This document shows positions 1 to 64,000 of a stretch of DNA of 64,000 nucleotides, piece by piece. A model generated the notes under the pieces. It did not search any database, was not told the origin of the DNA, and saw only the letters and a list, made by a program, of their open reading frames with translations. The DNA is from an uncultured virus (IMG/VR IMGVR_UViG_3300047668_001392) (taxonomy: Duplodnaviria > Heunggongvirae > Uroviricota > Caudoviricetes > Crassvirales): the IMG/VR virus record IMGVR_UViG_3300047668_001392. One strand, 5' to 3'. Position 1 is the first letter of the stretch. Each line of letters starts with the position of its first letter. Position numbers and translations under genes: made by a program.

Positions 1-2
1 AT

Positions 3-239
3 GCTGGAGATTATGTAGGCACAACAGCTTCTCATAAGGTATATATTAAAAATTCTGCTATTGGGTCTAGCGATTTTGTTACTGTTGAGTTAGGAGGTGA
101 TAATGTTTTAATGGGGAGACTTTACCCAGGAGATTGGTGTTTCTTCCCATACGACGGAACTTTAGACGTAGATATAGATACTAGTGCAGCTAATATGAAG
201 GTTGAATATGCTGTTTTTTCTCAATCAACCGCATCATAA
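3..239 (+). CDS. 5'-truncated small structural protein, paralog family A (putative capsid decoration)
   Basis: Frame 3 reads ...SHKVYIKNS...MGRLYPGDWCFFPYDGTLDV...EYAVFSQSTAS*, closely matching 251..661. Not in the ORF track. Confidence 0.8.
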   Translation, partial: AGDYVGTTASHKVYIKNSAIGSSDFVTVELGGDNVLMGRLYPGDWCFFPYDGTLDVDIDTSAANMKVEYAVFSQSTAS

Positions 240-250
240 TAACATAGACT

Positions 251-661
251 ATGGCAACTACAACAGCAACATTAGTCCTTAGTAGCGCGGACGTTACAGG
301 ACATAGCTTTAATATGACGCAGACTGCTACCTTAACTAAGGCAGCCTCTACGACAGGGTTAGATGAATTCACAGGTATTACTAGTAGAAAGTATCCGTCA
401 GCACAAACCGATACGGTTGTTGTAGCGGATAGCGTATATGTACATCCAACTGTAGCTCATAAGGTTTATATTAGAAATACAAGCACTGGGAACAGCGACT
501 ACATCTTAGTGGAGCTTGAAGGTAATGTTATTGTTGGAAGGCTTTACCCAGGAGACTGGATGTTTATTCCTTATGCAGGAACGTTAGATATTCAAGTAAC
601 TACCATAGCTGCAAACGTAAGCATTGAATATGGAGTCTTCTCTCAATCAACTGTATCATAA
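251..661 (+). CDS. small structural protein, family A
   Basis: AHKVYIRN...GRLYPGDWMFIPY motif; Thr/Ala/Ser-rich; upstream of scaffold and MCP. Confidence 0.75.
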   Translation: MATTTATLVLSSADVTGHSFNMTQTATLTKAASTTGLDEFTGITSRKYPSAQTDTVVVADSVYVHPTVAHKVYIRNTSTGNSDYILVELEGNVIVGRLYPGDWMFIPYAGTLDIQVTTIAANVSIEYGVFSQSTVS

Positions 662-1392
662 TGGCAAGAACAGCAACGACAACGGCAAGCTTTTCTTTAT
701 CTAGTGCAAACTTAACCAGTAGCCCTACTAATATTAGTGCGTCTACTACTCTAACAAAAGCCGCCTCTAAGCTTGGGCTATCCCAAACCACAGGGTTGGC
801 TATTAAAACGACTTCTTCTGCAAGCGCAGCGGTTATTACCGCAGATCCTTTATTTAGAGGTGATGGTGCTACTGCTGATAAAGCAAACAAAGTTTACTTA
901 AGAAACCTTTCTACTATTGCTTCAGAGTACTTTACTGTATATATTGATCAGGAAGAAATGGGGAGGCTTTACGCAGGGGATTTTGCATTCTTCCCTTGGA
1001 AAGCTGCAAGTGGAACCAAAGAAACTTTTGTTGTTACTTCAGCTGGAACGGTTGCCGCTGGAGACTCTTGGGATTTTGACGGTGTTACTACTGTAAGCGC
1101 TGATGCGGTCTCAAACAATTTTGCAGCAGCTGTTAACGCTAAATTTTATCCTAACTGGACAACTACAGTTTCTACAGCAGCGGTAACGTTTACTGCTAGG
1201 CAAGCTGGAGCAGCAGGGGTTGTAACAGGAACTACAGCTATAACAGGAGACACTATAACGGACTTAGGTGGTTCTGATCTAACTATGGCTATAACTAGTG
1301 CTGCAGCAGGAACACGATCGGAATCTGACATTTTTGTAAAGCCTAGTGTTCACACGGAAATGTCAATAGAAAACATGTTAATACACGAATAA
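661..1392 (+). CDS. structural protein, family A with an inserted domain
   Basis: NKVYLRN...MGRLYAGDFAFFPW motif plus a ~95 aa insertion; TAATG coupling. Confidence 0.75.
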   Translation: MARTATTTASFSLSSANLTSSPTNISASTTLTKAASKLGLSQTTGLAIKTTSSASAAVITADPLFRGDGATADKANKVYLRNLSTIASEYFTVYIDQEEMGRLYAGDFAFFPWKAASGTKETFVVTSAGTVAAGDSWDFDGVTTVSADAVSNNFAAAVNAKFYPNWTTTVSTAAVTFTARQAGAAGVVTGTTAITGDTITDLGGSDLTMAITSAAAGTRSESDIFVKPSVHTEMSIENMLIHE

Positions 1393-1799
1393 TGGGGAAT
1401 CTTAGAGTAGGCTTATCATTAAGTAGTACGGACTTGCTCTCAAGCCCGTTAAGCATCTCTGTAGCTACATCTTTAATAGTAGACTCAGGAAGCCTTATTA
1501 GAGCCAAAGTAAAAGGAACAGCAGCAGACACTAACGATTTAGCTATATATATAGTTGATCAGTGTAGCGATAGAGCGTACCTATACATAAAGAATTTAGA
1601 TTCTCAATTAGAGAATTACATATACATACATAACGACACAGATACTGGTTTAGTAGCTAAGGTTGGTGGCGGAGAGTTTGCTTTCATTCCTGTTGCTGTA
1701 GACAAGAAGTACGAAGTGTATGGTACTAAAATAGACACATTAATCGAGTACGGGGTATTCGGAAACGATAACTCAGCTGCACCATACGGTGGCACATAA
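1392..1799 (+). CDS. small structural protein, family A
   Basis: AYLYIKN...AKVGGGEFAFIPV...IEYGVF. Confidence 0.7.
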   Translation: MGNLRVGLSLSSTDLLSSPLSISVATSLIVDSGSLIRAKVKGTAADTNDLAIYIVDQCSDRAYLYIKNLDSQLENYIYIHNDTDTGLVAKVGGGEFAFIPVAVDKKYEVYGTKIDTLIEYGVFGNDNSAAPYGGT

Positions 1800-1811
1800 T
1801 AACATAAAGAC

Positions 1812-2162
1812 ATGGCACATCCAAGTAATCTTATAGGTAGTAACCCCCATTATATCACAGGGGATGTCACAGCGACCCTTAGTGGGGATGATTATTTTCA
1901 TACCGTTACTGTTTCAACAGGTGGCACGCTGGCTATTAAAGGCGGAGGAATTTTTGAATTCCTAGCAAGTGGTGCTGATGGTACTGGTCATATTGACCCA
2001 GATACAGGTGTTGCTCATACTGAAAATACAGATGCCGCTGGATTTTATGAAGCCTTAGGGAGCACGCCTGTTTCTTTTGTTCTTACTGCAGGAATCACTA
2101 TATATGGAAGGTTTACAGAGATAGATTCTGACGGTACTGCTATTTCAATAGCATATAAATAA
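1812..2162 (+). CDS. small structural protein, family B
   Basis: FHTVTV...GITIYGRFTEI...IAYK C-terminus. Confidence 0.7.
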   Translation: MAHPSNLIGSNPHYITGDVTATLSGDDYFHTVTVSTGGTLAIKGGGIFEFLASGADGTGHIDPDTGVAHTENTDAAGFYEALGSTPVSFVLTAGITIYGRFTEIDSDGTAISIAYK

Positions 2163-2410
2163 TGCCTAATTTAACAAGCATGTTAAACAGTCAAATTTAT
2201 AATATTGGCAAATCGCAGGCAGTTAATTTAACTAACGGCTCTTTTTTTCATACAGTTAACTGTGTGGATTCGGGAATTGTTTGGTTGGACGGAGTATTTG
2301 TTCCGTATTTTTATTATCCTCCTACTGGTGTAGCATTTGGAGGCAAAACAATAACAGGTCGGTTTACAAGCATAGTCACCTCAACGGCTCAAGTAATAGC
2401 ATATAAATAA
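2162..2410 (+). CDS. small structural protein, family B
   Basis: FHTVNC...GKTITGRFTSI...VIAYK. Confidence 0.7.
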   Translation: MPNLTSMLNSQIYNIGKSQAVNLTNGSFFHTVNCVDSGIVWLDGVFVPYFYYPPTGVAFGGKTITGRFTSIVTSTAQVIAYK

Positions 2411-3171
2411 TGCCTAGTCCAGCAAGCAGAAATGCTCACATATATGTATTCCGCGCAGACGAGGCGGCTAATATGCCTTCTTTTGGCGCAGATTCACGCA
2501 GAATGATTCGTGAGATTACTTGTTTTGAAAGTATTAATCCTCAACTCCCCAGCCTCCTTCATTTCGCCCTTGTGTCAGCTCCGATGGTTGGTTCTATTTC
2601 GGGACCCCTTGTAAACGGAGCACGAAGATTAAGTTGGTACGAGCAATATGGAGATTTTGGATGGGACGGAAGATTGACTGGGAAGCTAATTAACAATGAT
2701 GTTAGTTTATTTCGGTTTGTAACAGGAACATTTACAGCAAGTCAAAGTGGCGGGACTGTTGCTGCAGATACAGTAACTGTAACTAGAGCAGGTGTTGATG
2801 TCACTGCTAGCGTAACCCCACCTGCATTTGACGGGATTATAACAAGCGGTAGCGGTGTTATAACCGCTATACTCCCAACAAGTACAGTGGGAGCAGATTT
2901 AGAGATAGGAGATGTTTTAACCTTTGAGGTTATGAAAAACGGATCTAGTATCGGTGATGCAACCCTAACATTAGATGCTCATTCTATGGGTTTTACAGCT
3001 GGTATGTACGAAGTTAAGAACGTAGTGAGGTCTGAGGATCGCCCTTGGGGGGGTATTGCGTCATACGTCAACCCGACAACCTCAATAGAGATGAAGGTCG
3101 GGCAAACCGTTACTGGAAATTTTAAGTCAATTTCCGTAACCAACGTGGGCGTAATAGCATATGCATATTAA
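2410..3171 (+). CDS. structural protein, family B with a large insertion
   Basis: GQTVTGNFKSI...VIAYAY C-terminus. Confidence 0.65.
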   Translation: MPSPASRNAHIYVFRADEAANMPSFGADSRRMIREITCFESINPQLPSLLHFALVSAPMVGSISGPLVNGARRLSWYEQYGDFGWDGRLTGKLINNDVSLFRFVTGTFTASQSGGTVAADTVTVTRAGVDVTASVTPPAFDGIITSGSGVITAILPTSTVGADLEIGDVLTFEVMKNGSSIGDATLTLDAHSMGFTAGMYEVKNVVRSEDRPWGGIASYVNPTTSIEMKVGQTVTGNFKSISVTNVGVIAYAY

Positions 3172-3191
3172 TAATAAACTAATTTAATATA

Positions 3192-4352
3192 ATGGAAAAT
3201 AATAACGAACAATTTGAAAAAGTGGAGATCTTTGATACTCCCGAACAGCTTGCTGAATCGATGCAAGCAGACGCACAACCTACTCAAGAGGCTCCACAGC
3301 AGGAGTCTCAACCTGTTTCTGAACCCCTTCAGGAACAAACAGAGCAGGAAGCTCCGCCTCAGGTAGAGCCAGTACAGGAACAGACTAACGAACCTGTACA
3401 ACAAGAAGAATTTCAATATCAAGCGACGACTGACGATAATATCGAACAACAGGCGTCAACGGATAATGATAATACAACTCAGCAGTATTCTGACGACGAC
3501 ATAGAATCGGCGGTGTTTAACTACGTAAGCGAAAGGCTTGGACGCGAGGTTAAATCATTCGACGAATTTAGTCAACCACAGAACGCTATGGATGAGAGGA
3601 TCCAAAAGATCGCGGAATTTGTAAAAGATACAGGTCGCGGTCCTGAAGATTGGTTTAAGTATCAGTCGTTAAACCCATCCGAAATGGATGATATGACGGC
3701 AGTGAAGATTAAATATTCACAAGATTACCCACAGCTAAACTTCAATGAGATCAACACTCTCGTTAGTTCTAAATACAAGACGAATCCTGATGAGTTTAGT
3801 GAAGGTGAATTACAGGTCTCAGCTTTACAGCTAAAGATCGATGCCACGGACGCACGTAATAATATTGAAGAGATACGCAATACTTACGCCGCTCCTATGC
3901 AACAGGAAACATCTGAACAACAAGAATCTTACTTTACTGAAGATTGGGCTCAAAATATGCAAAGAGAAACATCTAGTTTCGAAGGCTTAGAGTTCGATTT
4001 AGGGAATGGTAAGAGTTTTAATTTTGGTGTAGGTGATAACTATAGAAACACTCTAGTTGACAACCATCAGAATGCTGAGAATTATTTAGACAGGTACGTT
4101 GACCCTAATGGAAATTGGGATTACGATACCTTTAATTCTCATCAAACGCTCATCGATAATATCGACAACATCGTCTCTTCGGCGTATCGTCAAGGTATGG
4201 GAGATGGGCAGAGAGGGCTAGTTAATAAGGCGGCTAACGTCTCTACTAACACACCTTCTCAAAACTCTGCTCAAAACAACACTAATTCATTAGCAGAGCA
4301 AGTAAAGAACATCATGGGGGCTAACTCCAATAAGATGACATTTAACATTTAA
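3192..4352 (+). CDS. capsid scaffolding-like protein
   Basis: Very acidic Q/E-rich N-terminus, helical; immediately upstream of the MCP. Confidence 0.7.
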   Translation: MENNNEQFEKVEIFDTPEQLAESMQADAQPTQEAPQQESQPVSEPLQEQTEQEAPPQVEPVQEQTNEPVQQEEFQYQATTDDNIEQQASTDNDNTTQQYSDDDIESAVFNYVSERLGREVKSFDEFSQPQNAMDERIQKIAEFVKDTGRGPEDWFKYQSLNPSEMDDMTAVKIKYSQDYPQLNFNEINTLVSSKYKTNPDEFSEGELQVSALQLKIDATDARNNIEEIRNTYAAPMQQETSEQQESYFTEDWAQNMQRETSSFEGLEFDLGNGKSFNFGVGDNYRNTLVDNHQNAENYLDRYVDPNGNWDYDTFNSHQTLIDNIDNIVSSAYRQGMGDGQRGLVNKAANVSTNTPSQNSAQNNTNSLAEQVKNIMGANSNKMTFNI

Positions 4353-4373
4353 AATAACAAAAACTAAGAAACA

Positions 4374-5798
4374 ATGGCAACATTAGGAAATTCTAGGGCG
4401 GCAGGTACAGCAGGTACCTTACCCCCTATCGACGGAGCTGCAGGTACATTCAGGATTTCACCTGAAACATATACAGATATCGGCACTCTTTTAAACACAA
4501 ACAAAGATGAGCATATGCCTCAACTCATCGAGACTTACGGCGATCAAGGTATCACTGGATTTCTTAAACTTACAGGCGCAATCAACAGCGGTGGATCTTC
4601 AGACGAGATCAACTGGTGGGAGGCAGGACGTCGTCACAAATCTTTTACATATGCAATTGGTGACATTACGGATAACGCCTCTTCTGTTACTGTAGCCGCA
4701 GGGACTACGGATAGTTTTGCGTCTAGCGTACAGGCGAATGACGTAGTTATGGATAGCTCTACTGGAACACGCTGGGTTGTAAAATCTGGTGGATTTGGAA
4801 CAGGACTCGCAGCCCCAGTAACAATGGTTAAGTTAGATCAAAGCGTTGTAACGATTGCTGCTGATTTAGACCTAGTAGGTGGAGAGTTTATTAAACTCGG
4901 TAACATCTATGCTCAAGGAACAAACCAACCTACAGCATACGACGATTTTGCAGCAGTGAAGCACACTAACCCATATATGATCGTTAAAGATCGTTACGAG
5001 GTTAATGGGTCTCAGGCTACGAATATCGGTTGGGTAAATGTAGGTGGCGGAGAATACCGCTGGTTTATGAAGGGTGAGCAAGAGGCTCGCGCTCGTTTTG
5101 AAGACCGTCGTGAGATGATGATGCTTTTAGGGCAGAAGTTCGATGTAGGTGGCTCAGGCGTATCTCTTGATGCTGACCTAGCTGGATCTGAAGGATACTT
5201 CTCAGCTATTGAGGACCGTGGAATTCAAGTTAGTAACGCTAACGCGAACCCATTAGACTCTTTCTCTGAGTTCGACGATATTATCATGGAGCTTGATAAG
5301 CAAGGTGCACCTTCTGAGTACGCTATGTACGTAAACAGAAAGCAAGACCTCGCTATCGACGATATGTTAGCATCAGGTATCTCTACAGGAGTTACTGCTG
5401 GTTTACCAGGACAGTTCGGAGCATTCAATAACTCAGCAGATATGGCTGTACAGCTTGGATTTAAATCTTTCACTCGTGGAGGATATACTTTCCATAAGCA
5501 CGATTGGAAGCTATTGAACGACCCAACTCTTCTAGGCGCATCTAACTACGTACAGGGAGCTATGATTCCTTTATCGCAGGTTACAGACGCACGTAGCGGA
5601 ATGAAGGCACCAGCTTTATCTATGTCTTACAAGGAAGCTAACGGGTACAACCGTGAACTTGAGCACTGGGTAACTGGTAGCATCTTGGGTCATACTAACA
5701 ACGGAGATGTAGGAACAGACAACGCTGTCTTCCACTACCGCTCTGAGATCGCTCTTTGCACTCGCGCTGCTAACCAGCACGTAATGATTAAAGGATAA
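4374..5798 (+). CDS. major capsid protein (HK97 fold, Bacteroidota podophage/crAss-related type)
   Basis: 474 aa; ETYGDQGITGFL..INWWEAGRRH, GFKSFTRGGYTFHKHDWKLLNDP, HYRSE..L..RAAN; high-expression codon use; followed by a terminator. Confidence 0.85.
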   Translation: MATLGNSRAAGTAGTLPPIDGAAGTFRISPETYTDIGTLLNTNKDEHMPQLIETYGDQGITGFLKLTGAINSGGSSDEINWWEAGRRHKSFTYAIGDITDNASSVTVAAGTTDSFASSVQANDVVMDSSTGTRWVVKSGGFGTGLAAPVTMVKLDQSVVTIAADLDLVGGEFIKLGNIYAQGTNQPTAYDDFAAVKHTNPYMIVKDRYEVNGSQATNIGWVNVGGGEYRWFMKGEQEARARFEDRREMMMLLGQKFDVGGSGVSLDADLAGSEGYFSAIEDRGIQVSNANANPLDSFSEFDDIIMELDKQGAPSEYAMYVNRKQDLAIDDMLASGISTGVTAGLPGQFGAFNNSADMAVQLGFKSFTRGGYTFHKHDWKLLNDPTLLGASNYVQGAMIPLSQVTDARSGMKAPALSMSYKEANGYNRELEHWVTGSILGHTNNGDVGTDNAVFHYRSEIALCTRAANQHVMIKG

Positions 5799-5813
5799 TA
5801 ATAATAGTTAGGT

Positions 5814-5845
5814 AGAGTGGGGAAGCATTCGGTTTCCCCCCTTTA
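5814..5845 (+). terminator. intrinsic terminator after MCP
   Basis: GGGGAAGC-attcg-GTTTCCCC stem followed by a short T run. Confidence 0.6.
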
Positions 5846-5869
5846 GCTACAATAAATAACTTATATATT

Positions 5870-6190
5870 ATGGAAAAATACCTTATATTTAAAACAGCGG
5901 CAGCCGATTCAATTTGTCTGCCTGCTCGCGATTTATCACACATGCACATTGATGCTGCAGGAACCGCTTTGGACATAAACTTTGTAAATCCTCTTACAGG
6001 AGATGATGGAGTAGGAGAATACAATGTACCTGTTGTTATAACCGACAATCAAGGGAGAGTAGTTATGAAAGCTATCGCTGAAGAAATCAGATCTGGGAAG
6101 GAACAACTTATCGTCGTTGTAGACGATATTGCTAAGGAATACCTTCATTCTGATATTACATCATGCGGTGATCTTGGAGTAATTAGTTAA
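5870..6190 (+). CDS. small structural protein, family C
   Basis: MEKYLIF..LPARDL..MKAIAEEIRSGKEQLIVVVDD. Confidence 0.7.
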   Translation: MEKYLIFKTAAADSICLPARDLSHMHIDAAGTALDINFVNPLTGDDGVGEYNVPVVITDNQGRVVMKAIAEEIRSGKEQLIVVVDDIAKEYLHSDITSCGDLGVIS

Positions 6191-6211
6191 TAACATATAA
6201 AAAAAGAAAAC

Positions 6212-6553
6212 ATGGATTTATCAAAGAAATTTTTATATATTAATACAGCCAGCGACCCTGCATTGTTTGTAGACGAGGCTAGAACATATCCCGCAAGTGG
6301 CTTAAAAGCTATTTATGAAGAGGATGCAACTAATGTTGTATTAGCTCTTCAGAATAACGTTGCAGTTGATTGCGATGTATTTACTGTTACTGTTACCTCT
6401 GGAGAGGCTAGAACTTTTATGAAAGATCTCGTTAACGCGATCAATTATGGGAGTGAAGCCTTTCTTGTTGTTGGTGACAACTATACGCATGAATCTTTAT
6501 CAGGTGCTGTTGTTTTTACAACTGACATCACTTTAGATAACGAGGCAGCATAA
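6212..6553 (+). CDS. small structural protein, family C
   Basis: KKFLYI..YPASGL..FMKDLVNAINYGSEAFLVVGD. Confidence 0.7.
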   Translation: MDLSKKFLYINTASDPALFVDEARTYPASGLKAIYEEDATNVVLALQNNVAVDCDVFTVTVTSGEARTFMKDLVNAINYGSEAFLVVGDNYTHESLSGAVVFTTDITLDNEAA

Positions 6554-6569
6554 CAACTAAGACTGAAAG

Positions 6570-6598
6570 GAGGGGAGGAAAGACTTCCCCTCACTTTT
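6570..6598 (+). terminator. intrinsic terminator
   Basis: GAGGGGAG-gaaaga-CTTCCCCTC followed by acTTTT. Confidence 0.6.
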
Positions 6599-6641
6599 AC
6601 AAACTTAACTTTTTAACAAACAAAAACAAAAATTAGAAAAT

Positions 6642-7175
6642 ATGAATGAATTAATTCTTTCGAAACTAGAAGTAGACAAACTCAATGGGATTTCCCAGGC
6701 AAAACTGTTTGGTTTTGCAAATATGGTTGATCCTGCTAGTGGAATGACTGCAGTGGCTCTTACAAGCGATCAAGTTGATGCTGACCCTACATTAGGGGCT
6801 AACACAATTAACACGGCTGCATTTGACGCTAACGAGACTGTAGACATCACACTTCCACCTGCTACAGTTGGTACTTATGTTATCTGGAGACAATCAGATT
6901 TAGCCGACGAAGCTACTGCTATGGACTGGATATGTGCTGGAGCAGACACGTTTGAAGCAAATCAAGTTTGCAGCATTGGTGAGATTGCAGCTCAACACGA
7001 TACTACTGTTGCAGCTGACGTAAAATTGATTATTACGCCTGCTGCCACCAACCCAGGTTGGGGACAAGTCGGTAGTCAGTGTCACTTTCTATGTCGCCAA
7101 GATGGCAAATGGTTAGTAAAAGTTCAAGGCATGAAGCTTGGAACTGGAGCTGTTGGTACTCTTTCTTTTGCTTAA
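6642..7175 (+). CDS. putative structural (head fibre/auxiliary) protein
   Basis: beta-rich, ITLPPATVG motif; structural cluster. Confidence 0.55.
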   Translation: MNELILSKLEVDKLNGISQAKLFGFANMVDPASGMTAVALTSDQVDADPTLGANTINTAAFDANETVDITLPPATVGTYVIWRQSDLADEATAMDWICAGADTFEANQVCSIGEIAAQHDTTVAADVKLIITPAATNPGWGQVGSQCHFLCRQDGKWLVKVQGMKLGTGAVGTLSFA

Positions 7176-7198
7176 TAGCTAACCTTATACTACTACGA

Positions 7199-7225
7199 GA
7201 AAGGCCCTTCGGGGCCTTTTTCTTT
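7199..7225 (+). terminator. intrinsic terminator
   Basis: GAAAGGCCC-TTCG-GGGCCTTTTTCTTT. Confidence 0.9.
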
Positions 7226-7229
7226 GTCG

Positions 7230-7237
7230 TATATTTG
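7230..7237 (+). promoter_or_regulatory. Bacteroidetes primary-sigma -7 box (TAnnTTTG)
   Basis: TATATTTG directly after a terminator, 4 nt before ATG 7242. Confidence 0.75.
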
Positions 7238-7241
7238 CTAT

Positions 7242-7553
7242 ATGAAGAAATTCTTATTCTTTGCTAATAGCGTCGCCGATGTTCGTATGCTCCCTGCTGA
7301 CGACCTTGTGCTCATGGAGATAGATGCGGATGGGGACAGCCTGGAGATGCATTTCAAAAGCTTAAGCGGAACCTTAGGGGGGTCAACAATGATACCATTA
7401 ACTATAACGACGGACTCAGGGCTCGATATAATGAGAGCGATTACTGAGGAGATCGCGTTTGGGGAGGAAGCGATGGTGGTGATTGCAGATGAGATAAACT
7501 CAATTTTTCTTCATGGCGACATAACCGCCGTAACAAACTCACTAACAGCATAG
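7242..7553 (+). CDS. small structural protein, family C (true start probably 7242, MKKFLFF)
   Basis: MKKFLFF..LPADDL..IMRAITEEIAFGEEAMVVIADE. Confidence 0.75.
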   Translation: MKKFLFFANSVADVRMLPADDLVLMEIDADGDSLEMHFKSLSGTLGGSTMIPLTITTDSGLDIMRAITEEIAFGEEAMVVIADEINSIFLHGDITAVTNSLTA

Positions 7554-7554
7554 C

Positions 7555-9201
7555 ATGGCTTTATCTCCAGACGATAAATTTTTATTATTAAACGCAGACA
7601 CCACGGCTGGTGAATCTGATGCGGCTATGTACTACCCTGTCAGGTATCTACGAGGGTTAGATTGTCCATCGGATGGTGCTGTTAGTTTTTATTTTAGAGG
7701 TCCAAACGATACCACCAGCACACGGGTTATTGTCTCTACCACTGCTGGTTTTGTGAAAGAGTTTTTTTTACAGTTTGTAAATGAAATTAACTTTGGGGAA
7801 AAGGCAGTTATAACGTTAGCGTCAAAAAACACATCGGTAAGCGCAACGGATGGAGGGTCTGATTTTGTTTATGTAAATGCTTTTGTTGGGGCTCTTATAT
7901 TTAACGATGACACAACAGCATTTGAGAATCTACAGGTTGCTGAAAATTTAAACGTAGGGGCCACTATTTCCGCAACTGCTTTAAACTTAACGAGCAATTT
8001 AATTGTGGGGTATGGTGGGACAGGCGCTAGCTCTTTAACAGACAACGGGGTGCTGTTTGGCAATGGGGCGGCCGCTATATCCGCCGTGGATCTTTCTGCT
8101 AACGGAAACGTCATCGTGGGTGGGGCGACACCTGCGGTAGTAACGGGGGCCAACCTAGCGGGTGCAGGCCTTGCGGCCACGGTAGGAGATGGAACCTTAG
8201 TTTTAGCTGTGGAGACTTTAAATCAAGACACAACGGGGAGTGCAGCAACTCTTACAACCCCACGAGCCATCAACGGGGTGGACTTCGACGGCTCTGCCGC
8301 GATAACTGTTACGGCGGCTGGATCGACTTTATCGGATACGGTAACCGTAGCTAAGGGTGGTACTGGGGCGACATCTTTAACGGCGGATGGTGTTTTGTTT
8401 GGTAACGGAACGTCTGCGGTTTCTGCGGTAGATTTGTCCACTAATGGTAACATCGTTGTAGGTGGTTCCACCCCAGCTGTGGTAACAGGAGCTAATTTGG
8501 CTGGATCTGGCCTAGCCGCAACTGTAGGGAACGGAACCTTGGTTTTAGCTGTAGAGACCTTAAATCAAGACACAACAGGTAATGCCGACACAGCAACTCT
8601 CGCCGCTGACGCTACGACGCTAGCCACACCGAGGGCTATATTTGGGCATAACTTTGATGGCAGCGCCGCGTTAACAGGTGTTATTGCATCTGCAAATTTA
8701 GACGCTGATACAGCTCACTTGTCTGGAGCACAATCTTTTACGGGGGCAAAAACATTTTCAGCGGGTATAATCCCTTCTTTTGTAAAACACTCTATCAGTG
8801 GTAATGCTACCGCAGATTACGGTCCTGGCGCGGAAATTTTATTTGGCATCAGTGCTGAAACCACTACAGCAGGCGCTATATATGTTCTGCGATCTGGAAC
8901 ATGGACTTTGATGGATGCTGACTTTCCAAATAGGTGTAGACAGTTAGCAGCAGTAGCAGTAGGTACAGACTCAGCGGTAGACGGTATGTTAATAAGAGGG
9001 TGTGTGACACTAGCCTCAGCATATACGGCTGGAACAGATGCCGAGGGTATTAGAGTTTTTGCTTCCACAACAGCTGGTGAAGCAACCCTTACAGCGCCTA
9101 GCGCAAGTGGAGACACCGTGAGAATATTAGGTTACTCGCTTAATGCTGGTGATAAAAAAATGTTTTTTAATCCTGACAACTCTCACGTAGAGATTGCATA
9201 A
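7555..9201 (+). CDS. fibre protein: family C N-domain, duplicated fibre repeat, cement/fibre-like C-domain
   Basis: GGTGA..LT..GVLFGNG and TPRAINGVDFDGSA fibre motifs present twice. Confidence 0.75.
   Translation: MALSPDDKFLLLNADTTAGESDAAMYYPVRYLRGLDCPSDGAVSFYFRGPNDTTSTRVIVSTTAGFVKEFFLQFVNEINFGEKAVITLASKNTSVSATDGGSDFVYVNAFVGALIFNDDTTAFENLQVAENLNVGATISATALNLTSNLIVGYGGTGASSLTDNGVLFGNGAAAISAVDLSANGNVIVGGATPAVVTGANLAGAGLAATVGDGTLVLAVETLNQDTTGSAATLTTPRAINGVDFDGSAAITVTAAGSTLSDTVTVAKGGTGATSLTADGVLFGNGTSAVSAVDLSTNGNIVVGGSTPAVVTGANLAGSGLAATVGNGTLVLAVETLNQDTTGNADTATLAADATTLATPRAIFGHNFDGSAALTGVIASANLDADTAHLSGAQSFTGAKTFSAGIIPSFVKHSISGNATADYGPGAEILFGISAETTTAGAIYVLRSGTWTLMDADFPNRCRQLAAVAVGTDSAVDGMLIRGCVTLASAYTAGTDAEGIRVFASTTAGEATLTAPSASGDTVRILGYSLNAGDKKMFFNPDNSHVEIA
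8014..8675 (+). repeat. intragenic tandem duplication (~114 aa unit) in the fibre gene
   Basis: GGTGASSLTDNGVLFGNG...LAVETLNQDTTG..TPRAI.G..FDGSAA at ~8014-8305 and ~8356-8675. Confidence 0.9.
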
Positions 9202-9863
9202 TGGCTACGATAAATGTAAACAGGCAAGGCTCAGGAACAGGGATTGCCAATGGAACCTTTGCTACAGCCAGATCAAATGCGGCCTCAGCCGTTTCAGATG
9301 GTGCTTCAGGTAGTTTTACTGTTCAATACTTTACAGGCAGAACAAAAAGATTTAAAAGAGCCTTCTTACACTTCGACACAAGCGGGATAACAGGGACGTT
9401 GAGCGCGGCTCATATCGACATTAACGGAAGTGATGGGTCAACTGACCCTGACCCTAACGATACTATAATGGTTAAGAGTACCGCTTTTGGCGGTGACGGT
9501 GGGACAGCTTTGGCTACGTCAGATCACTTTAGTTCTTTAGACTACAGTACAGCTTACTCTGACGAGCTTACTACGTGGTCAACAGGTAACAATGAATACA
9601 CTTTAACAGCGGCAGCTTTAGCGGATATAAAGAACAACGATAATTTTACCTTAGCTGTAATAGATCACGACAATGACTATGCTAACTCAGCCACTACGGG
9701 AACTTCTGATATTCGCATAGACTTTAATACAACAATAACTTTAGATTTCACCCTTGCTGCCGCTGGGTATGGCCATGATGTCATAGGGGTTGCCGCGGCA
9801 AGCATAGGTAAGGTAAACTCTGTAGCCACAGCAAGCATAGGAAAAATTAACAGCGTTGATTAA
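9201..9863 (+). CDS. structural protein with a DNRLRE/CBM96-like domain
   Basis: RAFLHFDTSGITGTLSAAHI motif; C-terminal ASIGKVN repeat. Confidence 0.5.
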   Translation: MATINVNRQGSGTGIANGTFATARSNAASAVSDGASGSFTVQYFTGRTKRFKRAFLHFDTSGITGTLSAAHIDINGSDGSTDPDPNDTIMVKSTAFGGDGGTALATSDHFSSLDYSTAYSDELTTWSTGNNEYTLTAAALADIKNNDNFTLAVIDHDNDYANSATTGTSDIRIDFNTTITLDFTLAAAGYGHDVIGVAAASIGKVNSVATASIGKINSVD

Positions 9864-9867
9864 TTAG

Positions 9868-9875
9868 TATATTTG
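9868..9875 (+). promoter_or_regulatory. Bacteroidetes -7 promoter box
   Basis: TATATTTG 4 nt before ATG 9880. Confidence 0.7.
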
Positions 9876-9879
9876 TATT

Positions 9880-11232
9880 ATGGTATCTAAAAAGTTTTTC
9901 TTATTCCGTAGAACGGATCCAGTAGGGTCTGACAAAAGGTTTTCCGAAAACGGAACAGATATACCAATATTGGGTATTCCTGCGGATCAGGTAGCCTTTA
10001 TAACTGCTGGTAGAGGCTCGGTAACTTTGACTTTTAACGGAGCGGGAATGTATGAAAATAGCGAGTTGTTTATTGGGGACTCTATAGAGAAGACAAATGT
10101 ATCTATATCTTGTAAAGAAGGTTCGGAATTAAAACTTATAGAGAAGATTATTTTATTTGCATCTAAACCTGACGGAAAGACTATAATGAAATTTGATGCT
10201 GTAGAAGAAAGAGCTGCATTTGACGATGTTGTTATTTCTAATGTTACGGACATTAAAGCTAAGATTAAGTCTCAACCTACGGAAAGGGTTTCTCAAAAGA
10301 TTAGTACAGGGGACCCAGCTAGTAGGTTTAGGAATGTTATCGGAGGAATTAACTTTGGGAGCGCAACAAATAAGCCTTTCCTGGATTATAATCATGAGTT
10401 ACTTACAGGAGCTGACGATAGCACTTTAACTTTATGGAGAAACTCAGGTACAGGGTCTTCAGCTTATAATTTAGCCAACCATACTGGAACGGTAACGGTA
10501 CAAACCGAAGCCACGGCTTTAGCTACAGGGCTAAGCAAGGCTTGCGCTCAGTTTGCAGTAGGCACGTTTTTAGATATACCATCAGTAACTATAGAAGACG
10601 ATTACACTATATACTTTGCTATAGGTGACCCTGGTGTAGGAACAAACTCTTTTGGAGTTTTATTTGGAGACGACGACGGAGAGACTTTAGGCTTTTCTAG
10701 CGAAGGTTATAACAGTTTGTTTACTATGAGGCACGATGGGTTATCGGGTAAGCCTTTTGATGTAGATGCAAACACGGATGAGAACGGAAGTATAAGATAT
10801 GCCTTTCCTGATAAATCTAGGACAACAGAGATCGGGTCGAGACAATTCTGCTACACATTCGTCATCAGAAGGGATAAGGATTTTAACGTATATTTACACA
10901 ATCACGAAGGTGAGATTGTAGCTTTTGTCCCCGCCTTTACGGAGAAGAGCACAAGTAAAGTTGTAACTAAAATTAAATCTAAACCCACTGAAAAAAGTAA
11001 AGGCATATACGAGAAAACTACCACCCCTATTACTTCTAAGGTAACAGCAGGTTCTTCAAATAGAACTGACGGAAACCTTCTTTTAGAACAACTTGGGTCA
11101 TCTGACGAGAATATCACATCTAGCTTTTCTGGTACTCTAGCAAGATTTGGCGTTATAAAAAGAGACATAGGGAACGGAGGTGCATCGCAACTAGCAAAAG
11201 ATTTGTACGAGTTGTACAAACCAAATTTATAA
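9880..11232 (+). CDS. structural protein: family C-like N-domain plus ConA/LamG-like domain
   Basis: KKFFLF..IPADQV N-terminus; DYTIYFAI, FVIRRD..VYLHN, FSGTLARFGVI..LYELY pattern. Confidence 0.55.
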   Translation: MVSKKFFLFRRTDPVGSDKRFSENGTDIPILGIPADQVAFITAGRGSVTLTFNGAGMYENSELFIGDSIEKTNVSISCKEGSELKLIEKIILFASKPDGKTIMKFDAVEERAAFDDVVISNVTDIKAKIKSQPTERVSQKISTGDPASRFRNVIGGINFGSATNKPFLDYNHELLTGADDSTLTLWRNSGTGSSAYNLANHTGTVTVQTEATALATGLSKACAQFAVGTFLDIPSVTIEDDYTIYFAIGDPGVGTNSFGVLFGDDDGETLGFSSEGYNSLFTMRHDGLSGKPFDVDANTDENGSIRYAFPDKSRTTEIGSRQFCYTFVIRRDKDFNVYLHNHEGEIVAFVPAFTEKSTSKVVTKIKSKPTEKSKGIYEKTTTPITSKVTAGSSNRTDGNLLLEQLGSSDENITSSFSGTLARFGVIKRDIGNGGASQLAKDLYELYKPNL

Positions 11233-11248
11233 TTAAATATAATATATC

Positions 11249-12091
11249 ATGACCGATAAAGTCAAAACGGCCCCTGAGCGCCCTAAAGCTCAAACAAAAA
11301 AGGCTTCAACAGAGCCAACGTTTACTCCCGCATCTCCTGTAAAGAAGCAGCGCTCTATTAAGCGTAAAGAACAGATCCTTCACCACGCGGAATATGAAAT
11401 TCCGAAAAACGCTGGGATAGTATATATGTTACCTCAAAAAGGCATCACTGTATACGACGCGGAGAAAGATACTGTACGTGAAATGCGCTACTGTCCAAAC
11501 GAACCCTCTATATGGGCGGATGAACAGGGGAAACATGCTCGTAAAGAAACCGTAGCCTTTAGGGAAGGTAAGTTATTTGCCCCTAAAGACAAACCTAACT
11601 TGCGTCAGTTTTTAGACCTACACCCTATGAACATTAAAAATGGGGGAAAGATTTTTAAGCAAATAGATAAGAAGCAAGATGCAGAGATCGAGTTGAAGAA
11701 AGAATTCCTTCTTACAGATGCCATCGGTATGGTAAGAGATAAGGATATCAACGAACTTCTTCCTATTGCGCTATACTTCGGAGTAAATATCAACACTCCT
11801 GTAACGGAGATTAGATACAATCTACTGAATATTGCTAAAAAGAAGACAGAGGAGTTTATTCAATCCTTTGATTCTCCGCAGGTTCAAACTAGATCTACCG
11901 TGCAACAAGCGAAGGACTACCAGATTATAAACGTTAACGACAATGGGTGTTACTGGTTCGATTCAAATAGACTTATTGTCTCAGTCCCAGTGGGGCAGGA
12001 CGCTATGGATGTTATGGTAAGGTTTTGCCTTACTGAAAAAGGAGCATCTGTATTATCAACTTTAGAAGATAGGTTAGATAGATTAGGGTAA
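11249..12091 (+). CDS. conserved protein of crAss-related/Bacteroidota podophage structural modules
   Basis: MRYCPNEPSIWADEQ..FREGKL..FLDLHPMN; lies between capsid and ring genes. Confidence 0.6.
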   Translation: MTDKVKTAPERPKAQTKKASTEPTFTPASPVKKQRSIKRKEQILHHAEYEIPKNAGIVYMLPQKGITVYDAEKDTVREMRYCPNEPSIWADEQGKHARKETVAFREGKLFAPKDKPNLRQFLDLHPMNIKNGGKIFKQIDKKQDAEIELKKEFLLTDAIGMVRDKDINELLPIALYFGVNINTPVTEIRYNLLNIAKKKTEEFIQSFDSPQVQTRSTVQQAKDYQIINVNDNGCYWFDSNRLIVSVPVGQDAMDVMVRFCLTEKGASVLSTLEDRLDRLG

Positions 12092-12110
12092 ATATATTCT
12101 AACTTGACAG

Positions 12111-12143
12111 GAAAGCCGCCTTAATAGGGCGGCTTTTCTTTTT
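12111..12143 (+). terminator. intrinsic terminator
   Basis: GAAAGCCGCC-ttaatag-GGCGGCTTTTCTTTTT. Confidence 0.9.
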
Positions 12144-12145
12144 CG

Positions 12146-12153
12146 TATATTTG
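12146..12153 (+). promoter_or_regulatory. Bacteroidetes -7 promoter box
   Basis: TATATTTG directly after a terminator, 4 nt before ATG 12158. Confidence 0.75.
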
Positions 12154-12157
12154 TGGT

Positions 12158-12910
12158 ATGGTTAGCGTACTACAAGTATATAACACACTAAAAGATCTTG
12201 CTAATAAAGACCAAAAAGGCTTTATTACACCTGCTGTGTTTAATAATTTTACTAATGTAGCTCAGATTAACATATATAACGAGTTATTCCAAGAGCTTAT
12301 TAAGGCTAAACAAATCCAACGCCAAAACTTTGACCCAGGTAGAGATAAATCTGTCCGAAAGCAAGTTAAAGAAGACCTTTCTTATTTTGTTGTTGGCGAT
12401 TTAGAGATTACTGGTGACGAGACTATATTCTTTAAACCAGATAACCTATCTAAGATTATATCAATATCTACATCGGAAGAAAAAAAAGGTGACGAAGATT
12501 ACGAAGATAGCGAATACACTAGGAGACCCGTTGAACTTGTTTACGACGTAGAGGAAATAGATAGAATCCTTACTAGTAATCTTTCTACGCCTACAGAAAG
12601 CTTTCCTGTTGCTTTAATCACTCAGGATATTGAAGTTTTCCCATCCACTATAACCAATATTAAATTAACATACTATAGACTGCCTGGCTCTATTAAAGAA
12701 TCAGACGGAAGTTTTGGTGACTATTCTCCTGCATATACTGAGGTTTCAATAGGGGGTGTGAATGTCTTCAGCCCTTTAAATAGTTTGAACTTTATGTTAC
12801 CTTCTCATTACTTAACGGAGTTAGTTATGGAGATGGCAAAGTTAATCGGGGTAAGACTAAGAGACCCTAATATCGTCGGGTTTGCGGCACAAGAAGAAGC
12901 ATCTGAGTAA
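12158..12910 (+). CDS. tail ring / tubular adaptor protein
   Basis: LANKDQKGFITPAVFN..AQ, LTYYRLP, LIGVRLRD motifs typical of crAss-like ring proteins. Confidence 0.7.
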   Translation: MVSVLQVYNTLKDLANKDQKGFITPAVFNNFTNVAQINIYNELFQELIKAKQIQRQNFDPGRDKSVRKQVKEDLSYFVVGDLEITGDETIFFKPDNLSKIISISTSEEKKGDEDYEDSEYTRRPVELVYDVEEIDRILTSNLSTPTESFPVALITQDIEVFPSTITNIKLTYYRLPGSIKESDGSFGDYSPAYTEVSIGGVNVFSPLNSLNFMLPSHYLTELVMEMAKLIGVRLRDPNIVGFAAQEEASE

Positions 12911-13788
12911 TGAGTATGAACAAAGTAAAACTATCCCAGATTATAAATGACTTTATAATTACCTCTGATGGAGATGACTATGCTAATAACGCATCGGATT
13001 CTGCAATAAGAAACTTTGCGCTTAGAGGGATTAGAGAGATAGGATTTGATTTAGGTAAAAAGATTAAATCTATAAAAAGGACTGTAGATACTACTAACGA
13101 TACAGTAGCGTTACCAGACGACTTTGTAGATTTACTCAAATTAGGTATTGTTGGGGCGGATGGAGTAATCCATGTACTCAACCAAAACAAACATATTAAC
13201 TACTCTGGACAAATAAAGCAGGATACAACTGCAGCCACAACGAATGCAGCTGGCACTGTTATAGATGATGACACTACAAGTGTAAAAGATAGCCAGGATG
13301 GACCTTTAAATATTGAAGCGAACGAAATATTAAATAGAGAAGCATCTAAAAGCTCTACTACAGGCTCTACGGCTTCAGGAGACCAAGATTTCTACCTATT
13401 TCAGAACTATCTCCACCAGGGGGGTCTAGGAGGCCTATACGGCGTAGGAGGGGGTCATGCGGTAGGTCAGTATAGATTGAACCTAGATCAGGACAGAATA
13501 GAGCTTAAAATGAGCGGTTCGGGTTCTGAGGTGGTATTAGAGTATATTGCTGACGAAGCTAGATCTACCGATCCAGAGGTGCATGTGTATGCAGAAGAGG
13601 CCTTACGTTGCTATATATACTATAAAATAGTAGAAAGGAAGTCTAGTGTGCCTGCAAACGAAAAGGCTAGAGCTAGGGTGGAATATTATAACGAGAGAAG
13701 AAAAGCTAATTCTAGATTAAGCAACTTTACTAAAGAAGAAGCATTAAGTACTATACGTAGAAACTTTATGCAGGCACCTAAGTACTAA
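12910..13788 (+). CDS. tail ring / tubular protein
   Basis: RGIREIGFD, LPDDFVD, VVLEYIAD, EEALRCYIYY. Confidence 0.7.
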   Translation: MSMNKVKLSQIINDFIITSDGDDYANNASDSAIRNFALRGIREIGFDLGKKIKSIKRTVDTTNDTVALPDDFVDLLKLGIVGADGVIHVLNQNKHINYSGQIKQDTTAATTNAAGTVIDDDTTSVKDSQDGPLNIEANEILNREASKSSTTGSTASGDQDFYLFQNYLHQGGLGGLYGVGGGHAVGQYRLNLDQDRIELKMSGSGSEVVLEYIADEARSTDPEVHVYAEEALRCYIYYKIVERKSSVPANEKARARVEYYNERRKANSRLSNFTKEEALSTIRRNFMQAPKY

Positions 13789-16700
13789 TGGCTATAGATA
13801 AGATCATACCAATCAGACTAGATAAATCGTCTGACTTTAAGTTGGTGCCTAAAACCAGCATGGTTGATGCTCTTAATATGCTTATTACAGAGAATGAATC
13901 TAGTGGAGACAATGGATCTACTGGTAACTTAGGTGTACTTAAAAATATAAAAGGTAACGATCCAATATCATACCTATCGGGACATAATATAGCGGCGGGG
14001 AATGCTAAGATAATTGGTAGTGTTACAGACACTAAGCTTAAGATAGTATACTTTTTTGTTTGGCATACAATTGCTTCGGAGCACGGGGTATATGCTTACG
14101 ATCAGATTGGGAAGCTTCCTATTTCTGGGGGTACCAAAGGAAAAATAGTAAGGATACACAAGTCCGCTTTATATGCCTTCCCCGAACATGGATACGTAAA
14201 GGGTAATATAATATACACCTCTCAGACTAGGTTAGATGATAGTGAAATAAAGCCAGGGGCAAAGAAAGACTTTGAGAAAGACGCTATACTCTACTTTACT
14301 GACAATACTAACGAGCCACGTAAGATAAACGTATATCAGGCTATGTTGGGAGAGGATAGCTCTTATGAATTAGATGATAAGATAGACTTTATTACAGCCT
14401 GCCCAAAGACGCCTTTAACTCCTATAGAGTTTGAGTTTATGGCTGACTCGTCTAGAACAACAAGTAACTTTAAGTCTGGTCCTGGATTTCAATTTGCATA
14501 TCAATTCATCTCTAAAGACGGGGTGGAGTCTGCTATATCTCCGTATTCAGATATAGCTTTTTCTCCAGGTATAATAAACCAAGGCGGGCTAACCGTCGTA
14601 GACCATTCCCTTCATAACGTATGTATTCTTAAAATACCTAACGCTGGAGCGGAAATAAAAAACATTCGGATATTAGCTCGGCAGTTTAACAACCCAGAAT
14701 TAGTCGTATTAGACGAGGTTTCTAATACTGAAATTCAAGAAAATTGGGTGCTCGCAGCTAGGGCGTATTATTTCTATAACGACAGAATTGTTAGGGGGGT
14801 TAGTAATAACGAAGTAAATAAACAATTTGATAACCTTCCCAGAAAAGCCCAAGCGCAGTCTGTAGTAGACAACAGGTTGATGTACGGGAACTACTTAGAA
14901 GGCTTTGATAACGTAAAAACGCAATGTAGCGCTAGTGTTTCTTTTGAAAACAGAGGCGTAGAGTTGATAGATTTAAAAGTAAGGCTAATTCCAGCCATAT
15001 CTGAGCAGCAGTGGGCGTATGATGTTGAATATGGGGCGGGAAATATAGACACGACGGACAATCTTGGTCAAAGTCTAAATCAATCTTCTGGGGCTAGGAA
15101 TAAAAGTGCTGGGTATATAATAGATTGCCAAGAGATGCCTATAGATATTGCAGCGGGATCTGTATATAACATTACCGTTCAAATCAGCCCTAACAATAAT
15201 TTTCATGTATATCAAGCCACTGACTCTTACCATCAGTCTAGGCATAGGGGAGCTTTTCAACAAGGTCTTGAGTATCAAATAGATTACTCAATGCTTCCAG
15301 AAGCTGGCAACTGGTCTGGAGAAGGAAGTATTAACCAAGCGTCACCATATGGCGGTGAAGAAGGACAATGGGTAAACAATGAAGGAAATGACAATCCCTT
15401 TTATGGTCATCAAGGATTAGGTAGATCGGGAGCGGAATGGATCGGAGATAGGATACCTAACCCTATTCTTGCAGGCGAAGGCATGTATTCTACTTCTAAC
15501 GCTGAGTTCTGGGGAATACCTTATTCTGGAGACAATTTTGGTGTAACTGGCAACTCTGATATTGGTAACGCGGGAACTGGACCTGATGCTCCAGAATGGA
15601 AGACGATTATGGGGGCTAGTTTAAGCTCTGGCGAAACATCAAAAAAAGTAAACTTTGGTACTAGCGCAGGAAACCCCTTAATTATTAAAGGGGGCCAGCT
15701 AGAGTTCTCATGTACGATTGAAGCTTTAATAGACATAGATAGCGTAGGAAGAGACGCTTTAACTTCGGCAATAGCTCAGGCTTTATCTGGGCAAGATATT
15801 ACCTGGGAAGGATATAATGCTTTTGAAGTAGTTAATGATGAGGTTGAGCCTCTTTACTCTTTAGATTTAGGGGGTGACATTTTTGATGGGAAACAAATAC
15901 CTGAAGGTAATTATCTTAGTAAACTTATTGTAGGGGCTGTAGAGGATGAACCTGGAGAAAGTACTATTTATAAAGCTCCTTTAGGGCATTTTATTGTGAA
16001 TAAAGCAGACGTAACGTTTTCCCTTGAAAGGGATGCGCCCTTTGCTGATATTGACCCTAAATACGAGATGGTAAGGCTTTGTATATCAAGTATAGAAAAC
16101 GTAGAAACATATAGTGTTTTTAAAAAGAAGTTCTATAACTCTCCGTGGTTTGCTTTTTCAAAAGACTACCTTACTGGATCTGGATCCGTTTTTAATCAAA
16201 ATGATTTTTTTGCTGACACTTCGTATGGGTTTGCTGGGGCTAGCGGAACGTTCAATCAGACTCTTTTTCAATATGAAGAACAAAATAATCTGGAAGATTG
16301 GGATTATATTTTCAATAATATTGTTGACGACTTCAATCCTAACGATTTAGATATAAGCGGAGATTTTGGAGTAACGGGTGTAGAAATAGCTGGCCTTGAA
16401 ACTAGCTTCTTAGCGGAGTCTATGGGGACTCCAGTAGGTGTAGATGCAGCGCCTTACGCAGCGCTTTTAGCAAACGTAAATCAATTACAAGAGCAACGGT
16501 TTTTAGGGTATTTAGACTTTACGCAAGACGGTGTTTTTAATCAATTTTTTAGATTTAATAAATCTCAATATCAGAATAAACCTCGATTATCTGGAGTAAA
16601 AGAATTGTCACCGTTTTCCGTCGTTGACGGAGAAGGAGGAATGGGAGGTAATTTATCTCACAATTTAGAGAATAGCCCTGGCTCAGTTAGTTTATCTTCT

Positions 16701-19700
16701 CACCCTAGAAGAATGCGTTTTAACGAAAGGCTTGTTAACAGCGAGCTTACTGGCTCTACTCAAGACCAAGTTATTCGTACTATTAGAGTAGCTGGACCTG
16801 AATTTACAGGTACGATAAACTCAAGGTATATACCGTCGCTTGACTCTTTAGTGCAGAACAATGTTGGAGGAGGTGGGGCAATTCAGCAACTTCAATCCAC
16901 TAGAACTTTTATTCCTCTTATGCAGGGTTCCCCAATTGAGGGTTTAAATACTGGAGATGATTTTCAATTTCCATATTCTTTTTACTCCACACAAGCTGTA
17001 GATTGGCCTTTTGTAATAGATTTCAATCAAAAACATTCTTATATAGAGTTATTAGGTGTCCCCTTTCTTTTTATTCCTGGAGGAGGTGAAGCTGTTTTTG
17101 ACCCAAACTCTTCCGTAGACAGGACTTTTAAATCTAATGCTGATCACGACTTTGGTATAATCTACTACGATGAGAGAGGAAGACATGGGTTCGTTAACCA
17201 CTTAAAAACAGTTCACGTACCAGGATATTCTTCTGCAGAAAGATTAGGAGCTATACACGGAAGAAGCGTAATAAATTTAAGTTTTTCTCATGACCCTCCT
17301 AAATGGGCTCATTATTATAAATTAGCTTACACAAAAAACACTAGCGTACAAAACTTTATTCAATATTCAGCGGGAGGAGCTTTTCGTGAGGATTTTGAAG
17401 GAAGCGGAGCGGAAGTCAGTAGTACGCTTATATATGTCTCTTTAAATTACTTGCAAGAAAGTTCTATGTCTTATGTAGCTGAATGGGGGGCTAGAAACCC
17501 ACAGGGTGGCTTAAGTATGTTTAAAGCTATAGATGGGGTTAGCCAAAAGCTAAGGGTTATTTCTGCGTATACCGATGGTGAGAATAGAGATTTCTTTTAT
17601 AACTATGAATTCGACATTGTTAATATGGTTCTTTTGGGGGATTCTGAAAACCCTTTAACTACAACGCCAGAAACTCACCCTGAAATGCAAGGGGAGTTTG
17701 TAATATTAAAAGACAATAGTAACGCAGATGGGTTTAATTGGGCATCTGTATTCGACGGATCGCATAAGTGGGGAAACAATTGCATAGTGGAGCTTTTTAC
17801 ACCTGCTAGAGATAGAGATGAAGACACTAGGTTTTATTACGAAATAGGCGATACTTACAATATTAACAACCCAGAAACAGACAACCCTACTCACAGTGTA
17901 TCTTCAGTAGTTTTAGATAAAGGAGATGTTTGGTGGAGAAGGGTTCCTGTTAACCTTAGGGAATATGATGGGGGGGAATTTACAGATTTGATTTTAAATG
18001 GTGACCCAGACGACTCTCTAACCTCTAATTTTAAACCTTATTATTTAGAGACAGAAACAGCTTCAGATCTATTTAAAGCTGACGCGACACTAATAGGAAG
18101 GCCTAATATAATCCTTGAAGACGCCATAGAGACTATTAGAGAGGCCAGTATAACATACTCAGGTCAAAGCAATCCTAACTCTAGCAAGATAAACTACTCT
18201 TCATTTAACCTAACCTTATCTAATTTTAAAGGACTACAAGAAGAGTTTGGGGATATAAACTACATGTGTAACATGGAGGGGGACGTATTCGTTATACAGT
18301 CCGATAGGTGTACGCTTGTCCCAGCTAGTAAGACTTTATTCTCAGACGTTCAAGGGTCAAGTACCGTAGCCGCCTCAAAGAGTCCTTTGGGACAGGAAAG
18401 GGTTTTTGCGGGTAGAGCGGGATGTGACAATAACCCAGAGTCTGTGGTACAGGTTGGAGCATACGTATACTTTGCACATAAAAACCTAGGGAGGGTCTAT
18501 AGATTCAATCCTGCCAACGGAATACAAGAGATTTCAGAGCAAGGTATGGCAAGCTACTTTAGAGGGATCTTTAAAGATGCTATGGATAAATCAGTTACCG
18601 CTGGCAACTTTATAAACTATGATGACGTAAGAGTAGTGGGTGGGTTTGACCCCGTAAACGAAGAGTACTTACTTACTGTTTTAGACCCTGAGACTTATGG
18701 GGTTACAGAAGGTACTGGTGGAGGCGGTTTCCCTGAAGGAGGAGGAGAAGTTATTGAAGACCTTACTACGATTAACTCTTTGGAGCAGCAGCTAAAGAAT
18801 GTAATGACAGCCTTCCTTACGGCGACACAACCTGATGGAGTTACACCTGCTTTTGATATTACCACTCTCCCACAAGAACTGCAAGCCTTCTATAACACAC
18901 CGTTAACAGACGGTAGAGATATTACTGCTTTTGACGGCAACGAAAACGATGTGTTTGATGCAGGGGAGATTGTTTCGATGTCGGATATACAGGTTGGCGT
19001 TCAGGAATCACTCAATAACTTCCTTGTTTCAGAGTTGGATATAACATTAGAAGCTATGGTGGAGATAATAAATCGTGCAGATGTTACTACTACTGATCGA
19101 GTAGTATTGTACGTGAATACAATGTTGCAGAGAATGGTAAACATTGATCACCAACTTAAACAAGGGGTTGTAAAGTTAAACGATTCTAGAAAATCGAGAG
19201 AAAGTAAGCACAATCAAAGTGCGCTGGACGCAAGCGTACCTGGTTTTGAAAACCCTTATTGGAAAAATACATATGACTTCAACGTTCAAGTTGAAGAAGG
19301 CTGGAGTGGCACATCTGACCTTCTTGTTGAGGCATATGAAGCATCTGGAGGTGATTTTACTGATCCAGCCTTGTTAGAGGCTATAACTGCGCTTCAAGCG
19401 GCACAGGACGCTTGGGGAGAAGAAAGCGGGTATACTAACAAACCCAGCAGAATTCAAACCCTAAAACAACTTTGGCTCTCTGCGGAATATCACACGCTCT
19501 TACAAAAGGTTTTTTCAGGTTACAACGTGTCGGGGGATGATAAAAGAGTTGGAGTTAATGAAATTTCTTCGAATACTCCTATGTATTCTTGGGGGGTTGA
19601 AAGTACGGGTGAATATTTAACGCCATTCACGCTTGCTAATAATCTTGGTGGAGTTTTAGAAGAGTTTAAAATTTATTTAAGAGGTTTAAAAGATGCGCGT

Positions 19701-20153
19701 ATGAGTATTGGGGGGCTAACAGAAGCAGAGGCTATACAAGAGATTGTCCCTGAAGAGTTCTTCAGTTCTTACATCGCAGCAAATCCGTTCCTTCAAGCGT
19801 CTTTACAAACTATTCTACAAGGTATAGCTACCTCTAATGGCGTAGAGGTTTCAGGGGTAACAGGATCGATGTTAGATGTCTGGGCAGGTAGTCAAACATC
19901 TAATGGAAATGGAGCATACAATTCGGTAGCAGAGGCTGTAGCTGCGGAAGGCATATCTACTAATCAAATTCAAGATTTTTTACAACAAATTGAATTAGTA
20001 AGCGCATCGCTCCCATCTGGAGGGTTTGATATTCTAAAATGGAAGTCTGATATTAATGGAGATGGTCAGATTGGGTCGGCAGATTTACTTTTCTTTTTAG
20101 CTACTTTCGGTGAACAACAATTATTCCCTGGGGATATAACATGGCTAATTTAA
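13788..20153 (+). CDS. tail stabilisation/muzzle protein (P22 gp10-like), N-terminal part with large insertions and a C-terminal dockerin-like motif
   Basis: LYFTDNTNEPRKIN, FAYQF..DG..S.ISPYS, NRLMYGNYLEG, FGIIYYDERGR, GCDNNPES, GGFDP..EEY. Confidence 0.8.
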   Translation: MAIDKIIPIRLDKSSDFKLVPKTSMVDALNMLITENESSGDNGSTGNLGVLKNIKGNDPISYLSGHNIAAGNAKIIGSVTDTKLKIVYFFVWHTIASEHGVYAYDQIGKLPISGGTKGKIVRIHKSALYAFPEHGYVKGNIIYTSQTRLDDSEIKPGAKKDFEKDAILYFTDNTNEPRKINVYQAMLGEDSSYELDDKIDFITACPKTPLTPIEFEFMADSSRTTSNFKSGPGFQFAYQFISKDGVESAISPYSDIAFSPGIINQGGLTVVDHSLHNVCILKIPNAGAEIKNIRILARQFNNPELVVLDEVSNTEIQENWVLAARAYYFYNDRIVRGVSNNEVNKQFDNLPRKAQAQSVVDNRLMYGNYLEGFDNVKTQCSASVSFENRGVELIDLKVRLIPAISEQQWAYDVEYGAGNIDTTDNLGQSLNQSSGARNKSAGYIIDCQEMPIDIAAGSVYNITVQISPNNNFHVYQATDSYHQSRHRGAFQQGLEYQIDYSMLPEAGNWSGEGSINQASPYGGEEGQWVNNEGNDNPFYGHQGLGRSGAEWIGDRIPNPILAGEGMYSTSNAEFWGIPYSGDNFGVTGNSDIGNAGTGPDAPEWKTIMGASLSSGETSKKVNFGTSAGNPLIIKGGQLEFSCTIEALIDIDSVGRDALTSAIAQALSGQDITWEGYNAFEVVNDEVEPLYSLDLGGDIFDGKQIPEGNYLSKLIVGAVEDEPGESTIYKAPLGHFIVNKADVTFSLERDAPFADIDPKYEMVRLCISSIENVETYSVFKKKFYNSPWFAFSKDYLTGSGSVFNQNDFFADTSYGFAGASGTFNQTLFQYEEQNNLEDWDYIFNNIVDDFNPNDLDISGDFGVTGVEIAGLETSFLAESMGTPVGVDAAPYAALLANVNQLQEQRFLGYLDFTQDGVFNQFFRFNKSQYQNKPRLSGVKELSPFSVVDGEGGMGGNLSHNLENSPGSVSLSSHPRRMRFNERLVNSELTGSTQDQVIRTIRVAGPEFTGTINSRYIPSLDSLVQNNVGGGGAIQQLQSTRTFIPLMQGSPIEGLNTGDDFQFPYSFYSTQAVDWPFVIDFNQKHSYIELLGVPFLFIPGGGEAVFDPNSSVDRTFKSNADHDFGIIYYDERGRHGFVNHLKTVHVPGYSSAERLGAIHGRSVINLSFSHDPPKWAHYYKLAYTKNTSVQNFIQYSAGGAFREDFEGSGAEVSSTLIYVSLNYLQESSMSYVAEWGARNPQGGLSMFKAIDGVSQKLRVISAYTDGENRDFFYNYEFDIVNMVLLGDSENPLTTTPETHPEMQGEFVILKDNSNADGFNWASVFDGSHKWGNNCIVELFTPARDRDEDTRFYYEIGDTYNINNPETDNPTHSVSSVVLDKGDVWWRRVPVNLREYDGGEFTDLILNGDPDDSLTSNFKPYYLETETASDLFKADATLIGRPNIILEDAIETIREASITYSGQSNPNSSKINYSSFNLTLSNFKGLQEEFGDINYMCNMEGDVFVIQSDRCTLVPASKTLFSDVQGSSTVAASKSPLGQERVFAGRAGCDNNPESVVQVGAYVYFAHKNLGRVYRFNPANGIQEISEQGMASYFRGIFKDAMDKSVTAGNFINYDDVRVVGGFDPVNEEYLLTVLDPETYGVTEGTGGGGFPEGGGEVIEDLTTINSLEQQLKNVMTAFLTATQPDGVTPAFDITTLPQELQAFYNTPLTDGRDITAFDGNENDVFDAGEIVSMSDIQVGVQESLNNFLVSELDITLEAMVEIINRADVTTTDRVVLYVNTMLQRMVNIDHQLKQGVVKLNDSRKSRESKHNQSALDASVPGFENPYWKNTYDFNVQVEEGWSGTSDLLVEAYEASGGDFTDPALLEAITALQAAQDAWGEESGYTNKPSRIQTLKQLWLSAEYHTLLQKVFSGYNVSGDDKRVGVNEISSNTPMYSWGVESTGEYLTPFTLANNLGGVLEEFKIYLRGLKDARMSIGGLTEAEAIQEIVPEEFFSSYIAANPFLQASLQTILQGIATSNGVEVSGVTGSMLDVWAGSQTSNGNGAYNSVAEAVAAEGISTNQIQDFLQQIELVSASLPSGGFDILKWKSDINGDGQIGSADLLFFLATFGEQQLFPGDITWLI

Positions 20154-20169
20154 TTATAAATAGATAGTT

Positions 20170-21417
20170 ATGGCAAATTACACAGGGAAAACAATAGCGT
20201 TCTCACATAAAGGTGGGTTCTGGAAGACTAGATATAGTTATACCCCGACATGTTATGCCGTTGTAGATAACGTTATGATCTCTACTAATAAGACATCCCT
20301 TGATACTTCTACTAATTCAACCGCTTTTTTCTGGGAGCACGAAGTAAACGCTAAGCGTAATGTATTTTACGAGACGCAATATAAATCATCGTTAACGTTG
20401 GTTTCTAACCAAGACCCTAGCGCTGTAAAGCTATTTAAGGCCTTATCTCTAGAGAGTAACTCTAAAGATTGGGTTGGAACGGCAGCTACGAATATTAACC
20501 CTGCAGGATCCCCTCAAAATGAGTTACAATTAGGTAGTATTAAGGGATTTGTAACTAAAGAAGGAAATCAATACAGTGAGTTACCTAAATCTTTAAATAA
20601 CTCTAACAGCAATTTAGACTATGTGTGCCAGCTGGATTCAATTATAGACAGCTCTATGCTTACTGGATTGGATGAGCTTTCAGCAGATCTTAATAATGAT
20701 GGAGTTGTTGACGTTTCTGATATTCTTATATTTTTAGGACAATTCGGAGGCCTTGATCCGTTGGGTATTGCTGATTTAGATTTAGATGGAACAGTAACAA
20801 CTAATGACCTCCTTTTATTAACAGCGCAATTCGGAACTTTTACTAGCAATGCTGATTCTTCAAATTTATTTTTTGATCTTAGTCAACCACTTCTTTCTCT
20901 AGTTGCTTCGGGTTGGGCAGCCTCAGTCTTGTCTTCTTCCTTAAACACTCCTCTTTTAGGTGGGGGCGGAAGTCAAGCTGTTTTTGTAAGCGCACTGGAA
21001 GATGTTTATACATTAAGTTATTCTTCCAATGCGTGGAATTTTGTGAATTTTGTTTCTGAAACCACAGTCTTTAACGTAAATAGTCCGTATGTATATGTAC
21101 ACTCGTACACTAGTGACGGGAATGTAATTTTAGGGGTTAGCGGGGATGTTACATTGGACGCAATTACAGCTTTAATAAGTTTCACAAATAGTCTAGGTCC
21201 TGAATGGGATACAATACAATTATATTCTATTACCTCGCCAGACATAAACGGTGACCCCATGAGAGGGCAATATCTACATCTCCATTTAGAGAACGATAGC
21301 ACCACCCCTGTAGAGACATATGCTATAAACGTAGACTTTGAGAATACTAAGCTAGACGGGAGTAAAGGTAGCACTCAAAAGAAGCCTAAACAAAAGGCTT
21401 CCCCTAGTTCAAAGTAA
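20170..21417 (+). CDS. C-terminal part of the muzzle/tail stabilisation protein, with an inserted dockerin-like double repeat
   Basis: TIAFSHKGGFWKTRYSYTP, VKLFKALSLES, FVTKEG, GDPMRGQY: motifs normally at the C-terminus of the single-chain protein. Confidence 0.7.
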   Translation: MANYTGKTIAFSHKGGFWKTRYSYTPTCYAVVDNVMISTNKTSLDTSTNSTAFFWEHEVNAKRNVFYETQYKSSLTLVSNQDPSAVKLFKALSLESNSKDWVGTAATNINPAGSPQNELQLGSIKGFVTKEGNQYSELPKSLNNSNSNLDYVCQLDSIIDSSMLTGLDELSADLNNDGVVDVSDILIFLGQFGGLDPLGIADLDLDGTVTTNDLLLLTAQFGTFTSNADSSNLFFDLSQPLLSLVASGWAASVLSSSLNTPLLGGGGSQAVFVSALEDVYTLSYSSNAWNFVNFVSETTVFNVNSPYVYVHSYTSDGNVILGVSGDVTLDAITALISFTNSLGPEWDTIQLYSITSPDINGDPMRGQYLHLHLENDSTTPVETYAINVDFENTKLDGSKGSTQKKPKQKASPSSK

Positions 21418-21465
21418 GCACTTTTTGTAGTATTTTTGTACAAACTGTAATAATATGAAGAATTA

Positions 21466-22782
21466 ATGCCATACGATAACCAAGGAAATTGGGTTCAAGG
21501 AGGTGTTCCACAAGGCAATCCTTTTTCTGATATGTTTAACTCTACGGGGAGCTATAGCCAATACGCTGGTGGGAATACTGGTGGATGGGGAGTTGGCGGA
21601 GCAGAAGCGTTTGGGAATGCTTGGGGCGGACAAAACGAAGGGCCAGGACCCATGCAGGGTTCAATGAATCCACATGCTCTTAAGTATGACAATATCTTTG
21701 ATGTTGACACATCTTTTTTAGATTACACCCCTACTGGTCTTGACTTTTCAATAGATGGAGCTGATGGAGCTGATGGAAAAGGAGGAACTCCAAGAACCAA
21801 GGAGGACTATGCAAATAAGGCTGCAGGGATTTCTATGATGGTGAGTGGAGCAGCGGATTGGTTTGGGTCTAAAAAACGTATGGGTGTGCAGCAAGGTTTG
21901 GCCGATGCTGCGAAATTAGATATAGATCAATTCCGTGATGACGCGACAGCTGGCAAGTATGACGCTAAGACGAACAAACAGAAGATGGATTCCGTTTCTT
22001 TTGGGAGGCAGGATCTCGATATAAATCCTTCTTTATCTATGGCGGCAACGACAATGGATAATATGTCCACAGACCCTAGGATGATGGCGTCGACTTTAGG
22101 TAGTATGAATACCTCTAATACTAAATCTATGCAAAATTTACAACAGACAAATCTCCAAAACGAATTAGCTAACACACAGAGGTATGGAGATTATATGGGG
22201 GGCTTACAGACTCAAAACGAAGGTTTCCAAAGAGGGTTAGCGACAGATAAGTTCCAAGACGATAAGCTGGCATTTTCAACAGCTACGGATAACAAGATGA
22301 TGATGGATGAAAAGAGACGGCAGGGGATAGCGAACGTAGTTGGTGGGGGATTGCAATACTTTAGTGAGCAAGGAATGAAGATACCAGAGTTTCAAGAAGG
22401 GGGTGATGTAATGCAGCAGATATTAGCTGCTCAAGGTGAAGGCGGTATCCCACCAAGACAAGACCTTCCAGGAGAGGAGAGTCACGAAGCCAACCCAATA
22501 AGTATGGTTGCTCCTGATGGGGAGGTAGTTGGAGAGGCTACGGGAGGGGAGATAATCCTTAACGGAGAACAAACAGAAGATATAGAGAACGCTGTAGCGA
22601 TGGTAGACCAAGCTGTAGAGTCGGGACAAGAGCCTTCTATGGAAGCTCTTATGGCTCTTTACGAAGCGGTAAGCAAGACCTTATCTCAACCCCAATTCCA
22701 AGACGGAGAACAACAAGAATCTTCTAGCCCAGAACAAGAAAGAATGATGGCTATGTTAGATGGCGGTCAACAAATGGCATAA
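21466..22782 (+). CDS. internal virion/ejection (cargo) protein
   Basis: Q/G-rich helical; PGEESHEANP..GEATGGE motif; FQEGG motif; follows the muzzle. Confidence 0.6.
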   Translation: MPYDNQGNWVQGGVPQGNPFSDMFNSTGSYSQYAGGNTGGWGVGGAEAFGNAWGGQNEGPGPMQGSMNPHALKYDNIFDVDTSFLDYTPTGLDFSIDGADGADGKGGTPRTKEDYANKAAGISMMVSGAADWFGSKKRMGVQQGLADAAKLDIDQFRDDATAGKYDAKTNKQKMDSVSFGRQDLDINPSLSMAATTMDNMSTDPRMMASTLGSMNTSNTKSMQNLQQTNLQNELANTQRYGDYMGGLQTQNEGFQRGLATDKFQDDKLAFSTATDNKMMMDEKRRQGIANVVGGGLQYFSEQGMKIPEFQEGGDVMQQILAAQGEGGIPPRQDLPGEESHEANPISMVAPDGEVVGEATGGEIILNGEQTEDIENAVAMVDQAVESGQEPSMEALMALYEAVSKTLSQPQFQDGEQQESSSPEQERMMAMLDGGQQMA

Positions 22783-24464
22783 TGGCGAATTACAATTACG
22801 TAGCTCCGATAGAGTATAAGTCTTATTCAGAAATGAATAAGGAGCGACTAGCGGCGAAAGCAGAAAGAGATGCACTTAAGGTACAGCAACTCTCTGCGGG
22901 AGATAAACAAAGACAGAAATATTTAGATCAGCTCTCTGGGTTAAAAACCGAAGGTTGGTCTACACTTCATAGGGATGAGTTTATGGCTGAAGTAGAAGAA
23001 GCTAGGCGGTATATACAAAACACCCCTATAAACCAAGTGCAATTTGGACCCGTATCCGATGCTATTATCCGTATGCAAGGTCTTGGAGATAGCCACGCTA
23101 AATTAAGAACAGGGCAGACGGAGTATGAGACTCATTTTGGAGTCAATGCTGTGGATTCTGAAGATGATACTTTTAATACTACGACTACTTATGATAGTGA
23201 AGGCTGGGAGAAAAGGCTTAACACCTTTAATAACGTAGGTTTAATAAATTACTCTAACGGTAGAGGAGATTTCCCTAACCCTAACTACGATCCAAAAGCG
23301 GAGCCAGGGACAGAAGGTAGCTTTAGGAGTGTACGAGAGATGTTGGAGAGCCAAGGGATTGCTATAGAGACGGGTCCTGACGGAAAAGATTACGCCAATG
23401 TAAACGGTCAACAAGTCCCCGTTAACGGTGGTGCGTTTGACGTAGCCGACGGTGGGTTTGGTAACCTATGGAACGGAGATAGAAAGACTAGAGAAACTCA
23501 TACTCCAGGAGATACGTATTTAAACTTTAAAGCTAATGAGAAAGGGGCTTCTGTGTTTACAACTTTAGGTAATAAGTATTTTTCTGAGGTAAAAAATGAA
23601 GGCATGACTCCAGAAGAAGCCCACGCCGAATTAGAAAAAGATGTTATGCTTTATCTAACGGGGCAAGACCCTTCTGCAAGTTTAAGAGCTTCTGCTATTA
23701 GAATGTGGGAGGATAAGTATAATATGGAGTGGGAGGCTATGAATGAGCATATCGCTCGTTCAGAAGCTGCAGGGGGAGATATTCCACCTATCCCAGAAAC
23801 CCCTTGGGAGATGTATGCTAAAGCCGTGGCAGATAAAGCTCCTTTCACACCTAAACCTCCAGGAGAAGATTCTGAGGGTAGATGGGGAACCTCTTTAGCT
23901 CTTTTTAACAGCGTAATTACGAATAAATATCTAAATCTAGAGGAGGCTTCTACTGGAAGAGCAATGAATAACCCTGCGCTTAAGAATGAGCAATGGAAAG
24001 ATATGTTGTCAAGAAACTTAGGCCCTGAGTTTAACGAAACTGGTAATAATATACAGACGATTAGAACCAAAATAGAAGACGCTGAAAACGATAGCGGAAA
24101 CTTAAATGTTTCTATGCCTGAAGGTAAATTTGTGTACGATGGGCAGAAAATAAATAGAGTGACTTATTACCCTGATGAAGATTATGTTATCATTTGGAGA
24201 GCAGTTGAAGACCAGGGGACTTCAGGACCTCTTCCTGCGACATCTTCTTGGGCATATACTCCAATAGGTGGTGGAGATCCTGCAGCTTTGCCTTTTCAGA
24301 TTATATACAAACATAAGGATGGGGAAAGTTCTGATGGAACACCTACTACTCAACAATATAAAGACCTTCAAACAGTATTTAATAAGATGCAAGAAGGATC
24401 GGGCTCGATGGACCCATTACAGGCCCTTTTTGATAGAGCTGAACGAGGCAATTTAGATCAATAA
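22782..24464 (+). CDS. putative ejection/cargo protein
   Basis: Position in the cargo block; helical N-terminus. Confidence 0.5.
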   Translation: MANYNYVAPIEYKSYSEMNKERLAAKAERDALKVQQLSAGDKQRQKYLDQLSGLKTEGWSTLHRDEFMAEVEEARRYIQNTPINQVQFGPVSDAIIRMQGLGDSHAKLRTGQTEYETHFGVNAVDSEDDTFNTTTTYDSEGWEKRLNTFNNVGLINYSNGRGDFPNPNYDPKAEPGTEGSFRSVREMLESQGIAIETGPDGKDYANVNGQQVPVNGGAFDVADGGFGNLWNGDRKTRETHTPGDTYLNFKANEKGASVFTTLGNKYFSEVKNEGMTPEEAHAELEKDVMLYLTGQDPSASLRASAIRMWEDKYNMEWEAMNEHIARSEAAGGDIPPIPETPWEMYAKAVADKAPFTPKPPGEDSEGRWGTSLALFNSVITNKYLNLEEASTGRAMNNPALKNEQWKDMLSRNLGPEFNETGNNIQTIRTKIEDAENDSGNLNVSMPEGKFVYDGQKINRVTYYPDEDYVIIWRAVEDQGTSGPLPATSSWAYTPIGGGDPAALPFQIIYKHKDGESSDGTPTTQQYKDLQTVFNKMQEGSGSMDPLQALFDRAERGNLDQ

Positions 24465-24470
24465 TAGAAT

Positions 24471-27400
24471 ATGGAAATTAACGAACTAGGATATACCAAC
24501 GAGCCGCTAGCAGTAGAAGAACCTATTGCTGCAGCACCGCTTGTTCCTGAAGGCGAACCACAAGGCGATCCTGAAAAGAAAAAGAAAAAGGATATGGTCT
24601 GGGAAGAAGACAGCGAGGCTGTTTTGCTTGGGTTGTATAACGACGGGAAACCTTTAGGGCGAGCAAGAAAAATTATAGCGAATCAATATAAGTGGAAGAG
24701 TAAGGACCAGATGCAATCTGTAGTAGACTTCTACGCAGTTAAAGACGCTGAAAAAAAAAATCTTGGCGGGTCGGAATCGGGCGGTTCTACTTCGGGTGGG
24801 AGTGATGGTTTAGATAATGCTTTAGGTGCGTATAGCGGAACGGACTCCTTAGCTTCTGGATATAACAATATAGGGTCTGCGATAATTATAGGGGGTAATA
24901 CTCATGATGTTCCCAACGAAGAATATACCAGAAAATATGGGAAAGGAATGGTATATAGGTTCGGTGCCGTTAGAGAAGGGGAGACTAAGGACGACATCCA
25001 AATCCTACTAGACAATAACGGAGATAATCCTTATCTGCTAAACGCTATGGATGAGCTTCAGAAAGACGCCTTTCAAAGGTGGGTTTTTAAAGAGGTGGAC
25101 GGCAACCCTTTGTTTACCAATATATTAAACCTTCCAGGAAACGAAGATGTAAAAGAACTTTTTGAGACTACCAACCTTGTAAATCCTTTAATATTTCATA
25201 AGGAGTTAGTTATGGACCTCCTTGCTAGAGCGAGCCGAGACTATAAAAAAGATTTACAGGTTGATGGGTATTCTTTTCCTATACCAATCACAAGTGCCAG
25301 AAGTTTACAAAAGAGTTATGATGAACCAGCAGAAAAAACATTAAAAGGATTAAATACTTCCTTTATGGATTTCTATGGGGGGATGATAAAAGATAGTTTA
25401 CCTAATCGCATTTCTAGAGATGATGAGAAGTTAAAGGATTTAGAATATATCTTTAAAGTGACGAAGGGGTATAGCTTTGACCTTACAGGGGAGGGTACGG
25501 TAGGAAATCAAGATTTCTGGGAGCAGACTGGAGGTCATTTAAAAATCATGGGTTTAACTGTAGCTAATATGTTCTCTTGGCTAAGCATGAAGCTAGGAAA
25601 AGGGATGCAGGATAGTGCGGAAAATCAGGAAAGCAAACGACAGGCGATAGATGAAAGAAAGGATCGCATAGAGGCCGTTCAGATGAAAATGAATTCTTAC
25701 AAGAAAAACATTACAGAGAATGTACAGGCGTGGTGGAATAGCGGGGGAGAGACAGATTGGGATTGGGACTTACTAAGGAGCGGAACGGCTCAGTCTTACG
25801 GGATGATGATAGAGGCTTCACCTTATGTCGTTGGTGCAGGGCTTATGGCTTACACAGGTGCGTCACCACTTCAGATGGCTTTTGGGATGAGCACTTACGG
25901 GGCTACGCAAGACGCTATGCTTATTGAAAACAACATTCAATTCGATAAATTTGTAGATAAAGAAACAGGAGAGGTATATACATATCACGGGGACGATAAA
26001 AGAGACGGGGCGATTAATATGATCGATTACACAAGCGAGGATACTAGAGAAGATATAGATAGAAAAATCTTAGAGAAATTTGATCTTCAAAGAAATGACG
26101 AGAATAGACTTTGGTACCTAACTAAAACTTTTGCTACTGGATTTGTAGCCGACAGGGTTACATTTGGGATTTTCAATAGGGCCATGCAGAAAGCAACTAC
26201 AGGTGGGCTTTTGAGATATGGCAAGCCTATGGATATTGCGAAGGAGGTATTTAAAGGTATGGGTATAGCTGTACCGCAAGGGGCTTTAGGGATTTTCCCA
26301 GACGCCTATATGAGAGCTTTATCCGAAGGGGTAGCTACAGGAGACCCAGACTTAGATGCAGAGAACGCCTTTAAAGTAGCTATAGAAGTTACGCTAGGGA
26401 CTTTACCTTTAGGTTCTACTATGTTTGGTCTTGGTTGGGCGAAAGGAAAAGCAATCCATTTCTCTAAAAGTAGAGTTGGCCGCGACGGAATGAACGTATA
26501 TCATAGAGAGCAGATAGCAGCTTTAATGAAGGTGGTAAATAACAAAAGGGTTTCCTATACGGATAGGATGAATGCTAGGAGGGAGATACTACATATGGAG
26601 CAAGAAGGAAGGATTCGCCAGCAAGACGACGCTAATTTTTACGATTATGTCTCTAGAAAGAAACCGTCCGATATGGATGAGATTGGGAGATTAAATATTC
26701 AGATCGAGCGCACAATAAATAGCATGAATACGCTCTCTAAGGCTCCAAAAGTTATGGGGTTAGATGGTAACGAGGGAGCTAAAGCGGTATATAAAAAAGC
26801 ACTAGATAGTTTAATCCAAAAGAAAGGCGCTATAGAAGAGAGCCATAGGGCGGGGTATGAGGCTAGTAAAGGAGGTGGTGACCCTGCAACAAAAACCGAG
26901 GTAAAGATAACTGCAAGTAAAACAATTGCAAAGCAATCTTTAATAGATGGGGGGGTTAAAAAACCCACTCCTAGCCAAGTGACGGAAGAGCAGGTAAGAC
27001 TCTCTGAGGTAGATTTCAGAAAGACTCCTGAGTGGGTAACAAAAAACATAGAGGACAAACCAAATACAACCCTTACAGAAGAGAGCTTAAGGAATTTACT
27101 TAATTCTGAAAAGTTCGCTATACTTACAGCGGAGAACCCGAAAGGTAAAGGTCAAAGTGAGGCTCAGAATAAAGCAGCTAACGATCAGCTTATACAGTGG
27201 CTTAAAGAAAACGGGTATGTATACCATGAAGTTACAGGGAAGTTTGGATCGGGGGAGAATAGTATATTGGTAGAAAATATGTCACGGAAGGAGGCTAGAG
27301 ATTTAGCAAGAATATTTGACCAGCATAGTGTAGCGACTAAAAAAGGCTTAGTTAAATCCGATGGGAGCTCTGTTGATTTTAAAAAGAAAGTAAATATAAC

Positions 27401-30400
27401 AAAGGGTCTCCCGAATTCTAAGGCAGATAATTACACAACGATTAAATTAGAAGACGGTACTGTAATAACAGTATCCATGGACACTAAGGTTAAAGGGAAG
27501 GGGGCTGATAAGAAAAACATAACGACGGACGAGTTCTTTAATACTGGTTCAGAGAATTTTTTAGTAAAAGAATCGCAGGTTAGGATTTCCGATTCCGACG
27601 CTGTAGTAGGGCTTGAAAAGAGTGGGACAAAACCTAAAGGAAAGGATGGGGAATACACGGCGCAGCAAATATCGGATAAGAAAATTCAACTTTTTAATGA
27701 TGCCGCTATAATAGCAACTCAAGGGAAAGGGGGGACTACACCTGTAAATAAACTACCAGATATGACGCCTGGGACTAAGGCTTGGGAGAAGATGCTTGCT
27801 GGAGTAGATCAGATATTACGGAATACCCCTGAAGGCGGACCAAAAACTATAGAGGTAAAACCACCTACAATTAATCCGTATCCTGTAGACAATACACCCA
27901 AAGGTCCAGTACGCTTAGCTTTAAATAAACTAGGGAATAGATTGAGGGGTATACGTAACAACTGGCTTGTAACAAATCCTATGGGATATAGTGAGCGAGG
28001 GTGGAATATTTTCAAGAGAAGAGAAGGGCCTAAAGAAAGAGCGGGGGATATAATAACCCTTCAGGGTCGTGATCAAAGAGTACGTGACGATCAATTAAAT
28101 CGTGACGCTTTAGAGATAATGAATATATTTAAAAGTATAAGACGCGATGATGCAGGGAAAAGAATAAAGAAAGACGTACACAAAAGAAATATTATTGAGA
28201 TAAATGAATACCTAAGGGGGAATGATGATGCTAGAATATCTTTTCTATCTGAAGCTCAAAGGTCTCAACTAGATTACGCGCGGCAAAAAGTAGACGGTTT
28301 GACTGAGATCCTTATTGATTTAATATCAAGTAAAGGGAAGCTTAGTGATTCGGAAAAGAATTTTATTCAGAAACTAAGGGGTAACCAAGGCACTTACCTA
28401 AAGAGAAGTTATGAGGCCTTTTCTGATAACGGGAAATGGATTGAACAGTTAAATTCAACGAAGGGCGAAATGCCTAAGGCGAAGCAGGCTCTTATCGACG
28501 ATGCGGCTAGATTTGTTATGGAAGAACAAGGTAAATCTTTTGACGATGCTAGGGCTGTTGTACGAGGATACATTCAGGATCTTGCGGGTGGATTTAACAG
28601 CGGAGGGATCGCTAAAGGACAGGGTCTTATAGGGGCTTTAGATACACGAATGTTTAAGGGGAGGAAGGAAATTCCAGAAGCGTTTAGAAAGCTACTAGGT
28701 GAGATTGAAGACCCAATCTTTAATTACGCTGCTACGGTGAATAAACTAGGGAACTATGTAGGCGATTGGCAATTCCAAAATAATTTTAGTAACCACTTAA
28801 TTGAGACTGGATTAGGTAGAAAAAGTGACGCTAATGGAAATGGACCTCAAGGATGGGAAAGGTTAGCCGTTAAAGGAAAGGCTTTTGATGTTTTATCTGA
28901 TGTATGGGTACCAAAAGAGTTTAAGAAGATGTATAACGACATGCAACCTCTAGGGCAACCAGGAGGTAGTCTCTTTAGATTGTACTTAAGGATACAAGGT
29001 ACAGTGAAAGGTTACAAAACGGTTTTCTCCCCTGGAACTATTGCAAGGAATATGGAGAGTGGAATCCTTCTATCCGCTAATGCTGGGCACTTTGCTTTGG
29101 CAGATTTTAAAAATATAGGTGAGATTTCTAAGATGGCTTGGGGGGACTCAGAAGGCTTAGTTAAGAACCGTAAAACTATGGAGTCGGATAAACTAAAGAG
29201 GTTAGGGGTTATTGGGGATACGGCTAGAGCGGGGGAGTATATGATGATGATGAGAGATTTCAGTTCTGCTGACGCGGCGGTAAAAGCTGCAGAGATATCT
29301 GGTAAAGGTTTAAAGGGGGCTAGAAAAAGATTTAATGACGTAGCGCAAAAGGTTTACGCTTTTGGAGATGACTACTATAAGCTTAGTGGGTACTACCAAG
29401 AGGTAAGGAAATTCTTGAGAGATGATCCTAATATGTCTAGGGCAGATGCCGAGATTAGAGCTGCAGAGCGTATCCGTGGGGGATACCCTACATATTCTGG
29501 CTTACCTAGAAACATAAAGAGGTTAAGAAGGTTTCCTCTTACTGGTATGTTTGTTTCCTTTGCTTACGAGGTACCTAGAACTACAGCCAACAACGTAAGA
29601 TATGCAGCTCAAGATTTACGTGAGGGAAGAACTCAAATGGGTATAGAGAGACTTTTAGGTTTAGGGCTATCTACTTCATTAATTTCTGCAATGGTAGCAA
29701 AATCTCAAATAGAGTTTGGGTGGGATGACGATGACACTAAAGCAATACAAGGAACAGGAGCATTTTGGGATAGGAACAGTCAATTTGTAGCGGCGGATTA
29801 TGCTGACGAAAGGGGTGAAGATGGGGTGTTAAAGTATGTAAACCTTTCTAGTATAGTTCCTAATGAGACTTTTTTAAGACCTATAAGAACTTTATTTAAA
29901 GATGGGGCACCTACATTAGAAAGTACTCAAGCCGCTTTATTAGATCTCATGGGGCCTTACATAGCTCTAGACGCTACAACCAACTTTGTTAATGAGATGA
30001 TGACGGGACAAAAGAAAGGTGGGGGGACAATAGGCTATTGGGATAAAGATAAACATCCGCTTGAAAATATAGATGAGAACTGGGATAATATACTTAAGCA
30101 TATGATGGTTGGGGTGGGCCCTGGATATTTTCGTAACATACAAGACTTCGCTAGGGCTAATAAGATTATGCCAGAATTCTTCGGTGGGAAAGCAAATGAA
30201 TATAAAGAGTATACCAACGAAGAAGCTTTCTTGAGGATGATGGGTATTAGTATACAAAGCTTTGACTTAGGTTTGGCTGTCCCTTGGAAGGTCTCCGAAG
30301 AGGCTAGAGACTACCAAAGCTATAAGAAGTTCCACGAGAAAGCGGATAAGATAGATTTATGGATGGGTAAGGATTTCCCTAGCGGGGATGAAACCCCTCC

Positions 30401-31097
30401 GTTTGATCCTGAGATGTCTACTGAGGATAGAATCGCCGAATACAATGGGGTTGGACCTGACTTTGAATACTTAGAGGAATATGGGACTGAGAGAGCTCGA
30501 AAACAATACAACTCTTTTGTCCGCGCCCAAGGGTATGCAGACCTAGCGTTTAAATCTGGTATCTCGCAAGAGAAGTTTCTTTTCACTTTACAGGACGCTA
30601 ATATCTCTAAAGCAGACGCGCAGGCGTTGTGGGTTAACGCTCAAGGAGAAATTCCTTTAAGCCTAGCTAAAAAAACATTAAAAGAGGAAAGGTTTGTAGA
30701 TCTAAGAAATCAGCTTGGATGGGAAAATGCACCTAAAACAGTTGATGACGTAGAAGATCCTACTAAGAGCGAGATAGCGGAAAAGCGTGAACAAATGCTA
30801 GAAACTAGAGGCGATCGGGATGTAATGCCGTGGGCTATAGATGTAATCTCTAAAGAAAGGACTAATACCCTTAGGGAAAGAGTTATATACATACAAGAGA
30901 AACTTGGTAGCGATCAAACTGTAATAGACGCTAAGATATTGGAGCTATATAATACTATAGGTAAAGTAAATAGCTGGTATTTAGATGAGTGGGTAAGGTT
31001 AGCTGGGAAAGGTCCAGGCTTAACTCCTGAAGAACAAAAAGAAGCAAACAGACTACGTTTAGAAAAACTTGAAAATGAGCAAGAAAAAGAAGATTAA
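24471..31097 (+). CDS. large ejected polyvalent-type protein with an embedded DUF3293-like domain
   Basis: 2208 aa; hydrophobic Gly-rich segments; FAILTAENPKG..N..AN..L..W; no RNAP DxDxD motif seen. Confidence 0.6.
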   Translation: MEINELGYTNEPLAVEEPIAAAPLVPEGEPQGDPEKKKKKDMVWEEDSEAVLLGLYNDGKPLGRARKIIANQYKWKSKDQMQSVVDFYAVKDAEKKNLGGSESGGSTSGGSDGLDNALGAYSGTDSLASGYNNIGSAIIIGGNTHDVPNEEYTRKYGKGMVYRFGAVREGETKDDIQILLDNNGDNPYLLNAMDELQKDAFQRWVFKEVDGNPLFTNILNLPGNEDVKELFETTNLVNPLIFHKELVMDLLARASRDYKKDLQVDGYSFPIPITSARSLQKSYDEPAEKTLKGLNTSFMDFYGGMIKDSLPNRISRDDEKLKDLEYIFKVTKGYSFDLTGEGTVGNQDFWEQTGGHLKIMGLTVANMFSWLSMKLGKGMQDSAENQESKRQAIDERKDRIEAVQMKMNSYKKNITENVQAWWNSGGETDWDWDLLRSGTAQSYGMMIEASPYVVGAGLMAYTGASPLQMAFGMSTYGATQDAMLIENNIQFDKFVDKETGEVYTYHGDDKRDGAINMIDYTSEDTREDIDRKILEKFDLQRNDENRLWYLTKTFATGFVADRVTFGIFNRAMQKATTGGLLRYGKPMDIAKEVFKGMGIAVPQGALGIFPDAYMRALSEGVATGDPDLDAENAFKVAIEVTLGTLPLGSTMFGLGWAKGKAIHFSKSRVGRDGMNVYHREQIAALMKVVNNKRVSYTDRMNARREILHMEQEGRIRQQDDANFYDYVSRKKPSDMDEIGRLNIQIERTINSMNTLSKAPKVMGLDGNEGAKAVYKKALDSLIQKKGAIEESHRAGYEASKGGGDPATKTEVKITASKTIAKQSLIDGGVKKPTPSQVTEEQVRLSEVDFRKTPEWVTKNIEDKPNTTLTEESLRNLLNSEKFAILTAENPKGKGQSEAQNKAANDQLIQWLKENGYVYHEVTGKFGSGENSILVENMSRKEARDLARIFDQHSVATKKGLVKSDGSSVDFKKKVNITKGLPNSKADNYTTIKLEDGTVITVSMDTKVKGKGADKKNITTDEFFNTGSENFLVKESQVRISDSDAVVGLEKSGTKPKGKDGEYTAQQISDKKIQLFNDAAIIATQGKGGTTPVNKLPDMTPGTKAWEKMLAGVDQILRNTPEGGPKTIEVKPPTINPYPVDNTPKGPVRLALNKLGNRLRGIRNNWLVTNPMGYSERGWNIFKRREGPKERAGDIITLQGRDQRVRDDQLNRDALEIMNIFKSIRRDDAGKRIKKDVHKRNIIEINEYLRGNDDARISFLSEAQRSQLDYARQKVDGLTEILIDLISSKGKLSDSEKNFIQKLRGNQGTYLKRSYEAFSDNGKWIEQLNSTKGEMPKAKQALIDDAARFVMEEQGKSFDDARAVVRGYIQDLAGGFNSGGIAKGQGLIGALDTRMFKGRKEIPEAFRKLLGEIEDPIFNYAATVNKLGNYVGDWQFQNNFSNHLIETGLGRKSDANGNGPQGWERLAVKGKAFDVLSDVWVPKEFKKMYNDMQPLGQPGGSLFRLYLRIQGTVKGYKTVFSPGTIARNMESGILLSANAGHFALADFKNIGEISKMAWGDSEGLVKNRKTMESDKLKRLGVIGDTARAGEYMMMMRDFSSADAAVKAAEISGKGLKGARKRFNDVAQKVYAFGDDYYKLSGYYQEVRKFLRDDPNMSRADAEIRAAERIRGGYPTYSGLPRNIKRLRRFPLTGMFVSFAYEVPRTTANNVRYAAQDLREGRTQMGIERLLGLGLSTSLISAMVAKSQIEFGWDDDDTKAIQGTGAFWDRNSQFVAADYADERGEDGVLKYVNLSSIVPNETFLRPIRTLFKDGAPTLESTQAALLDLMGPYIALDATTNFVNEMMTGQKKGGGTIGYWDKDKHPLENIDENWDNILKHMMVGVGPGYFRNIQDFARANKIMPEFFGGKANEYKEYTNEEAFLRMMGISIQSFDLGLAVPWKVSEEARDYQSYKKFHEKADKIDLWMGKDFPSGDETPPFDPEMSTEDRIAEYNGVGPDFEYLEEYGTERARKQYNSFVRAQGYADLAFKSGISQEKFLFTLQDANISKADAQALWVNAQGEIPLSLAKKTLKEERFVDLRNQLGWENAPKTVDDVEDPTKSEIAEKREQMLETRGDRDVMPWAIDVISKERTNTLRERVIYIQEKLGSDQTVIDAKILELYNTIGKVNSWYLDEWVRLAGKGPGLTPEEQKEANRLRLEKLENEQEKED

Positions 31098-31512
31098 AGA
31101 CACGAAGCTAGGGATCTGGCTGAAAGAAAAAGCACCTGACATTCTGGGGATCGTAGGAGACCTTCTACCTGATAGCGGAGCTTTAGGTGTAGTTAAAAAT
31201 CTTCTAGATAAAGATGATAGTGTAGACCCCGAAGAGGCTCAGCGCATGATCGATGCAGAGGTTCTTTTCCAAGGGAATGTAACCGAACGCTGGAAGGCAG
31301 ATATGAGCAGTGATGTAAAGCTCGCTAAATATATAAGGCCTGTAACTTTAATTGCTCTAATGGTTATTTTTTTAGGGGCAATGGTTGCAGACAGTATAGA
31401 TATATGGGATTTTAACGTTAAGGAGTCTTACGTATCTTTGTTAGAAATACTTATGTTAACTGCTTTTGGGGCTTACTTTGCAGGCCGAAGTTTAGAAAAA
31501 ATTAAAAGATAA
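31075..31512 (+). CDS. holin (3TM-holin-like)
   Basis: RWKADMSSD.KLAKYIRP followed by TM helices and GAYFAGRS.EK. Confidence 0.7.
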   Translation: MSKKKKIKDTKLGIWLKEKAPDILGIVGDLLPDSGALGVVKNLLDKDDSVDPEEAQRMIDAEVLFQGNVTERWKADMSSDVKLAKYIRPVTLIALMVIFLGAMVADSIDIWDFNVKESYVSLLEILMLTAFGAYFAGRSLEKIKR

Positions 31513-31517
31513 TCTTA

Positions 31518-31655
31518 ATGTCAAAACGAGAGATAGAATATCTAAAGAAACTCAACAAGGCTCTTGAATCTGAGAACCAACTCCTTCAAGAGAGGTTAAA
31601 AGTATCGGAAATGGTAGTAGAGACTTTGTTCTCGCATGCAAAAGAAATACAATAA
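31518..31655 (+). CDS. small coiled-coil protein (45 aa)
   Basis: MSKREIEYLKKLNKALESENQLLQERL...; TAATG-coupled to the next gene. Confidence 0.55.
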   Translation: MSKREIEYLKKLNKALESENQLLQERLKVSEMVVETLFSHAKEIQ

Positions 31656-31990
31656 TGAAGGCGCAGAAAGATATTATAGAGAAGATGGCAAAGGACTTAA
31701 AGGACCTTAAAAAAACACAACCTAACGGAGAGTTAAAGAGAATAGAGGATTGCGTTAACAGACTAGACAGAACGGTCACCTCATTACACGACAAGATTAT
31801 GGATCCAGAGTCTGGCATAATAGTTCAAACTAACAAGAATACTGAATTCCGTGAGCTATGCTCTCCTGAGAGAGAGTCTCTCCTTGAGAAGTTTCAAGCT
31901 GTCTTACGATGGAAGAGAACAGTAGAGTGGGGCCTAGGTGTTTTATTTGTGGGTATTGTAGGAGCCCTTATAAAGGTTTACCTCGGCTAA
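31655..31990 (+). CDS. coiled-coil membrane protein (XhlA/holin-accessory-like)
   Basis: Coiled coil plus a C-terminal TM helix. Confidence 0.5.
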   Translation: MKAQKDIIEKMAKDLKDLKKTQPNGELKRIEDCVNRLDRTVTSLHDKIMDPESGIIVQTNKNTEFRELCSPERESLLEKFQAVLRWKRTVEWGLGVLFVGIVGALIKVYLG

Positions 31991-32584
31991 CTAGTAGCAT
32001 CTAATCTCTTCGCTATACACCCCGTTATAGAAGGTGTTTAGCTTCCTCTGAATAAACTCCTCCGTATTTGGCTTTGTGCGGACGCTTATAATACTGTATA
32101 GCTTCTCAAACTTCTCGTTATACATCCTCAACTTCTCATCAATCATCTCGTTTCGTTTGTTAAGCAGTAGGTGTACGTGCTCAAGCCTTTTTACCTCACG
32201 GGTTAGAGTGGAAGCATGAGAGCGTTCAGAGTTAATCTTATCTTTCAGTTTGTTTATCTCTTTAGAAACGAAGTCGTTACCAGATCTCTCTATCTTTTTA
32301 AGAAACATCATGGAAGCCGTATCGTATCTTTTTGCAAAAGCGGAGTCTGTTTGTAATATACCTTCTATCCCTCTCACGTAATGGATAACAGTAGCGTGGT
32401 TCTTATTTAAAACCTCCGCAATCTTAGTATAGGAGTGGCCTTCGTTCCTTAGGATAGCACAAAACGCTCTTCTTCCGTCAACATTCCCCCTACACCTGAC
32501 GGTACTCATTACGTCAGACTGAAAAATATTATTTACTATTTCTAGTAATATGTCTGAATGTTTCTTGTTTATTTTAGCTTTCAT
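31991..32584 (-). CDS. DnaA C-terminal-like HTH protein
   Basis: SYTKIAEVLNKNHATVIHY resembles the DnaA domain IV HTH. Confidence 0.7.
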   Translation of the reverse strand: MKAKINKKHSDILLEIVNNIFQSDVMSTVRCRGNVDGRRAFCAILRNEGHSYTKIAEVLNKNHATVIHYVRGIEGILQTDSAFAKRYDTASMMFLKKIERSGNDFVSKEINKLKDKINSERSHASTLTREVKRLEHVHLLLNKRNEMIDEKLRMYNEKFEKLYSIISVRTKPNTEEFIQRKLNTFYNGVYSEEIRCY

Positions 32585-33108
32585 TAAATTGTATTTAAGT
32601 TACCTTCAGGAGAGATATACTCCTTTGAGTAGGTGATTATATTATAACTATTTAATTGTTTAAGATCCTCTATTATAAGCTTAGTGATTTTATCCTGCCT
32701 GCCTTTCCTTTGGTATATCTTACGGTAGGCATTTGTCTTACTTGTAACTTTCTCTGGAGAAACGTTTTTGTAACACCACTCTAAAAGCTCTTGTCTTTCC
32801 ACCCTAATAAAACCTCCCACCTCACACATCTCGAAGGCTATCCACTTAGCCGCTCCCTTGGTCCAACCAGGTTTACCGAGGACGTTGGCAAACTCCACCC
32901 AGATTTCGTCAGGTAGGTTGTTTCCTTTTACATCCACCCCGTCTTCTCCGTGCCAGAAGTCTACATGTAAATTTATATCCTCGTATTTATTAGACACACG
33001 AGCATCAGGGCAAGCTCTCTTGTATCTAGTGGCGGAGATGTTCCCATCTCTCCAAGACTGTTTATATCTAGCTTTACTTACAACATTAGAATGGTAACTC
33101 GTTTTCAT
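32584..33108 (-). CDS. putative PD-(D/E)XK nuclease
   Basis: EDINLHVDF..GVDVKG..IWVEF.N..G.PGW. Confidence 0.55.
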   Translation of the reverse strand: MKTSYHSNVVSKARYKQSWRDGNISATRYKRACPDARVSNKYEDINLHVDFWHGEDGVDVKGNNLPDEIWVEFANVLGKPGWTKGAAKWIAFEMCEVGGFIRVERQELLEWCYKNVSPEKVTSKTNAYRKIYQRKGRQDKITKLIIEDLKQLNSYNIITYSKEYISPEGNLNTI

Positions 33109-33307
33109 GTTCTTTACATATTTCTCGGACTAGGTCTATTTCTATATTTACCCAATCCCTAAAGGATTTAATTTGGACTAACACATCTTCCAATTCAGTT
33201 AAGGCTTCACCCTCTTCTTCGTGTAGGGATTCATACAACATATCTGCCGCATCGTGAATCCTTTCACAAGCTTGGAAGTAAGTTTTACTTACGTTACTAT
33301 TATTCAT
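33086..33307 (-). CDS. hypothetical protein
   Basis: ORF overlapping both neighbours; ends ELPF. Confidence 0.6.
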   Translation of the reverse strand: MNNSNVSKTYFQACERIHDAADMLYESLHEEEGEALTELEDVLVQIKSFRDWVNIEIDLVREICKEHENELPF

Positions 33308-33746
33308 TTTCCATGGATTTTTTAATCTCTAAGACACACTGATCGACTTGTCTTTTATTTTTAGCTAAATATACGTCATAACCTAGCTTATTATCCATAA
33401 TATGCTTTAAAAATATCTTCCATCTCATGGGAAAATCATGATGGGAGGGTAAGTACCCTTTTGTTTCAATGATCCACTTGGAATCCTTCCCTACAAAATC
33501 AGGTGTATACCTAATAGGCTGTTGAACGGAGTTAGTCCTATCGGACATATCCTTACCCTTAGGGGTCATCTTGAAGTACTTATGTTCAAATCTAAAAGAC
33601 TCCATTAAAACGAACTGCTCGCTCTCATAAGAGAAAGCTATCCCAGATTCACGTAACTTGTCTGAGCAGTACTTCTCTATGGCACTAGCAAACTTCCCTA
33701 GCGATTTTTTTTTAGGTTTAAGTTTCTTTCTTGTTTTTTTATGCAT
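33300..33746 (-). CDS. T7 endonuclease I-like Holliday junction resolvase
   Basis: FAS..E..C...L...YE, RYTPDF..WIIETKG. Confidence 0.75.
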   Translation of the reverse strand: MHKKTRKKLKPKKKSLGKFASAIEKYCSDKLRESGIAFSYESEQFVLMESFRFEHKYFKMTPKGKDMSDRTNSVQQPIRYTPDFVGKDSKWIIETKGYLPSHHDFPMRWKIFLKHIMDNKLGYDVYLAKNKRQVDQCVLEIKKSMENE

Positions 33747-33750
33747 GTGG

Positions 33751-33758
33751 CAAAGTTA
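33751..33758 (-). promoter_or_regulatory. Bacteroidetes -7 promoter box
   Basis: TAACTTTG on the minus strand, 4 nt before ATG 33746. Confidence 0.65.
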
Positions 33759-33784
33759 CACTCCAAGTATCTACCCTTCCTAAT

Positions 33785-35587
33785 TTATTTTGCTAAAAAA
33801 TCTACGAAAGGAAGAGCCTTTTGCTTATCTTGCTGAAAATCAATGGGTAAGAATAAAGGCTTCTTTTCTAGCCAAGAGATAAATCCCGTATGAGAGAGGT
33901 TCATAAGGATCTGATAGGGGTCATCTACAGACGTTGGTTGACCTCCAGTCTCCACTTCCCTAACTTTCCTTACGTGTAACTCACTCATCTTCCGTATGTT
34001 ATGGTCTGGCGATTGAACCTTTCGATGAATAGTAAGGAAGCAATCGCATCTATTTACAAATTTACCGCCTCCCTCTGTATCCTCCGCATACGGGGCAACA
34101 GGAAGACCGTCTGGTCCTTTACGTCTTTGAGCCTCAGTGAAGGCATGCATATTTAACCATACAGCTACGTCGTTAGCTTTTGAGAACGTAAGGAACTGAC
34201 TAGCAGCCTCATAGTGGTAGTCATGTACACCTATACTTGAGTTACGCATATCTAACCTCAATGAATTATAAGGATCTATGAAGATCGCGTCTACATGTTG
34301 CTGCCTCATAACCTTCTCCATGAAAAGGATTATATCTGAGTAGCTATATACTTGATTGTTGTTGATGATAGTAAAGTGCTCCTGGACCCACTTGTAAGCC
34401 GCCTTACGTTGAGCATAGTTCATATCCTGAACCTTCCTATCTGAAGCGAATTGCATGAGGTGCATCTTAACGGAGGCCGTTCTATTCTCCGAAGAGTATA
34501 TCACCCACTTCCATTTGTGGCGCACAACAGAGTTTGCGATAAGGTATAGAGCCGTAGTTGTCTTACCTACGTTACTATGACCGTTCATAATAACAAACTC
34601 CTTCTTGTATCTAAAGTATTTATCTAGCACAGCATCCCCAGTATCTAGACCTATCGCCACCTTCCCTTGAGAGTAGTCGTCGATCCATCTAAAGTCCTCA
34701 TCATCCGAGGATATGAATGACATGTCCCCATCGTTAATGAGCATCTCCCTTTGTGCTGTCTTCTCGTCCTCTATAATCTCCTTAATAGGTAAGGCCTTCC
34801 CTTTCTCTACCCCAGCAATTATAGTTTGCTTAGCATGGTCATCCGAATCTATATCCCTCTTCTCTATCTCTCTAAAAAGGATTCTCAATACTTCATCCTC
34901 CTCCATGCGTCCTGCAGAAATATATCCTCCGCATAGTATAGCAGCTCTATTAAGTGTTACCCACTTCTCCCCGTCCTTAGCGTTCCGTATCATGCGGGCA
35001 GCTAGGTTAAGCTTCATGTAGTCCGTATAAGAATAAGCCTCATTGCTTGGGACCTGAGCTTCAGCGTGTTCGGATGTAAATGCCCCAAACTTTAAGTAAT
35101 CATCCTTAACTATTAAGTCAGGATCGTAAGACTCAAAGCAGGCCCTAGATTCGTTTATACCTGACTCGTCAACCTCTAGTCCGTGCTGACGGTTAAAGTA
35201 CGCTATAAGGGCTCTAAAGTGGTCTCTGTGGCGTTCAGGGTGTGTTATCTTAACCAGCGCCTTAACTCCATCCCCACTCGGCGACATCCAACATGAATGA
35301 ATATAATCATCCGTGGCAAGGGCTTTCTTCGTCGCCTCAACATCAACGTGATCGAAGTCCAGAATAATAAATCCAGAGTGTTCGAATAAGCCTTCATCAG
35401 TCCTAGATGAAAACTCCCCGCTGAAACATACAACAGGGAGCTTAAGCTTCTTTTCTTTATTTCCTTTTCTGACTTCAAGAATCAGATCCTTGCTCCTCCC
35501 ATCCTGAATACGTGACAGTGCAGTCTCCAGCTGTATGTGATGCGCCTCCTTTATGAGTTTTACGTCTTTGAATATTGTTACCTTCAT
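33785..35587 (-). CDS. primase-helicase (BT4734/VirE-N-like primase-polymerase domain plus DnaB/RecA-type SF4 helicase)
   Basis: KLKLP..CFSG..HSGFIILDFDH..SPSGDGVK..RACFESYDP; Walker A GHSNVGKT; IFIDPYN; KVRE.ETGG. Confidence 0.85.
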   Translation of the reverse strand: MKVTIFKDVKLIKEAHHIQLETALSRIQDGRSKDLILEVRKGNKEKKLKLPVVCFSGEFSSRTDEGLFEHSGFIILDFDHVDVEATKKALATDDYIHSCWMSPSGDGVKALVKITHPERHRDHFRALIAYFNRQHGLEVDESGINESRACFESYDPDLIVKDDYLKFGAFTSEHAEAQVPSNEAYSYTDYMKLNLAARMIRNAKDGEKWVTLNRAAILCGGYISAGRMEEDEVLRILFREIEKRDIDSDDHAKQTIIAGVEKGKALPIKEIIEDEKTAQREMLINDGDMSFISSDDEDFRWIDDYSQGKVAIGLDTGDAVLDKYFRYKKEFVIMNGHSNVGKTTTALYLIANSVVRHKWKWVIYSSENRTASVKMHLMQFASDRKVQDMNYAQRKAAYKWVQEHFTIINNNQVYSYSDIILFMEKVMRQQHVDAIFIDPYNSLRLDMRNSSIGVHDYHYEAASQFLTFSKANDVAVWLNMHAFTEAQRRKGPDGLPVAPYAEDTEGGGKFVNRCDCFLTIHRKVQSPDHNIRKMSELHVRKVREVETGGQPTSVDDPYQILMNLSHTGFISWLEKKPLFLPIDFQQDKQKALPFVDFLAK

Positions 35588-35840
35588 CTTCTTTTGAAAT
35601 CATTAAGAGGATTATGTATCCCGCTATATCTATTAGTGTATCTTCAGTGTCTTCAACTAGTCCAGCATTCGCTATACGTTTTAGCTTGTCATCTAAACGT
35701 ACCTTTATAGAAGTAGATGCGTTACACGCTGAGAAAATATTTAGAGGGTTCAATGCTGAGTCCCCATACTTTTTATTTTTATCAATGAGTAAGTCTTCTA
35801 TCTCCTTACACTTTTGTTTTATTCGATCCTTGGTGTTCAT
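35475..35840 (-). CDS. DUF1599 / nucleotide modification associated domain 1 protein
   Basis: LLIDKNKKYGDS..VRLDDKLKRI..EDTLIDIAGY. Confidence 0.8.
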   Translation of the reverse strand: MNTKDRIKQKCKEIEDLLIDKNKKYGDSALNPLNIFSACNASTSIKVRLDDKLKRIANAGLVEDTEDTLIDIAGYIILLMISKEDEGNNIQRRKTHKGGASHTAGDCTVTYSGWEEQGSDS

Positions 35841-36102
35841 CTATAGTTAGATTTGAATATGTTAAAAGTTTTTTATCTATAATTCGTCTTATTATTATCT
35901 CTTTATTTTTAGCCTTACTCGCCTTCCCATAGATGCGTCTAATCAATCTATCGACAGTTCTTATATCATGCTTCATGATATCGAAAGGCTTATCGTAAAT
36001 AGATACTATCCACAATAAACGCTCAGACACAACCTTATTTTTTTTAAAGGCGATCTGAGCGTTCATGTAGTAGATAGGGGCCTTACTAGAACGGCATGTC
36101 AT
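35806..36102 (-). CDS. hypothetical protein
   Basis: ORF within the operon. Confidence 0.55.
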   Translation of the reverse strand: MTCRSSKAPIYYMNAQIAFKKNKVVSERLLWIVSIYDKPFDIMKHDIRTVDRLIRRIYGKASKAKNKEIIIRRIIDKKLLTYSNLTIDEHQGSNKTKV

Positions 36103-36388
36103 CCGTTGCAGCTTCCGCCTTAGCTAGCTTTGCAGCTCGCTTTTCTTTAGCACCCTCACTATTCGGATCAAAGACCGAACAACAAGACTTACCAGACTGA
36201 GACATGAAGATCTTGAGGTAGATGTTACCACCTTCCCCTGCTTCGTTACGCCTTGTAGCGTATTTCTCAATCATCTCTTTCAACTCGGTGTCCTTAAGAC
36301 GAACACTCCAACTAGAAAGTTGACCCTCATATAGATGAGGCTCTTCTGCGTACCCAACGAGTACTGAATCATACTTTTTATCACTCAT
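36086..36388 (-). CDS. putative single-stranded DNA-binding protein
   Basis: Acidic DDMPF C-terminal tail; next to exonuclease and SSAP genes. Confidence 0.6.
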   Translation of the reverse strand: MSDKKYDSVLVGYAEEPHLYEGQLSSWSVRLKDTELKEMIEKYATRRNEAGEGGNIYLKIFMSQSGKSCCSVFDPNSEGAKEKRAAKLAKAEAATDDMPF

Positions 36389-36506
36389 GTGAAAAAATTT
36401 AAAAGGTTAGAAAAAAAATGTATAATATATAGCGTTAACTATAACATAAAGACAGGCTCCATAAAAAAATACGTAACCTAAAGCGTCTATCGCTTTTGCA
36501 ATCAAA

Positions 36507-37289
36507 CTAAACAACGAATGATGCATAACAATTTAACTCAGGCTCTTTATCTTTTAGATAAGCCTTAATATTCTCCAGGGCTTGATGATATTTCATCTCC
36601 CCCTTGAACAGGGTTTCCTCCGAGCATTTTATCTCTGCGGGGTAATATGGGTGCGTCTTCTCTTGAACTACCCAATAGTAGTCTTTGATATCAAACACCT
36701 TCGTATATATATAAGCTTGTATGTCATAGCTGAAGCTATTAACGTCGTATCTAAACTTGTCTACACTTCTCGAACTCTTGCTGTCAGTAATGAAGCCATC
36801 ACCTAGGCAATCTAAGAATCCTCTTAGCGGTACACCATCGATATCTTCATTGAATTCAACTTGGTACTTACCTGTGAGTCTCTTCTTAAGTAAACCACAT
36901 ACGGCTAGTCTCTCAACCATGTCGTTAGCAGTCTTCCAATCTGCGCTACTAGTTAGCGTTTGACCTTTAGCTTTGTACTCTTCCTCCATAGCAGCTTTAA
37001 CCTCCTTGTAGTCTTTCGTCAACTTAGGGTTCTTTGCTTCGATAGTTTTACTTTGGCATCTTTCTAATACATCCCCCTCATTAAGGACGATATATTCGCT
37101 CATTGCTTTGTCGCGCTCAAATAAGAGCATGTCGTACATAGTCCCGAATACCAAGGCATCAGAAGTGTAAGGCGCTTGGCCCTTCATCTTCATCTCCCAT
37201 AACTGCATGTCTCCAAGAGCATACTTAATAGAAGAGTAAGATAAGTGACCTTTACCCGTAGCGGCTGTTAGTTGTTCTCTTAAAGTCAT
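36507..37289 (-). CDS. RecE/exonuclease VIII-like PD-(D/E)XK exonuclease
   Basis: LSYSSIK, ALVFGT, RGFLDC..DSKS, YDIQAYIY. Confidence 0.8.
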   Translation of the reverse strand: MTLREQLTAATGKGHLSYSSIKYALGDMQLWEMKMKGQAPYTSDALVFGTMYDMLLFERDKAMSEYIVLNEGDVLERCQSKTIEAKNPKLTKDYKEVKAAMEEEYKAKGQTLTSSADWKTANDMVERLAVCGLLKKRLTGKYQVEFNEDIDGVPLRGFLDCLGDGFITDSKSSRSVDKFRYDVNSFSYDIQAYIYTKVFDIKDYYWVVQEKTHPYYPAEIKCSEETLFKGEMKYHQALENIKAYLKDKEPELNCYASFVV

Positions 37290-37522
37290 CTCTTCTTTTT
37301 CTTAGGGAAATAGATAAGATCTTTTTGCTCGCTACATATCTCTTCGATATCATATAAAGCTTTACTTTGATTTTCATCTACGCCATCAATACCTCTAAAC
37401 AAATGAGTCAATTGCATGATCTCATTCCAAGCCTGTAGAGGCGTGAAGTTGTCATACTTTTCTCTTTCTCTTTTAGATATTTCAACTAGCTCTCCGATGG
37501 TGTGTTTAGTAAAATATTCCAT
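37286..37522 (-). CDS. hypothetical protein
   Basis: Translationally coupled ORF. Confidence 0.55.
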   Translation of the reverse strand: MEYFTKHTIGELVEISKREREKYDNFTPLQAWNEIMQLTHLFRGIDGVDENQSKALYDIEEICSEQKDLIYFPKKKKR

Positions 37523-38106
37523 TATCGTACGAATTTCATTATACCTTCAACTTGCTTCTCAGTAAACTGGTCTCCTTTTGTCCTCATGACAAAGTCGAAA
37601 GCCTTTTGCTTATCTGATTGGGTCTTTATATACCCTATGACTTTACTCATAAGCTCAGGATCACGCTCCTCCTTAGCTGGCTTCTTAGCAGGAGTTTTCT
37701 TTGCGATAGGCTTGGTTGATGATAGTGTTTTCTTAGGTGCTGTCGCCTCTTGTTTAGCAATAGCTTCCGTCACCTCGTTAGCCGAAGCTATGGAGGCATC
37801 TATACCTATACCCATCATGGCCAAGGCTCTACCTATGGCAGAGGTCTCGCAGTTCTCAACATAGCTTGTCTTGTTGATGTTACCGTTAGACCGCTCTTCA
37901 TGGGCATGGCCAGTAGCTACCACACGTTGCGTAGTGTCGGCTATAATAGCTCTACATACACACATATCCGAATCCAACGCTGTGAATTCAGTGGAGATAG
38001 TCCAGTGTTTATACTCGTCTTCCTGACGGAAGAATTTGATACGCTCGTTTACTTCGACGTATTGTTTGCCACGTATGTTCGTGGTCTTAAATTTATAATT
38101 AGACAT
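37522..38106 (-). CDS. single-strand annealing recombinase (Sak/Rad52-like)
   Basis: GKQYVEVNERI..ATGHA.E..ENCETSAIGRALA. Confidence 0.75.
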   Translation of the reverse strand: MSNYKFKTTNIRGKQYVEVNERIKFFRQEDEYKHWTISTEFTALDSDMCVCRAIIADTTQRVVATGHAHEERSNGNINKTSYVENCETSAIGRALAMMGIGIDASIASANEVTEAIAKQEATAPKKTLSSTKPIAKKTPAKKPAKEERDPELMSKVIGYIKTQSDKQKAFDFVMRTKGDQFTEKQVEGIMKFVR

Positions 38107-38129
38107 GTATTAAATTAAATTAGGGTTTA

Positions 38130-38161
38130 CAAATATAACAAAAGCTTTTAACAAAAACAAA
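38130..38161 (-). promoter_or_regulatory. Bacteroidetes promoter (-33 TTTG / -7 TATATTTG) for the recombination-replication operon
   Basis: TTTG at 38158-38161, 20-nt spacer, TATATTTG at 38130-38137 on the minus strand. Confidence 0.65.
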
Positions 38162-38466
38162 TTAAAAGCCATATTTTCTCGCATCGTCGTATAGATTATG
38201 TATTGATTTATTAAATTTCTTTTCTGTCTGATGTGTATCTCTACAGATCTCCATGAATTGTTGCACTATAGTAACAGCATCTTGTTTTTCTATTTCACTC
38301 ATTATCAATTAGTTATCAAAGGTTATATTAAGTATTAGTTTAAGACAGAAAGCATCGACGACCCACTCTACTGCTTCAGTATCTTCAACTTGAGTGAAGT
38401 TTACGTAGGCTATGCATAGCTCATCTAGAGATAGATCTCTGAAAGGATTCTTTATGTGTGTCATGT

Positions 38467-38670
38467 TTATTCAGGGCCCATATCGGCCCAGTACTCTTTG
38501 TTGCATTCTTTAGAGCAGGGTTGACCCTCAACCTCTACCTCTTGCTCGCCGCAATTGATACACATGTGAGAGGATATAAACTCACAATGCTCTAAGCAGT
38601 CAGGGCATATACCCATTTCTGTATCTGTTGTGGAGGTCCCACAGCAGTCACTAAATGTTTCGTCATTCAT
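38467..38670 (-). CDS. Cys-rich Zn-binding small protein
   Basis: SDCC..GICPDCLEHC..CINC..CSKEC; start likely MNDETF. Confidence 0.6.
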   Translation of the reverse strand: MNDETFSDCCGTSTTDTEMGICPDCLEHCEFISSHMCINCGEQEVEVEGQPCSKECNKEYWADMGPE

Positions 38671-39044
38671 CTTGTTATCTCGATTAGTCCCCAGCATAGC
38701 TTTATAGAGAAGCCACGCTTAACTATAACTTCAGGTCTAGGGGAAGGTGTAGGATCAGCAGTAGAGAAAGGGATCTTAATGGTTTCAGTATCCTTCTTCT
38801 TTCCTGGGTTATCTATTACAGTAACACCTTTCTTAAGGAATTTTAAGAATCTAGGATCCTTCTTCTTATACTGAAAAGTAGACTCTCCGTTTCTTACTCT
38901 TGCAACGGCACTCCTAACAGAGGTGTGAGGTCTATCTAATTCCCTAGCAATTAAGGGGTAGATACTGTCGTTATACTCGAAGTCTTTTGCAATCTTGCAA
39001 GCGCTTAACAGCTCTTCGGCTGTCCAATGTTGATTGGTTTTCAT
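38667..39044 (-). CDS. putative HTH/Myb-like DNA-binding protein
   Basis: WTAEEL..IARELDRPHTSVR. Confidence 0.55.
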   Translation of the reverse strand: MKTNQHWTAEELLSACKIAKDFEYNDSIYPLIARELDRPHTSVRSAVARVRNGESTFQYKKKDPRFLKFLKKGVTVIDNPGKKKDTETIKIPFSTADPTPSPRPEVIVKRGFSIKLCWGLIEITR

Positions 39045-39076
39045 AATGTATTGTTTTATATAGATTAATTATTTAT

Positions 39077-39670
39077 TTATGCCATCCATCTATTCCGTAT
39101 CGTTACCCATATGGTAGCTTGTAGGACAGAGGGGAGGACGTTATACTTCTTGGCTACCTTCTGGCAGTCCATTTCTAATTGCTTATACTGCAGTGCAGTT
39201 ACTGAGGTTTTACAGTCTTTAGGTGAGAGACTTCTCGTCTGTGTAGCACGTAAGTGCCACTTGTCGATCGTAACTCGGTTGATGTCTACTCCACTAATGT
39301 TTTTAGCGAAGGCATATGTTTTAGGTGATTGTTTTAATATCTTTATGTCCCCATTGGCAATAGCAAAGGCTTTGCGCTTGTTATTATTATAAGTGCATAC
39401 CTTAACCTGATCAGGGGGGATGCCTTTACTTACCGCATCCAGCACAGCATGAGCGTCAATCTTATTCCTCTCCCATCTGTTATTAGGGGAGAGTGCAGAT
39501 ACTACACCCGCACAAATAATCTGAGGGGTATCGAATCTTAATGAAAGGATTTTAACGTACTCCCTAGCTTCGTTGTACCACACCTTGCCTGCCTCACGTT
39601 CTTCTGAGGTGGACTCGTTATACCAGTAATTTAAAAGGACTCGACCTTTACTTCTTTGTTGTAGCGTCAT
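39077..39670 (-). CDS. HhH-GPD/DNA glycosylase-like phage protein
   Basis: WY..A, AGVVSALSPNNRWERN, PKTYAF, VTIDKWH.R, LQATIW. Confidence 0.6.
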   Translation of the reverse strand: MTLQQRSKGRVLLNYWYNESTSEEREAGKVWYNEAREYVKILSLRFDTPQIICAGVVSALSPNNRWERNKIDAHAVLDAVSKGIPPDQVKVCTYNNNKRKAFAIANGDIKILKQSPKTYAFAKNISGVDINRVTIDKWHLRATQTRSLSPKDCKTSVTALQYKQLEMDCQKVAKKYNVLPSVLQATIWVTIRNRWMA

Positions 39671-39759
39671 GATGATAGTTGATTTGTCCGCACTTACGGA
39701 CGATTTGTGGCTTCATTACAAGGTCTCGTGCAAAGTCTTGCATGTTGAATGATGCGAAC

Positions 39760-40080
39760 TTAACTTGATTTTTCTTTTTCTTCATTGTTGTATATGTTTA
39801 TTAAGTATACTGCTACGTTATATGTGTCCTCGATTGAACGTCCTTTCGGGCTCGTACGTATCCACAAAGAGTTGTCAATCATTCCGTGTGGATCGAGTCC
39901 GTCATTTTCTATCTTATCTACTACGGGCATCAACCAATCCCATGATGTGTGGTATCTCATCTCGTCAGGGTAAACGTGCATCCCCAACCCTACTGACTCC
40001 GCGTCTTCTAATGTAGGCGAGAAGTACTTATCCCCATCTCCTAACCCCATAAATTCTGCTATTAGTTTATTATTTTTCAT
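39760..40080 (-). CDS. early protein, NKLI..FM / WDWLMPVV family, copy 1
   Basis: Paralog motif. Confidence 0.75.
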   Translation of the reverse strand: MKNNKLIAEFMGLGDGDKYFSPTLEDAESVGLGMHVYPDEMRYHTSWDWLMPVVDKIENDGLDPHGMIDNSLWIRTSPKGRSIEDTYNVAVYLINIYNNEEKEKSS

Positions 40081-40318
40081 CGTTATATGTTTTAATAAAT
40101 TCTACTACTGCTTGGTATATATTCTCCATATCTATTGTGCCTACTGCGTTGTATATAGCATCCCACTCATGCTCATCCTCCCCTTTTGTTAAGCACTCTT
40201 GGACTACTGGCATCAACCAATCCCATGACTCGTGGTATTTGTATGCGCTCTCTTTATATACAGACAACCCTGTGTTACGTATGTCCATAAAGTTTCCTAT
40301 TAGTTTATTGTCTTCCAT
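40070..40318 (-). CDS. early protein, WDWLMPVV family, copy 2
   Basis: Paralog motif. Confidence 0.75.
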   Translation of the reverse strand: MEDNKLIGNFMDIRNTGLSVYKESAYKYHESWDWLMPVVQECLTKGEDEHEWDAIYNAVGTIDMENIYQAVVEFIKTYNDEK

Positions 40319-40364
40319 TTTATTTTCACTTTTAGTTATGCTATTAGGTGAGTTTATTCACTTA

Positions 40365-40616
40365 TTAGGCACAATTAGAATCCGTAACATTTTCATCCTC
40401 CCACTCCAAGTGCATTATTACCGTGTTTTTAGTCCACCCCTTACCAAAGTCTATTACATTATGTGTGCTAAAATGTTGCTTTGTTTTGGTGTTTTTAATA
40501 GAGAAGTGCAAGGCTCTATCTTCAAATCCTTCTTTTTTTGCTAATTCATACAATTCTTTAATTGTTAGGTCTCCGTTTATAACAAAGTCTCCCATTTCAT
40601 TTTTTGTTCTTTCCAT
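40365..40616 (-). CDS. hypothetical protein flanked by attC-like core sites
   Basis: GTTAGGC before the ATG and GCCTAA at the stop. Confidence 0.65.
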   Translation of the reverse strand: MERTKNEMGDFVINGDLTIKELYELAKKEGFEDRALHFSIKNTKTKQHFSTHNVIDFGKGWTKNTVIMHLEWEDENVTDSNCA

Positions 40617-40730
40617 AATTAACTGTGCCTAACAATGTATAAAAACAAAAGCTATTTTAGGCTGTTTATAAGGCTTCTGTTTGTTTATTAATGTATTTAT
40701 TTACTCTAAGTTTTTACGTACTTACACGCT

Positions 40731-41030
40731 TCAATTTTTATACTCAACATTATTGTATTCTTTAATAAATTCTACTACTGCTTGGTATACATCTCCTATC
40801 TCATCATAGAAACTGACGTCAAGCAATTGCTCAGGTACACCCCCGCACTCTTCCTCAATCTTCTGTACTACGGGGATTATCCAACCCCACTCTGAGTCGT
40901 ATAAGAAACACGATTCGTGTATTGCTTCGTAGCCTTCATCTTTGCTCTCGTCTATTAGGTAACCCGCATCCTGATGATGGGGCTTCAACCCCATGAATAG
41001 GGCGATTAGTTTGTTGTCTTTATCGTTCAT
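40731..41030 (-). CDS. early protein, WDWLMPVV family, copy 3
   Basis: NKLIALFM..WGWIIPVVQKIE..YQAVVEFIK. Confidence 0.75.
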   Translation of the reverse strand: MNDKDNKLIALFMGLKPHHQDAGYLIDESKDEGYEAIHESCFLYDSEWGWIIPVVQKIEEECGGVPEQLLDVSFYDEIGDVYQAVVEFIKEYNNVEYKN

Positions 41031-41238
41031 TCTTTCTCTCGTTTATATATTCTGATATTGTACGTCTTAGCTTACCTACCTTAACTTCATACATGTTTAC
41101 CCTTTCTGAGTAAGCAAGGATCGTTTCTCGTAGTTCTTTAATTAGCTTAGCTTGGTCTTTAATTGTCTCTTCGTTTGCTTTTAGCATACCGAAAGCATAG
41201 ACTTCTTTTTTTCTCTTAGCTCGTTCTTGTACTCCCAT
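41020..41238 (-). CDS. coiled-coil hypothetical protein
   Basis: ORF within the operon. Confidence 0.55.
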   Translation of the reverse strand: MGVQERAKRKKEVYAFGMLKANEETIKDQAKLIKELRETILAYSERVNMYEVKVGKLRRTISEYINERKNER

Positions 41239-41240
41239 AG

Positions 41241-41474
41241 TTATATAGTTTTAATTTCGTTTGTTGTTTCAATCCAGACCTTAGCCCCACAACTAAGCGG
41301 TTTGTCAGGTGAGTAGATAACTCTTGCTGACTCCTTGCCGTCCTGACCGTAGATTACTACGCTGTCGGCATAGGTGTTAGACTTATATGTCTTACAGGTT
41401 AGTACAGGGTTTCTCTCTGAACTTTTAGCGTTAGCTTTTATTATGTGTTGGTTAACGTGGATTACTGTTTTCAT
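41241..41474 (-). CDS. conserved phage hypothetical protein
   Basis: IHVNQH.I..N..SPDKPLSCGAKVWIET, a widespread phage family. Confidence 0.7.
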   Translation of the reverse strand: MKTVIHVNQHIIKANAKSSERNPVLTCKTYKSNTYADSVVIYGQDGKESARVIYSPDKPLSCGAKVWIETTNEIKTI

Positions 41475-41628
41475 TGATGTTTTCTTATATGGTTTAATTG
41501 TCTACCTACGTCTAGGACGTTCTCGCCCTCAGCTATATTTAGATGATAGTGATTGCGCCACGCCTCACATGAGAGGAAGTTGTTAAACCAATCAAGGTAC
41601 ATGGCTTCTATTTGTGTGTTAGTGTAGT

Positions 41629-41880
41629 TCATGATTCGTTGTCTCTATCTCTGTACGTGTCCATTAGGTCGGTGATTCTATCCTGATACTCATCGTATAT
41701 TCTTTTTTGTTCCTCATTACCCTCGCCATCTCGTAGCATATCCGCTAGTTGGTCAAGCCAAGCAGACTCTGCTGCGTGTTTGAGGCTCATATATCTAGCC
41801 GTAAGTAACTGCTTCGCTAGTTGTTCTCGTGTAAGGTCTAAGCTTACGATGTTGTCTATTAAATTCTGTCTAATTTTCAT
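41629..41880 (-). CDS. hypothetical early protein
   Basis: ORF with catcATG start context. Confidence 0.6.
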   Translation of the reverse strand: MKIRQNLIDNIVSLDLTREQLAKQLLTARYMSLKHAAESAWLDQLADMLRDGEGNEEQKRIYDEYQDRITDLMDTYRDRDNES

Positions 41881-41886
41881 GATGGT

Positions 41887-42264
41887 TTATGCTTTTCGGT
41901 TACAATCAGGGCAACTCTCGTCTAAATGCAAGTCCATTCCCGAACAATTGTTACACGCTTTGTAGTCGGAAGGGTGACATGATGTTATAAGTTTTATGTC
42001 CTCCCCATCTAATACCTCAAGGATATGGGCGGTGTTAAGTTCTCCACTCAATACGGGGTATATGTTAGCTTGTAAGCCTTCCCCTGAATCAAATATGTTG
42101 ATGTCTATGTGGTCACCAAGTGATGTCCATATATCTAATCGGTCAACCTCGCCAGAATACTGATCGTATTCTACGCGCATTGTATGGTTCGTGGGTATGC
42201 ATATCGTCCCGAATAAGTTGCTTGTAATTTCGATCTTCGATAATTCTTTAATCTCTTGAGTCAT
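41887..42264 (-). CDS. hypothetical protein with a C-terminal Zn ribbon
   Basis: CNNC..CPDC; start uncertain. Confidence 0.55.
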   Translation of the reverse strand: MTQEIKELSKIEITSNLFGTICIPTNHTMRVEYDQYSGEVDRLDIWTSLGDHIDINIFDSGEGLQANIYPVLSGELNTAHILEVLDGEDIKLITSCHPSDYKACNNCSGMDLHLDESCPDCNRKA

Positions 42265-42419
42265 AGGTAATTTTATTTGGTTTGTCACTATAAAAGTGTA
42301 TCGTCATCTCAAACTCCTTAAGCTTAGGTAGTTCAAATGTTTCCTTAGGGAATAGCACAGCGGCTTCGTCCCTTACTTCTTCTAGAAAGCTCTTGTCTTT
42401 GTTTTTCTTTTTCATGATG

Positions 42420-42707
42420 TTATATTAATTCAAGTTTGTTTAATAACTCTTGTGTCTTTTTATTTACCATAGGTTTTAGGTAAGCGTCTACGAGCATCTC
42501 GTGAAGCATATTATCTAAGCAATGAGGTCTAACATAGTCAAACACTAAGGCGTCTGTGCTACGGCTTTCTTTTAAAGTATACGACCTCGCTTGAAGGTAT
42601 GTACTATCTAGCTTGGTAAGTGCCTCCGTAAACGAGTCCACAATCTTTTGCAGTTCTTTCTTTGCCTTGCTTTCAAGGGCTTCTTGTACTTGGTTTGTGT
42701 CTTTCAT
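42420..42707 (-). CDS. hypothetical early protein
   Basis: ATG 13 nt after palindrome 42721. Confidence 0.65.
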   Translation of the reverse strand: MKDTNQVQEALESKAKKELQKIVDSFTEALTKLDSTYLQARSYTLKESRSTDALVFDYVRPHCLDNMLHEMLVDAYLKPMVNKKTQELLNKLELI

Positions 42708-42739
42708 ATTATATAGTTTTGTCCGTAAGTGCGGACGTT

Positions 42740-42985
42740 TTAGATTCGTGGAAGGAAGTGCTCATCTGATGATAGTGCACGATGCGTCAGTCCCTTGACG
42801 TCGTGTAGTACGTCCGCCAGAAACAGAAGGTCATCTTCGCCCTTGTCTACTAGGCGGTCACACCAATCTTCATTGTCCATGCATACGGATACTACATGCC
42901 ACATATTTTTCTTAAAAAATACGGGGAAGTTGTCCCTTATTACATCCATCGCTAACTTTGTAGCGTCTAACTTAGTGTTATTCAT
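42740..42985 (-). CDS. hypothetical early protein (true start probably MNNTKL)
   Basis: Lies between palindromes 42999 and 42721; ends D.LHDV.G...HFLPRI. Confidence 0.6.
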   Translation of the reverse strand: MNNTKLDATKLAMDVIRDNFPVFFKKNMWHVVSVCMDNEDWCDRLVDKGEDDLLFLADVLHDVKGLTHRALSSDEHFLPRI

Positions 42986-43150
42986 ATCTATTGGTTTTGT
43001 CCGTACTTGCGGACGATTTATAAAATTCGTGGTAGAAGTACTCGTCGAACTCATCGTATATTAATGTGTCGTTGTTGAAGATGTCATCCCATACCTTCTT
43101 AGCTACTGCATATTCAGGCTTGTCTGTGTGTATTGTAACCTTCATCGGTT

Positions 43151-43654
43151 TTAGTATTCAGTGCCGTAGCACTCGTCGCATTCAACTTCTTCGTTGTCAT
43201 CGTTGTATGACATTGCTCCATCTTCAAAGTGTTCCTTACACCCATTGCACTGCTCTCGGTCAAAGTTGTGGTCTATGGTTACATTTACCTTCTTTGCCCA
43301 ACTATCTAGGAAGCTATCTTCCCATCCAATAAACCCTAAGGTTACATCCCTCTGTTCATCCTCAGTCAGCGTAGGCATGAAGTATTTTTGAATGAAGTCG
43401 TGGCGTGTTATAGTCGGTGGTTTGGTGTACTCATCTACCATCTTGCATATGTCCTCGTATATCTTATGCTTGTTACCCTTGAGCCCGAAGTATTTCTTGA
43501 CATCAGTAACCTTCCAATGTCTGTTAGGTTTCATACCTATCTTACTCCATAACCCAAGATCCCGCTTGGATACTATGAGATTCCACATCCCTTTGGATGA
43601 TGCCGATCCGTTTACGGATAGGTCTTGTTCTAAGTCTTGTTCAAATTGTGTCAT
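43151..43654 (-). CDS. hypothetical early protein with a C-terminal Zn finger
   Basis: CNGC..CDEC; N-terminal MTQFEQDLEQ shared with 44000..44188. Confidence 0.65.
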   Translation of the reverse strand: MTQFEQDLEQDLSVNGSASSKGMWNLIVSKRDLGLWSKIGMKPNRHWKVTDVKKYFGLKGNKHKIYEDICKMVDEYTKPPTITRHDFIQKYFMPTLTEDEQRDVTLGFIGWEDSFLDSWAKKVNVTIDHNFDREQCNGCKEHFEDGAMSYNDDNEEVECDECYGTEY

Positions 43655-43748
43655 ATGTTCTTAATTATTTCTAAATGTCCGTGCGCTTCTGCTTCTGAGT
43701 ATGCCCATATTCTATACCCTTCAATAATAAATAATGTTTTTTCTTGTG

Positions 43749-44003
43749 TCATGATGTGTATGTATTGTAAGCGTGTTGCATAGATTCGATTAACCCTCTG
43801 CCGTTAGCAGTATGGAAGCCATAGCTATGGGTGTATAGTTCTGGTATAGGTGTGTTAGCTAATAGCAACTCCATAAGGTCGTAGCTATCGTGTTTAACTT
43901 CCTTTGCTACCTTGTTGATAGCCGATGCAAGAGCCTTGCAGTCGTGTCGTGGTGTACTATCTAGGTCTTCCCTGATGTACGTTTCTATTTGTTTTTTAGT
44001 CAT
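43749..44003 (-). CDS. hypothetical early protein
   Basis: ATGA-coupled ORF. Confidence 0.6.
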   Translation of the reverse strand: MTKKQIETYIREDLDSTPRHDCKALASAINKVAKEVKHDSYDLMELLLANTPIPELYTHSYGFHTANGRGLIESMQHAYNTYTS

Positions 44004-44188
44004 GATGTTTTAATTAAATTACGTTCTTCATAAAGGTCATATCCATAGCTCTCTAGGTGCGATTTTAAGCCATCACTCCATAGGTCATAGACGATACCCT
44101 CGTCATCGAATTTTATTACGAGTACATCTCCATTAGGTAGGTCAATGTACTTATACGCTTGTTCTAAGTCCTGTTCAAATTGTGTCAT
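44000..44188 (-). CDS. hypothetical early protein
   Basis: ATGA-coupled; MTQFEQDLEQ start. Confidence 0.6.
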   Translation of the reverse strand: MTQFEQDLEQAYKYIDLPNGDVLVIKFDDEGIVYDLWSDGLKSHLESYGYDLYEERNLIKTS

Positions 44189-44382
44189 GATGTTTTGGTT
44201 TCTTCTATGTGTTCGTCGTAATCATCTGCTAGATTCATGATTTGTATGTCATGTACGCTTATACTTATCGTACATTCTAGGTCGTCAACCCATGCATTCA
44301 CCCAGACCTCATTGTCGTGTGTGTAGGCACTAGCTAAGCCTTGTCGTTGTAGTTCGTGCACTGCTTTCTCGTATATAGTCAT
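44185..44382 (-). CDS. hypothetical early protein
   Basis: ATGA-coupled ORF. Confidence 0.6.
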   Translation of the reverse strand: MTIYEKAVHELQRQGLASAYTHDNEVWVNAWVDDLECTISISVHDIQIMNLADDYDEHIEETKTS

Positions 44383-44522
44383 GATGTTTTAATTGATTCT
44401 TCTAATTCTTCCAATACCTCAGGCTTTAAATTTTGTATCAGCCACTCTATATCATCAATAGGCTCCATTGACTCGTTGAGTATGAACTTAGCATACTTAG
44501 TGTGTAGTTCTTCTTGTGTCAT
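44379..44522 (-). CDS. 47-aa early protein (not in the ORF track)
   Basis: MTQEELHTKYAKFILNESMEPIDDIEWL...IKTS*; ATG 16 nt after palindrome 44539. Confidence 0.6.
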   Translation of the reverse strand: MTQEELHTKYAKFILNESMEPIDDIEWLIQNLKPEVLEELEESIKTS

Positions 44523-44555
44523 GATGTTATTGTATTTTGTCCGCACTTGCGGACG

Positions 44556-44813
44556 TTATTGTATCTCGATTAGTTTTCCGTTTATTTCTTCGTATTGGTG
44601 TTCGCTCTCGTCCTCCCACATAGTCCAATAAAGGACATCGTGTTCGACTGCCTCTTCAAGCATCAAGCCATCGTCAGAGTATGTACCGAACTCAACCTCT
44701 CGTAGCCAAGCAATTACATCTTTCTCGTACTTGAAGTATTGTTCGCCATCTCCTTGTAGCCAACCTTCGTTCATTCCTTCGCCCGTTATAGAGCATTTTC
44801 TAGCGTATTTCAT
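44556..44813 (-). CDS. conserved phage hypothetical protein
   Basis: ARKCSITGEGMNEGW..YWTMWE. Confidence 0.65.
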   Translation of the reverse strand: MKYARKCSITGEGMNEGWLQGDGEQYFKYEKDVIAWLREVEFGTYSDDGLMLEEAVEHDVLYWTMWEDESEHQYEEINGKLIEIQ

Positions 44814-45007
44814 CTTAGATCTTTCTTACGTGTCATAGTATCTACCTTTTCAAGTAACTCCTTAATTACCATAGAAAAGTAACCTTGTGCAAATAGTGGG
44901 TTCTTACCTTTGTCTACTGCCTCCTGCACCTCCGCTTCTAAATTGAGAGCGTGGTTCTGTAAGGCTTCGTTGATGAGCATACGCTCCATTCCGTTAAACT
45001 TTGTCAT
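44810..45007 (-). CDS. hypothetical early protein (start probably MTKFNG)
   Basis: ATG 16 nt after palindrome 45024. Confidence 0.55.
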   Translation of the reverse strand: MTKFNGMERMLINEALQNHALNLEAEVQEAVDKGKNPLFAQGYFSMVIKELLEKVDTMTRKKDLR

Positions 45008-45236
45008 TTGATGATAGTGTTTTGTCCGCATTTGCGGACGATTTAGTAATCGTTTCTATTAAGTTCATAGCCTTGTCCATAGCGTAGCTACGTCGTTGTA
45101 CCATAGTACCCGCCACTTGTGGGTTAGGTAATAAGATGTGCATAATCTGGCTCGTTTCCATAGTATAAAAGGCTTCGCCCTTTTGGATAGCGTTCGCCAT
45201 CTCGTTCGTGTGGTGTATCTTGTCTTGTAAATTCAT
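44994..45236 (-). CDS. hypothetical early protein
   Basis: ATG 16 nt after palindrome 45253; reads through palindrome 45024. Confidence 0.55.
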   Translation of the reverse strand: MNLQDKIHHTNEMANAIQKGEAFYTMETSQIMHILLPNPQVAGTMVQRRSYAMDKAMNLIETITKSSANADKTLSSNDKV

Positions 45237-45498
45237 TACTTCTATTTATTTTGTCCGTACTTGCGGACGTTTACAAATCATTTTCCATGTCCTGCATTGC
45301 TTGTTGCATTGCTTGTATTTCTTCGTCAGTCATTGTTTCTATCTTTCTTTAAGGTTACGTAGAACATAAAGATCCACGCTATTGAAATTGTACAAATAAA
45401 ACCATACGCTACTGCTTCCATTGTTTCTATGTATTGAGATTAAAATAAAGCAGTTTGAATACTTGCTTAGGTATTGTTTTGTCCGTACTTGCGGACGT

Positions 45499-46050
45499 TT
45501 ACACTTCCTCAAATTCGACTGACTCAATCAATTCGATATTTGCTAACTGCTTATCTTCCATCTTACTTTTAATTATCGCCATCATCACGCTCATCGAATC
45601 GTATAACTCGCTGAGGTCTGACTTCGTATGTAACTCTAATTCCGTATCCAATCGCGCACTCAATCCCTTACCTTCATCGTCTTTCGCTTGACTAAAACTA
45701 AAGAGGTTTGGGGCCTTATCTTCTGCGTCAGGTTTCATAAACTTGAGCAGGTCAGGTATCGATGTCGTCGGTTGATTGCCTACCGATTCAATGTACCTTT
45801 CTACATCTTCGATTTCTACCTTCGACGCTCTTCGTAGTTCACCAAAGTACGTTTTCCCGTATCCATAGATTTCAAGCAGTGCGTCCCTATCCATTGCAAG
45901 GTCTTTCTTGTTTTGTTTCCAGTATTCATAACCTTCGTTACAAATTTTACCTAACTCAATTTGCTTGTAAAGGCTCTTGATTGTCCCCATCTTGGTTGCC
46001 TCATTTAGCTTATTAAACCGCTTGAGGTTATTCTTTAAAACTTTATCCAT
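45499..46050 (-). CDS. hypothetical early protein
   Basis: 183 aa; stop abuts palindrome 45481. Confidence 0.7.
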   Translation of the reverse strand: MDKVLKNNLKRFNKLNEATKMGTIKSLYKQIELGKICNEGYEYWKQNKKDLAMDRDALLEIYGYGKTYFGELRRASKVEIEDVERYIESVGNQPTTSIPDLLKFMKPDAEDKAPNLFSFSQAKDDEGKGLSARLDTELELHTKSDLSELYDSMSVMMAIIKSKMEDKQLANIELIESVEFEEV

Positions 46051-46204
46051 AACTATATATATTAAATTGCCGTCCCAAAAGTTTGGGTTTCGGTTGGTAT
46101 TAAAATTTGTTGCAGGGTTTTAGCCCTGCGTCCGTTGTTGTTCGTGTGGCACCACTAGGTTGAATGTCAACCGCCTTGTATGTTGTCCGCACTTGCGGAC
46201 GTTT

Positions 46205-46411
46205 TTAATTTCTTTTCATTCGTCGTTCATTTCGTTGTTCAATACTTCGGTCTATCTTATAACCTATTTTGTCTTCGTTCACGTTCTTAGTGCGCCAATG
46301 TCTATTGACCTTTTGCCCCATCGAACTACTATAAGACTTATCGCTGTACTCCTTGCGATAACGCTTGTCGTATAAGATTGTGTCTTTATATATTATTGCT
46401 TCGTTACTCAT
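46205..46411 (-). CDS. basic first early protein
   Basis: TAGATTTG -7 box 5 nt before the ATG; stop abuts palindrome 46185. Confidence 0.55.
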   Translation of the reverse strand: MSNEAIIYKDTILYDKRYRKEYSDKSYSSSMGQKVNRHWRTKNVNEDKIGYKIDRSIEQRNERRMKRN

Positions 46412-46469
46412 GTCTACAAATCTATGGTAGACATTTCGAACTGAAAAGCCAAAAAATACTAATACGACT

Positions 46470-47086
46470 TAACTCATTGATAATCAGTGCTCCCAGCTCT
46501 AAAATAATAGTATCGCTTTAAGTAAACGCTGTAACCTATTGATACTCAGGCACTTAGCTAATTATAGAGCGCTTCCCCTTTTGCTGTAATGGTATCCCGC
46601 GCATACACATACACGCACACATACACCCGCGCGTGAAACAAAAAACTTAAGAAAACAAATCGTAAAGCATTGACAATCAAGCAGTTAGGAATTAACATTT
46701 GTTAGCATATCGTAACTCATTGATTATCAGTTAGTAAGCGTTTCAGGAGGTCATCTATACTATACCATTACTACACCTGAGAAAGTCGCTTAAAACGGCT
46801 TAAAATGGTTTTGTGATTAATTAACATTTGAATACATTTGTAACTCATTGGTTTAGACGTAGTTACAAACAATTAACAATGCAGTGTTCATAACTATATA
46901 CGGACGACGTCGAAGTGTAGCACTATTGTTGTATGCACTCTATTTAGAATGATTACAGATAAGGTAGGAAATGGGGTAATGAATTGTCCCCCTCCTCTAA
47001 GTAGCTAAGCCCTAACAACATACGATTGAATACTTATAGTATACGTCTATGTGATGCCTTGTATGTTATTGATTGTCAAGTGATTG
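46470..47086. repeat. six 25-bp dyads of back-to-back IHF-like sites
   Basis: TAAnnnnTTGAT-w-ATCAAnnnnTTA-like at 46470, 46532, 46663, 46713, 46841 and 47062. Confidence 0.7.
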
Positions 47087-47568
47087 CACTGAAAAGCTGA
47101 ATATATACGGCAAAAATGTTCAAAATCCTAATGGGGGGTGTTAAAAAATGTGAATTTCTTTTATGGAATCCAACGCCTGACAATATAGATAATCCCCGAT
47201 CTAAACATTTCTCCAATTTTTTTCCAGGTATAGTCTTTTGGCGTATTTTCTCCCTTTTTCTCCCGTTTTTTATTAGGCGAGTCTTTATTTCACTTAAACC
47301 CTTACTTGAGTCAAATCCTTTAACTCCTTGATTACGTGTCGTTTACCTTACTTTACTTAAACCTTTACATTAGACTTGACTTTGCAAAAAAAAAGTGGTA
47401 CCTTAGCAGCATATTAGCGTTCACCGTGTATAACTTCCGAAATATTTTGTTTTGTATACGAGAGCGAGTCTATAAGAGACTGATCGAGTATTGGCAGTGG
47501 AATATGCCCTTGTTATGTTCGGTTGTTTCTAAGCCTTTTTAAACGTTATACTATAAAGGCCTTTTAGT

Positions 47569-47576
47569 TATCTTTG
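47569..47576 (+). promoter_or_regulatory. Bacteroidetes -7 promoter box at the start of the + strand module
   Basis: TATCTTTG 21 nt before ATG 47598. Further copies at 21431, 52788 and 61732. Confidence 0.6.
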
Positions 47577-47597
47577 TCCAAAACAACATTATTAATT

Positions 47598-47924
47598 ATG
47601 CCTAAAGTAAAAAAGACAAGGACCACAGGACCAAGGAGTTCTACCTTTACAAATACAAAAGACACTTCAACGGGTACAAAGAAAAAAATTGTTAGTTACG
47701 TACGCAACGAAGATGGCACGGTTACAAAAACAGTAACTAAAACTAAAGATGAAGACTACCTTGCGGGGTCTAAAGGCAAACCTGTAAGTAAATCTAGCTC
47801 AAAAGTAAAGAGACAAAAGACTATAAGTGCAGAGAAGGCAGCGAGACAGAAAGCAAGACGAGATAAAAGAATTAGGAGAAATGAGGATCGACGTAAGGGC
47901 CAGGGCCCTAGATTAACAAGATAG
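47598..47924 (+). CDS. highly basic K/R/T-rich protein (possible DNA-condensing core protein)
   Basis: Composition; start MPKVKK. Confidence 0.55.
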   Translation: MPKVKKTRTTGPRSSTFTNTKDTSTGTKKKIVSYVRNEDGTVTKTVTKTKDEDYLAGSKGKPVSKSSSKVKRQKTISAEKAARQKARRDKRIRRNEDRRKGQGPRLTR

Positions 47925-47939
47925 TTGTAAGTTAAACTA

Positions 47940-50900
47940 ATGCCTAGAGTAAGAAAATATCATGAGGGTGGGAATATCATGCCGCATGATCACCCACACG
48001 GACCTGTTAAGAGAGAGTCGTGGATACCAGCTGGAAATGGAGGGGCAGGTAGTTATAAAAAAATTACTAAAGATTTGTTCCCAGCGGGAAACCGTCCGCA
48101 AGCACCCATCTTAGAGCTTCTTAAGCCTAGAGTCACAACAGTAGATCTAGATTCAAAAGAGTTACAAGAGAGTAATGTATCTGTCTCTAAAGGCCCTAAG
48201 TATCCAACTCAGAGGGTAATGAGATACAGTAATAAGGTGAGAACTAATCAGATACCTAGCCACGATATGGTTTGGGATAAAAAAAGAAATCAGTACGTTG
48301 TAAGATCAATACCTCAAGAAGAAATAGATTATTACATAGAAGAGAATAAAGTAGTAAAAAAACCATATGTTGCACCTGTATATCGCAAATATCATGAGGG
48401 TGGGAAAGGTCCAGGCTATCCAGGCCATCCACATCCTCATCCTTATGTTGCCGTATCTGAAAACACTCAACCTCATGGGTATACTGCACCAGTAATACCT
48501 GGCCTTACAGACAATAATCCTTTAATAGGGCTAATAGATGCACCTAGAGAGGATCGTTTATCCGAGTTTGACGAGGTAAAGAAAGCGGATTGGAGTACTA
48601 TACTGGCTAACCCTATGCAGGCGTGGGAGTATATCAGCAAGAATGGGTTTACGAGAAGAAACGCTAAGGGTAAACTTGAGTTTACGAGACCAACACAAGC
48701 AGAGCTCGATGTTCAGAAGCACAATGTATACGATGGTGTTATGTCTATGTTTAACCCTGCGGCCTATGTAGAGGCTGTTAAAGGTTTAGATTCTTCTCTT
48801 ACTGCGGCTGACGAGGCTTTATTAAGTGGTATAGAAGATGGAAGAATGTCTCCTGGAGACTTATCTAAGGTTATAGGGAATTTGTCTGATGCGGGAATGC
48901 AGGCTTTATTCCTTACTATAGCTCCTACAGCGGGCAGGACGTTACTTGGGGCAGCAAAAGAGCTTCGTAGACCCGCACTTAATACATTAACTCAAGAGTT
49001 TAGAGGTAGTAGGTTGTTAGGGGAAACTAAAGGTGTAGAACCTGTACCTTCTTCTCCTTTACAGCAGTTAACTGGGGAAAAACAGCTAGCTATTAAACCA
49101 GCACCACCTAAAGTAAAAGGGAAGGGGAAAGTAAAGAAGTACGAGCCTAGTAACCCGTATCAGGATAGCAATGTAGCTAAAACTATTACGGAGGGAGGAA
49201 ACTGGAGTACAACTAACGTTGGAGTATACCAATACCCATCGTTTATGACGGGCAGTAAGCTAGAGGGTCAAGTATCTGCTAAAGATGGGACTATATCTAG
49301 GTCTGTATTAGAGCAGTTAGTAAAGAATAAAAACACTAAAGCTAGTGAGGCCTTAGCTGTAGAGAAGATTTTAGGTGGTTTTGATGATAAGAGAGTTCCG
49401 TATGAATATTTTAAAGAGGAACTGGCTTTAGGAATACACCCTGCGGAGATTATACCTACTTCAGGATTACAGGGCTACGCTAGCACAGGGGTTGAAGCAT
49501 TAGGATATAAAGTTGTAGGAAACATAAACAATGCGGGAGCGCTGCCAGAAGGTGGGGTAACTGCAATAACTAACCTTTATAAAGATAAATCTTTAGGGTT
49601 AACGAAAGAAGGGGAGAGTCACTTCCCAGACCAACCTCATAGCTTCTGGATAAGGAGTATGAGTACTGCAGAAGAACCTAATGTACTAAAAGCTTTAGAG
49701 TGGCAAACGGATGTAAAGTCTTTAAAAGACCCTTCAAAAGGCCTTCCAGGATCTGAAGAGGCTGCGGATTATTATCCTGAAAGAATAGATGAGCGATTTG
49801 GTAAAATGTTTAGTTTAGATCAGCAGATTAAAGTATTTAAAGATGAAATAGGAAATACGAAAAAGAATTTCGGTCCTCTTGAACAAGTTCCAATTGGTTA
49901 TACAGAGTATTTAGCAAAAATAGAGAAAGGTTTAGAGATAGCATTAGCCGCCAGATCAAAAGGAGGAGAGGTAAGAATAGCAAAATCAAAATCAAAAGGC
50001 CTCCCACTTAAGTTTGTAAACGAGTCCTTATTGGATGCTGCTAGGCAAGGGAAAGAATACCTAGACGTACCTACAGCAGAAACGGTATTTACTATTGAAG
50101 GGTGGACTAAACCTAATGTAATTGAAAGTACAAAGCAAATCACTAATCAATATAATATACTTAGAGAATATGATAAGTCTTTAATGCAAATAGGCCGAGG
50201 AAGCTTTGGTGAGACAGAAGATATAATATCAGAGATTGAGAGGACACTTTCAATTAACAGTAGCGTAGAGTCATTAATTAATAAAAATGTTAAAGAAAAA
50301 GAGGTAATTTACGATCGATTAATCAATAGTATCGAAAAGAATCAGCCAGTTACCATGGGTATGTTTAGTAAGTTAGGTACAGGTTCGGATTTTGAGGATA
50401 TGTACCTAGACCTTAGGAGAAAAATAGAAGACCCTACGTCGCCTCCAGATATTAAAGAGTTTTGGAAAGAACAGGTTATAAAAAATATTAAAAACCTTAA
50501 ATCAGAAGTTGGAATAAGAGCGAAGCAGGATATAACAAAATATAAAGAGGCTCAAAAGAAAGTAGATGAGATAAAAGCTAAAGGATTTGATCTCTCTAAG
50601 ATAAGTGAGTCTGAGATGTCAGTAACGAAAAACTACAGGAACTTCCCTAAGCTATGGAGGAGTGAGTTTGGTACGGATGTTAAGCAAGTAACAGACCAGA
50701 AAGGGAATAGCTGGATGCGTGTCAAGATCCCAGAGAACTTCTATCAAAACGACATATCCCTCCCTTTATCGGAGATTAAGACATATAGAAAAGGTGGAAA
50801 AGCATTAAAAGGCCTTATTAAGAAGTATGGGGGTGGAGGTAGCGTTGGTGGCTGGGGAGCACAAGGGAACTTTAGTACAGAATACAACTCTAAACAGCCT

Positions 50901-51971
50901 AGCGTAGCGGAATTACCTGATCCGAACTCTATACCTGAGCAGAATGCTCTAGACGCTCTAGTAGAGTCTGGTGAAGAACCTTTAACTGAAGAAGAGAAGA
51001 AAAAGCAGAAGAATCAAAAAGCCTTACAAGGGGCTATGAAAGGGGCGAGTATGGGTATGAGTTTTGGGCCTTGGGGGGCAGCTATAGGCGCGGTTGCTGG
51101 AGGTGCGTTAGCGTACTTTGCAAAACAAGGCGCGAAAATAAGGAAACTTTATAAGGGGGGAGGAGAGGTATCTGAAGGAAAACCTGACGTAAAGGATTTA
51201 TTACATATGCTGAAGCGGTTTGGTAAAGAACCTAGGCAGCCGCAGGGATCATGGAATATGCCTCCTGATAAAGAAGGGTGGGTTCCTCGACATGACGATA
51301 TATTTAAATATCTAGCTTCTCGTGATATAGATACTAAAGATGATGAGATAGCTAAAGCGTATATAAAGCCTGGATCAGTAGCTGGTGCGGGGTTTGCAGA
51401 TGGATATGATGCTTCTGCGTATTCGGAAAAAGGTCGGTATGTAGACCCTACAAAACCATCTAAGTTTGACAACGTAAGTGGATTAGCATACCCTAACTCT
51501 AAAGGCCAGAGGATTATATTAGCTAGTACTCAGTTGAAGAACCCTACTACTAGAATAGAAGAAGCTGTGCACAGCCTTCAGCAGCAGAGATTCCTTGATC
51601 CTTCTGTATCCGACTCTAAGATAGGAGGGAATAAACGTCGATTATATAGGATGCTAAAAAAGCAACCGTGGCTTGATGAGTTATCACCCGATCTGAAAAA
51701 AACGCTTACTAAAGGTAATTATGCTCTAAAAGGAGGGGGAAGTACGTCTGAATTCGAAGCGAAACTTATCGCAGCCAAGATGACTATGATACACGAAGGA
51801 GTCCTTCCTGAGGATGGAAATGTATCGGATAAAGACCTAGAGGCTATAAAGCAATGGTATGAAGACCGTAAAAACAAGACGGGTGAGACGCTATGGGAGT
51901 CAGTTTTATTCCAGGATTTCAGCGACACAAAGTATAGAGATGAGATGTTAAGTACTCTAAATAAAATATAA
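47940..51971 (+). CDS. large multi-module internal virion protein
   Basis: Repeated KYxxGG motifs; HF...W.R..LEWQTD polyvalent-type domain; glycine zipper; EEAVHSLQ zincin-like motif. Confidence 0.6.
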   Translation: MPRVRKYHEGGNIMPHDHPHGPVKRESWIPAGNGGAGSYKKITKDLFPAGNRPQAPILELLKPRVTTVDLDSKELQESNVSVSKGPKYPTQRVMRYSNKVRTNQIPSHDMVWDKKRNQYVVRSIPQEEIDYYIEENKVVKKPYVAPVYRKYHEGGKGPGYPGHPHPHPYVAVSENTQPHGYTAPVIPGLTDNNPLIGLIDAPREDRLSEFDEVKKADWSTILANPMQAWEYISKNGFTRRNAKGKLEFTRPTQAELDVQKHNVYDGVMSMFNPAAYVEAVKGLDSSLTAADEALLSGIEDGRMSPGDLSKVIGNLSDAGMQALFLTIAPTAGRTLLGAAKELRRPALNTLTQEFRGSRLLGETKGVEPVPSSPLQQLTGEKQLAIKPAPPKVKGKGKVKKYEPSNPYQDSNVAKTITEGGNWSTTNVGVYQYPSFMTGSKLEGQVSAKDGTISRSVLEQLVKNKNTKASEALAVEKILGGFDDKRVPYEYFKEELALGIHPAEIIPTSGLQGYASTGVEALGYKVVGNINNAGALPEGGVTAITNLYKDKSLGLTKEGESHFPDQPHSFWIRSMSTAEEPNVLKALEWQTDVKSLKDPSKGLPGSEEAADYYPERIDERFGKMFSLDQQIKVFKDEIGNTKKNFGPLEQVPIGYTEYLAKIEKGLEIALAARSKGGEVRIAKSKSKGLPLKFVNESLLDAARQGKEYLDVPTAETVFTIEGWTKPNVIESTKQITNQYNILREYDKSLMQIGRGSFGETEDIISEIERTLSINSSVESLINKNVKEKEVIYDRLINSIEKNQPVTMGMFSKLGTGSDFEDMYLDLRRKIEDPTSPPDIKEFWKEQVIKNIKNLKSEVGIRAKQDITKYKEAQKKVDEIKAKGFDLSKISESEMSVTKNYRNFPKLWRSEFGTDVKQVTDQKGNSWMRVKIPENFYQNDISLPLSEIKTYRKGGKALKGLIKKYGGGGSVGGWGAQGNFSTEYNSKQPSVAELPDPNSIPEQNALDALVESGEEPLTEEEKKKQKNQKALQGAMKGASMGMSFGPWGAAIGAVAGGALAYFAKQGAKIRKLYKGGGEVSEGKPDVKDLLHMLKRFGKEPRQPQGSWNMPPDKEGWVPRHDDIFKYLASRDIDTKDDEIAKAYIKPGSVAGAGFADGYDASAYSEKGRYVDPTKPSKFDNVSGLAYPNSKGQRIILASTQLKNPTTRIEEAVHSLQQQRFLDPSVSDSKIGGNKRRLYRMLKKQPWLDELSPDLKKTLTKGNYALKGGGSTSEFEAKLIAAKMTMIHEGVLPEDGNVSDKDLEAIKQWYEDRKNKTGETLWESVLFQDFSDTKYRDEMLSTLNKI

Positions 51972-52633
51972 TGGAAATACGTAGAAAGTTTCAACCAGGT
52001 ATGAAAGTAAGAAGATTCCACAATGGAGGGAAAGGTCCAGGCCACCCACATGGAGATCTTACCACAGCTAAATTAGACAGCATATTATCTTCTAATGTAG
52101 AGGGCGCTATCTTTGAATTCTCTCAATTTAGAGACCTTGTAGGTAGTCACGAAGGTGCATCTGGAGGTTATTCTGCTCGCCAAATAGGGGGTGGTCCAGG
52201 AAGAGGAATGTATCAATTTGATGAAGCCTCCGCTCAAACAGCTTATAACAGGCTAAAAACTATAGCTAGCGACAGAGGTTATGAGATACCTATATTAACG
52301 TCTGAGGACTTTAAGAATATGGATAAGGTCTCCCCTGAGATACAAGACCTCCTGTTTACGGCTAATATTGCAAAATCTCCAAATACATCTATAAGTACTA
52401 TATTGACTGATAAATCACAATGGGATAATCAATGGCTTGACGGTCATTGGAGAGGTAAAGATGAAGATAGAGAAGTAAGACGCGCTTCTTTCCAACACAC
52501 TCAAGATAATTTTCCTGTAAAAACCACAGAAAAAAATCCATCAATTAACTCAGCATTTGGGAATATGTTCCCCGATGAAAATACTGTGACTCCCGATAAA
52601 AATAACTTTCAATATATACAAGCAGAATTTTAA
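51971..52633 (+). CDS. lysozyme-fold (muramidase/transglycosylase-like) virion protein
   Basis: HEG..GY.A.Q.GGGPGRGMYQF. Confidence 0.6.
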   Translation: MEIRRKFQPGMKVRRFHNGGKGPGHPHGDLTTAKLDSILSSNVEGAIFEFSQFRDLVGSHEGASGGYSARQIGGGPGRGMYQFDEASAQTAYNRLKTIASDRGYEIPILTSEDFKNMDKVSPEIQDLLFTANIAKSPNTSISTILTDKSQWDNQWLDGHWRGKDEDREVRRASFQHTQDNFPVKTTEKNPSINSAFGNMFPDENTVTPDKNNFQYIQAEF

Positions 52634-52635
52634 AT

Positions 52636-52782
52636 ATGACTAAACCTAAAAACGATTTCGACCTACCTCTTCCGTCTTTCCTTGATCAAGTAAAGCTAAA
52701 AGAACAAGAGGCAAAAATAGAGTCTGGAGAAACGGTATGCAATACGGACTCTCCAGAAGACTGCGAAAGTTGTAGCGGATAA
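52636..52782 (+). CDS. 48-aa protein ending in CNTDSPEDCESCSG (not in the ORF track)
   Basis: ATG 52636 to TAA 52782; fills the intergenic gap. Confidence 0.65.
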   Translation: MTKPKNDFDLPLPSFLDQVKLKEQEAKIESGETVCNTDSPEDCESCSG

Positions 52783-52811
52783 TATATTATATTTGTAAAA
52801 AATAAAGAGTT

Positions 52812-53051
52812 ATGCAAATTAGAAAATACAATATGGGTGGGCAGATGCAAGAACAGATGCAAGGACCACCACAGCAAGGGGGACCTGAACAGCCTGCTCC
52901 AGTTGATGTAAATCAATTATTAGAGATGTTGTCACAGATGCCACCCGAAGCAAAGCTTTCTCCTGAGGAGGTAGCTCGATTTATTATGGGGGATCTTCCT
53001 ATGAATGTACCTCAAGGGCCTCCAATGTCTCAAGGAGGAGGAATGCAGTAA
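52812..53051 (+). CDS. small Q/P/M-rich protein with a KYNMGG motif
   Basis: Motif shared with internal proteins. Confidence 0.6.
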   Translation: MQIRKYNMGGQMQEQMQGPPQQGGPEQPAPVDVNQLLEMLSQMPPEAKLSPEEVARFIMGDLPMNVPQGPPMSQGGGMQ

Positions 53052-53054
53052 TAA

Positions 53055-53531
53055 ATGGCTACTTTAAACGTAACTATAACAGAAGAGCTAACTCTTAATG
53101 GAGCTGACAGGGGGTCTACAAACACCCTTGCTGTAGCTTCTGTTACTCAGGTATACCATAGGATCGTTACCTGCCCTGCAAGCCAAGATACTACAGTAGC
53201 AACGTTTGCCAGTACAGTAGATGACAGCACAAGTGCAGCTGGCAGTATAAATGTTGCTGATGTAAAATACGTAAGATTAACAAATCTAGGTACACAGCCT
53301 GTAAACTTGTCTTTACAAGTAGGTACAACAGACGGTGGAGATGGTGCTGCTGACGAATCGGCTACAATTCTTATTGCAGCTGGAAGAAGTTTTGTTATGG
53401 GTGCTACGGCTAACGCTATGGCTGTCAATGACACAAATGCAAACATAGACGTTTCAATGCATGAGTTAGAATCACTACTTGTTGATCCAGGATCTAACGC
53501 AGTAACCGTAGAAGTATTTATAGCTAGTTAA
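53055..53531 (+). CDS. structural protein, distantly family A-like
   Basis: MATL.V..TE.LTL, VKYVRLTNL, I.AGRSFVM, VEVFIAS. Confidence 0.65.
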   Translation: MATLNVTITEELTLNGADRGSTNTLAVASVTQVYHRIVTCPASQDTTVATFASTVDDSTSAAGSINVADVKYVRLTNLGTQPVNLSLQVGTTDGGDGAADESATILIAAGRSFVMGATANAMAVNDTNANIDVSMHELESLLVDPGSNAVTVEVFIAS

Positions 53532-53532
53532 G

Positions 53533-54210
53533 ATGAAACCTATGTATAGGCAATATAAACATGGGGGTTGGCATCCTTTTAAAAAAGACAAAGGGCCAAA
53601 ACCCGTTTTAAAGATGTCTGAAAGAGAGCCTTCATATGGGACTGTATCGCAACAGCTAGGTGATGCTGTTCAATACAGCGGAGGGGATAACAGCGATATT
53701 TTAAAGATGTTAGCTTTAACTAAAGAAAAGGACCCCTTTCTTTCCGACTATTCAAACGTAAACTTTTCGTTGCCTGGAGAGAAAAACAGCAAGCAATCTG
53801 AAATACTCCCTCAATTTAGAGCAGCACGAGATGGAGATTCAGACAACATTAATTTCTTTAAATTAGATCCAGAGTCTCAAAAGTATGTTAGGAGTAAAAT
53901 GGGTGGCGGCGATTTATCTGAGATGTTTGGGAGAGAACTAAAGCCATCTGAAGAAAGATATGTTCGAGGTCAAGTATTTAAAAACCCAGCTTTGTTGTCT
54001 TATTTTATGGGGATCGGCGAAGAGCCTGGTAAGAGAGAGATGAAAAAGTTTAAAGTTCACTCAGGAAAATTTTCTGGGGGCTCTAGAGGCGGAAACGGTA
54101 CTACAACAGGTGGAGCTGGAAGTAAATCGTTAGCCAAAGAACAAAGAGGGAATATTTTTAAGAATTTCTTTGCTTGGTGCAAACTAGACGGAACATGTAA
54201 AGCAGAATAA
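53533..54210 (+). CDS. hypothetical protein with a QYKHGG motif
   Basis: ORF and motif. Confidence 0.55.
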   Translation: MKPMYRQYKHGGWHPFKKDKGPKPVLKMSEREPSYGTVSQQLGDAVQYSGGDNSDILKMLALTKEKDPFLSDYSNVNFSLPGEKNSKQSEILPQFRAARDGDSDNINFFKLDPESQKYVRSKMGGGDLSEMFGRELKPSEERYVRGQVFKNPALLSYFMGIGEEPGKREMKKFKVHSGKFSGGSRGGNGTTTGGAGSKSLAKEQRGNIFKNFFAWCKLDGTCKAE

Positions 54211-54213
54211 AAT

Positions 54214-54432
54214 ATGCCAAACGTTATTAAAGGAAAGAAAAAAAAGAAAGGGAAAACCGTAGACTTCAACCTACCTTACGAGGGAGCGATGGGAAAATCG
54301 GTTAATAGGGAGGTAGCAAAAAAAATATGGGGAAACTCCGCTTCTGCAGACGAACATACTCTAGGATATGAACTAACTAGAGATGCTGACGGGAATTATA
54401 TAGCGAGGACTAAATTAAGTTCAAAAGCTTAA
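54214..54432 (+). CDS. hypothetical basic protein
   Basis: ORF. Confidence 0.5.
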   Translation: MPNVIKGKKKKKGKTVDFNLPYEGAMGKSVNREVAKKIWGNSASADEHTLGYELTRDADGNYIARTKLSSKA

Positions 54433-54435
54433 AAA

Positions 54436-54951
54436 ATGAAATTAGAAGTAATTAGATTTAACAAAGGAAAGGATTCAACAAATGGGATACTATTTAATAC
54501 AACGAATGAAAGAAAATTTTTATGCTATACTCTCGAAGATGAGAGTCGTACTGAAAAAGTGTGGGGAGAAACTTGTATACCTGAAGGAGAGTATAATCTC
54601 GGTCTTCGAACTGTGGGCGGGCTTGATGCCAAATACTCTAAAAGGTTTTCTGATATCCATATGGGAATGCTTCATGTACTTGATGTACCTAATTTTAAAT
54701 ATATTCTTATTCATTGCGGTAATACTGACGAAGATACTGCTGGATGTCTTCTCTTGGGCGATTCGCAAGAGAACAACAACATCAAAGAAAACGGATTTAT
54801 AGGGCGGTCTACCCAAGCGTATTTCCGTATCTACGAAGACATTGCTAAGGCAATTGAAAGCGGGGAGAAAGTAACTATAACGTACCGAGATTTCGCAACA
54901 TGCCTTCTTTTATCGCAAGACGACGCGATAAAGATGCTTGACGAGTGTTAA
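54436..54951 (+). CDS. DUF5675 family (L,D-transpeptidase-like) putative endolysin
   Basis: CYTLED..ETCIPEGEY..ILIHCGNT..DTAGCLLLG. Confidence 0.8.
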   Translation: MKLEVIRFNKGKDSTNGILFNTTNERKFLCYTLEDESRTEKVWGETCIPEGEYNLGLRTVGGLDAKYSKRFSDIHMGMLHVLDVPNFKYILIHCGNTDEDTAGCLLLGDSQENNNIKENGFIGRSTQAYFRIYEDIAKAIESGEKVTITYRDFATCLLLSQDDAIKMLDEC

Positions 54952-54958
54952 GAGGGAG

Positions 54959-55381
54959 TTACCCTTCGAGCTCCCTATAGGCTCTCTGTACAAGTAACCT
55001 AGCCTTTTGAGTCAAAGCATACCTCACTCTGTAGTTAAACTTCGTTTCATCTCTAAATAGATGGTCGGCAAAAGTCTTAGACGGAGTAAGTTTATCGAAA
55101 TGTTTATATAGATAACCCTTTTTTACTAACGGGTATATAAATCTATTCTGGGTGTTATTCTTATTCATAACTAAGCTTTCTGCTGCGTATTTTATCGTAA
55201 AGAACTGAAGGTCATACCCCCAGAAAAGAAACTCTACATGGGAGAAGTTAATATCGTACTCTTTGTTTACAAAGTGCTTAACAACTTTTAATTTCTTCAG
55301 ATAGTTCCTGTGGATATATTTCTTATCTTGCAGTGAGAACTCTCTAAACAGTCTCTTTTTAGGTACTTTACTTTTAGGCAT
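54959..55381 (-). CDS. winged-helix-like protein
   Basis: PLVKKGYLYK..YALTQKARL; lone antisense gene in this module. Confidence 0.55.
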   Translation of the reverse strand: MPKSKVPKKRLFREFSLQDKKYIHRNYLKKLKVVKHFVNKEYDINFSHVEFLFWGYDLQFFTIKYAAESLVMNKNNTQNRFIYPLVKKGYLYKHFDKLTPSKTFADHLFRDETKFNYRVRYALTQKARLLVQRAYRELEG

Positions 55382-55397
55382 TAAATAGATTATTATT

Positions 55398-55715
55398 ATG
55401 AAAGATATAGCTTTTTTATTAGAAATTCAAAAATTAGCTCTAGAAATGGATGATCTTGTTGATAAGTATGACATGAGGGATAGATTTGTTTCTATATTAG
55501 TTTCTGGTTTTTTACAAGAAGATGACTACGGGGAGATGAATATGAACGCTATATATAGTTACCATCTATCTACTATCTTTGAGTTAACGGAGATATTGGA
55601 TTTTATAAACAATACATTTGAACACGAATTTGAATACGATACCCCAGAAACCTTTGAAAACTTCGACTCTGACGTAGATGATTTTCTAGAGAGCCTTGGG
55701 ATAGATACTGAATAA
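55398..55715 (+). CDS. acidic hypothetical protein
   Basis: ORF. Confidence 0.6.
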   Translation: MKDIAFLLEIQKLALEMDDLVDKYDMRDRFVSILVSGFLQEDDYGEMNMNAIYSYHLSTIFELTEILDFINNTFEHEFEYDTPETFENFDSDVDDFLESLGIDTE

Positions 55716-55716
55716 A

Positions 55717-55956
55717 ATGGAAGGAATTATTAGAAAAATTGTGGTTGGAAGAGACCCTAAAGACGGAATGGCTTATTATGTAGGGATGAGAGCAGGAGCA
55801 GGGAAAGTAAGTACTATAGTCCAAGACGAAAGATATCTAGTTAAATATAGCAAAGACAGATACCTTGTATATATGCAAGATTCAGAAGGTGTTCAGACCT
55901 TATGGAAAGCTATAGATAGCATGCCGTGTATGTTAGAATTTGATTGTAATTTTTAA
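55717..55956 (+). CDS. conserved hypothetical protein
   Basis: IIRKI.VG.D.K..M.Y.VG..WK...MP...E.D. Confidence 0.65.
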   Translation: MEGIIRKIVVGRDPKDGMAYYVGMRAGAGKVSTIVQDERYLVKYSKDRYLVYMQDSEGVQTLWKAIDSMPCMLEFDCNF

Positions 55957-56099
55957 TGAAATTTGTAAAAAGTAAAGGTTTTGGAGACAGTGTTGCGAAA
56001 GTAACGAAATCTTTAGGGTTAGACAAGCTAGCCCCTAAAGATTGCGGTTGTAAAAAACGCCAAGAGTTTTTAAATAAAATATTACCTTATAAAAAATGA
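55956..56099 (+). CDS. 47-aa conserved small protein (G.GD..K.T..CGC..R type; not in the ORF track)
   Basis: MKFVKSKGFGDSVAKVTKSLGLDKLAPKDCGCKKRQEFLN; coupled at both ends. Confidence 0.7.
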   Translation: MKFVKSKGFGDSVAKVTKSLGLDKLAPKDCGCKKRQEFLNKILPYKK

Positions 56100-56692
56100 A
56101 AACGTTTAATTTATTTGTAGTTAAATTAGAGAGCAGGCTTAAGGATACAATTACCTCGGATAGCGGATTTGAGCTATATGTAGACGCAAGGTTTAACGAC
56201 TTTGATAACCGAACAACTGAAGGACCTGTTGTATGTGTCCCTTTTAAGTTTGATACAGGAGTAGAGGTAGGGGATACCTTATACTTTCATCACTTAGTAG
56301 TTTTAGGTGGGGACAATAGCGGTCAAATCTTTACTGAAGACGACAACACTTATATCGTTACCTACGATCCAAACAATGCGATTGGGAACCAAGCCATAGC
56401 GTATAAGAGCCAAAAGGACGGTAAGATACGTTGCTTAGCAGGTTGGTGTTTATTAAAATCTGTAGAACAAGAGGAGCTAAAGCTTCAATCAGATCTTATA
56501 GAAATAGTAGACCTAACGGAAACCTTACCTACTAAAGGTGAAGTAGCCTATACGTGTAAGTCGGCTGACGAACAGGGGGTTATGCCAGGAGACGTCGTAG
56601 GGTTTAAACAGAACAGAGATTATCGTATAACTATAGACGGGGTGGAATATTACCGCACTCGCGCAGAAGATTTAATGTATGTCGAAATATAA
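56096..56692 (+). CDS. tandem GroES-like co-chaperonin
   Basis: Two Cpn10-like halves: G.VV..P..GVEVGD.LYF and KGEV....GV.PGDVVGF....I.IDG.EYYR. Confidence 0.7.
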   Translation: MKTFNLFVVKLESRLKDTITSDSGFELYVDARFNDFDNRTTEGPVVCVPFKFDTGVEVGDTLYFHHLVVLGGDNSGQIFTEDDNTYIVTYDPNNAIGNQAIAYKSQKDGKIRCLAGWCLLKSVEQEELKLQSDLIEIVDLTETLPTKGEVAYTCKSADEQGVMPGDVVGFKQNRDYRITIDGVEYYRTRAEDLMYVEI

Positions 56693-56969
56693 ATTCACTA
56701 CCGTAAGCGCCTCTAAAAGGCTTATGCAAAGCATGGAGATAGCTATAGACAACATGATTGAAGAGATTAAAAAACCTGTAGATCCAGAGATAAACGGGAG
56801 TGCACGTAAAGCGGAACTTCAGTCTATAAAGCAAACCGCCACGGACTGTAAGGAGCTTATTATAGAGAGGCAGAGGTTAGCGCAGATGGTAAAGGATCTT
56901 GAGGTTAGCGGGGATATAAAAGACATAAAGGACTACTCTGGAGGATTTGCAGAAAGATTTTCTAAGTAA
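56679..56969 (+). CDS. putative terminase small subunit
   Basis: Helical ~96 aa; ends GFAERFSK; upstream of TerL. Confidence 0.5.
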   Translation: MSKYKFTTVSASKRLMQSMEIAIDNMIEEIKKPVDPEINGSARKAELQSIKQTATDCKELIIERQRLAQMVKDLEVSGDIKDIKDYSGGFAERFSK

Positions 56970-57343
56970 TGTGTATTGTTACTGAATATAAAGAATGTAA
57001 AGATTGTAAAGAAGTTAAACCTAAAAAGGACTTTACCCCCCATAAAAAATGCGTAGATGGGGTTGAGGGCTCATGTAAAAAGTGCAGAGCAAAAAGAAAG
57101 CGTGAAACTCATCAAATAAAGAAAAAACAATTAGTTTCTCTTGCAGGCGGAAAATGCGAGGTTTGCGGTTATAATAAGTGTGATTCGGCTTTAGAATTTC
57201 ACCATCGAGATCCATCACAAAAATCTTTTGCTATTAGCGAGTCTAAAAGATCATTTAAAAACTTATTAGCTGAATCTAAGAAGTGCGCTCTTTTATGTGC
57301 TAATTGCCATAGGGAGCTTCACGCGGGGTTAATTAAGTTGTAA
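56969..57343 (+). CDS. HNH endonuclease
   Basis: CEVCGY..LEFHHRDP..LLCANCHRELH. Confidence 0.9.
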   Translation: MCIVTEYKECKDCKEVKPKKDFTPHKKCVDGVEGSCKKCRAKRKRETHQIKKKQLVSLAGGKCEVCGYNKCDSALEFHHRDPSQKSFAISESKRSFKNLLAESKKCALLCANCHRELHAGLIKL

Positions 57344-57352
57344 CTTTACGGT

Positions 57353-57712
57353 ATGAAGAAATTATTATTTATCTTACTCTTACTGCCTGTATCTGTTCTA
57401 TCTCAATGTAATCAGCATGTCTTTAGCTCTGTAGGGGCTGAGAAATGGACAAACTTTCAGTACCAAGACTGCGATGGAGGGGCTCATTATTTTGGGTTGC
57501 CTGCAGGTGGATATACTATAATATATTGCGCCGACATAGGTACTGCATTTGTCCTTAATGGTGATGGGTTTGTTTACCCACTACAAGCAGAACATCCTGC
57601 ATATGCTTCGTGCGTACAGGATGATTGTCCAGGTGATTTAAACAACGACGATGTAATTGATGTACAGGACTTACTATTATTTTTAGAAAACTATGGACTT
57701 CCATGCGAATAA
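57353..57712 (+). CDS. secreted protein with a C-terminal dockerin-like Ca-binding motif
   Basis: Signal peptide MKKLLFILLLLPVSVLS-Q; CPGDLNNDDVIDVQDLLLFLENYGLPC. Confidence 0.75.
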   Translation: MKKLLFILLLLPVSVLSQCNQHVFSSVGAEKWTNFQYQDCDGGAHYFGLPAGGYTIIYCADIGTAFVLNGDGFVYPLQAEHPAYASCVQDDCPGDLNNDDVIDVQDLLLFLENYGLPCE

Positions 57713-58935
57713 ACCTAATACTTTTATTAGCTTTATGGGCCCCTATTTTATCTGCTCAATGTGATGTAAGCATAAGTAGCTGGGATGCGGCATCAGGGGA
57801 TATCGTCATTGAGGCTATCAACAGTGAGAACTGCGGGTGTAATGAGTTTACGTCTGAAGCCAACACCTGCGAGAATAGTGGGAGTCCTTCCGTAAATAAT
57901 AATACAACTGTATCTCATATAGTCCTGGGACTGCACGTAGAGGGATTAGATTATAACTGGGGATGCATTTCCGCTACTAATCATCCAGGGTGGACGTTTA
58001 AAGCGTTTACTTTATTTGGGAATCAAGTCTTAGAGAGCGGAGATACATGGAGTGCTAATGTATATGACTCCCCAAGTAGTAATGACTGCTGGGCTGAGAT
58101 ACTATCAAATGATACTTTGTGTACCGAATTGGTACTATGGCAGATTAACCTATCTCAAACGGCTACAACAGATAACGGAGGGTGGGCCGTAAACCCTAAC
58201 GTTGCGGCTCAGACACAGAGTTACCCTGATGTAGATCTATCTAATAACACTGCGGTTAACTGCGCTCTTCCTGCGTGTGACACAGTGTACGTAGATGTAG
58301 AAGTTATTGAATACCTTACTGATACTATAGTAGAATATGTAGATGTTGAGTGGATAACAATTGACACTTTTTATATTACGCAAGTGGACACATTAGTAGA
58401 GTATGTCCAATTACCCCCAGATACTGTACAGGTAGTTGAGTATGTAAATATTATAGAATACCTATACGATACTATTGTATTAGTAGAAACAGATACTCTT
58501 GTTGAGTATGAGTATATCTACTTAACCGATACGATGTATGTAGAAACGGTTGTATACGAATACATCTATATTTACAATACAGACACTATAACTGAATTTG
58601 TATCTGAGTCTATATATATTGATTGTAATACTGGAGAGCAGTGCAATCAAACATTCCCGTGTGACGAGGTATCTATTTTTGCCCCTAATGCCGTTACCCC
58701 AAACGGGGATGGCTGGAATGATACGTGGATGGTTATTGCGGACGGAGCTTGTTGGGATCAATGGGAAGTTCGTATTTACAACCGATGGGGTGGGCTAGTG
58801 TGGATTAGCGCTTCCTCAATGGATGAGTGGGATGCTGACGTAGCTACGGGGGTTTATGTATATACCATAACGGCTCACAGCGCTGTAAATGTTAATGTGT
58901 ATCAATTTAACGGAACAATAACGGTATTGTATTAA
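57703..58935 (+). CDS. secreted protein with a T9SS type-B (gliding-motility-associated/CHU_C) C-terminal domain
   Basis: Signal peptide ending LSA-Q; DT.VEY repeat stalk; IFAPNAVTPNGDGWND.W..IYNRWG..W..GVYVY.I..G.ITV. Confidence 0.85.
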   Translation: MRINLILLLALWAPILSAQCDVSISSWDAASGDIVIEAINSENCGCNEFTSEANTCENSGSPSVNNNTTVSHIVLGLHVEGLDYNWGCISATNHPGWTFKAFTLFGNQVLESGDTWSANVYDSPSSNDCWAEILSNDTLCTELVLWQINLSQTATTDNGGWAVNPNVAAQTQSYPDVDLSNNTAVNCALPACDTVYVDVEVIEYLTDTIVEYVDVEWITIDTFYITQVDTLVEYVQLPPDTVQVVEYVNIIEYLYDTIVLVETDTLVEYEYIYLTDTMYVETVVYEYIYIYNTDTITEFVSESIYIDCNTGEQCNQTFPCDEVSIFAPNAVTPNGDGWNDTWMVIADGACWDQWEVRIYNRWGGLVWISASSMDEWDADVATGVYVYTITAHSAVNVNVYQFNGTITVLY

Positions 58936-58957
58936 TATTTAGTATATTGCAAGAGTT

Positions 58958-59185
58958 ATGAAAGCTATAAAAAGAGATTATAAAAAAGAGTACGCTAAGT
59001 ACGGATCTAAGCTTAAAGCTAAGCAATATCGTGCAGAGTTAAATCAAATTAATAGAGAAAAAGGGAATTACGGAAACGGAGATGGACTGGATGAAGCTCA
59101 TTTTGGAGGAGGTGGAAAAACAAGAAAACAAAAAGCATCTATAAATAGAGCTAACAATAGGCCTAAAAAAAGGAATAGCGTATAA
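58958..59185 (+). CDS. small degenerate HNH-like protein
   Basis: RDYKKEY..RA.LN..GDG.D..H..S.NRA. Confidence 0.55.
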   Translation: MKAIKRDYKKEYAKYGSKLKAKQYRAELNQINREKGNYGNGDGLDEAHFGGGGKTRKQKASINRANNRPKKRNSV

Positions 59186-59209
59186 GCTATTAAATTTAAT
59201 TTATATATA

Positions 59210-59419
59210 ATGAAATATTTACTTATCTTCATGTCTGCTATATTACTAGCGTCATGTTCTGTTCAAAACAAACACAGAAGGTCTCAAGTGAGACATTACA
59301 ATCAATGCTGGTGTTTAGACCCCTGGAATGGTGGTGCTGAATGGTGTTGTGATGGACCAGCGCCAAAATACATGGCCCCATACAAACACTCTAAAGGTTA
59401 CATTAGAGCTAAATTTTAA
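59210..59419 (+). CDS. small Cys-rich lipoprotein
   Basis: Lipobox ILLASC. Confidence 0.65.
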   Translation: MKYLLIFMSAILLASCSVQNKHRRSQVRHYNQCWCLDPWNGGAEWCCDGPAPKYMAPYKHSKGYIRAKF

Positions 59420-59423
59420 TAAG

Positions 59424-59612
59424 ATGGCAGAGTATAAATGTGAATGCAGCGATGACGTTGTAGATAAATCAGGTGTAACAATAAGATATATTGAGGGGGA
59501 AGGGGTAATACATGACGTAAAGTGCGAAAAATGTGAGAAGTACATGGATTTAGCTAACCCAAAATCTGGTGCGCCTGGTTTTCGATCTAATAGATATGGT
59601 CAGACATTTTGA
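59424..59612 (+). CDS. small Zn-ribbon protein
   Basis: MAEYKCEC..VKCEKC. Confidence 0.6.
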   Translation: MAEYKCECSDDVVDKSGVTIRYIEGEGVIHDVKCEKCEKYMDLANPKSGAPGFRSNRYGQTF

Positions 59613-61726
59613 GTATACTCCTAGATGTTAAAGATTATGAAGACCCAGCTGTTAAGATTTGTCCCAACGGTACGGAAGGTGAGCTTATCGAACTCGGTGG
59701 GTTACTCATTTGTCTTCCAAAAAGGCCTCCGAAGAAAGAAATTTCAGGATATAAAGAACCAAACTCTATGCAAATGTGGGGAAGGGTACTTATGCCGCAG
59801 GAATTGTCTCGTATTCGTTCTATGGATGAGTGGGCGGAAATGCCACGGGAGTTTAGAGCGAGGTTTCGTCCATATATCGAGGAAGAGTTTAGGCGTAGGC
59901 GTGAAGGTTTTTGGTTTTATAACAACGGTACAGCTACATATATTACGGGGCGTCACTACATGATGATACAGTGGACCAAGATGGACATTGGTTACCCGTA
60001 CTTCCTGAACTTTCAAAGAGATATCTTCTTGCATTTAGCTGCGTGTGAAATCGATCCTAGATGTATAGGGCAGCTATATACTAAGTGTCGTCGTAGTGGG
60101 TACACAAATATGTGCTCATCTGTACTTGTAGACGAAGGGACTCAAGTAAAAGATAAACTTATGGGTATACAGTCTAAGACTGGTAAAGACGCCCAAGAAA
60201 ATATATTTATGAAGAAGGTAGTCTTTATGTTTAGAAACTATCCTTTCTTTTTTAAACCTATTCAAGACGGTACAACTAATCCTCGTATGGAGTTAGCTTT
60301 TAGGGAGCCGTCGAAAAGAATAACCAAGAAGAATAAAACCTCTCAAATGGGGGAAGCTTTGAATACGGTTATCAACTGGAAAAACACAACAAACAATGCA
60401 TATGACGGTGAAAAGCTACACCTGTTGTATTTAGATGAAGCAGGAAAATGGGAAAGACCTACAGACATAAGAGACGCTTGGAGGATTCAGAGGACTTGTT
60501 TGATCGTCGGAAGAAAAATCGTGGGGAAGGCAATGGTCGGAAGCACGGTAAATCCAATGGACAAAGGAGGGAGTCAGTACAAGGATCTATGGGAGGACTC
60601 AGATCCTTTGGAGAGGAACGCGAATGGGAGGACTAGAACTGGTCTATATAGACTTTTTATCCCTGCATATAACTCTTTAGAAGGATTCTTTGATAAGTTT
60701 GGCTACCCTGTAGTTGACGACCCTATAGAGACTATAGAAGGTATAGACAATGAGTATATCTATACAGGAGCTAAGACATTCTTAAAGAATGAAAGAGACT
60801 CTTTAAAAAACGATGCGTCGGAATTAAACGAGGTGGTAAGGCAGTTCCCGTTTACCGAAGATGAGGCCTTTAGAGATAGTATAGAGGGGAGTGTATTTAA
60901 TATCGGTCAGATTTACGAGCAGATAGAACATAATGACGAGCTTTTCCCAAACCCCGTTGTAGCGGGAAATTTTGTATGGAAAGGGGGGGTAAAAGATACT
61001 GAGGTAGTATTTAGCCCAAATGCTCAAGGTAGATTTAAAATTGCTTGGATGCCTCCTCCTGACTTTAGAAACCAAAAGAAAACAGAAAGAGGTAAGCGAG
61101 TAGCCCCTCATTCAGACTTTGGCGTAGGAGGGGTTGACTCATATGACCTTGACGCTACCGTAGATGGCAGAGGATCTAAAGGTTCTTTGCATTTATATAA
61201 CAAGTTCCATATGGAGCACCCTTGTAACATGTTTGTTTTGGAGTATGCCTCAAGGCCACCTTTAGCTAAAATATTCTACGAAGACGTTTTAATGGCCGCT
61301 GTATTTTATGGTTACCCTATATTAATAGAGAATAATAAATATGGTATAGCGAGGCACTTTGAAGCTAGAGGGTATGACGGGTACCTAATGGATAGACCTA
61401 AACACTTAGTTAGCGCTAGTGGGATGAAGTCTAAAACAAAAGGTATACCATCTAACTCTCAAGACGTTATCCAGGCTCACGCACACGCTATAGAATCCTT
61501 TATACATGACCATGTAGGAGTGAATAGAGAAACGGGAGATGTTGGGAAAATGTATTTTAATAAAACGCTAGAGGATTGGATAGGTTACAAAATAGACGAT
61601 AGAACTAAATATGACCTTACAATTAGCTCTGGATTGGCTCTACTAGGAGCGCAAAAAGCCAAGCCAAAAAAGACTTCTGACTTGTCTGAAAAACGATTCT
61701 TTAGGAGATATCAAGTAATCGGATGA
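59609..61726 (+). CDS. terL: terminase large subunit
   Basis: KCRRSGYT Walker A, LYLDEAGKW Walker B, GVDSYD nuclease motif, IENN. Confidence 0.92.
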   Translation: MSILLDVKDYEDPAVKICPNGTEGELIELGGLLICLPKRPPKKEISGYKEPNSMQMWGRVLMPQELSRIRSMDEWAEMPREFRARFRPYIEEEFRRRREGFWFYNNGTATYITGRHYMMIQWTKMDIGYPYFLNFQRDIFLHLAACEIDPRCIGQLYTKCRRSGYTNMCSSVLVDEGTQVKDKLMGIQSKTGKDAQENIFMKKVVFMFRNYPFFFKPIQDGTTNPRMELAFREPSKRITKKNKTSQMGEALNTVINWKNTTNNAYDGEKLHLLYLDEAGKWERPTDIRDAWRIQRTCLIVGRKIVGKAMVGSTVNPMDKGGSQYKDLWEDSDPLERNANGRTRTGLYRLFIPAYNSLEGFFDKFGYPVVDDPIETIEGIDNEYIYTGAKTFLKNERDSLKNDASELNEVVRQFPFTEDEAFRDSIEGSVFNIGQIYEQIEHNDELFPNPVVAGNFVWKGGVKDTEVVFSPNAQGRFKIAWMPPPDFRNQKKTERGKRVAPHSDFGVGGVDSYDLDATVDGRGSKGSLHLYNKFHMEHPCNMFVLEYASRPPLAKIFYEDVLMAAVFYGYPILIENNKYGIARHFEARGYDGYLMDRPKHLVSASGMKSKTKGIPSNSQDVIQAHAHAIESFIHDHVGVNRETGDVGKMYFNKTLEDWIGYKIDDRTKYDLTISSGLALLGAQKAKPKKTSDLSEKRFFRRYQVIG

Positions 61727-61765
61727 TTTACTATATTTGCTAAATAGAAATACCATATCTTAAGG

Positions 61766-64000
61766 ATGTATAATAACGATAATAAAAGTAAGCAGGGTTT
61801 CCCCGATCCATTAGAATCTACGGAATTAAAACAGGGGAAAGAATATGGTATTCAGTATGCTAAAGCTATTGAGTCTCAATGGGGGAAAACTACGGATGAC
61901 TCTTCTTTGGTAGGCAAAAGGAATAAAACCTTTGAAAAAGACCGAGATTACGCTATTGGAGTTCAGGATACAAGTATATATAAACAACTATTAAGCTCTC
62001 TCAATCCAAATAAAGCGGACGGAGCTTTGTTGAATATGGATTACACCCCAGTTCCTATCCTACCTAAATTTGTAAGAATTGTAGTTAATAAGATACTGTC
62101 TGTAAATCCCTATCCTAATTTAGAAGCAGTAGACCCATTGTCTTCTTCTGAAAAGAATGAAAAAAAGAAGAAGATTTTAATGCAAGTTGAATCTAAGGGT
62201 AAGCTTAAAGAGCTAAAAGATAAGACTGGTGTTGTTTTAGATATGGATCCAGATTCCATTCCAGACACTCCAGAAGAAGCAGAAATTTTATTCGACACTA
62301 ATATTAAAACAGACGGAGAGATATCTGCTCAGCTAGGGGCGGAACTTACTCTCACTTGGAATAACTTTGTAGACAACACTTTCCGTAGGTGTGTAAACGA
62401 CTTAGCTACCCTAGGTATGTCTGTAGTAAAAAGATCTAACGATCCCAACGAAGGCATTAAAACATCCTACGTAGATCCGTGTATGTTTATACATAGCTAC
62501 ACAGAAGACCCTAATTTTGAAGACCTTATATACGCTGGGCATATAAAAAAGATCTCTATACAAGAGTTAAAGCGTTTGGCTGGAGAGGAGTTGAATGAGG
62601 AGGATTATAAAAAGATTGCTGAAAAATCTAAAGGAAGAAATGGAAATGATTCTAATAAGTATAACAAATCTAACTATAGTCACGCTTTAGGTAAAACCTC
62701 ATTTGGCTATGACGACTATATGGTTGAAGTTTTAGATTTTGAGTTTATTTCTGTTGATTGTATTCACTTTGAAGAAAAAGAAAACAAACACGGTAACACA
62801 GGGTTTTATTTTAAAGGCTTTGAAGCTCAACCTAATAAGAACAGCGTTTTCGAGCGCACTCCTCATAAATTAGAGGTGTCTACTGTTTATGGAGGCAGCT
62901 ATGTATTGGGTTGTGATTATCTATTTGGATATGGCAAAACTAAGAACGTACCTAAAAACATACACGATATATCTAAAGCTACATTATCTTACTCTGTAAC
63001 GGCGACTAATATTCGTAACATGATGCCTAAATCTATGGTAAATAGCTGTGTAGGCTTTGCCGATATGCTACAGCTCACTCACTTAAAGATACAGCAGGCT
63101 ATAGCAAAAGCTAAGCCAGATGGTTTGATCATAGATATAGAGGGTTTAGAAAATGTACAGTTAGGGAAAGGTGGGGAGTTACAACCTTTAGACCTTCACG
63201 ATATATACGAGCAGACAGGTGTTTTCTACTACAGGAGTAAGAACCCCGAAGGTGGATTTCAAAACCCTCCTGTTAGAGAAATAAGCAACAGCATAAGAAA
63301 CATTAATGAACTTGTAGGTTTATACAACCATTACTTAGGTTTAATAAGAGACACAACGGGTATTAATGAAGCAATGGACGCATCTTCCCCTAAAGGTGAT
63401 GCTTTAGTTGGTGTTCAAAATCAGGCTATAGCTGCGGGTAACAACGCTATATATGATATAACAAATGCCGCTATGGTTTTGTTTAAAAAAGTATGTGAGG
63501 ATATAGTTAAATGTATTCAAATTATACCTCCTGAATCCGTTCTATATAAAATATACGAGAACGCTATCGGAGACACGAATATGGAGGCTTTAGCTTCCTT
63601 CAGAGACCTTCCTATGTATAACTTCGGGGTTGTTGTTGTAAAGGATATGGAGGAGAAAGATAAGGCCTACCTAGAGCAAAACATCCAGATGGCTCTCCAA
63701 CAGCAAGAGTTAGATTTAGAAGACGCTATAGCCGTTAGAGGTTTAAAAGATATTAATCAAGCGGAAAGGCTTCTTGTTGTTAGGCGTAAAAAAAGAATGG
63801 CTATGAAGCAGCAGATGGCTCAGCAGAGCTCTGAGCAGCAAGCTAAAATGCAGGGTCAAATAGCTCAGCAGGCACAACAAGCTAAAATGGCTGAAATGCA
63901 AGCGCAGGGTCAAATTGACACTCAAAAAATTCAAATGCAAGCGCAGGTCGATATGAAGATGGCGCAAATGAGGCATGAGTTTACTAAAGAAATTGAGATG
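61766..64000 (+). CDS. portal protein (3'-truncated; not in the ORF track)
   Basis: Open frame to the window end: MYNNDNKSKQGFPDP..PVPILPKFVRIVV..FADMLQLTHLKIQQAIAKAKPDG..IRDTTGINEA.D; follows terL. Confidence 0.88.
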   Translation, partial: MYNNDNKSKQGFPDPLESTELKQGKEYGIQYAKAIESQWGKTTDDSSLVGKRNKTFEKDRDYAIGVQDTSIYKQLLSSLNPNKADGALLNMDYTPVPILPKFVRIVVNKILSVNPYPNLEAVDPLSSSEKNEKKKKILMQVESKGKLKELKDKTGVVLDMDPDSIPDTPEEAEILFDTNIKTDGEISAQLGAELTLTWNNFVDNTFRRCVNDLATLGMSVVKRSNDPNEGIKTSYVDPCMFIHSYTEDPNFEDLIYAGHIKKISIQELKRLAGEELNEEDYKKIAEKSKGRNGNDSNKYNKSNYSHALGKTSFGYDDYMVEVLDFEFISVDCIHFEEKENKHGNTGFYFKGFEAQPNKNSVFERTPHKLEVSTVYGGSYVLGCDYLFGYGKTKNVPKNIHDISKATLSYSVTATNIRNMMPKSMVNSCVGFADMLQLTHLKIQQAIAKAKPDGLIIDIEGLENVQLGKGGELQPLDLHDIYEQTGVFYYRSKNPEGGFQNPPVREISNSIRNINELVGLYNHYLGLIRDTTGINEAMDASSPKGDALVGVQNQAIAAGNNAIYDITNAAMVLFKKVCEDIVKCIQIIPPESVLYKIYENAIGDTNMEALASFRDLPMYNFGVVVVKDMEEKDKAYLEQNIQMALQQQELDLEDAIAVRGLKDINQAERLLVVRRKKRMAMKQQMAQQSSEQQAKMQGQIAQQAQQAKMAEMQAQGQIDTQKIQMQAQVDMKMAQMRHEFTKEIEM

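Follow-up and report, generated by a model that had tools for sequence, protein, structure and literature searches.

What does a lytic phage gain from two genes whose products carry the export signals of its host? The question is raised by positions 57353–58935 of the window (the whole 64,000-nucleotide stretch of DNA analysed here), where an earlier note had seen two overlapping genes, one for a type IX secretion system (T9SS) cargo protein and one for a secreted dockerin-like protein, and had inferred for them a purpose as receptor mask, decoy, T9SS jammer or adhesin. Phages that display proteins of their own through a secretion system of the host have barely been studied. The reading of the window as phage DNA is borne out: the pair, denoted gene A and gene B in the following, belongs to a lytic, crAss-like marine phage, and its closest cultured relatives by large terminase (TerL) infect Flavobacterium, Cellulophaga, Tenacibaculum and Maribacter. 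As outlined below, the cassette formed by the two genes probably remodels the host surface.

Gene neighbourhood and promoter-like box

Both open reading frames (ORFs) are present on the + strand, gene A at 57353–57712 and gene B at 57703–58935, with an overlap of 10 nt. Immediately 5′ of gene A lies an HNH endonuclease gene (56969–57343, + strand; phrog_2255, E 5e-33), which some syntenic relatives have at this spot and others do not. On the 3′ side, three further small ORFs (58958, 59210 and 59328) separate gene B from TerL (59609–61726; phrog_6681, E 1e-199). The pair had been placed between TerS/HNH and TerL; the HNH gene and TerL are confirmed as its neighbours, but no TerS was identified. 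In the cultured relative Elemovirus NC_055853, GroES directly abuts TerL with nothing in between, and this gene order supports the proposal that the pair was inserted in the lineage of the window. A crude hydrophobicity screen of the window's ORFs for export flagged four candidates, namely gene A, gene B, a small lipoprotein and an antisense ORF at 40281 that is likely spurious.

The pair was also thought to have a promoter of its own, and a promoter-like box does precede it. The element TAACTTTA (57341–57348, + strand), found by sequence, ends 4 nt from the ATG of gene A and overlaps the HNH stop codon; going by the −7 box consensus, it is a putative promoter of the Bacteroidota type. The pattern TAnnTTTR-N4-ATG has five matches in the window against a shuffle mean of 2.4 (five or more in 7 of 100 shuffles), and all five fall exactly at ORF starts. 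Many relatives have a box of the TAACTTTA type at −12 of the gene A ATG within upstream sequence that differs in all other respects. With only 4 nt between the end of the box and the ATG, this putative promoter implies a transcript that would be leaderless or nearly so. A sigma-70 scan gave seven promoter-like sites against a shuffle mean of 12.6 and is uninformative, since Bacteroidota promoters deviate from the sigma-70 consensus.

Export signals of both proteins

By inspection, the N-termini of both proteins consist of a K/R-containing n-region, a hydrophobic core and S/A, followed by Gln. The same arrangement is conserved among homologues: Q18 and C19 of gene A are invariant in 36 of 36, and in all listed gene B homologues the first Cys immediately follows Q or QT. 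The Bacteroidota-style signal peptides with Gln at +1 that had been read from the letters are thereby upheld for both proteins, and the +1 Gln agrees with the Q-rule for signal peptidase I of Bacteroidota, as given in the accessible parts of PMC5837995 and PMC10653852, with cleavage predicted directly before it. A reading of gene A and gene B as lipoproteins was considered and rejected, since each has Gln or Gln-Thr ahead of the Cys.

Gene A

Gene A encodes a 119-residue predicted exported protein with a signal peptide at residues 1–17 and the mature N-terminus QCNQHVF. The protein is very acidic (15 D+E against one K+R) and its six Cys are all invariant. For 11 of 35 pairs dS could be computed, and in these dN/dS did not exceed 0.16, the remaining pairs being dS-saturated; gene A is under strong purifying selection. 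It matched no Pfam or PHROG family. Its predicted structure is a beta sandwich with a C-terminal helix (pLDDT 81; one of five models was good), for which no fold match was found with Foldseek against the PDB (best E 0.4) or with VIA-align against 48,161 chains (best Z 3.4), a result that is no proof of a new fold.

The C-terminal part holds a dockerin-type calcium-loop-plus-helix unit, DLNNDDVIDVQDLLLFLENYG (residues 93–115; 57629–57697, + strand), in which D95, D106, L107, L111 and G115 are invariant. Against Pfam Dockerin_1 (PF00404), gene A scored 13.4 bits relative to a cut-off of 22.9, over profile positions 1–17 of 57. A gene A profile search matched 4338 proteins, and most of the 150 listed were matched only via positions ~88–120; among eight proteins matched via that region and taken from the top of the list, five score above the Dockerin_1 cut-off and two more match below it. 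Of the dockerin-like end that had been described, the dockerin-type loop stands, but as a single half-repeat below the Pfam threshold.

Gene B

Gene B encodes 410 residues, in which a signal peptide is followed by a head, a stalk and a T9SS sorting domain of type B; outside this last domain, no Pfam, NCBIfam or PHROG match was obtained. The head (residues 19–192; 57757–58278, + strand) is acidic and beta-rich, contains nine Cys and belongs to no known family (model pLDDT about 55–83). For its 276 homologues, the only source names listed are gene-call strings and an automatic JGI label, "gliding motility-associated-like protein". In the ESM Atlas, the closest cluster is 100% viral and carries CHU_C, the other rows being weak and Ig-like or macroglobulin-like.

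The stalk (residues 193–305; 58279–58617, + strand) consists to 82% of V, I, Y, T, E and D and lacks K, R, C and G entirely; its length varies from 62 to 244 residues among homologues. It had been described as a "DTxVEY" repeat stalk; the stalk is retained, and the repeats are more aptly interpreted as a series of O-glycosylation sequons. Gene B has nine sequons, of which eight, of the form D-T-[AILVM], fall within these 113 residues. Stalk sequons number 5–12 in 42 of 42 homologues, compared to an average of ~1 in composition shuffles, and the observed count was reached in at most 5 of 2000. The array conforms to the Bacteroidota motif D-(S/T)-(A/I/L/V/M/T) given in the accessible text of PMC8550257, and gene B is predicted from its sequence to be a substrate of general O-glycosylation. 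No tandem DNA repeat was found in gene B, the repeats of the stalk being degenerate in their nucleotide sequence.

The C-terminal domain (CTD; residues 321–410; 58663–58932, + strand) matches Pfam CHU_C (PF13585) over residues 327–394 with 56.0 bits against a cut-off of 27 (E 4e-15) and passes TIGR04131 marginally (35.2 bits against 35); CHU_C scores among relatives of gene B range from 49 to 58 bits. The modelled domain (pLDDT about 80–87) is best matched by 8glk_D, the NucA CTD in the T9SS translocon (Z 9.1, rmsd 1.9, 72 aligned), followed by the CTDs of FspA, RemA, PorZ, RgpB and PorU (Z 7.4–8.2). The solved CTDs matched here are of type A and Ig-like sandwich folds are common, often reaching Z 7–8, so that the fold match alone would be weak evidence. 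Taken together with the HMM scores, with which it agrees, the earlier call of a type-B T9SS CTD is upheld: family cut-offs, the extreme C-terminal position, the N-terminal Sec signal and the Ig-like fold place gene B among T9SS type-B cargo. Predicted signals for three pathways found only in Bacteroidota come together in gene B: cleavage under the Q-rule, general O-glycosylation and T9SS sorting of type B. The model of the whole protein is poor (pLDDT 57; <35 in the stalk), and the whole-model Foldseek matches (C3b, SiiE, an ice-binding adhesin) were rejected, their rmsd exceeding 15 over the unreliable stalk.

According to the accessible parts of PMC12618676, type-B CTDs require cognate PorP/SprF-like shuttles, one of which may be shared by orphan cargo; anchoring of type-B cargo through binding to PorP-like proteins is described in the accessible text of PMC9143113. 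No PorP/SprF-like gene was matched among the window's ORFs, in line with the earlier observation; gene B thus has no cognate shuttle gene adjacent to it, and a host PorP/SprF-like shuttle has to be assumed. A PorP_SprF search of five related viral records likewise gave no match, with the controls of that search equally silent. As orphan type-B cargo is known (PMC12618676, same parts), the missing adjacent shuttle does not bar gene B from type-B membership. Taken alone, export and T9SS display of gene B appears quite likely from these predicted signals.

Linkage, spread and modular exchange

A survey of viral metagenomes, proposed by the earlier note as a check, revealed gene B within 2.5 kb in 54 of 54 A-centred viral loci, in the order A-then-B in 42 and B-then-A in 12. 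Gene A is not seen in 22 of the 79 B-centred loci; in some of these the contig stops before the gene A position (L003, L018), and others represent whole, distant gene B lineages of 36–39% identity (L058–L062, L071–L074). The synteny of the window recurs around the pair in dozens of IMG/VR contigs. The cassette is also present, at other genome positions, in records whose TerL is 47–48% identical to that of the window, as well as in jumbo-phage records without a TerL match. Rather than a one-off insertion, the pair is a cassette that has been conserved while passing from one phage lineage to another, and its spread over very different marine phages argues for a strong, general selective benefit.

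The cassette is phage-restricted. A pattern scan for gene A across 185,579 species genomes yielded 41 candidate stretches, one of which was confirmed, on a mis-binned contig with phage gene content. Tblastn of gene B against 50,697 phage records retrieved two huge uncultured phages only, via the CTD, with no cultured phage carrying the pair; megablast of the region returned nothing, records close to the window possibly being excluded from both searches. Seventeen runs from 13 studies, one run possibly being the source sample, contain half or more of the words sampled from the region. All runs in which it occurs are metagenomes of seawater, ice, marine or freshwater origin, and no RNA run is listed among them.

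Judged by sequence identity, the head and the sorting domain of gene B are exchanged independently between close relatives. Six homologues (L017, L020, L027, L035, L044, L054) have heads of 74–82% identity and CTDs of 39–45%, and three (L041, L042, L117) have CTDs of 78–82% and heads of 27–35%; in L017, TerL is 97% identical and gene B 59%. Two natural CTD types occur, with endings of the TVLY and of the TIFR type. The stalk–CTD module also occurs with other heads in related phages, e.g. an M43 peptidase (L077, 960 aa). The divergence of gene A does not parallel the type of head in the neighbouring gene B, nor its type of CTD, which weakens a simple model in which gene A binds the head. These natural swaps of head and CTD provide ready-made chimeras for an open question of the T9SS field, the specificity of type-B domains for their shuttle.

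Proposed function and alternatives

We tentatively propose, with somewhat less than even confidence, that gene A and gene B form a phage-restricted, mobile two-gene cassette that places a phage protein on the infected cell to alter its exposed surface. Both proteins would cross the inner membrane by Sec, and signal peptidase I would cut before the invariant Gln under the Q-rule. In the periplasm, host O-glycans would be loaded onto the gene B stalk at its eight D-T-x sequons. The type-B CTD would then be recognised by the host T9SS together with a host PorP/SprF-like shuttle, resulting in passage across the outer membrane and retention at the surface. Gene A, being small, acidic and disulfide-rich with one dockerin-type calcium loop, may act with gene B, by binding it or by engaging a host target common to both. 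On the surface, gene B could cover or displace the T9SS-delivered adhesins that serve flavobacterial phages as receptors, by which other phages would be kept out or progeny would be spared loss on infected cells and debris. The accessible text of PMC9804748 describes Flavobacterium T9SS and gliding mutants as phage-resistant, with SprB and RemA thought to be receptors. Taken alone, an exclusion purpose of the cassette is rather unlikely; if receptor masking proved true, it would be a new superinfection-exclusion mechanism in an abundant group of ocean bacteria.

A more specific and improbable form of this proposal is a retargetable device for receptor displacement, in which the gene B CTD would capture one host PorP/SprF-like shuttle, evict the gliding adhesin that acts as receptor and substitute a glycan-coated decoy. 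Swaps of the CTD would retune it to the shuttles of other hosts, and gene A would act on the periplasmic, disulfide-linked connection between shuttle and track or ride out on gene B. If true, this would be the first superinfection exclusion in which phage and host cargo compete for the shuttle of a secretion system, and it would offer a natural key to CTD–shuttle specificity of type B.

Among the alternatives, a surface adhesin or binding module is unlikely but fares best. Here the glycosylated stalk would extend a binding head, with gene A as a lectin-like or calcium-dependent co-factor, and infected cells would be tethered to particles, algae or neighbours, providing nutrients or letting progeny meet hosts. 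Head, stalk and anchor do constitute an adhesin architecture, and the aquatic origin of the runs that hold the region is in keeping with such a role. The M43 peptidase and other heads carried by the same stalk–CTD module suggest a general display of useful activities, and according to a proposal of Bellas et al. (PMC7468147, in its accessible part), T9SS cargo of phages adds enzymatic capabilities. Weak whole-model Foldseek matches (E 7e-4 to 8e-4) to giant calcium-binding adhesins, among them SiiE and an ice-binding adhesin, point in the same direction, but these are the alignments over the low-confidence stalk and carry little meaning. Neither the gene B head nor gene A has a recognisable binding fold, and a lytic phage has little time to gain from adhesion.

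A role in lysis or exit seems improbable. The two proteins would act at a late stage, in the periplasm or on the outer membrane, for instance by weakening this membrane or its T9SS-anchored coat, and would partly replace the spanins of other Gram-negative phages. This reading draws on the neighbours of the cassette in unrelated backbones: directly upstream of gene A lie a Peptidase_M15_3 protein (phrog_894 endolysin) in L046, a phrog_33083 endolysin-family protein in L012 and, by N-terminal sequence alone, an ORF of the same kind in L033, and a PG_binding_1 plus Amidase_2 protein is encoded two genes downstream in L016. The position of the pair beside endolysin genes in several backbones, which the earlier note had not foreseen, is compatible with a link to lysis and also with a hot spot for morons. 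Accessory genes often cluster near lysis cassettes, and an adjacent endolysin is absent from the window's lineage and most other backbones; in Elemovirus, the genes beside the endolysin have no sorting domain. A DUF5675 protein is found between gene A and gene B in L004-type loci and is also encoded in the window (54436–54951), but this family has no shown function. Its assignment as a lysin, made from a motif, was found unsupported, and no solved relative was found (best E 0.18). The overlap of gene A and gene B is a feature frequent in spanin genes, but neither protein is spanin-like: in both, the residue ahead of the Cys is Gln and not Gly, Ala or Ser, leaving no lipobox, there is no membrane anchor after cleavage, and long helices and coiled coil are absent from the beta-rich models. 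Moreover, a complex that spans the periplasm would have little use for a domain that sorts proteins to the surface.

That gene B saturates or blocks the PorP/SprF-like shuttle or the translocon, with periplasmic gene A disturbing the disulfide-linked track so that host secretion and gliding are shut down, is very improbable. The specific shuttles required by type-B cargo (PMC12618676, accessible parts) would offer a target, and CTD types are exchanged between near-identical phages. The invariant N-terminal Q-C and six invariant Cys of gene A could be taken to favour such a jammer, but three internal disulfides are the simplest reading of the six Cys, and nothing indicates a free thiol or contact with a host protein. 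A plug, moreover, needs neither a conserved, elaborate head nor a glycosylated stalk.

Highly improbable is a virion component, with gene B as fibre or decoration protein whose Ig-like end merely resembles a T9SS CTD and gene A as its assembly partner. Phage particles reportedly often bear Ig-like domains (Fraser et al. 2006), and the pair adjoins packaging genes in the window. Both proteins, however, carry cleavable Q-rule export signals, the CTD scores above curated family cut-offs, PHROG structural families are not matched, and in other phages the pair is located among non-structural genes.

Finally, a mis-joining of host DNA into the phage contig, which the JGI gliding-motility label on gene B homologues might suggest, is refuted by the recurring synteny and by contigs from independent metagenomes that bridge both junctions (runs X2 and X3, spanning HNH/A/B and B/downstream with 0 differences), in agreement with the presence of the region in many runs, its level GC content and the occurrence of gene A on no bacterial chromosome in the species-genome scan.

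Comparison with known systems

The relation to known systems can be specified at four levels. An assignment of gene A as dockerin type I (PF00404) was rejected: its last ~30 residues share the calcium-loop-plus-helix, and its profile retrieves Dockerin_1 proteins, whereas it has one repeat unit instead of two and a sub-threshold score, and no cohesin was identified.

Lytic phages have superinfection-exclusion or receptor-masking proteins such as Llp of T5, a small exported protein that hides the receptor during infection. The parallel to the proposed surface remodelling is functional only, as proteins of this type have no sequence or structural relation to gene A or gene B and act directly on the outer-membrane receptor, without a host secretion system.

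Gene B is akin to type-B CTD cargo, i.e. SprB/SprF and other pairs of Flavobacterium johnsoniae, the orphans served by Fjoh_1677 and PG1035/PorP of P. gingivalis. Gene B shares with these the N-terminal Sec signal, the terminal CHU_C/TIGR04131 domain, the layout of head, stalk and anchor and the expected surface retention on a PorP/SprF-like protein (PMC9143113 and PMC12618676, accessible parts). Unlike them, it is encoded by a phage without a nearby shuttle gene, and would need a host shuttle as orphan cargo does; in addition, its size is small (410 aa), its head belongs to no known family, and it forms a strict pair with another exported protein.

Phage-encoded T9SS cargo as such has already been published for type A domains. 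Our literature search, covering few subscription journals and no supplements, found type-A reports only, and neither this pair nor phage type-B cargo. "Cryophage" (Bellas et al. 2020, PMC7468147) and the crAss-BACON ORFs (PMC6949934) resemble the present case in that Bacteroidota phages carry genes with T9SS sorting domains, that these genes vary among phage variants and that a role in surface change or superinfection has been proposed. They differ in that the type-A domains reside on recognisable enzymes or BACON repeats, and the accessible parts of both reports describe no partner gene, glycosylation stalk, cross-lineage spread or swapping of head and CTD. What is new in the gene A/gene B cassette is the obligate partner gene A, the spread across lineages and the domain swapping.

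Gene B encodes a probable stalked cargo of type IX secretion

The product of gene B (57703–58935, 410 aa) starts with MRINLILLLALWAPILSA followed by QC; by inspection, this N-terminus resembles a signal peptide, with the Gln placed at +1. Its C-terminus scored 56 bits against Pfam CHU_C (cut-off 27, residues 327–394) and 35.2 bits against TIGR04131, the type-B sorting domain of the T9SS, or type IX secretion system (cut-off 35). With both values above cut-off, the type-B domain proposed for this protein in the earlier note is confirmed. The domain reached a pLDDT of about 80–87 in the AlphaFold model. When compared with 48,161 chains, it aligned best to 8glk_D (Z 9.1, rmsd 1.9, 72 residues), the sorting domain of NucA as bound in the T9SS translocon, with domains of FspA, RemA, PorZ, RgpB and PorU scoring close behind. 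As beta sandwiches of this kind are common, the modelled similarity agrees with the HMM result without proving it. The head (residues 19–192) contains nine Cys and 20 acidic residues versus one basic, and matched no known family in Pfam, NCBIfam or PHROG; in the ESM Atlas, the cluster closest to it is entirely viral and features CHU_C as well.

Head and sorting domain are connected by a stalk (residues 193–305) that consists to 82% of V, I, Y, T, E and D, is devoid of K, R, C and G, and could not be modelled reliably (pLDDT <35). The O-glycosylation motif described for Bacteroidota, D-(S/T)-(A/I/L/V/M/T) (PMC8550257), occurs eight times in these 113 residues, once in the head and not at all in the sorting domain. 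All 42 B homologues carry 5–12 sequons per stalk, where composition shuffles average ~1 and reach the observed count in at most 5 of 2000 cases; stalk length varies between 62 and 244 residues. Based on this enrichment and variable length, the DTxVEY repeat noted earlier is read as a stalk seemingly built for O-glycosylation. The stalk itself is thereby retained, while its description as a repeat gives way to that of a sequon array.

Gene A encodes a small, putatively secreted protein with a single dockerin-type unit

After its signal peptide, the product of gene A (57353–57712, 119 aa) begins with QCNQHVF; Q18, C19 and five further Cys are invariant in all 36 homologues, and 15 acidic residues are found versus one basic. 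In the predicted structure, a helix comes after a small beta sandwich (pLDDT 81, confident in only one of five models), and neither Foldseek against the PDB nor VIA-align against 48,161 chains revealed a solved structure resembling it. The last ~30 residues, DLNNDDVIDVQDLLLFLENYG, gave only 13.4 bits against Dockerin_1 (cut-off 22.9). Searching 1.84 billion representatives with the A profile returned 4338 matches; most of the 150 matches listed cover only positions ~88–120, often several times per protein, and among the matches listed full-length similarity is confined to a handful of clusters. When eight repeat-only matches from the top of the list were scanned, five passed the Dockerin_1 cut-off and two more scored below it. 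Together, the sub-threshold score and these repeat-only matches indicate that A ends in one dockerin-type calcium-loop unit and by family definition is not a dockerin. Hence, the dockerin-like loop suggested previously holds as a single unit.

Relative to A of the window, synonymous sites are saturated in the homologues. dN amounts to 0.08–0.25 for the closer ones and 0.58–0.68 for three divergent forms (L052, L053 and L065), with dN/dS ≤0.16 in 11/35 pairs where computable.

Genomic setting and putative promoter of the pair

The window is a phage genome that encodes the large terminase TerL (59609–61726; phrog_6681, E 1e-199), a portal from 61766 onward (phrog_6547) and a primase-helicase. 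Two giant ORFs, one of 2121 aa (13788–20153) and one of 2208 aa (24471–31097), match virion structural PHROG families; a DUF3293 domain is located inside the 2208-aa ORF. Pfam scans added a crAss-type muzzle C-terminal domain (20170–21414) and a BT4734-like primase domain. The muzzle domain and the giant ORFs place this marine phage near the crAss-like podoviruses. There are no tRNA genes in the window and no integrase among its ORFs scanned against Pfam. By TerL, the closest cultured relatives (~39% identity) are phages of Flavobacterium, Cellulophaga, Tenacibaculum and Maribacter; the host of the window phage is one that we infer.

At least half of the sampled words of the region were recovered in 17 sequencing runs from 13 studies, one run possibly representing the source sample. 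Contigs of two runs bridged both junctions with 0 differences, ruling out misassembly of the A–B region. In one marine run (X10), a single contig joins 58428 to 58938 and thus skips 509 nt comprising the distal stalk and the sorting domain; its shorter side extends over just 30 letters, and the join could reflect either a variant or an artefact of assembly.

Genes A and B overlap by 10 nt and are found downstream of an HNH endonuclease gene (56969–57343), with three small ORFs between B and TerL. Elemovirus NC_055853, a cultured relative, has TerL directly behind GroES, so that the ~2.9 kb GroES–TerL stretch of the window is extra DNA compared to NC_055853. The HNH gene is present in some close relatives (e.g. 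L008, L017, L026–L028) and missing in others (e.g. L005, L011, L013, L014, L019, L036–L038, L040); the variable insert upstream of A is the HNH gene and not the A–B pair. Just upstream of TerL, a 69-aa ORF (59210–59419, plus strand) features a classic lipoprotein signal (LLASC lipobox), and its product could be a small outer-membrane lipoprotein, e.g. an exclusion or spanin-like factor. It is overlapped in another frame by a 94-aa ORF with CxxC pairs (59328–59612, plus strand). Both ORFs are kept in relatives, in some of them in a different order (e.g. L005, L011).

The promoter-like box assigned to the pair in the earlier note, TAACTTTA, does end 4 nt upstream of the ATG of A and recurs at −12 of this ATG in relatives with otherwise different upstream sequence. 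The pattern TAnnTTTR-N4-ATG was detected five times in the window versus a shuffle mean of 2.4 (five being reached by 7 of 100 shuffles), in each case exactly at an ORF start: 7230–7244 (start 7242), 9868–9882 (9880), 12146–12160 (12158), 33744–33758 (33746, minus strand) and 57341–57355 (57353). In Bacteroidota, the −7 element reads TAnnTTTG; if the boxes act as such here, transcripts would begin at or next to the ATG. The five boxes are therefore suggestive of leaderless transcripts from Bacteroidota-type −7 promoters, and of ATG 7242 as the true start of the ORF listed from TTG 7224.

The pair is spread over unrelated phage backbones

Scans of IMG/VR yielded 79 B loci and 55 A loci, one of the latter being a spurious 18-residue match. 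At all 54 real A-centred loci B lies within 2.5 kb (A then B in 42, B then A in 12), and most neighbours overlap or abut. Conversely, A was seen at 57 of the 79 B-centred loci; among the remaining 22, some lie on contigs that break off there (L003, L018) and others are whole and belong to distant lineages with 36–39% identity (L058–L062, L071–L074). A pattern scan for A across 185,579 bacterial and archaeal species, one genome each, confirmed one of 41 candidate stretches. The corresponding 61.6 kb contig (WLWP01000006.1, L132), labelled as a Pseudomonadales MAG, contains GroEL/GroES, the A–B pair and repeated fibre-like genes as in IMG/VR locus L006, and is probably a mis-binned phage contig. 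For the B head 276 homologues were found; none of the 120 listed is assigned to a named organism, and as source names they show nothing but gene-call strings or the automatic JGI label ‘gliding motility-associated-like protein’. BFVD contains a viral protein of 36% identity under the same automatic name.

The backbones differ strongly. Many loci share the synteny of the window (TerL 79–100% identical), while in L012 and L046 the pair directly follows an endolysin gene, with TerL (47–48% identical) tens of kb away. Loci of the L004 type show a DUF5675 gene between A and B, and L006 and L132 a DUF285/LRR gene. Other small-genome contexts are represented by L016, L022, L035, L039, L041, L054 and L056, and two jumbo-phage records of 162 and 199 kb (L052, L053) gave no TerL match. 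The DUF285/BspA-type leucine-rich-repeat gene, seen in one lineage, overlaps the end of A and encodes 829 aa in L006 (3515–6004) and 429 aa in L132 (8297–9586). In jumbo-phage carriers (L052, 8085–8471; L053, 8124–8510; L057, 2711–3112) the pair is located beside host-like metabolic genes, namely for an MGS-like domain protein, a flavodoxin-like protein and a cytidylyltransferase-like ORF.

Head and tail of B are exchanged independently

Six homologues kept the B head (74–82% identity) with a sorting domain at 39–45% (L017, L020, L027, L035, L044, L054), and three kept the sorting domain (78–82%) with a head at 27–35% (L041, L042, L117). L017 is 97% identical to the window in TerL and portal and 82% in A, yet only 59% in B. 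The same stalk and sorting domain also terminate other proteins, e.g. a secreted 960-aa M43 peptidase (L077, 89–2971). Stalk and tail thus behave as a portable display module, the sorting domain being exchanged between near-identical phages. A gene for a secreted M43 metallopeptidase takes the place of A beside a B-like gene in L044 (4692–6011) and L080 (3701–8856), the L044 peptidase having an A-like mature N-terminus. The divergence of A tracks neither head nor tail type of the adjacent B, a pattern that speaks against a simple model in which A binds the head.

Proposed function and relation to known systems

Both proteins would be exported via Sec across the inner membrane and be cut before Gln, following the Q-rule as described in PMC5837995 and PMC10653852 and for proteins of P. 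gingivalis phages in PMC10367356. The stalk of B would then be O-glycosylated and B passed through the T9SS. Type-B domains are described as requiring a cognate PorP/SprF-like shuttle, which orphan cargo can share (PMC12618676), and binding to PorP-like proteins as what retains type-B cargo at the surface (PMC9143113). In line with the earlier remark that no such partner is visible, Pfam scans of the window ORFs found no shuttle gene; a host shuttle would have to serve B.

Phage resistance is reported for Flavobacterium mutants in T9SS and gliding genes, and SprB and RemA, adhesins delivered by the T9SS, are considered likely phage receptors (PMC9804748). Our preferred reading is therefore a remodelling of the surface by which such receptors are masked or displaced. 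An adhesin or display role of the pair is a rival explanation, as are a lysis-linked role suggested by the endolysin neighbours, jamming of the T9SS or of gliding, and incorporation into the virion.

No description of a phage type-B cargo or of the A–B pair was found in the literature searched, most subscription journals being outside it. Phage-encoded T9SS cargo has already been published for type-A domains, and De Jonge et al. (PMC6949934) report T9SS sorting domains in crAss-like contigs. A type-A case exists among the carriers of the pair: the ~64 kb phage of L012 (TerL 48% identical), which has A and B too, encodes a 712-aa exported protein (449–2587 in record G002; also in L133) with a type-A sorting domain (Por_Secre_tail, 39–44 bits). 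Compared to the published type-A cargo, B carries a type-B domain. What we regard as new is that it has A as an obligate partner, that the pair occurs on unrelated phage backbones and is restricted to phages, that head and tail are swapped independently, and how the putative promoter is arranged.
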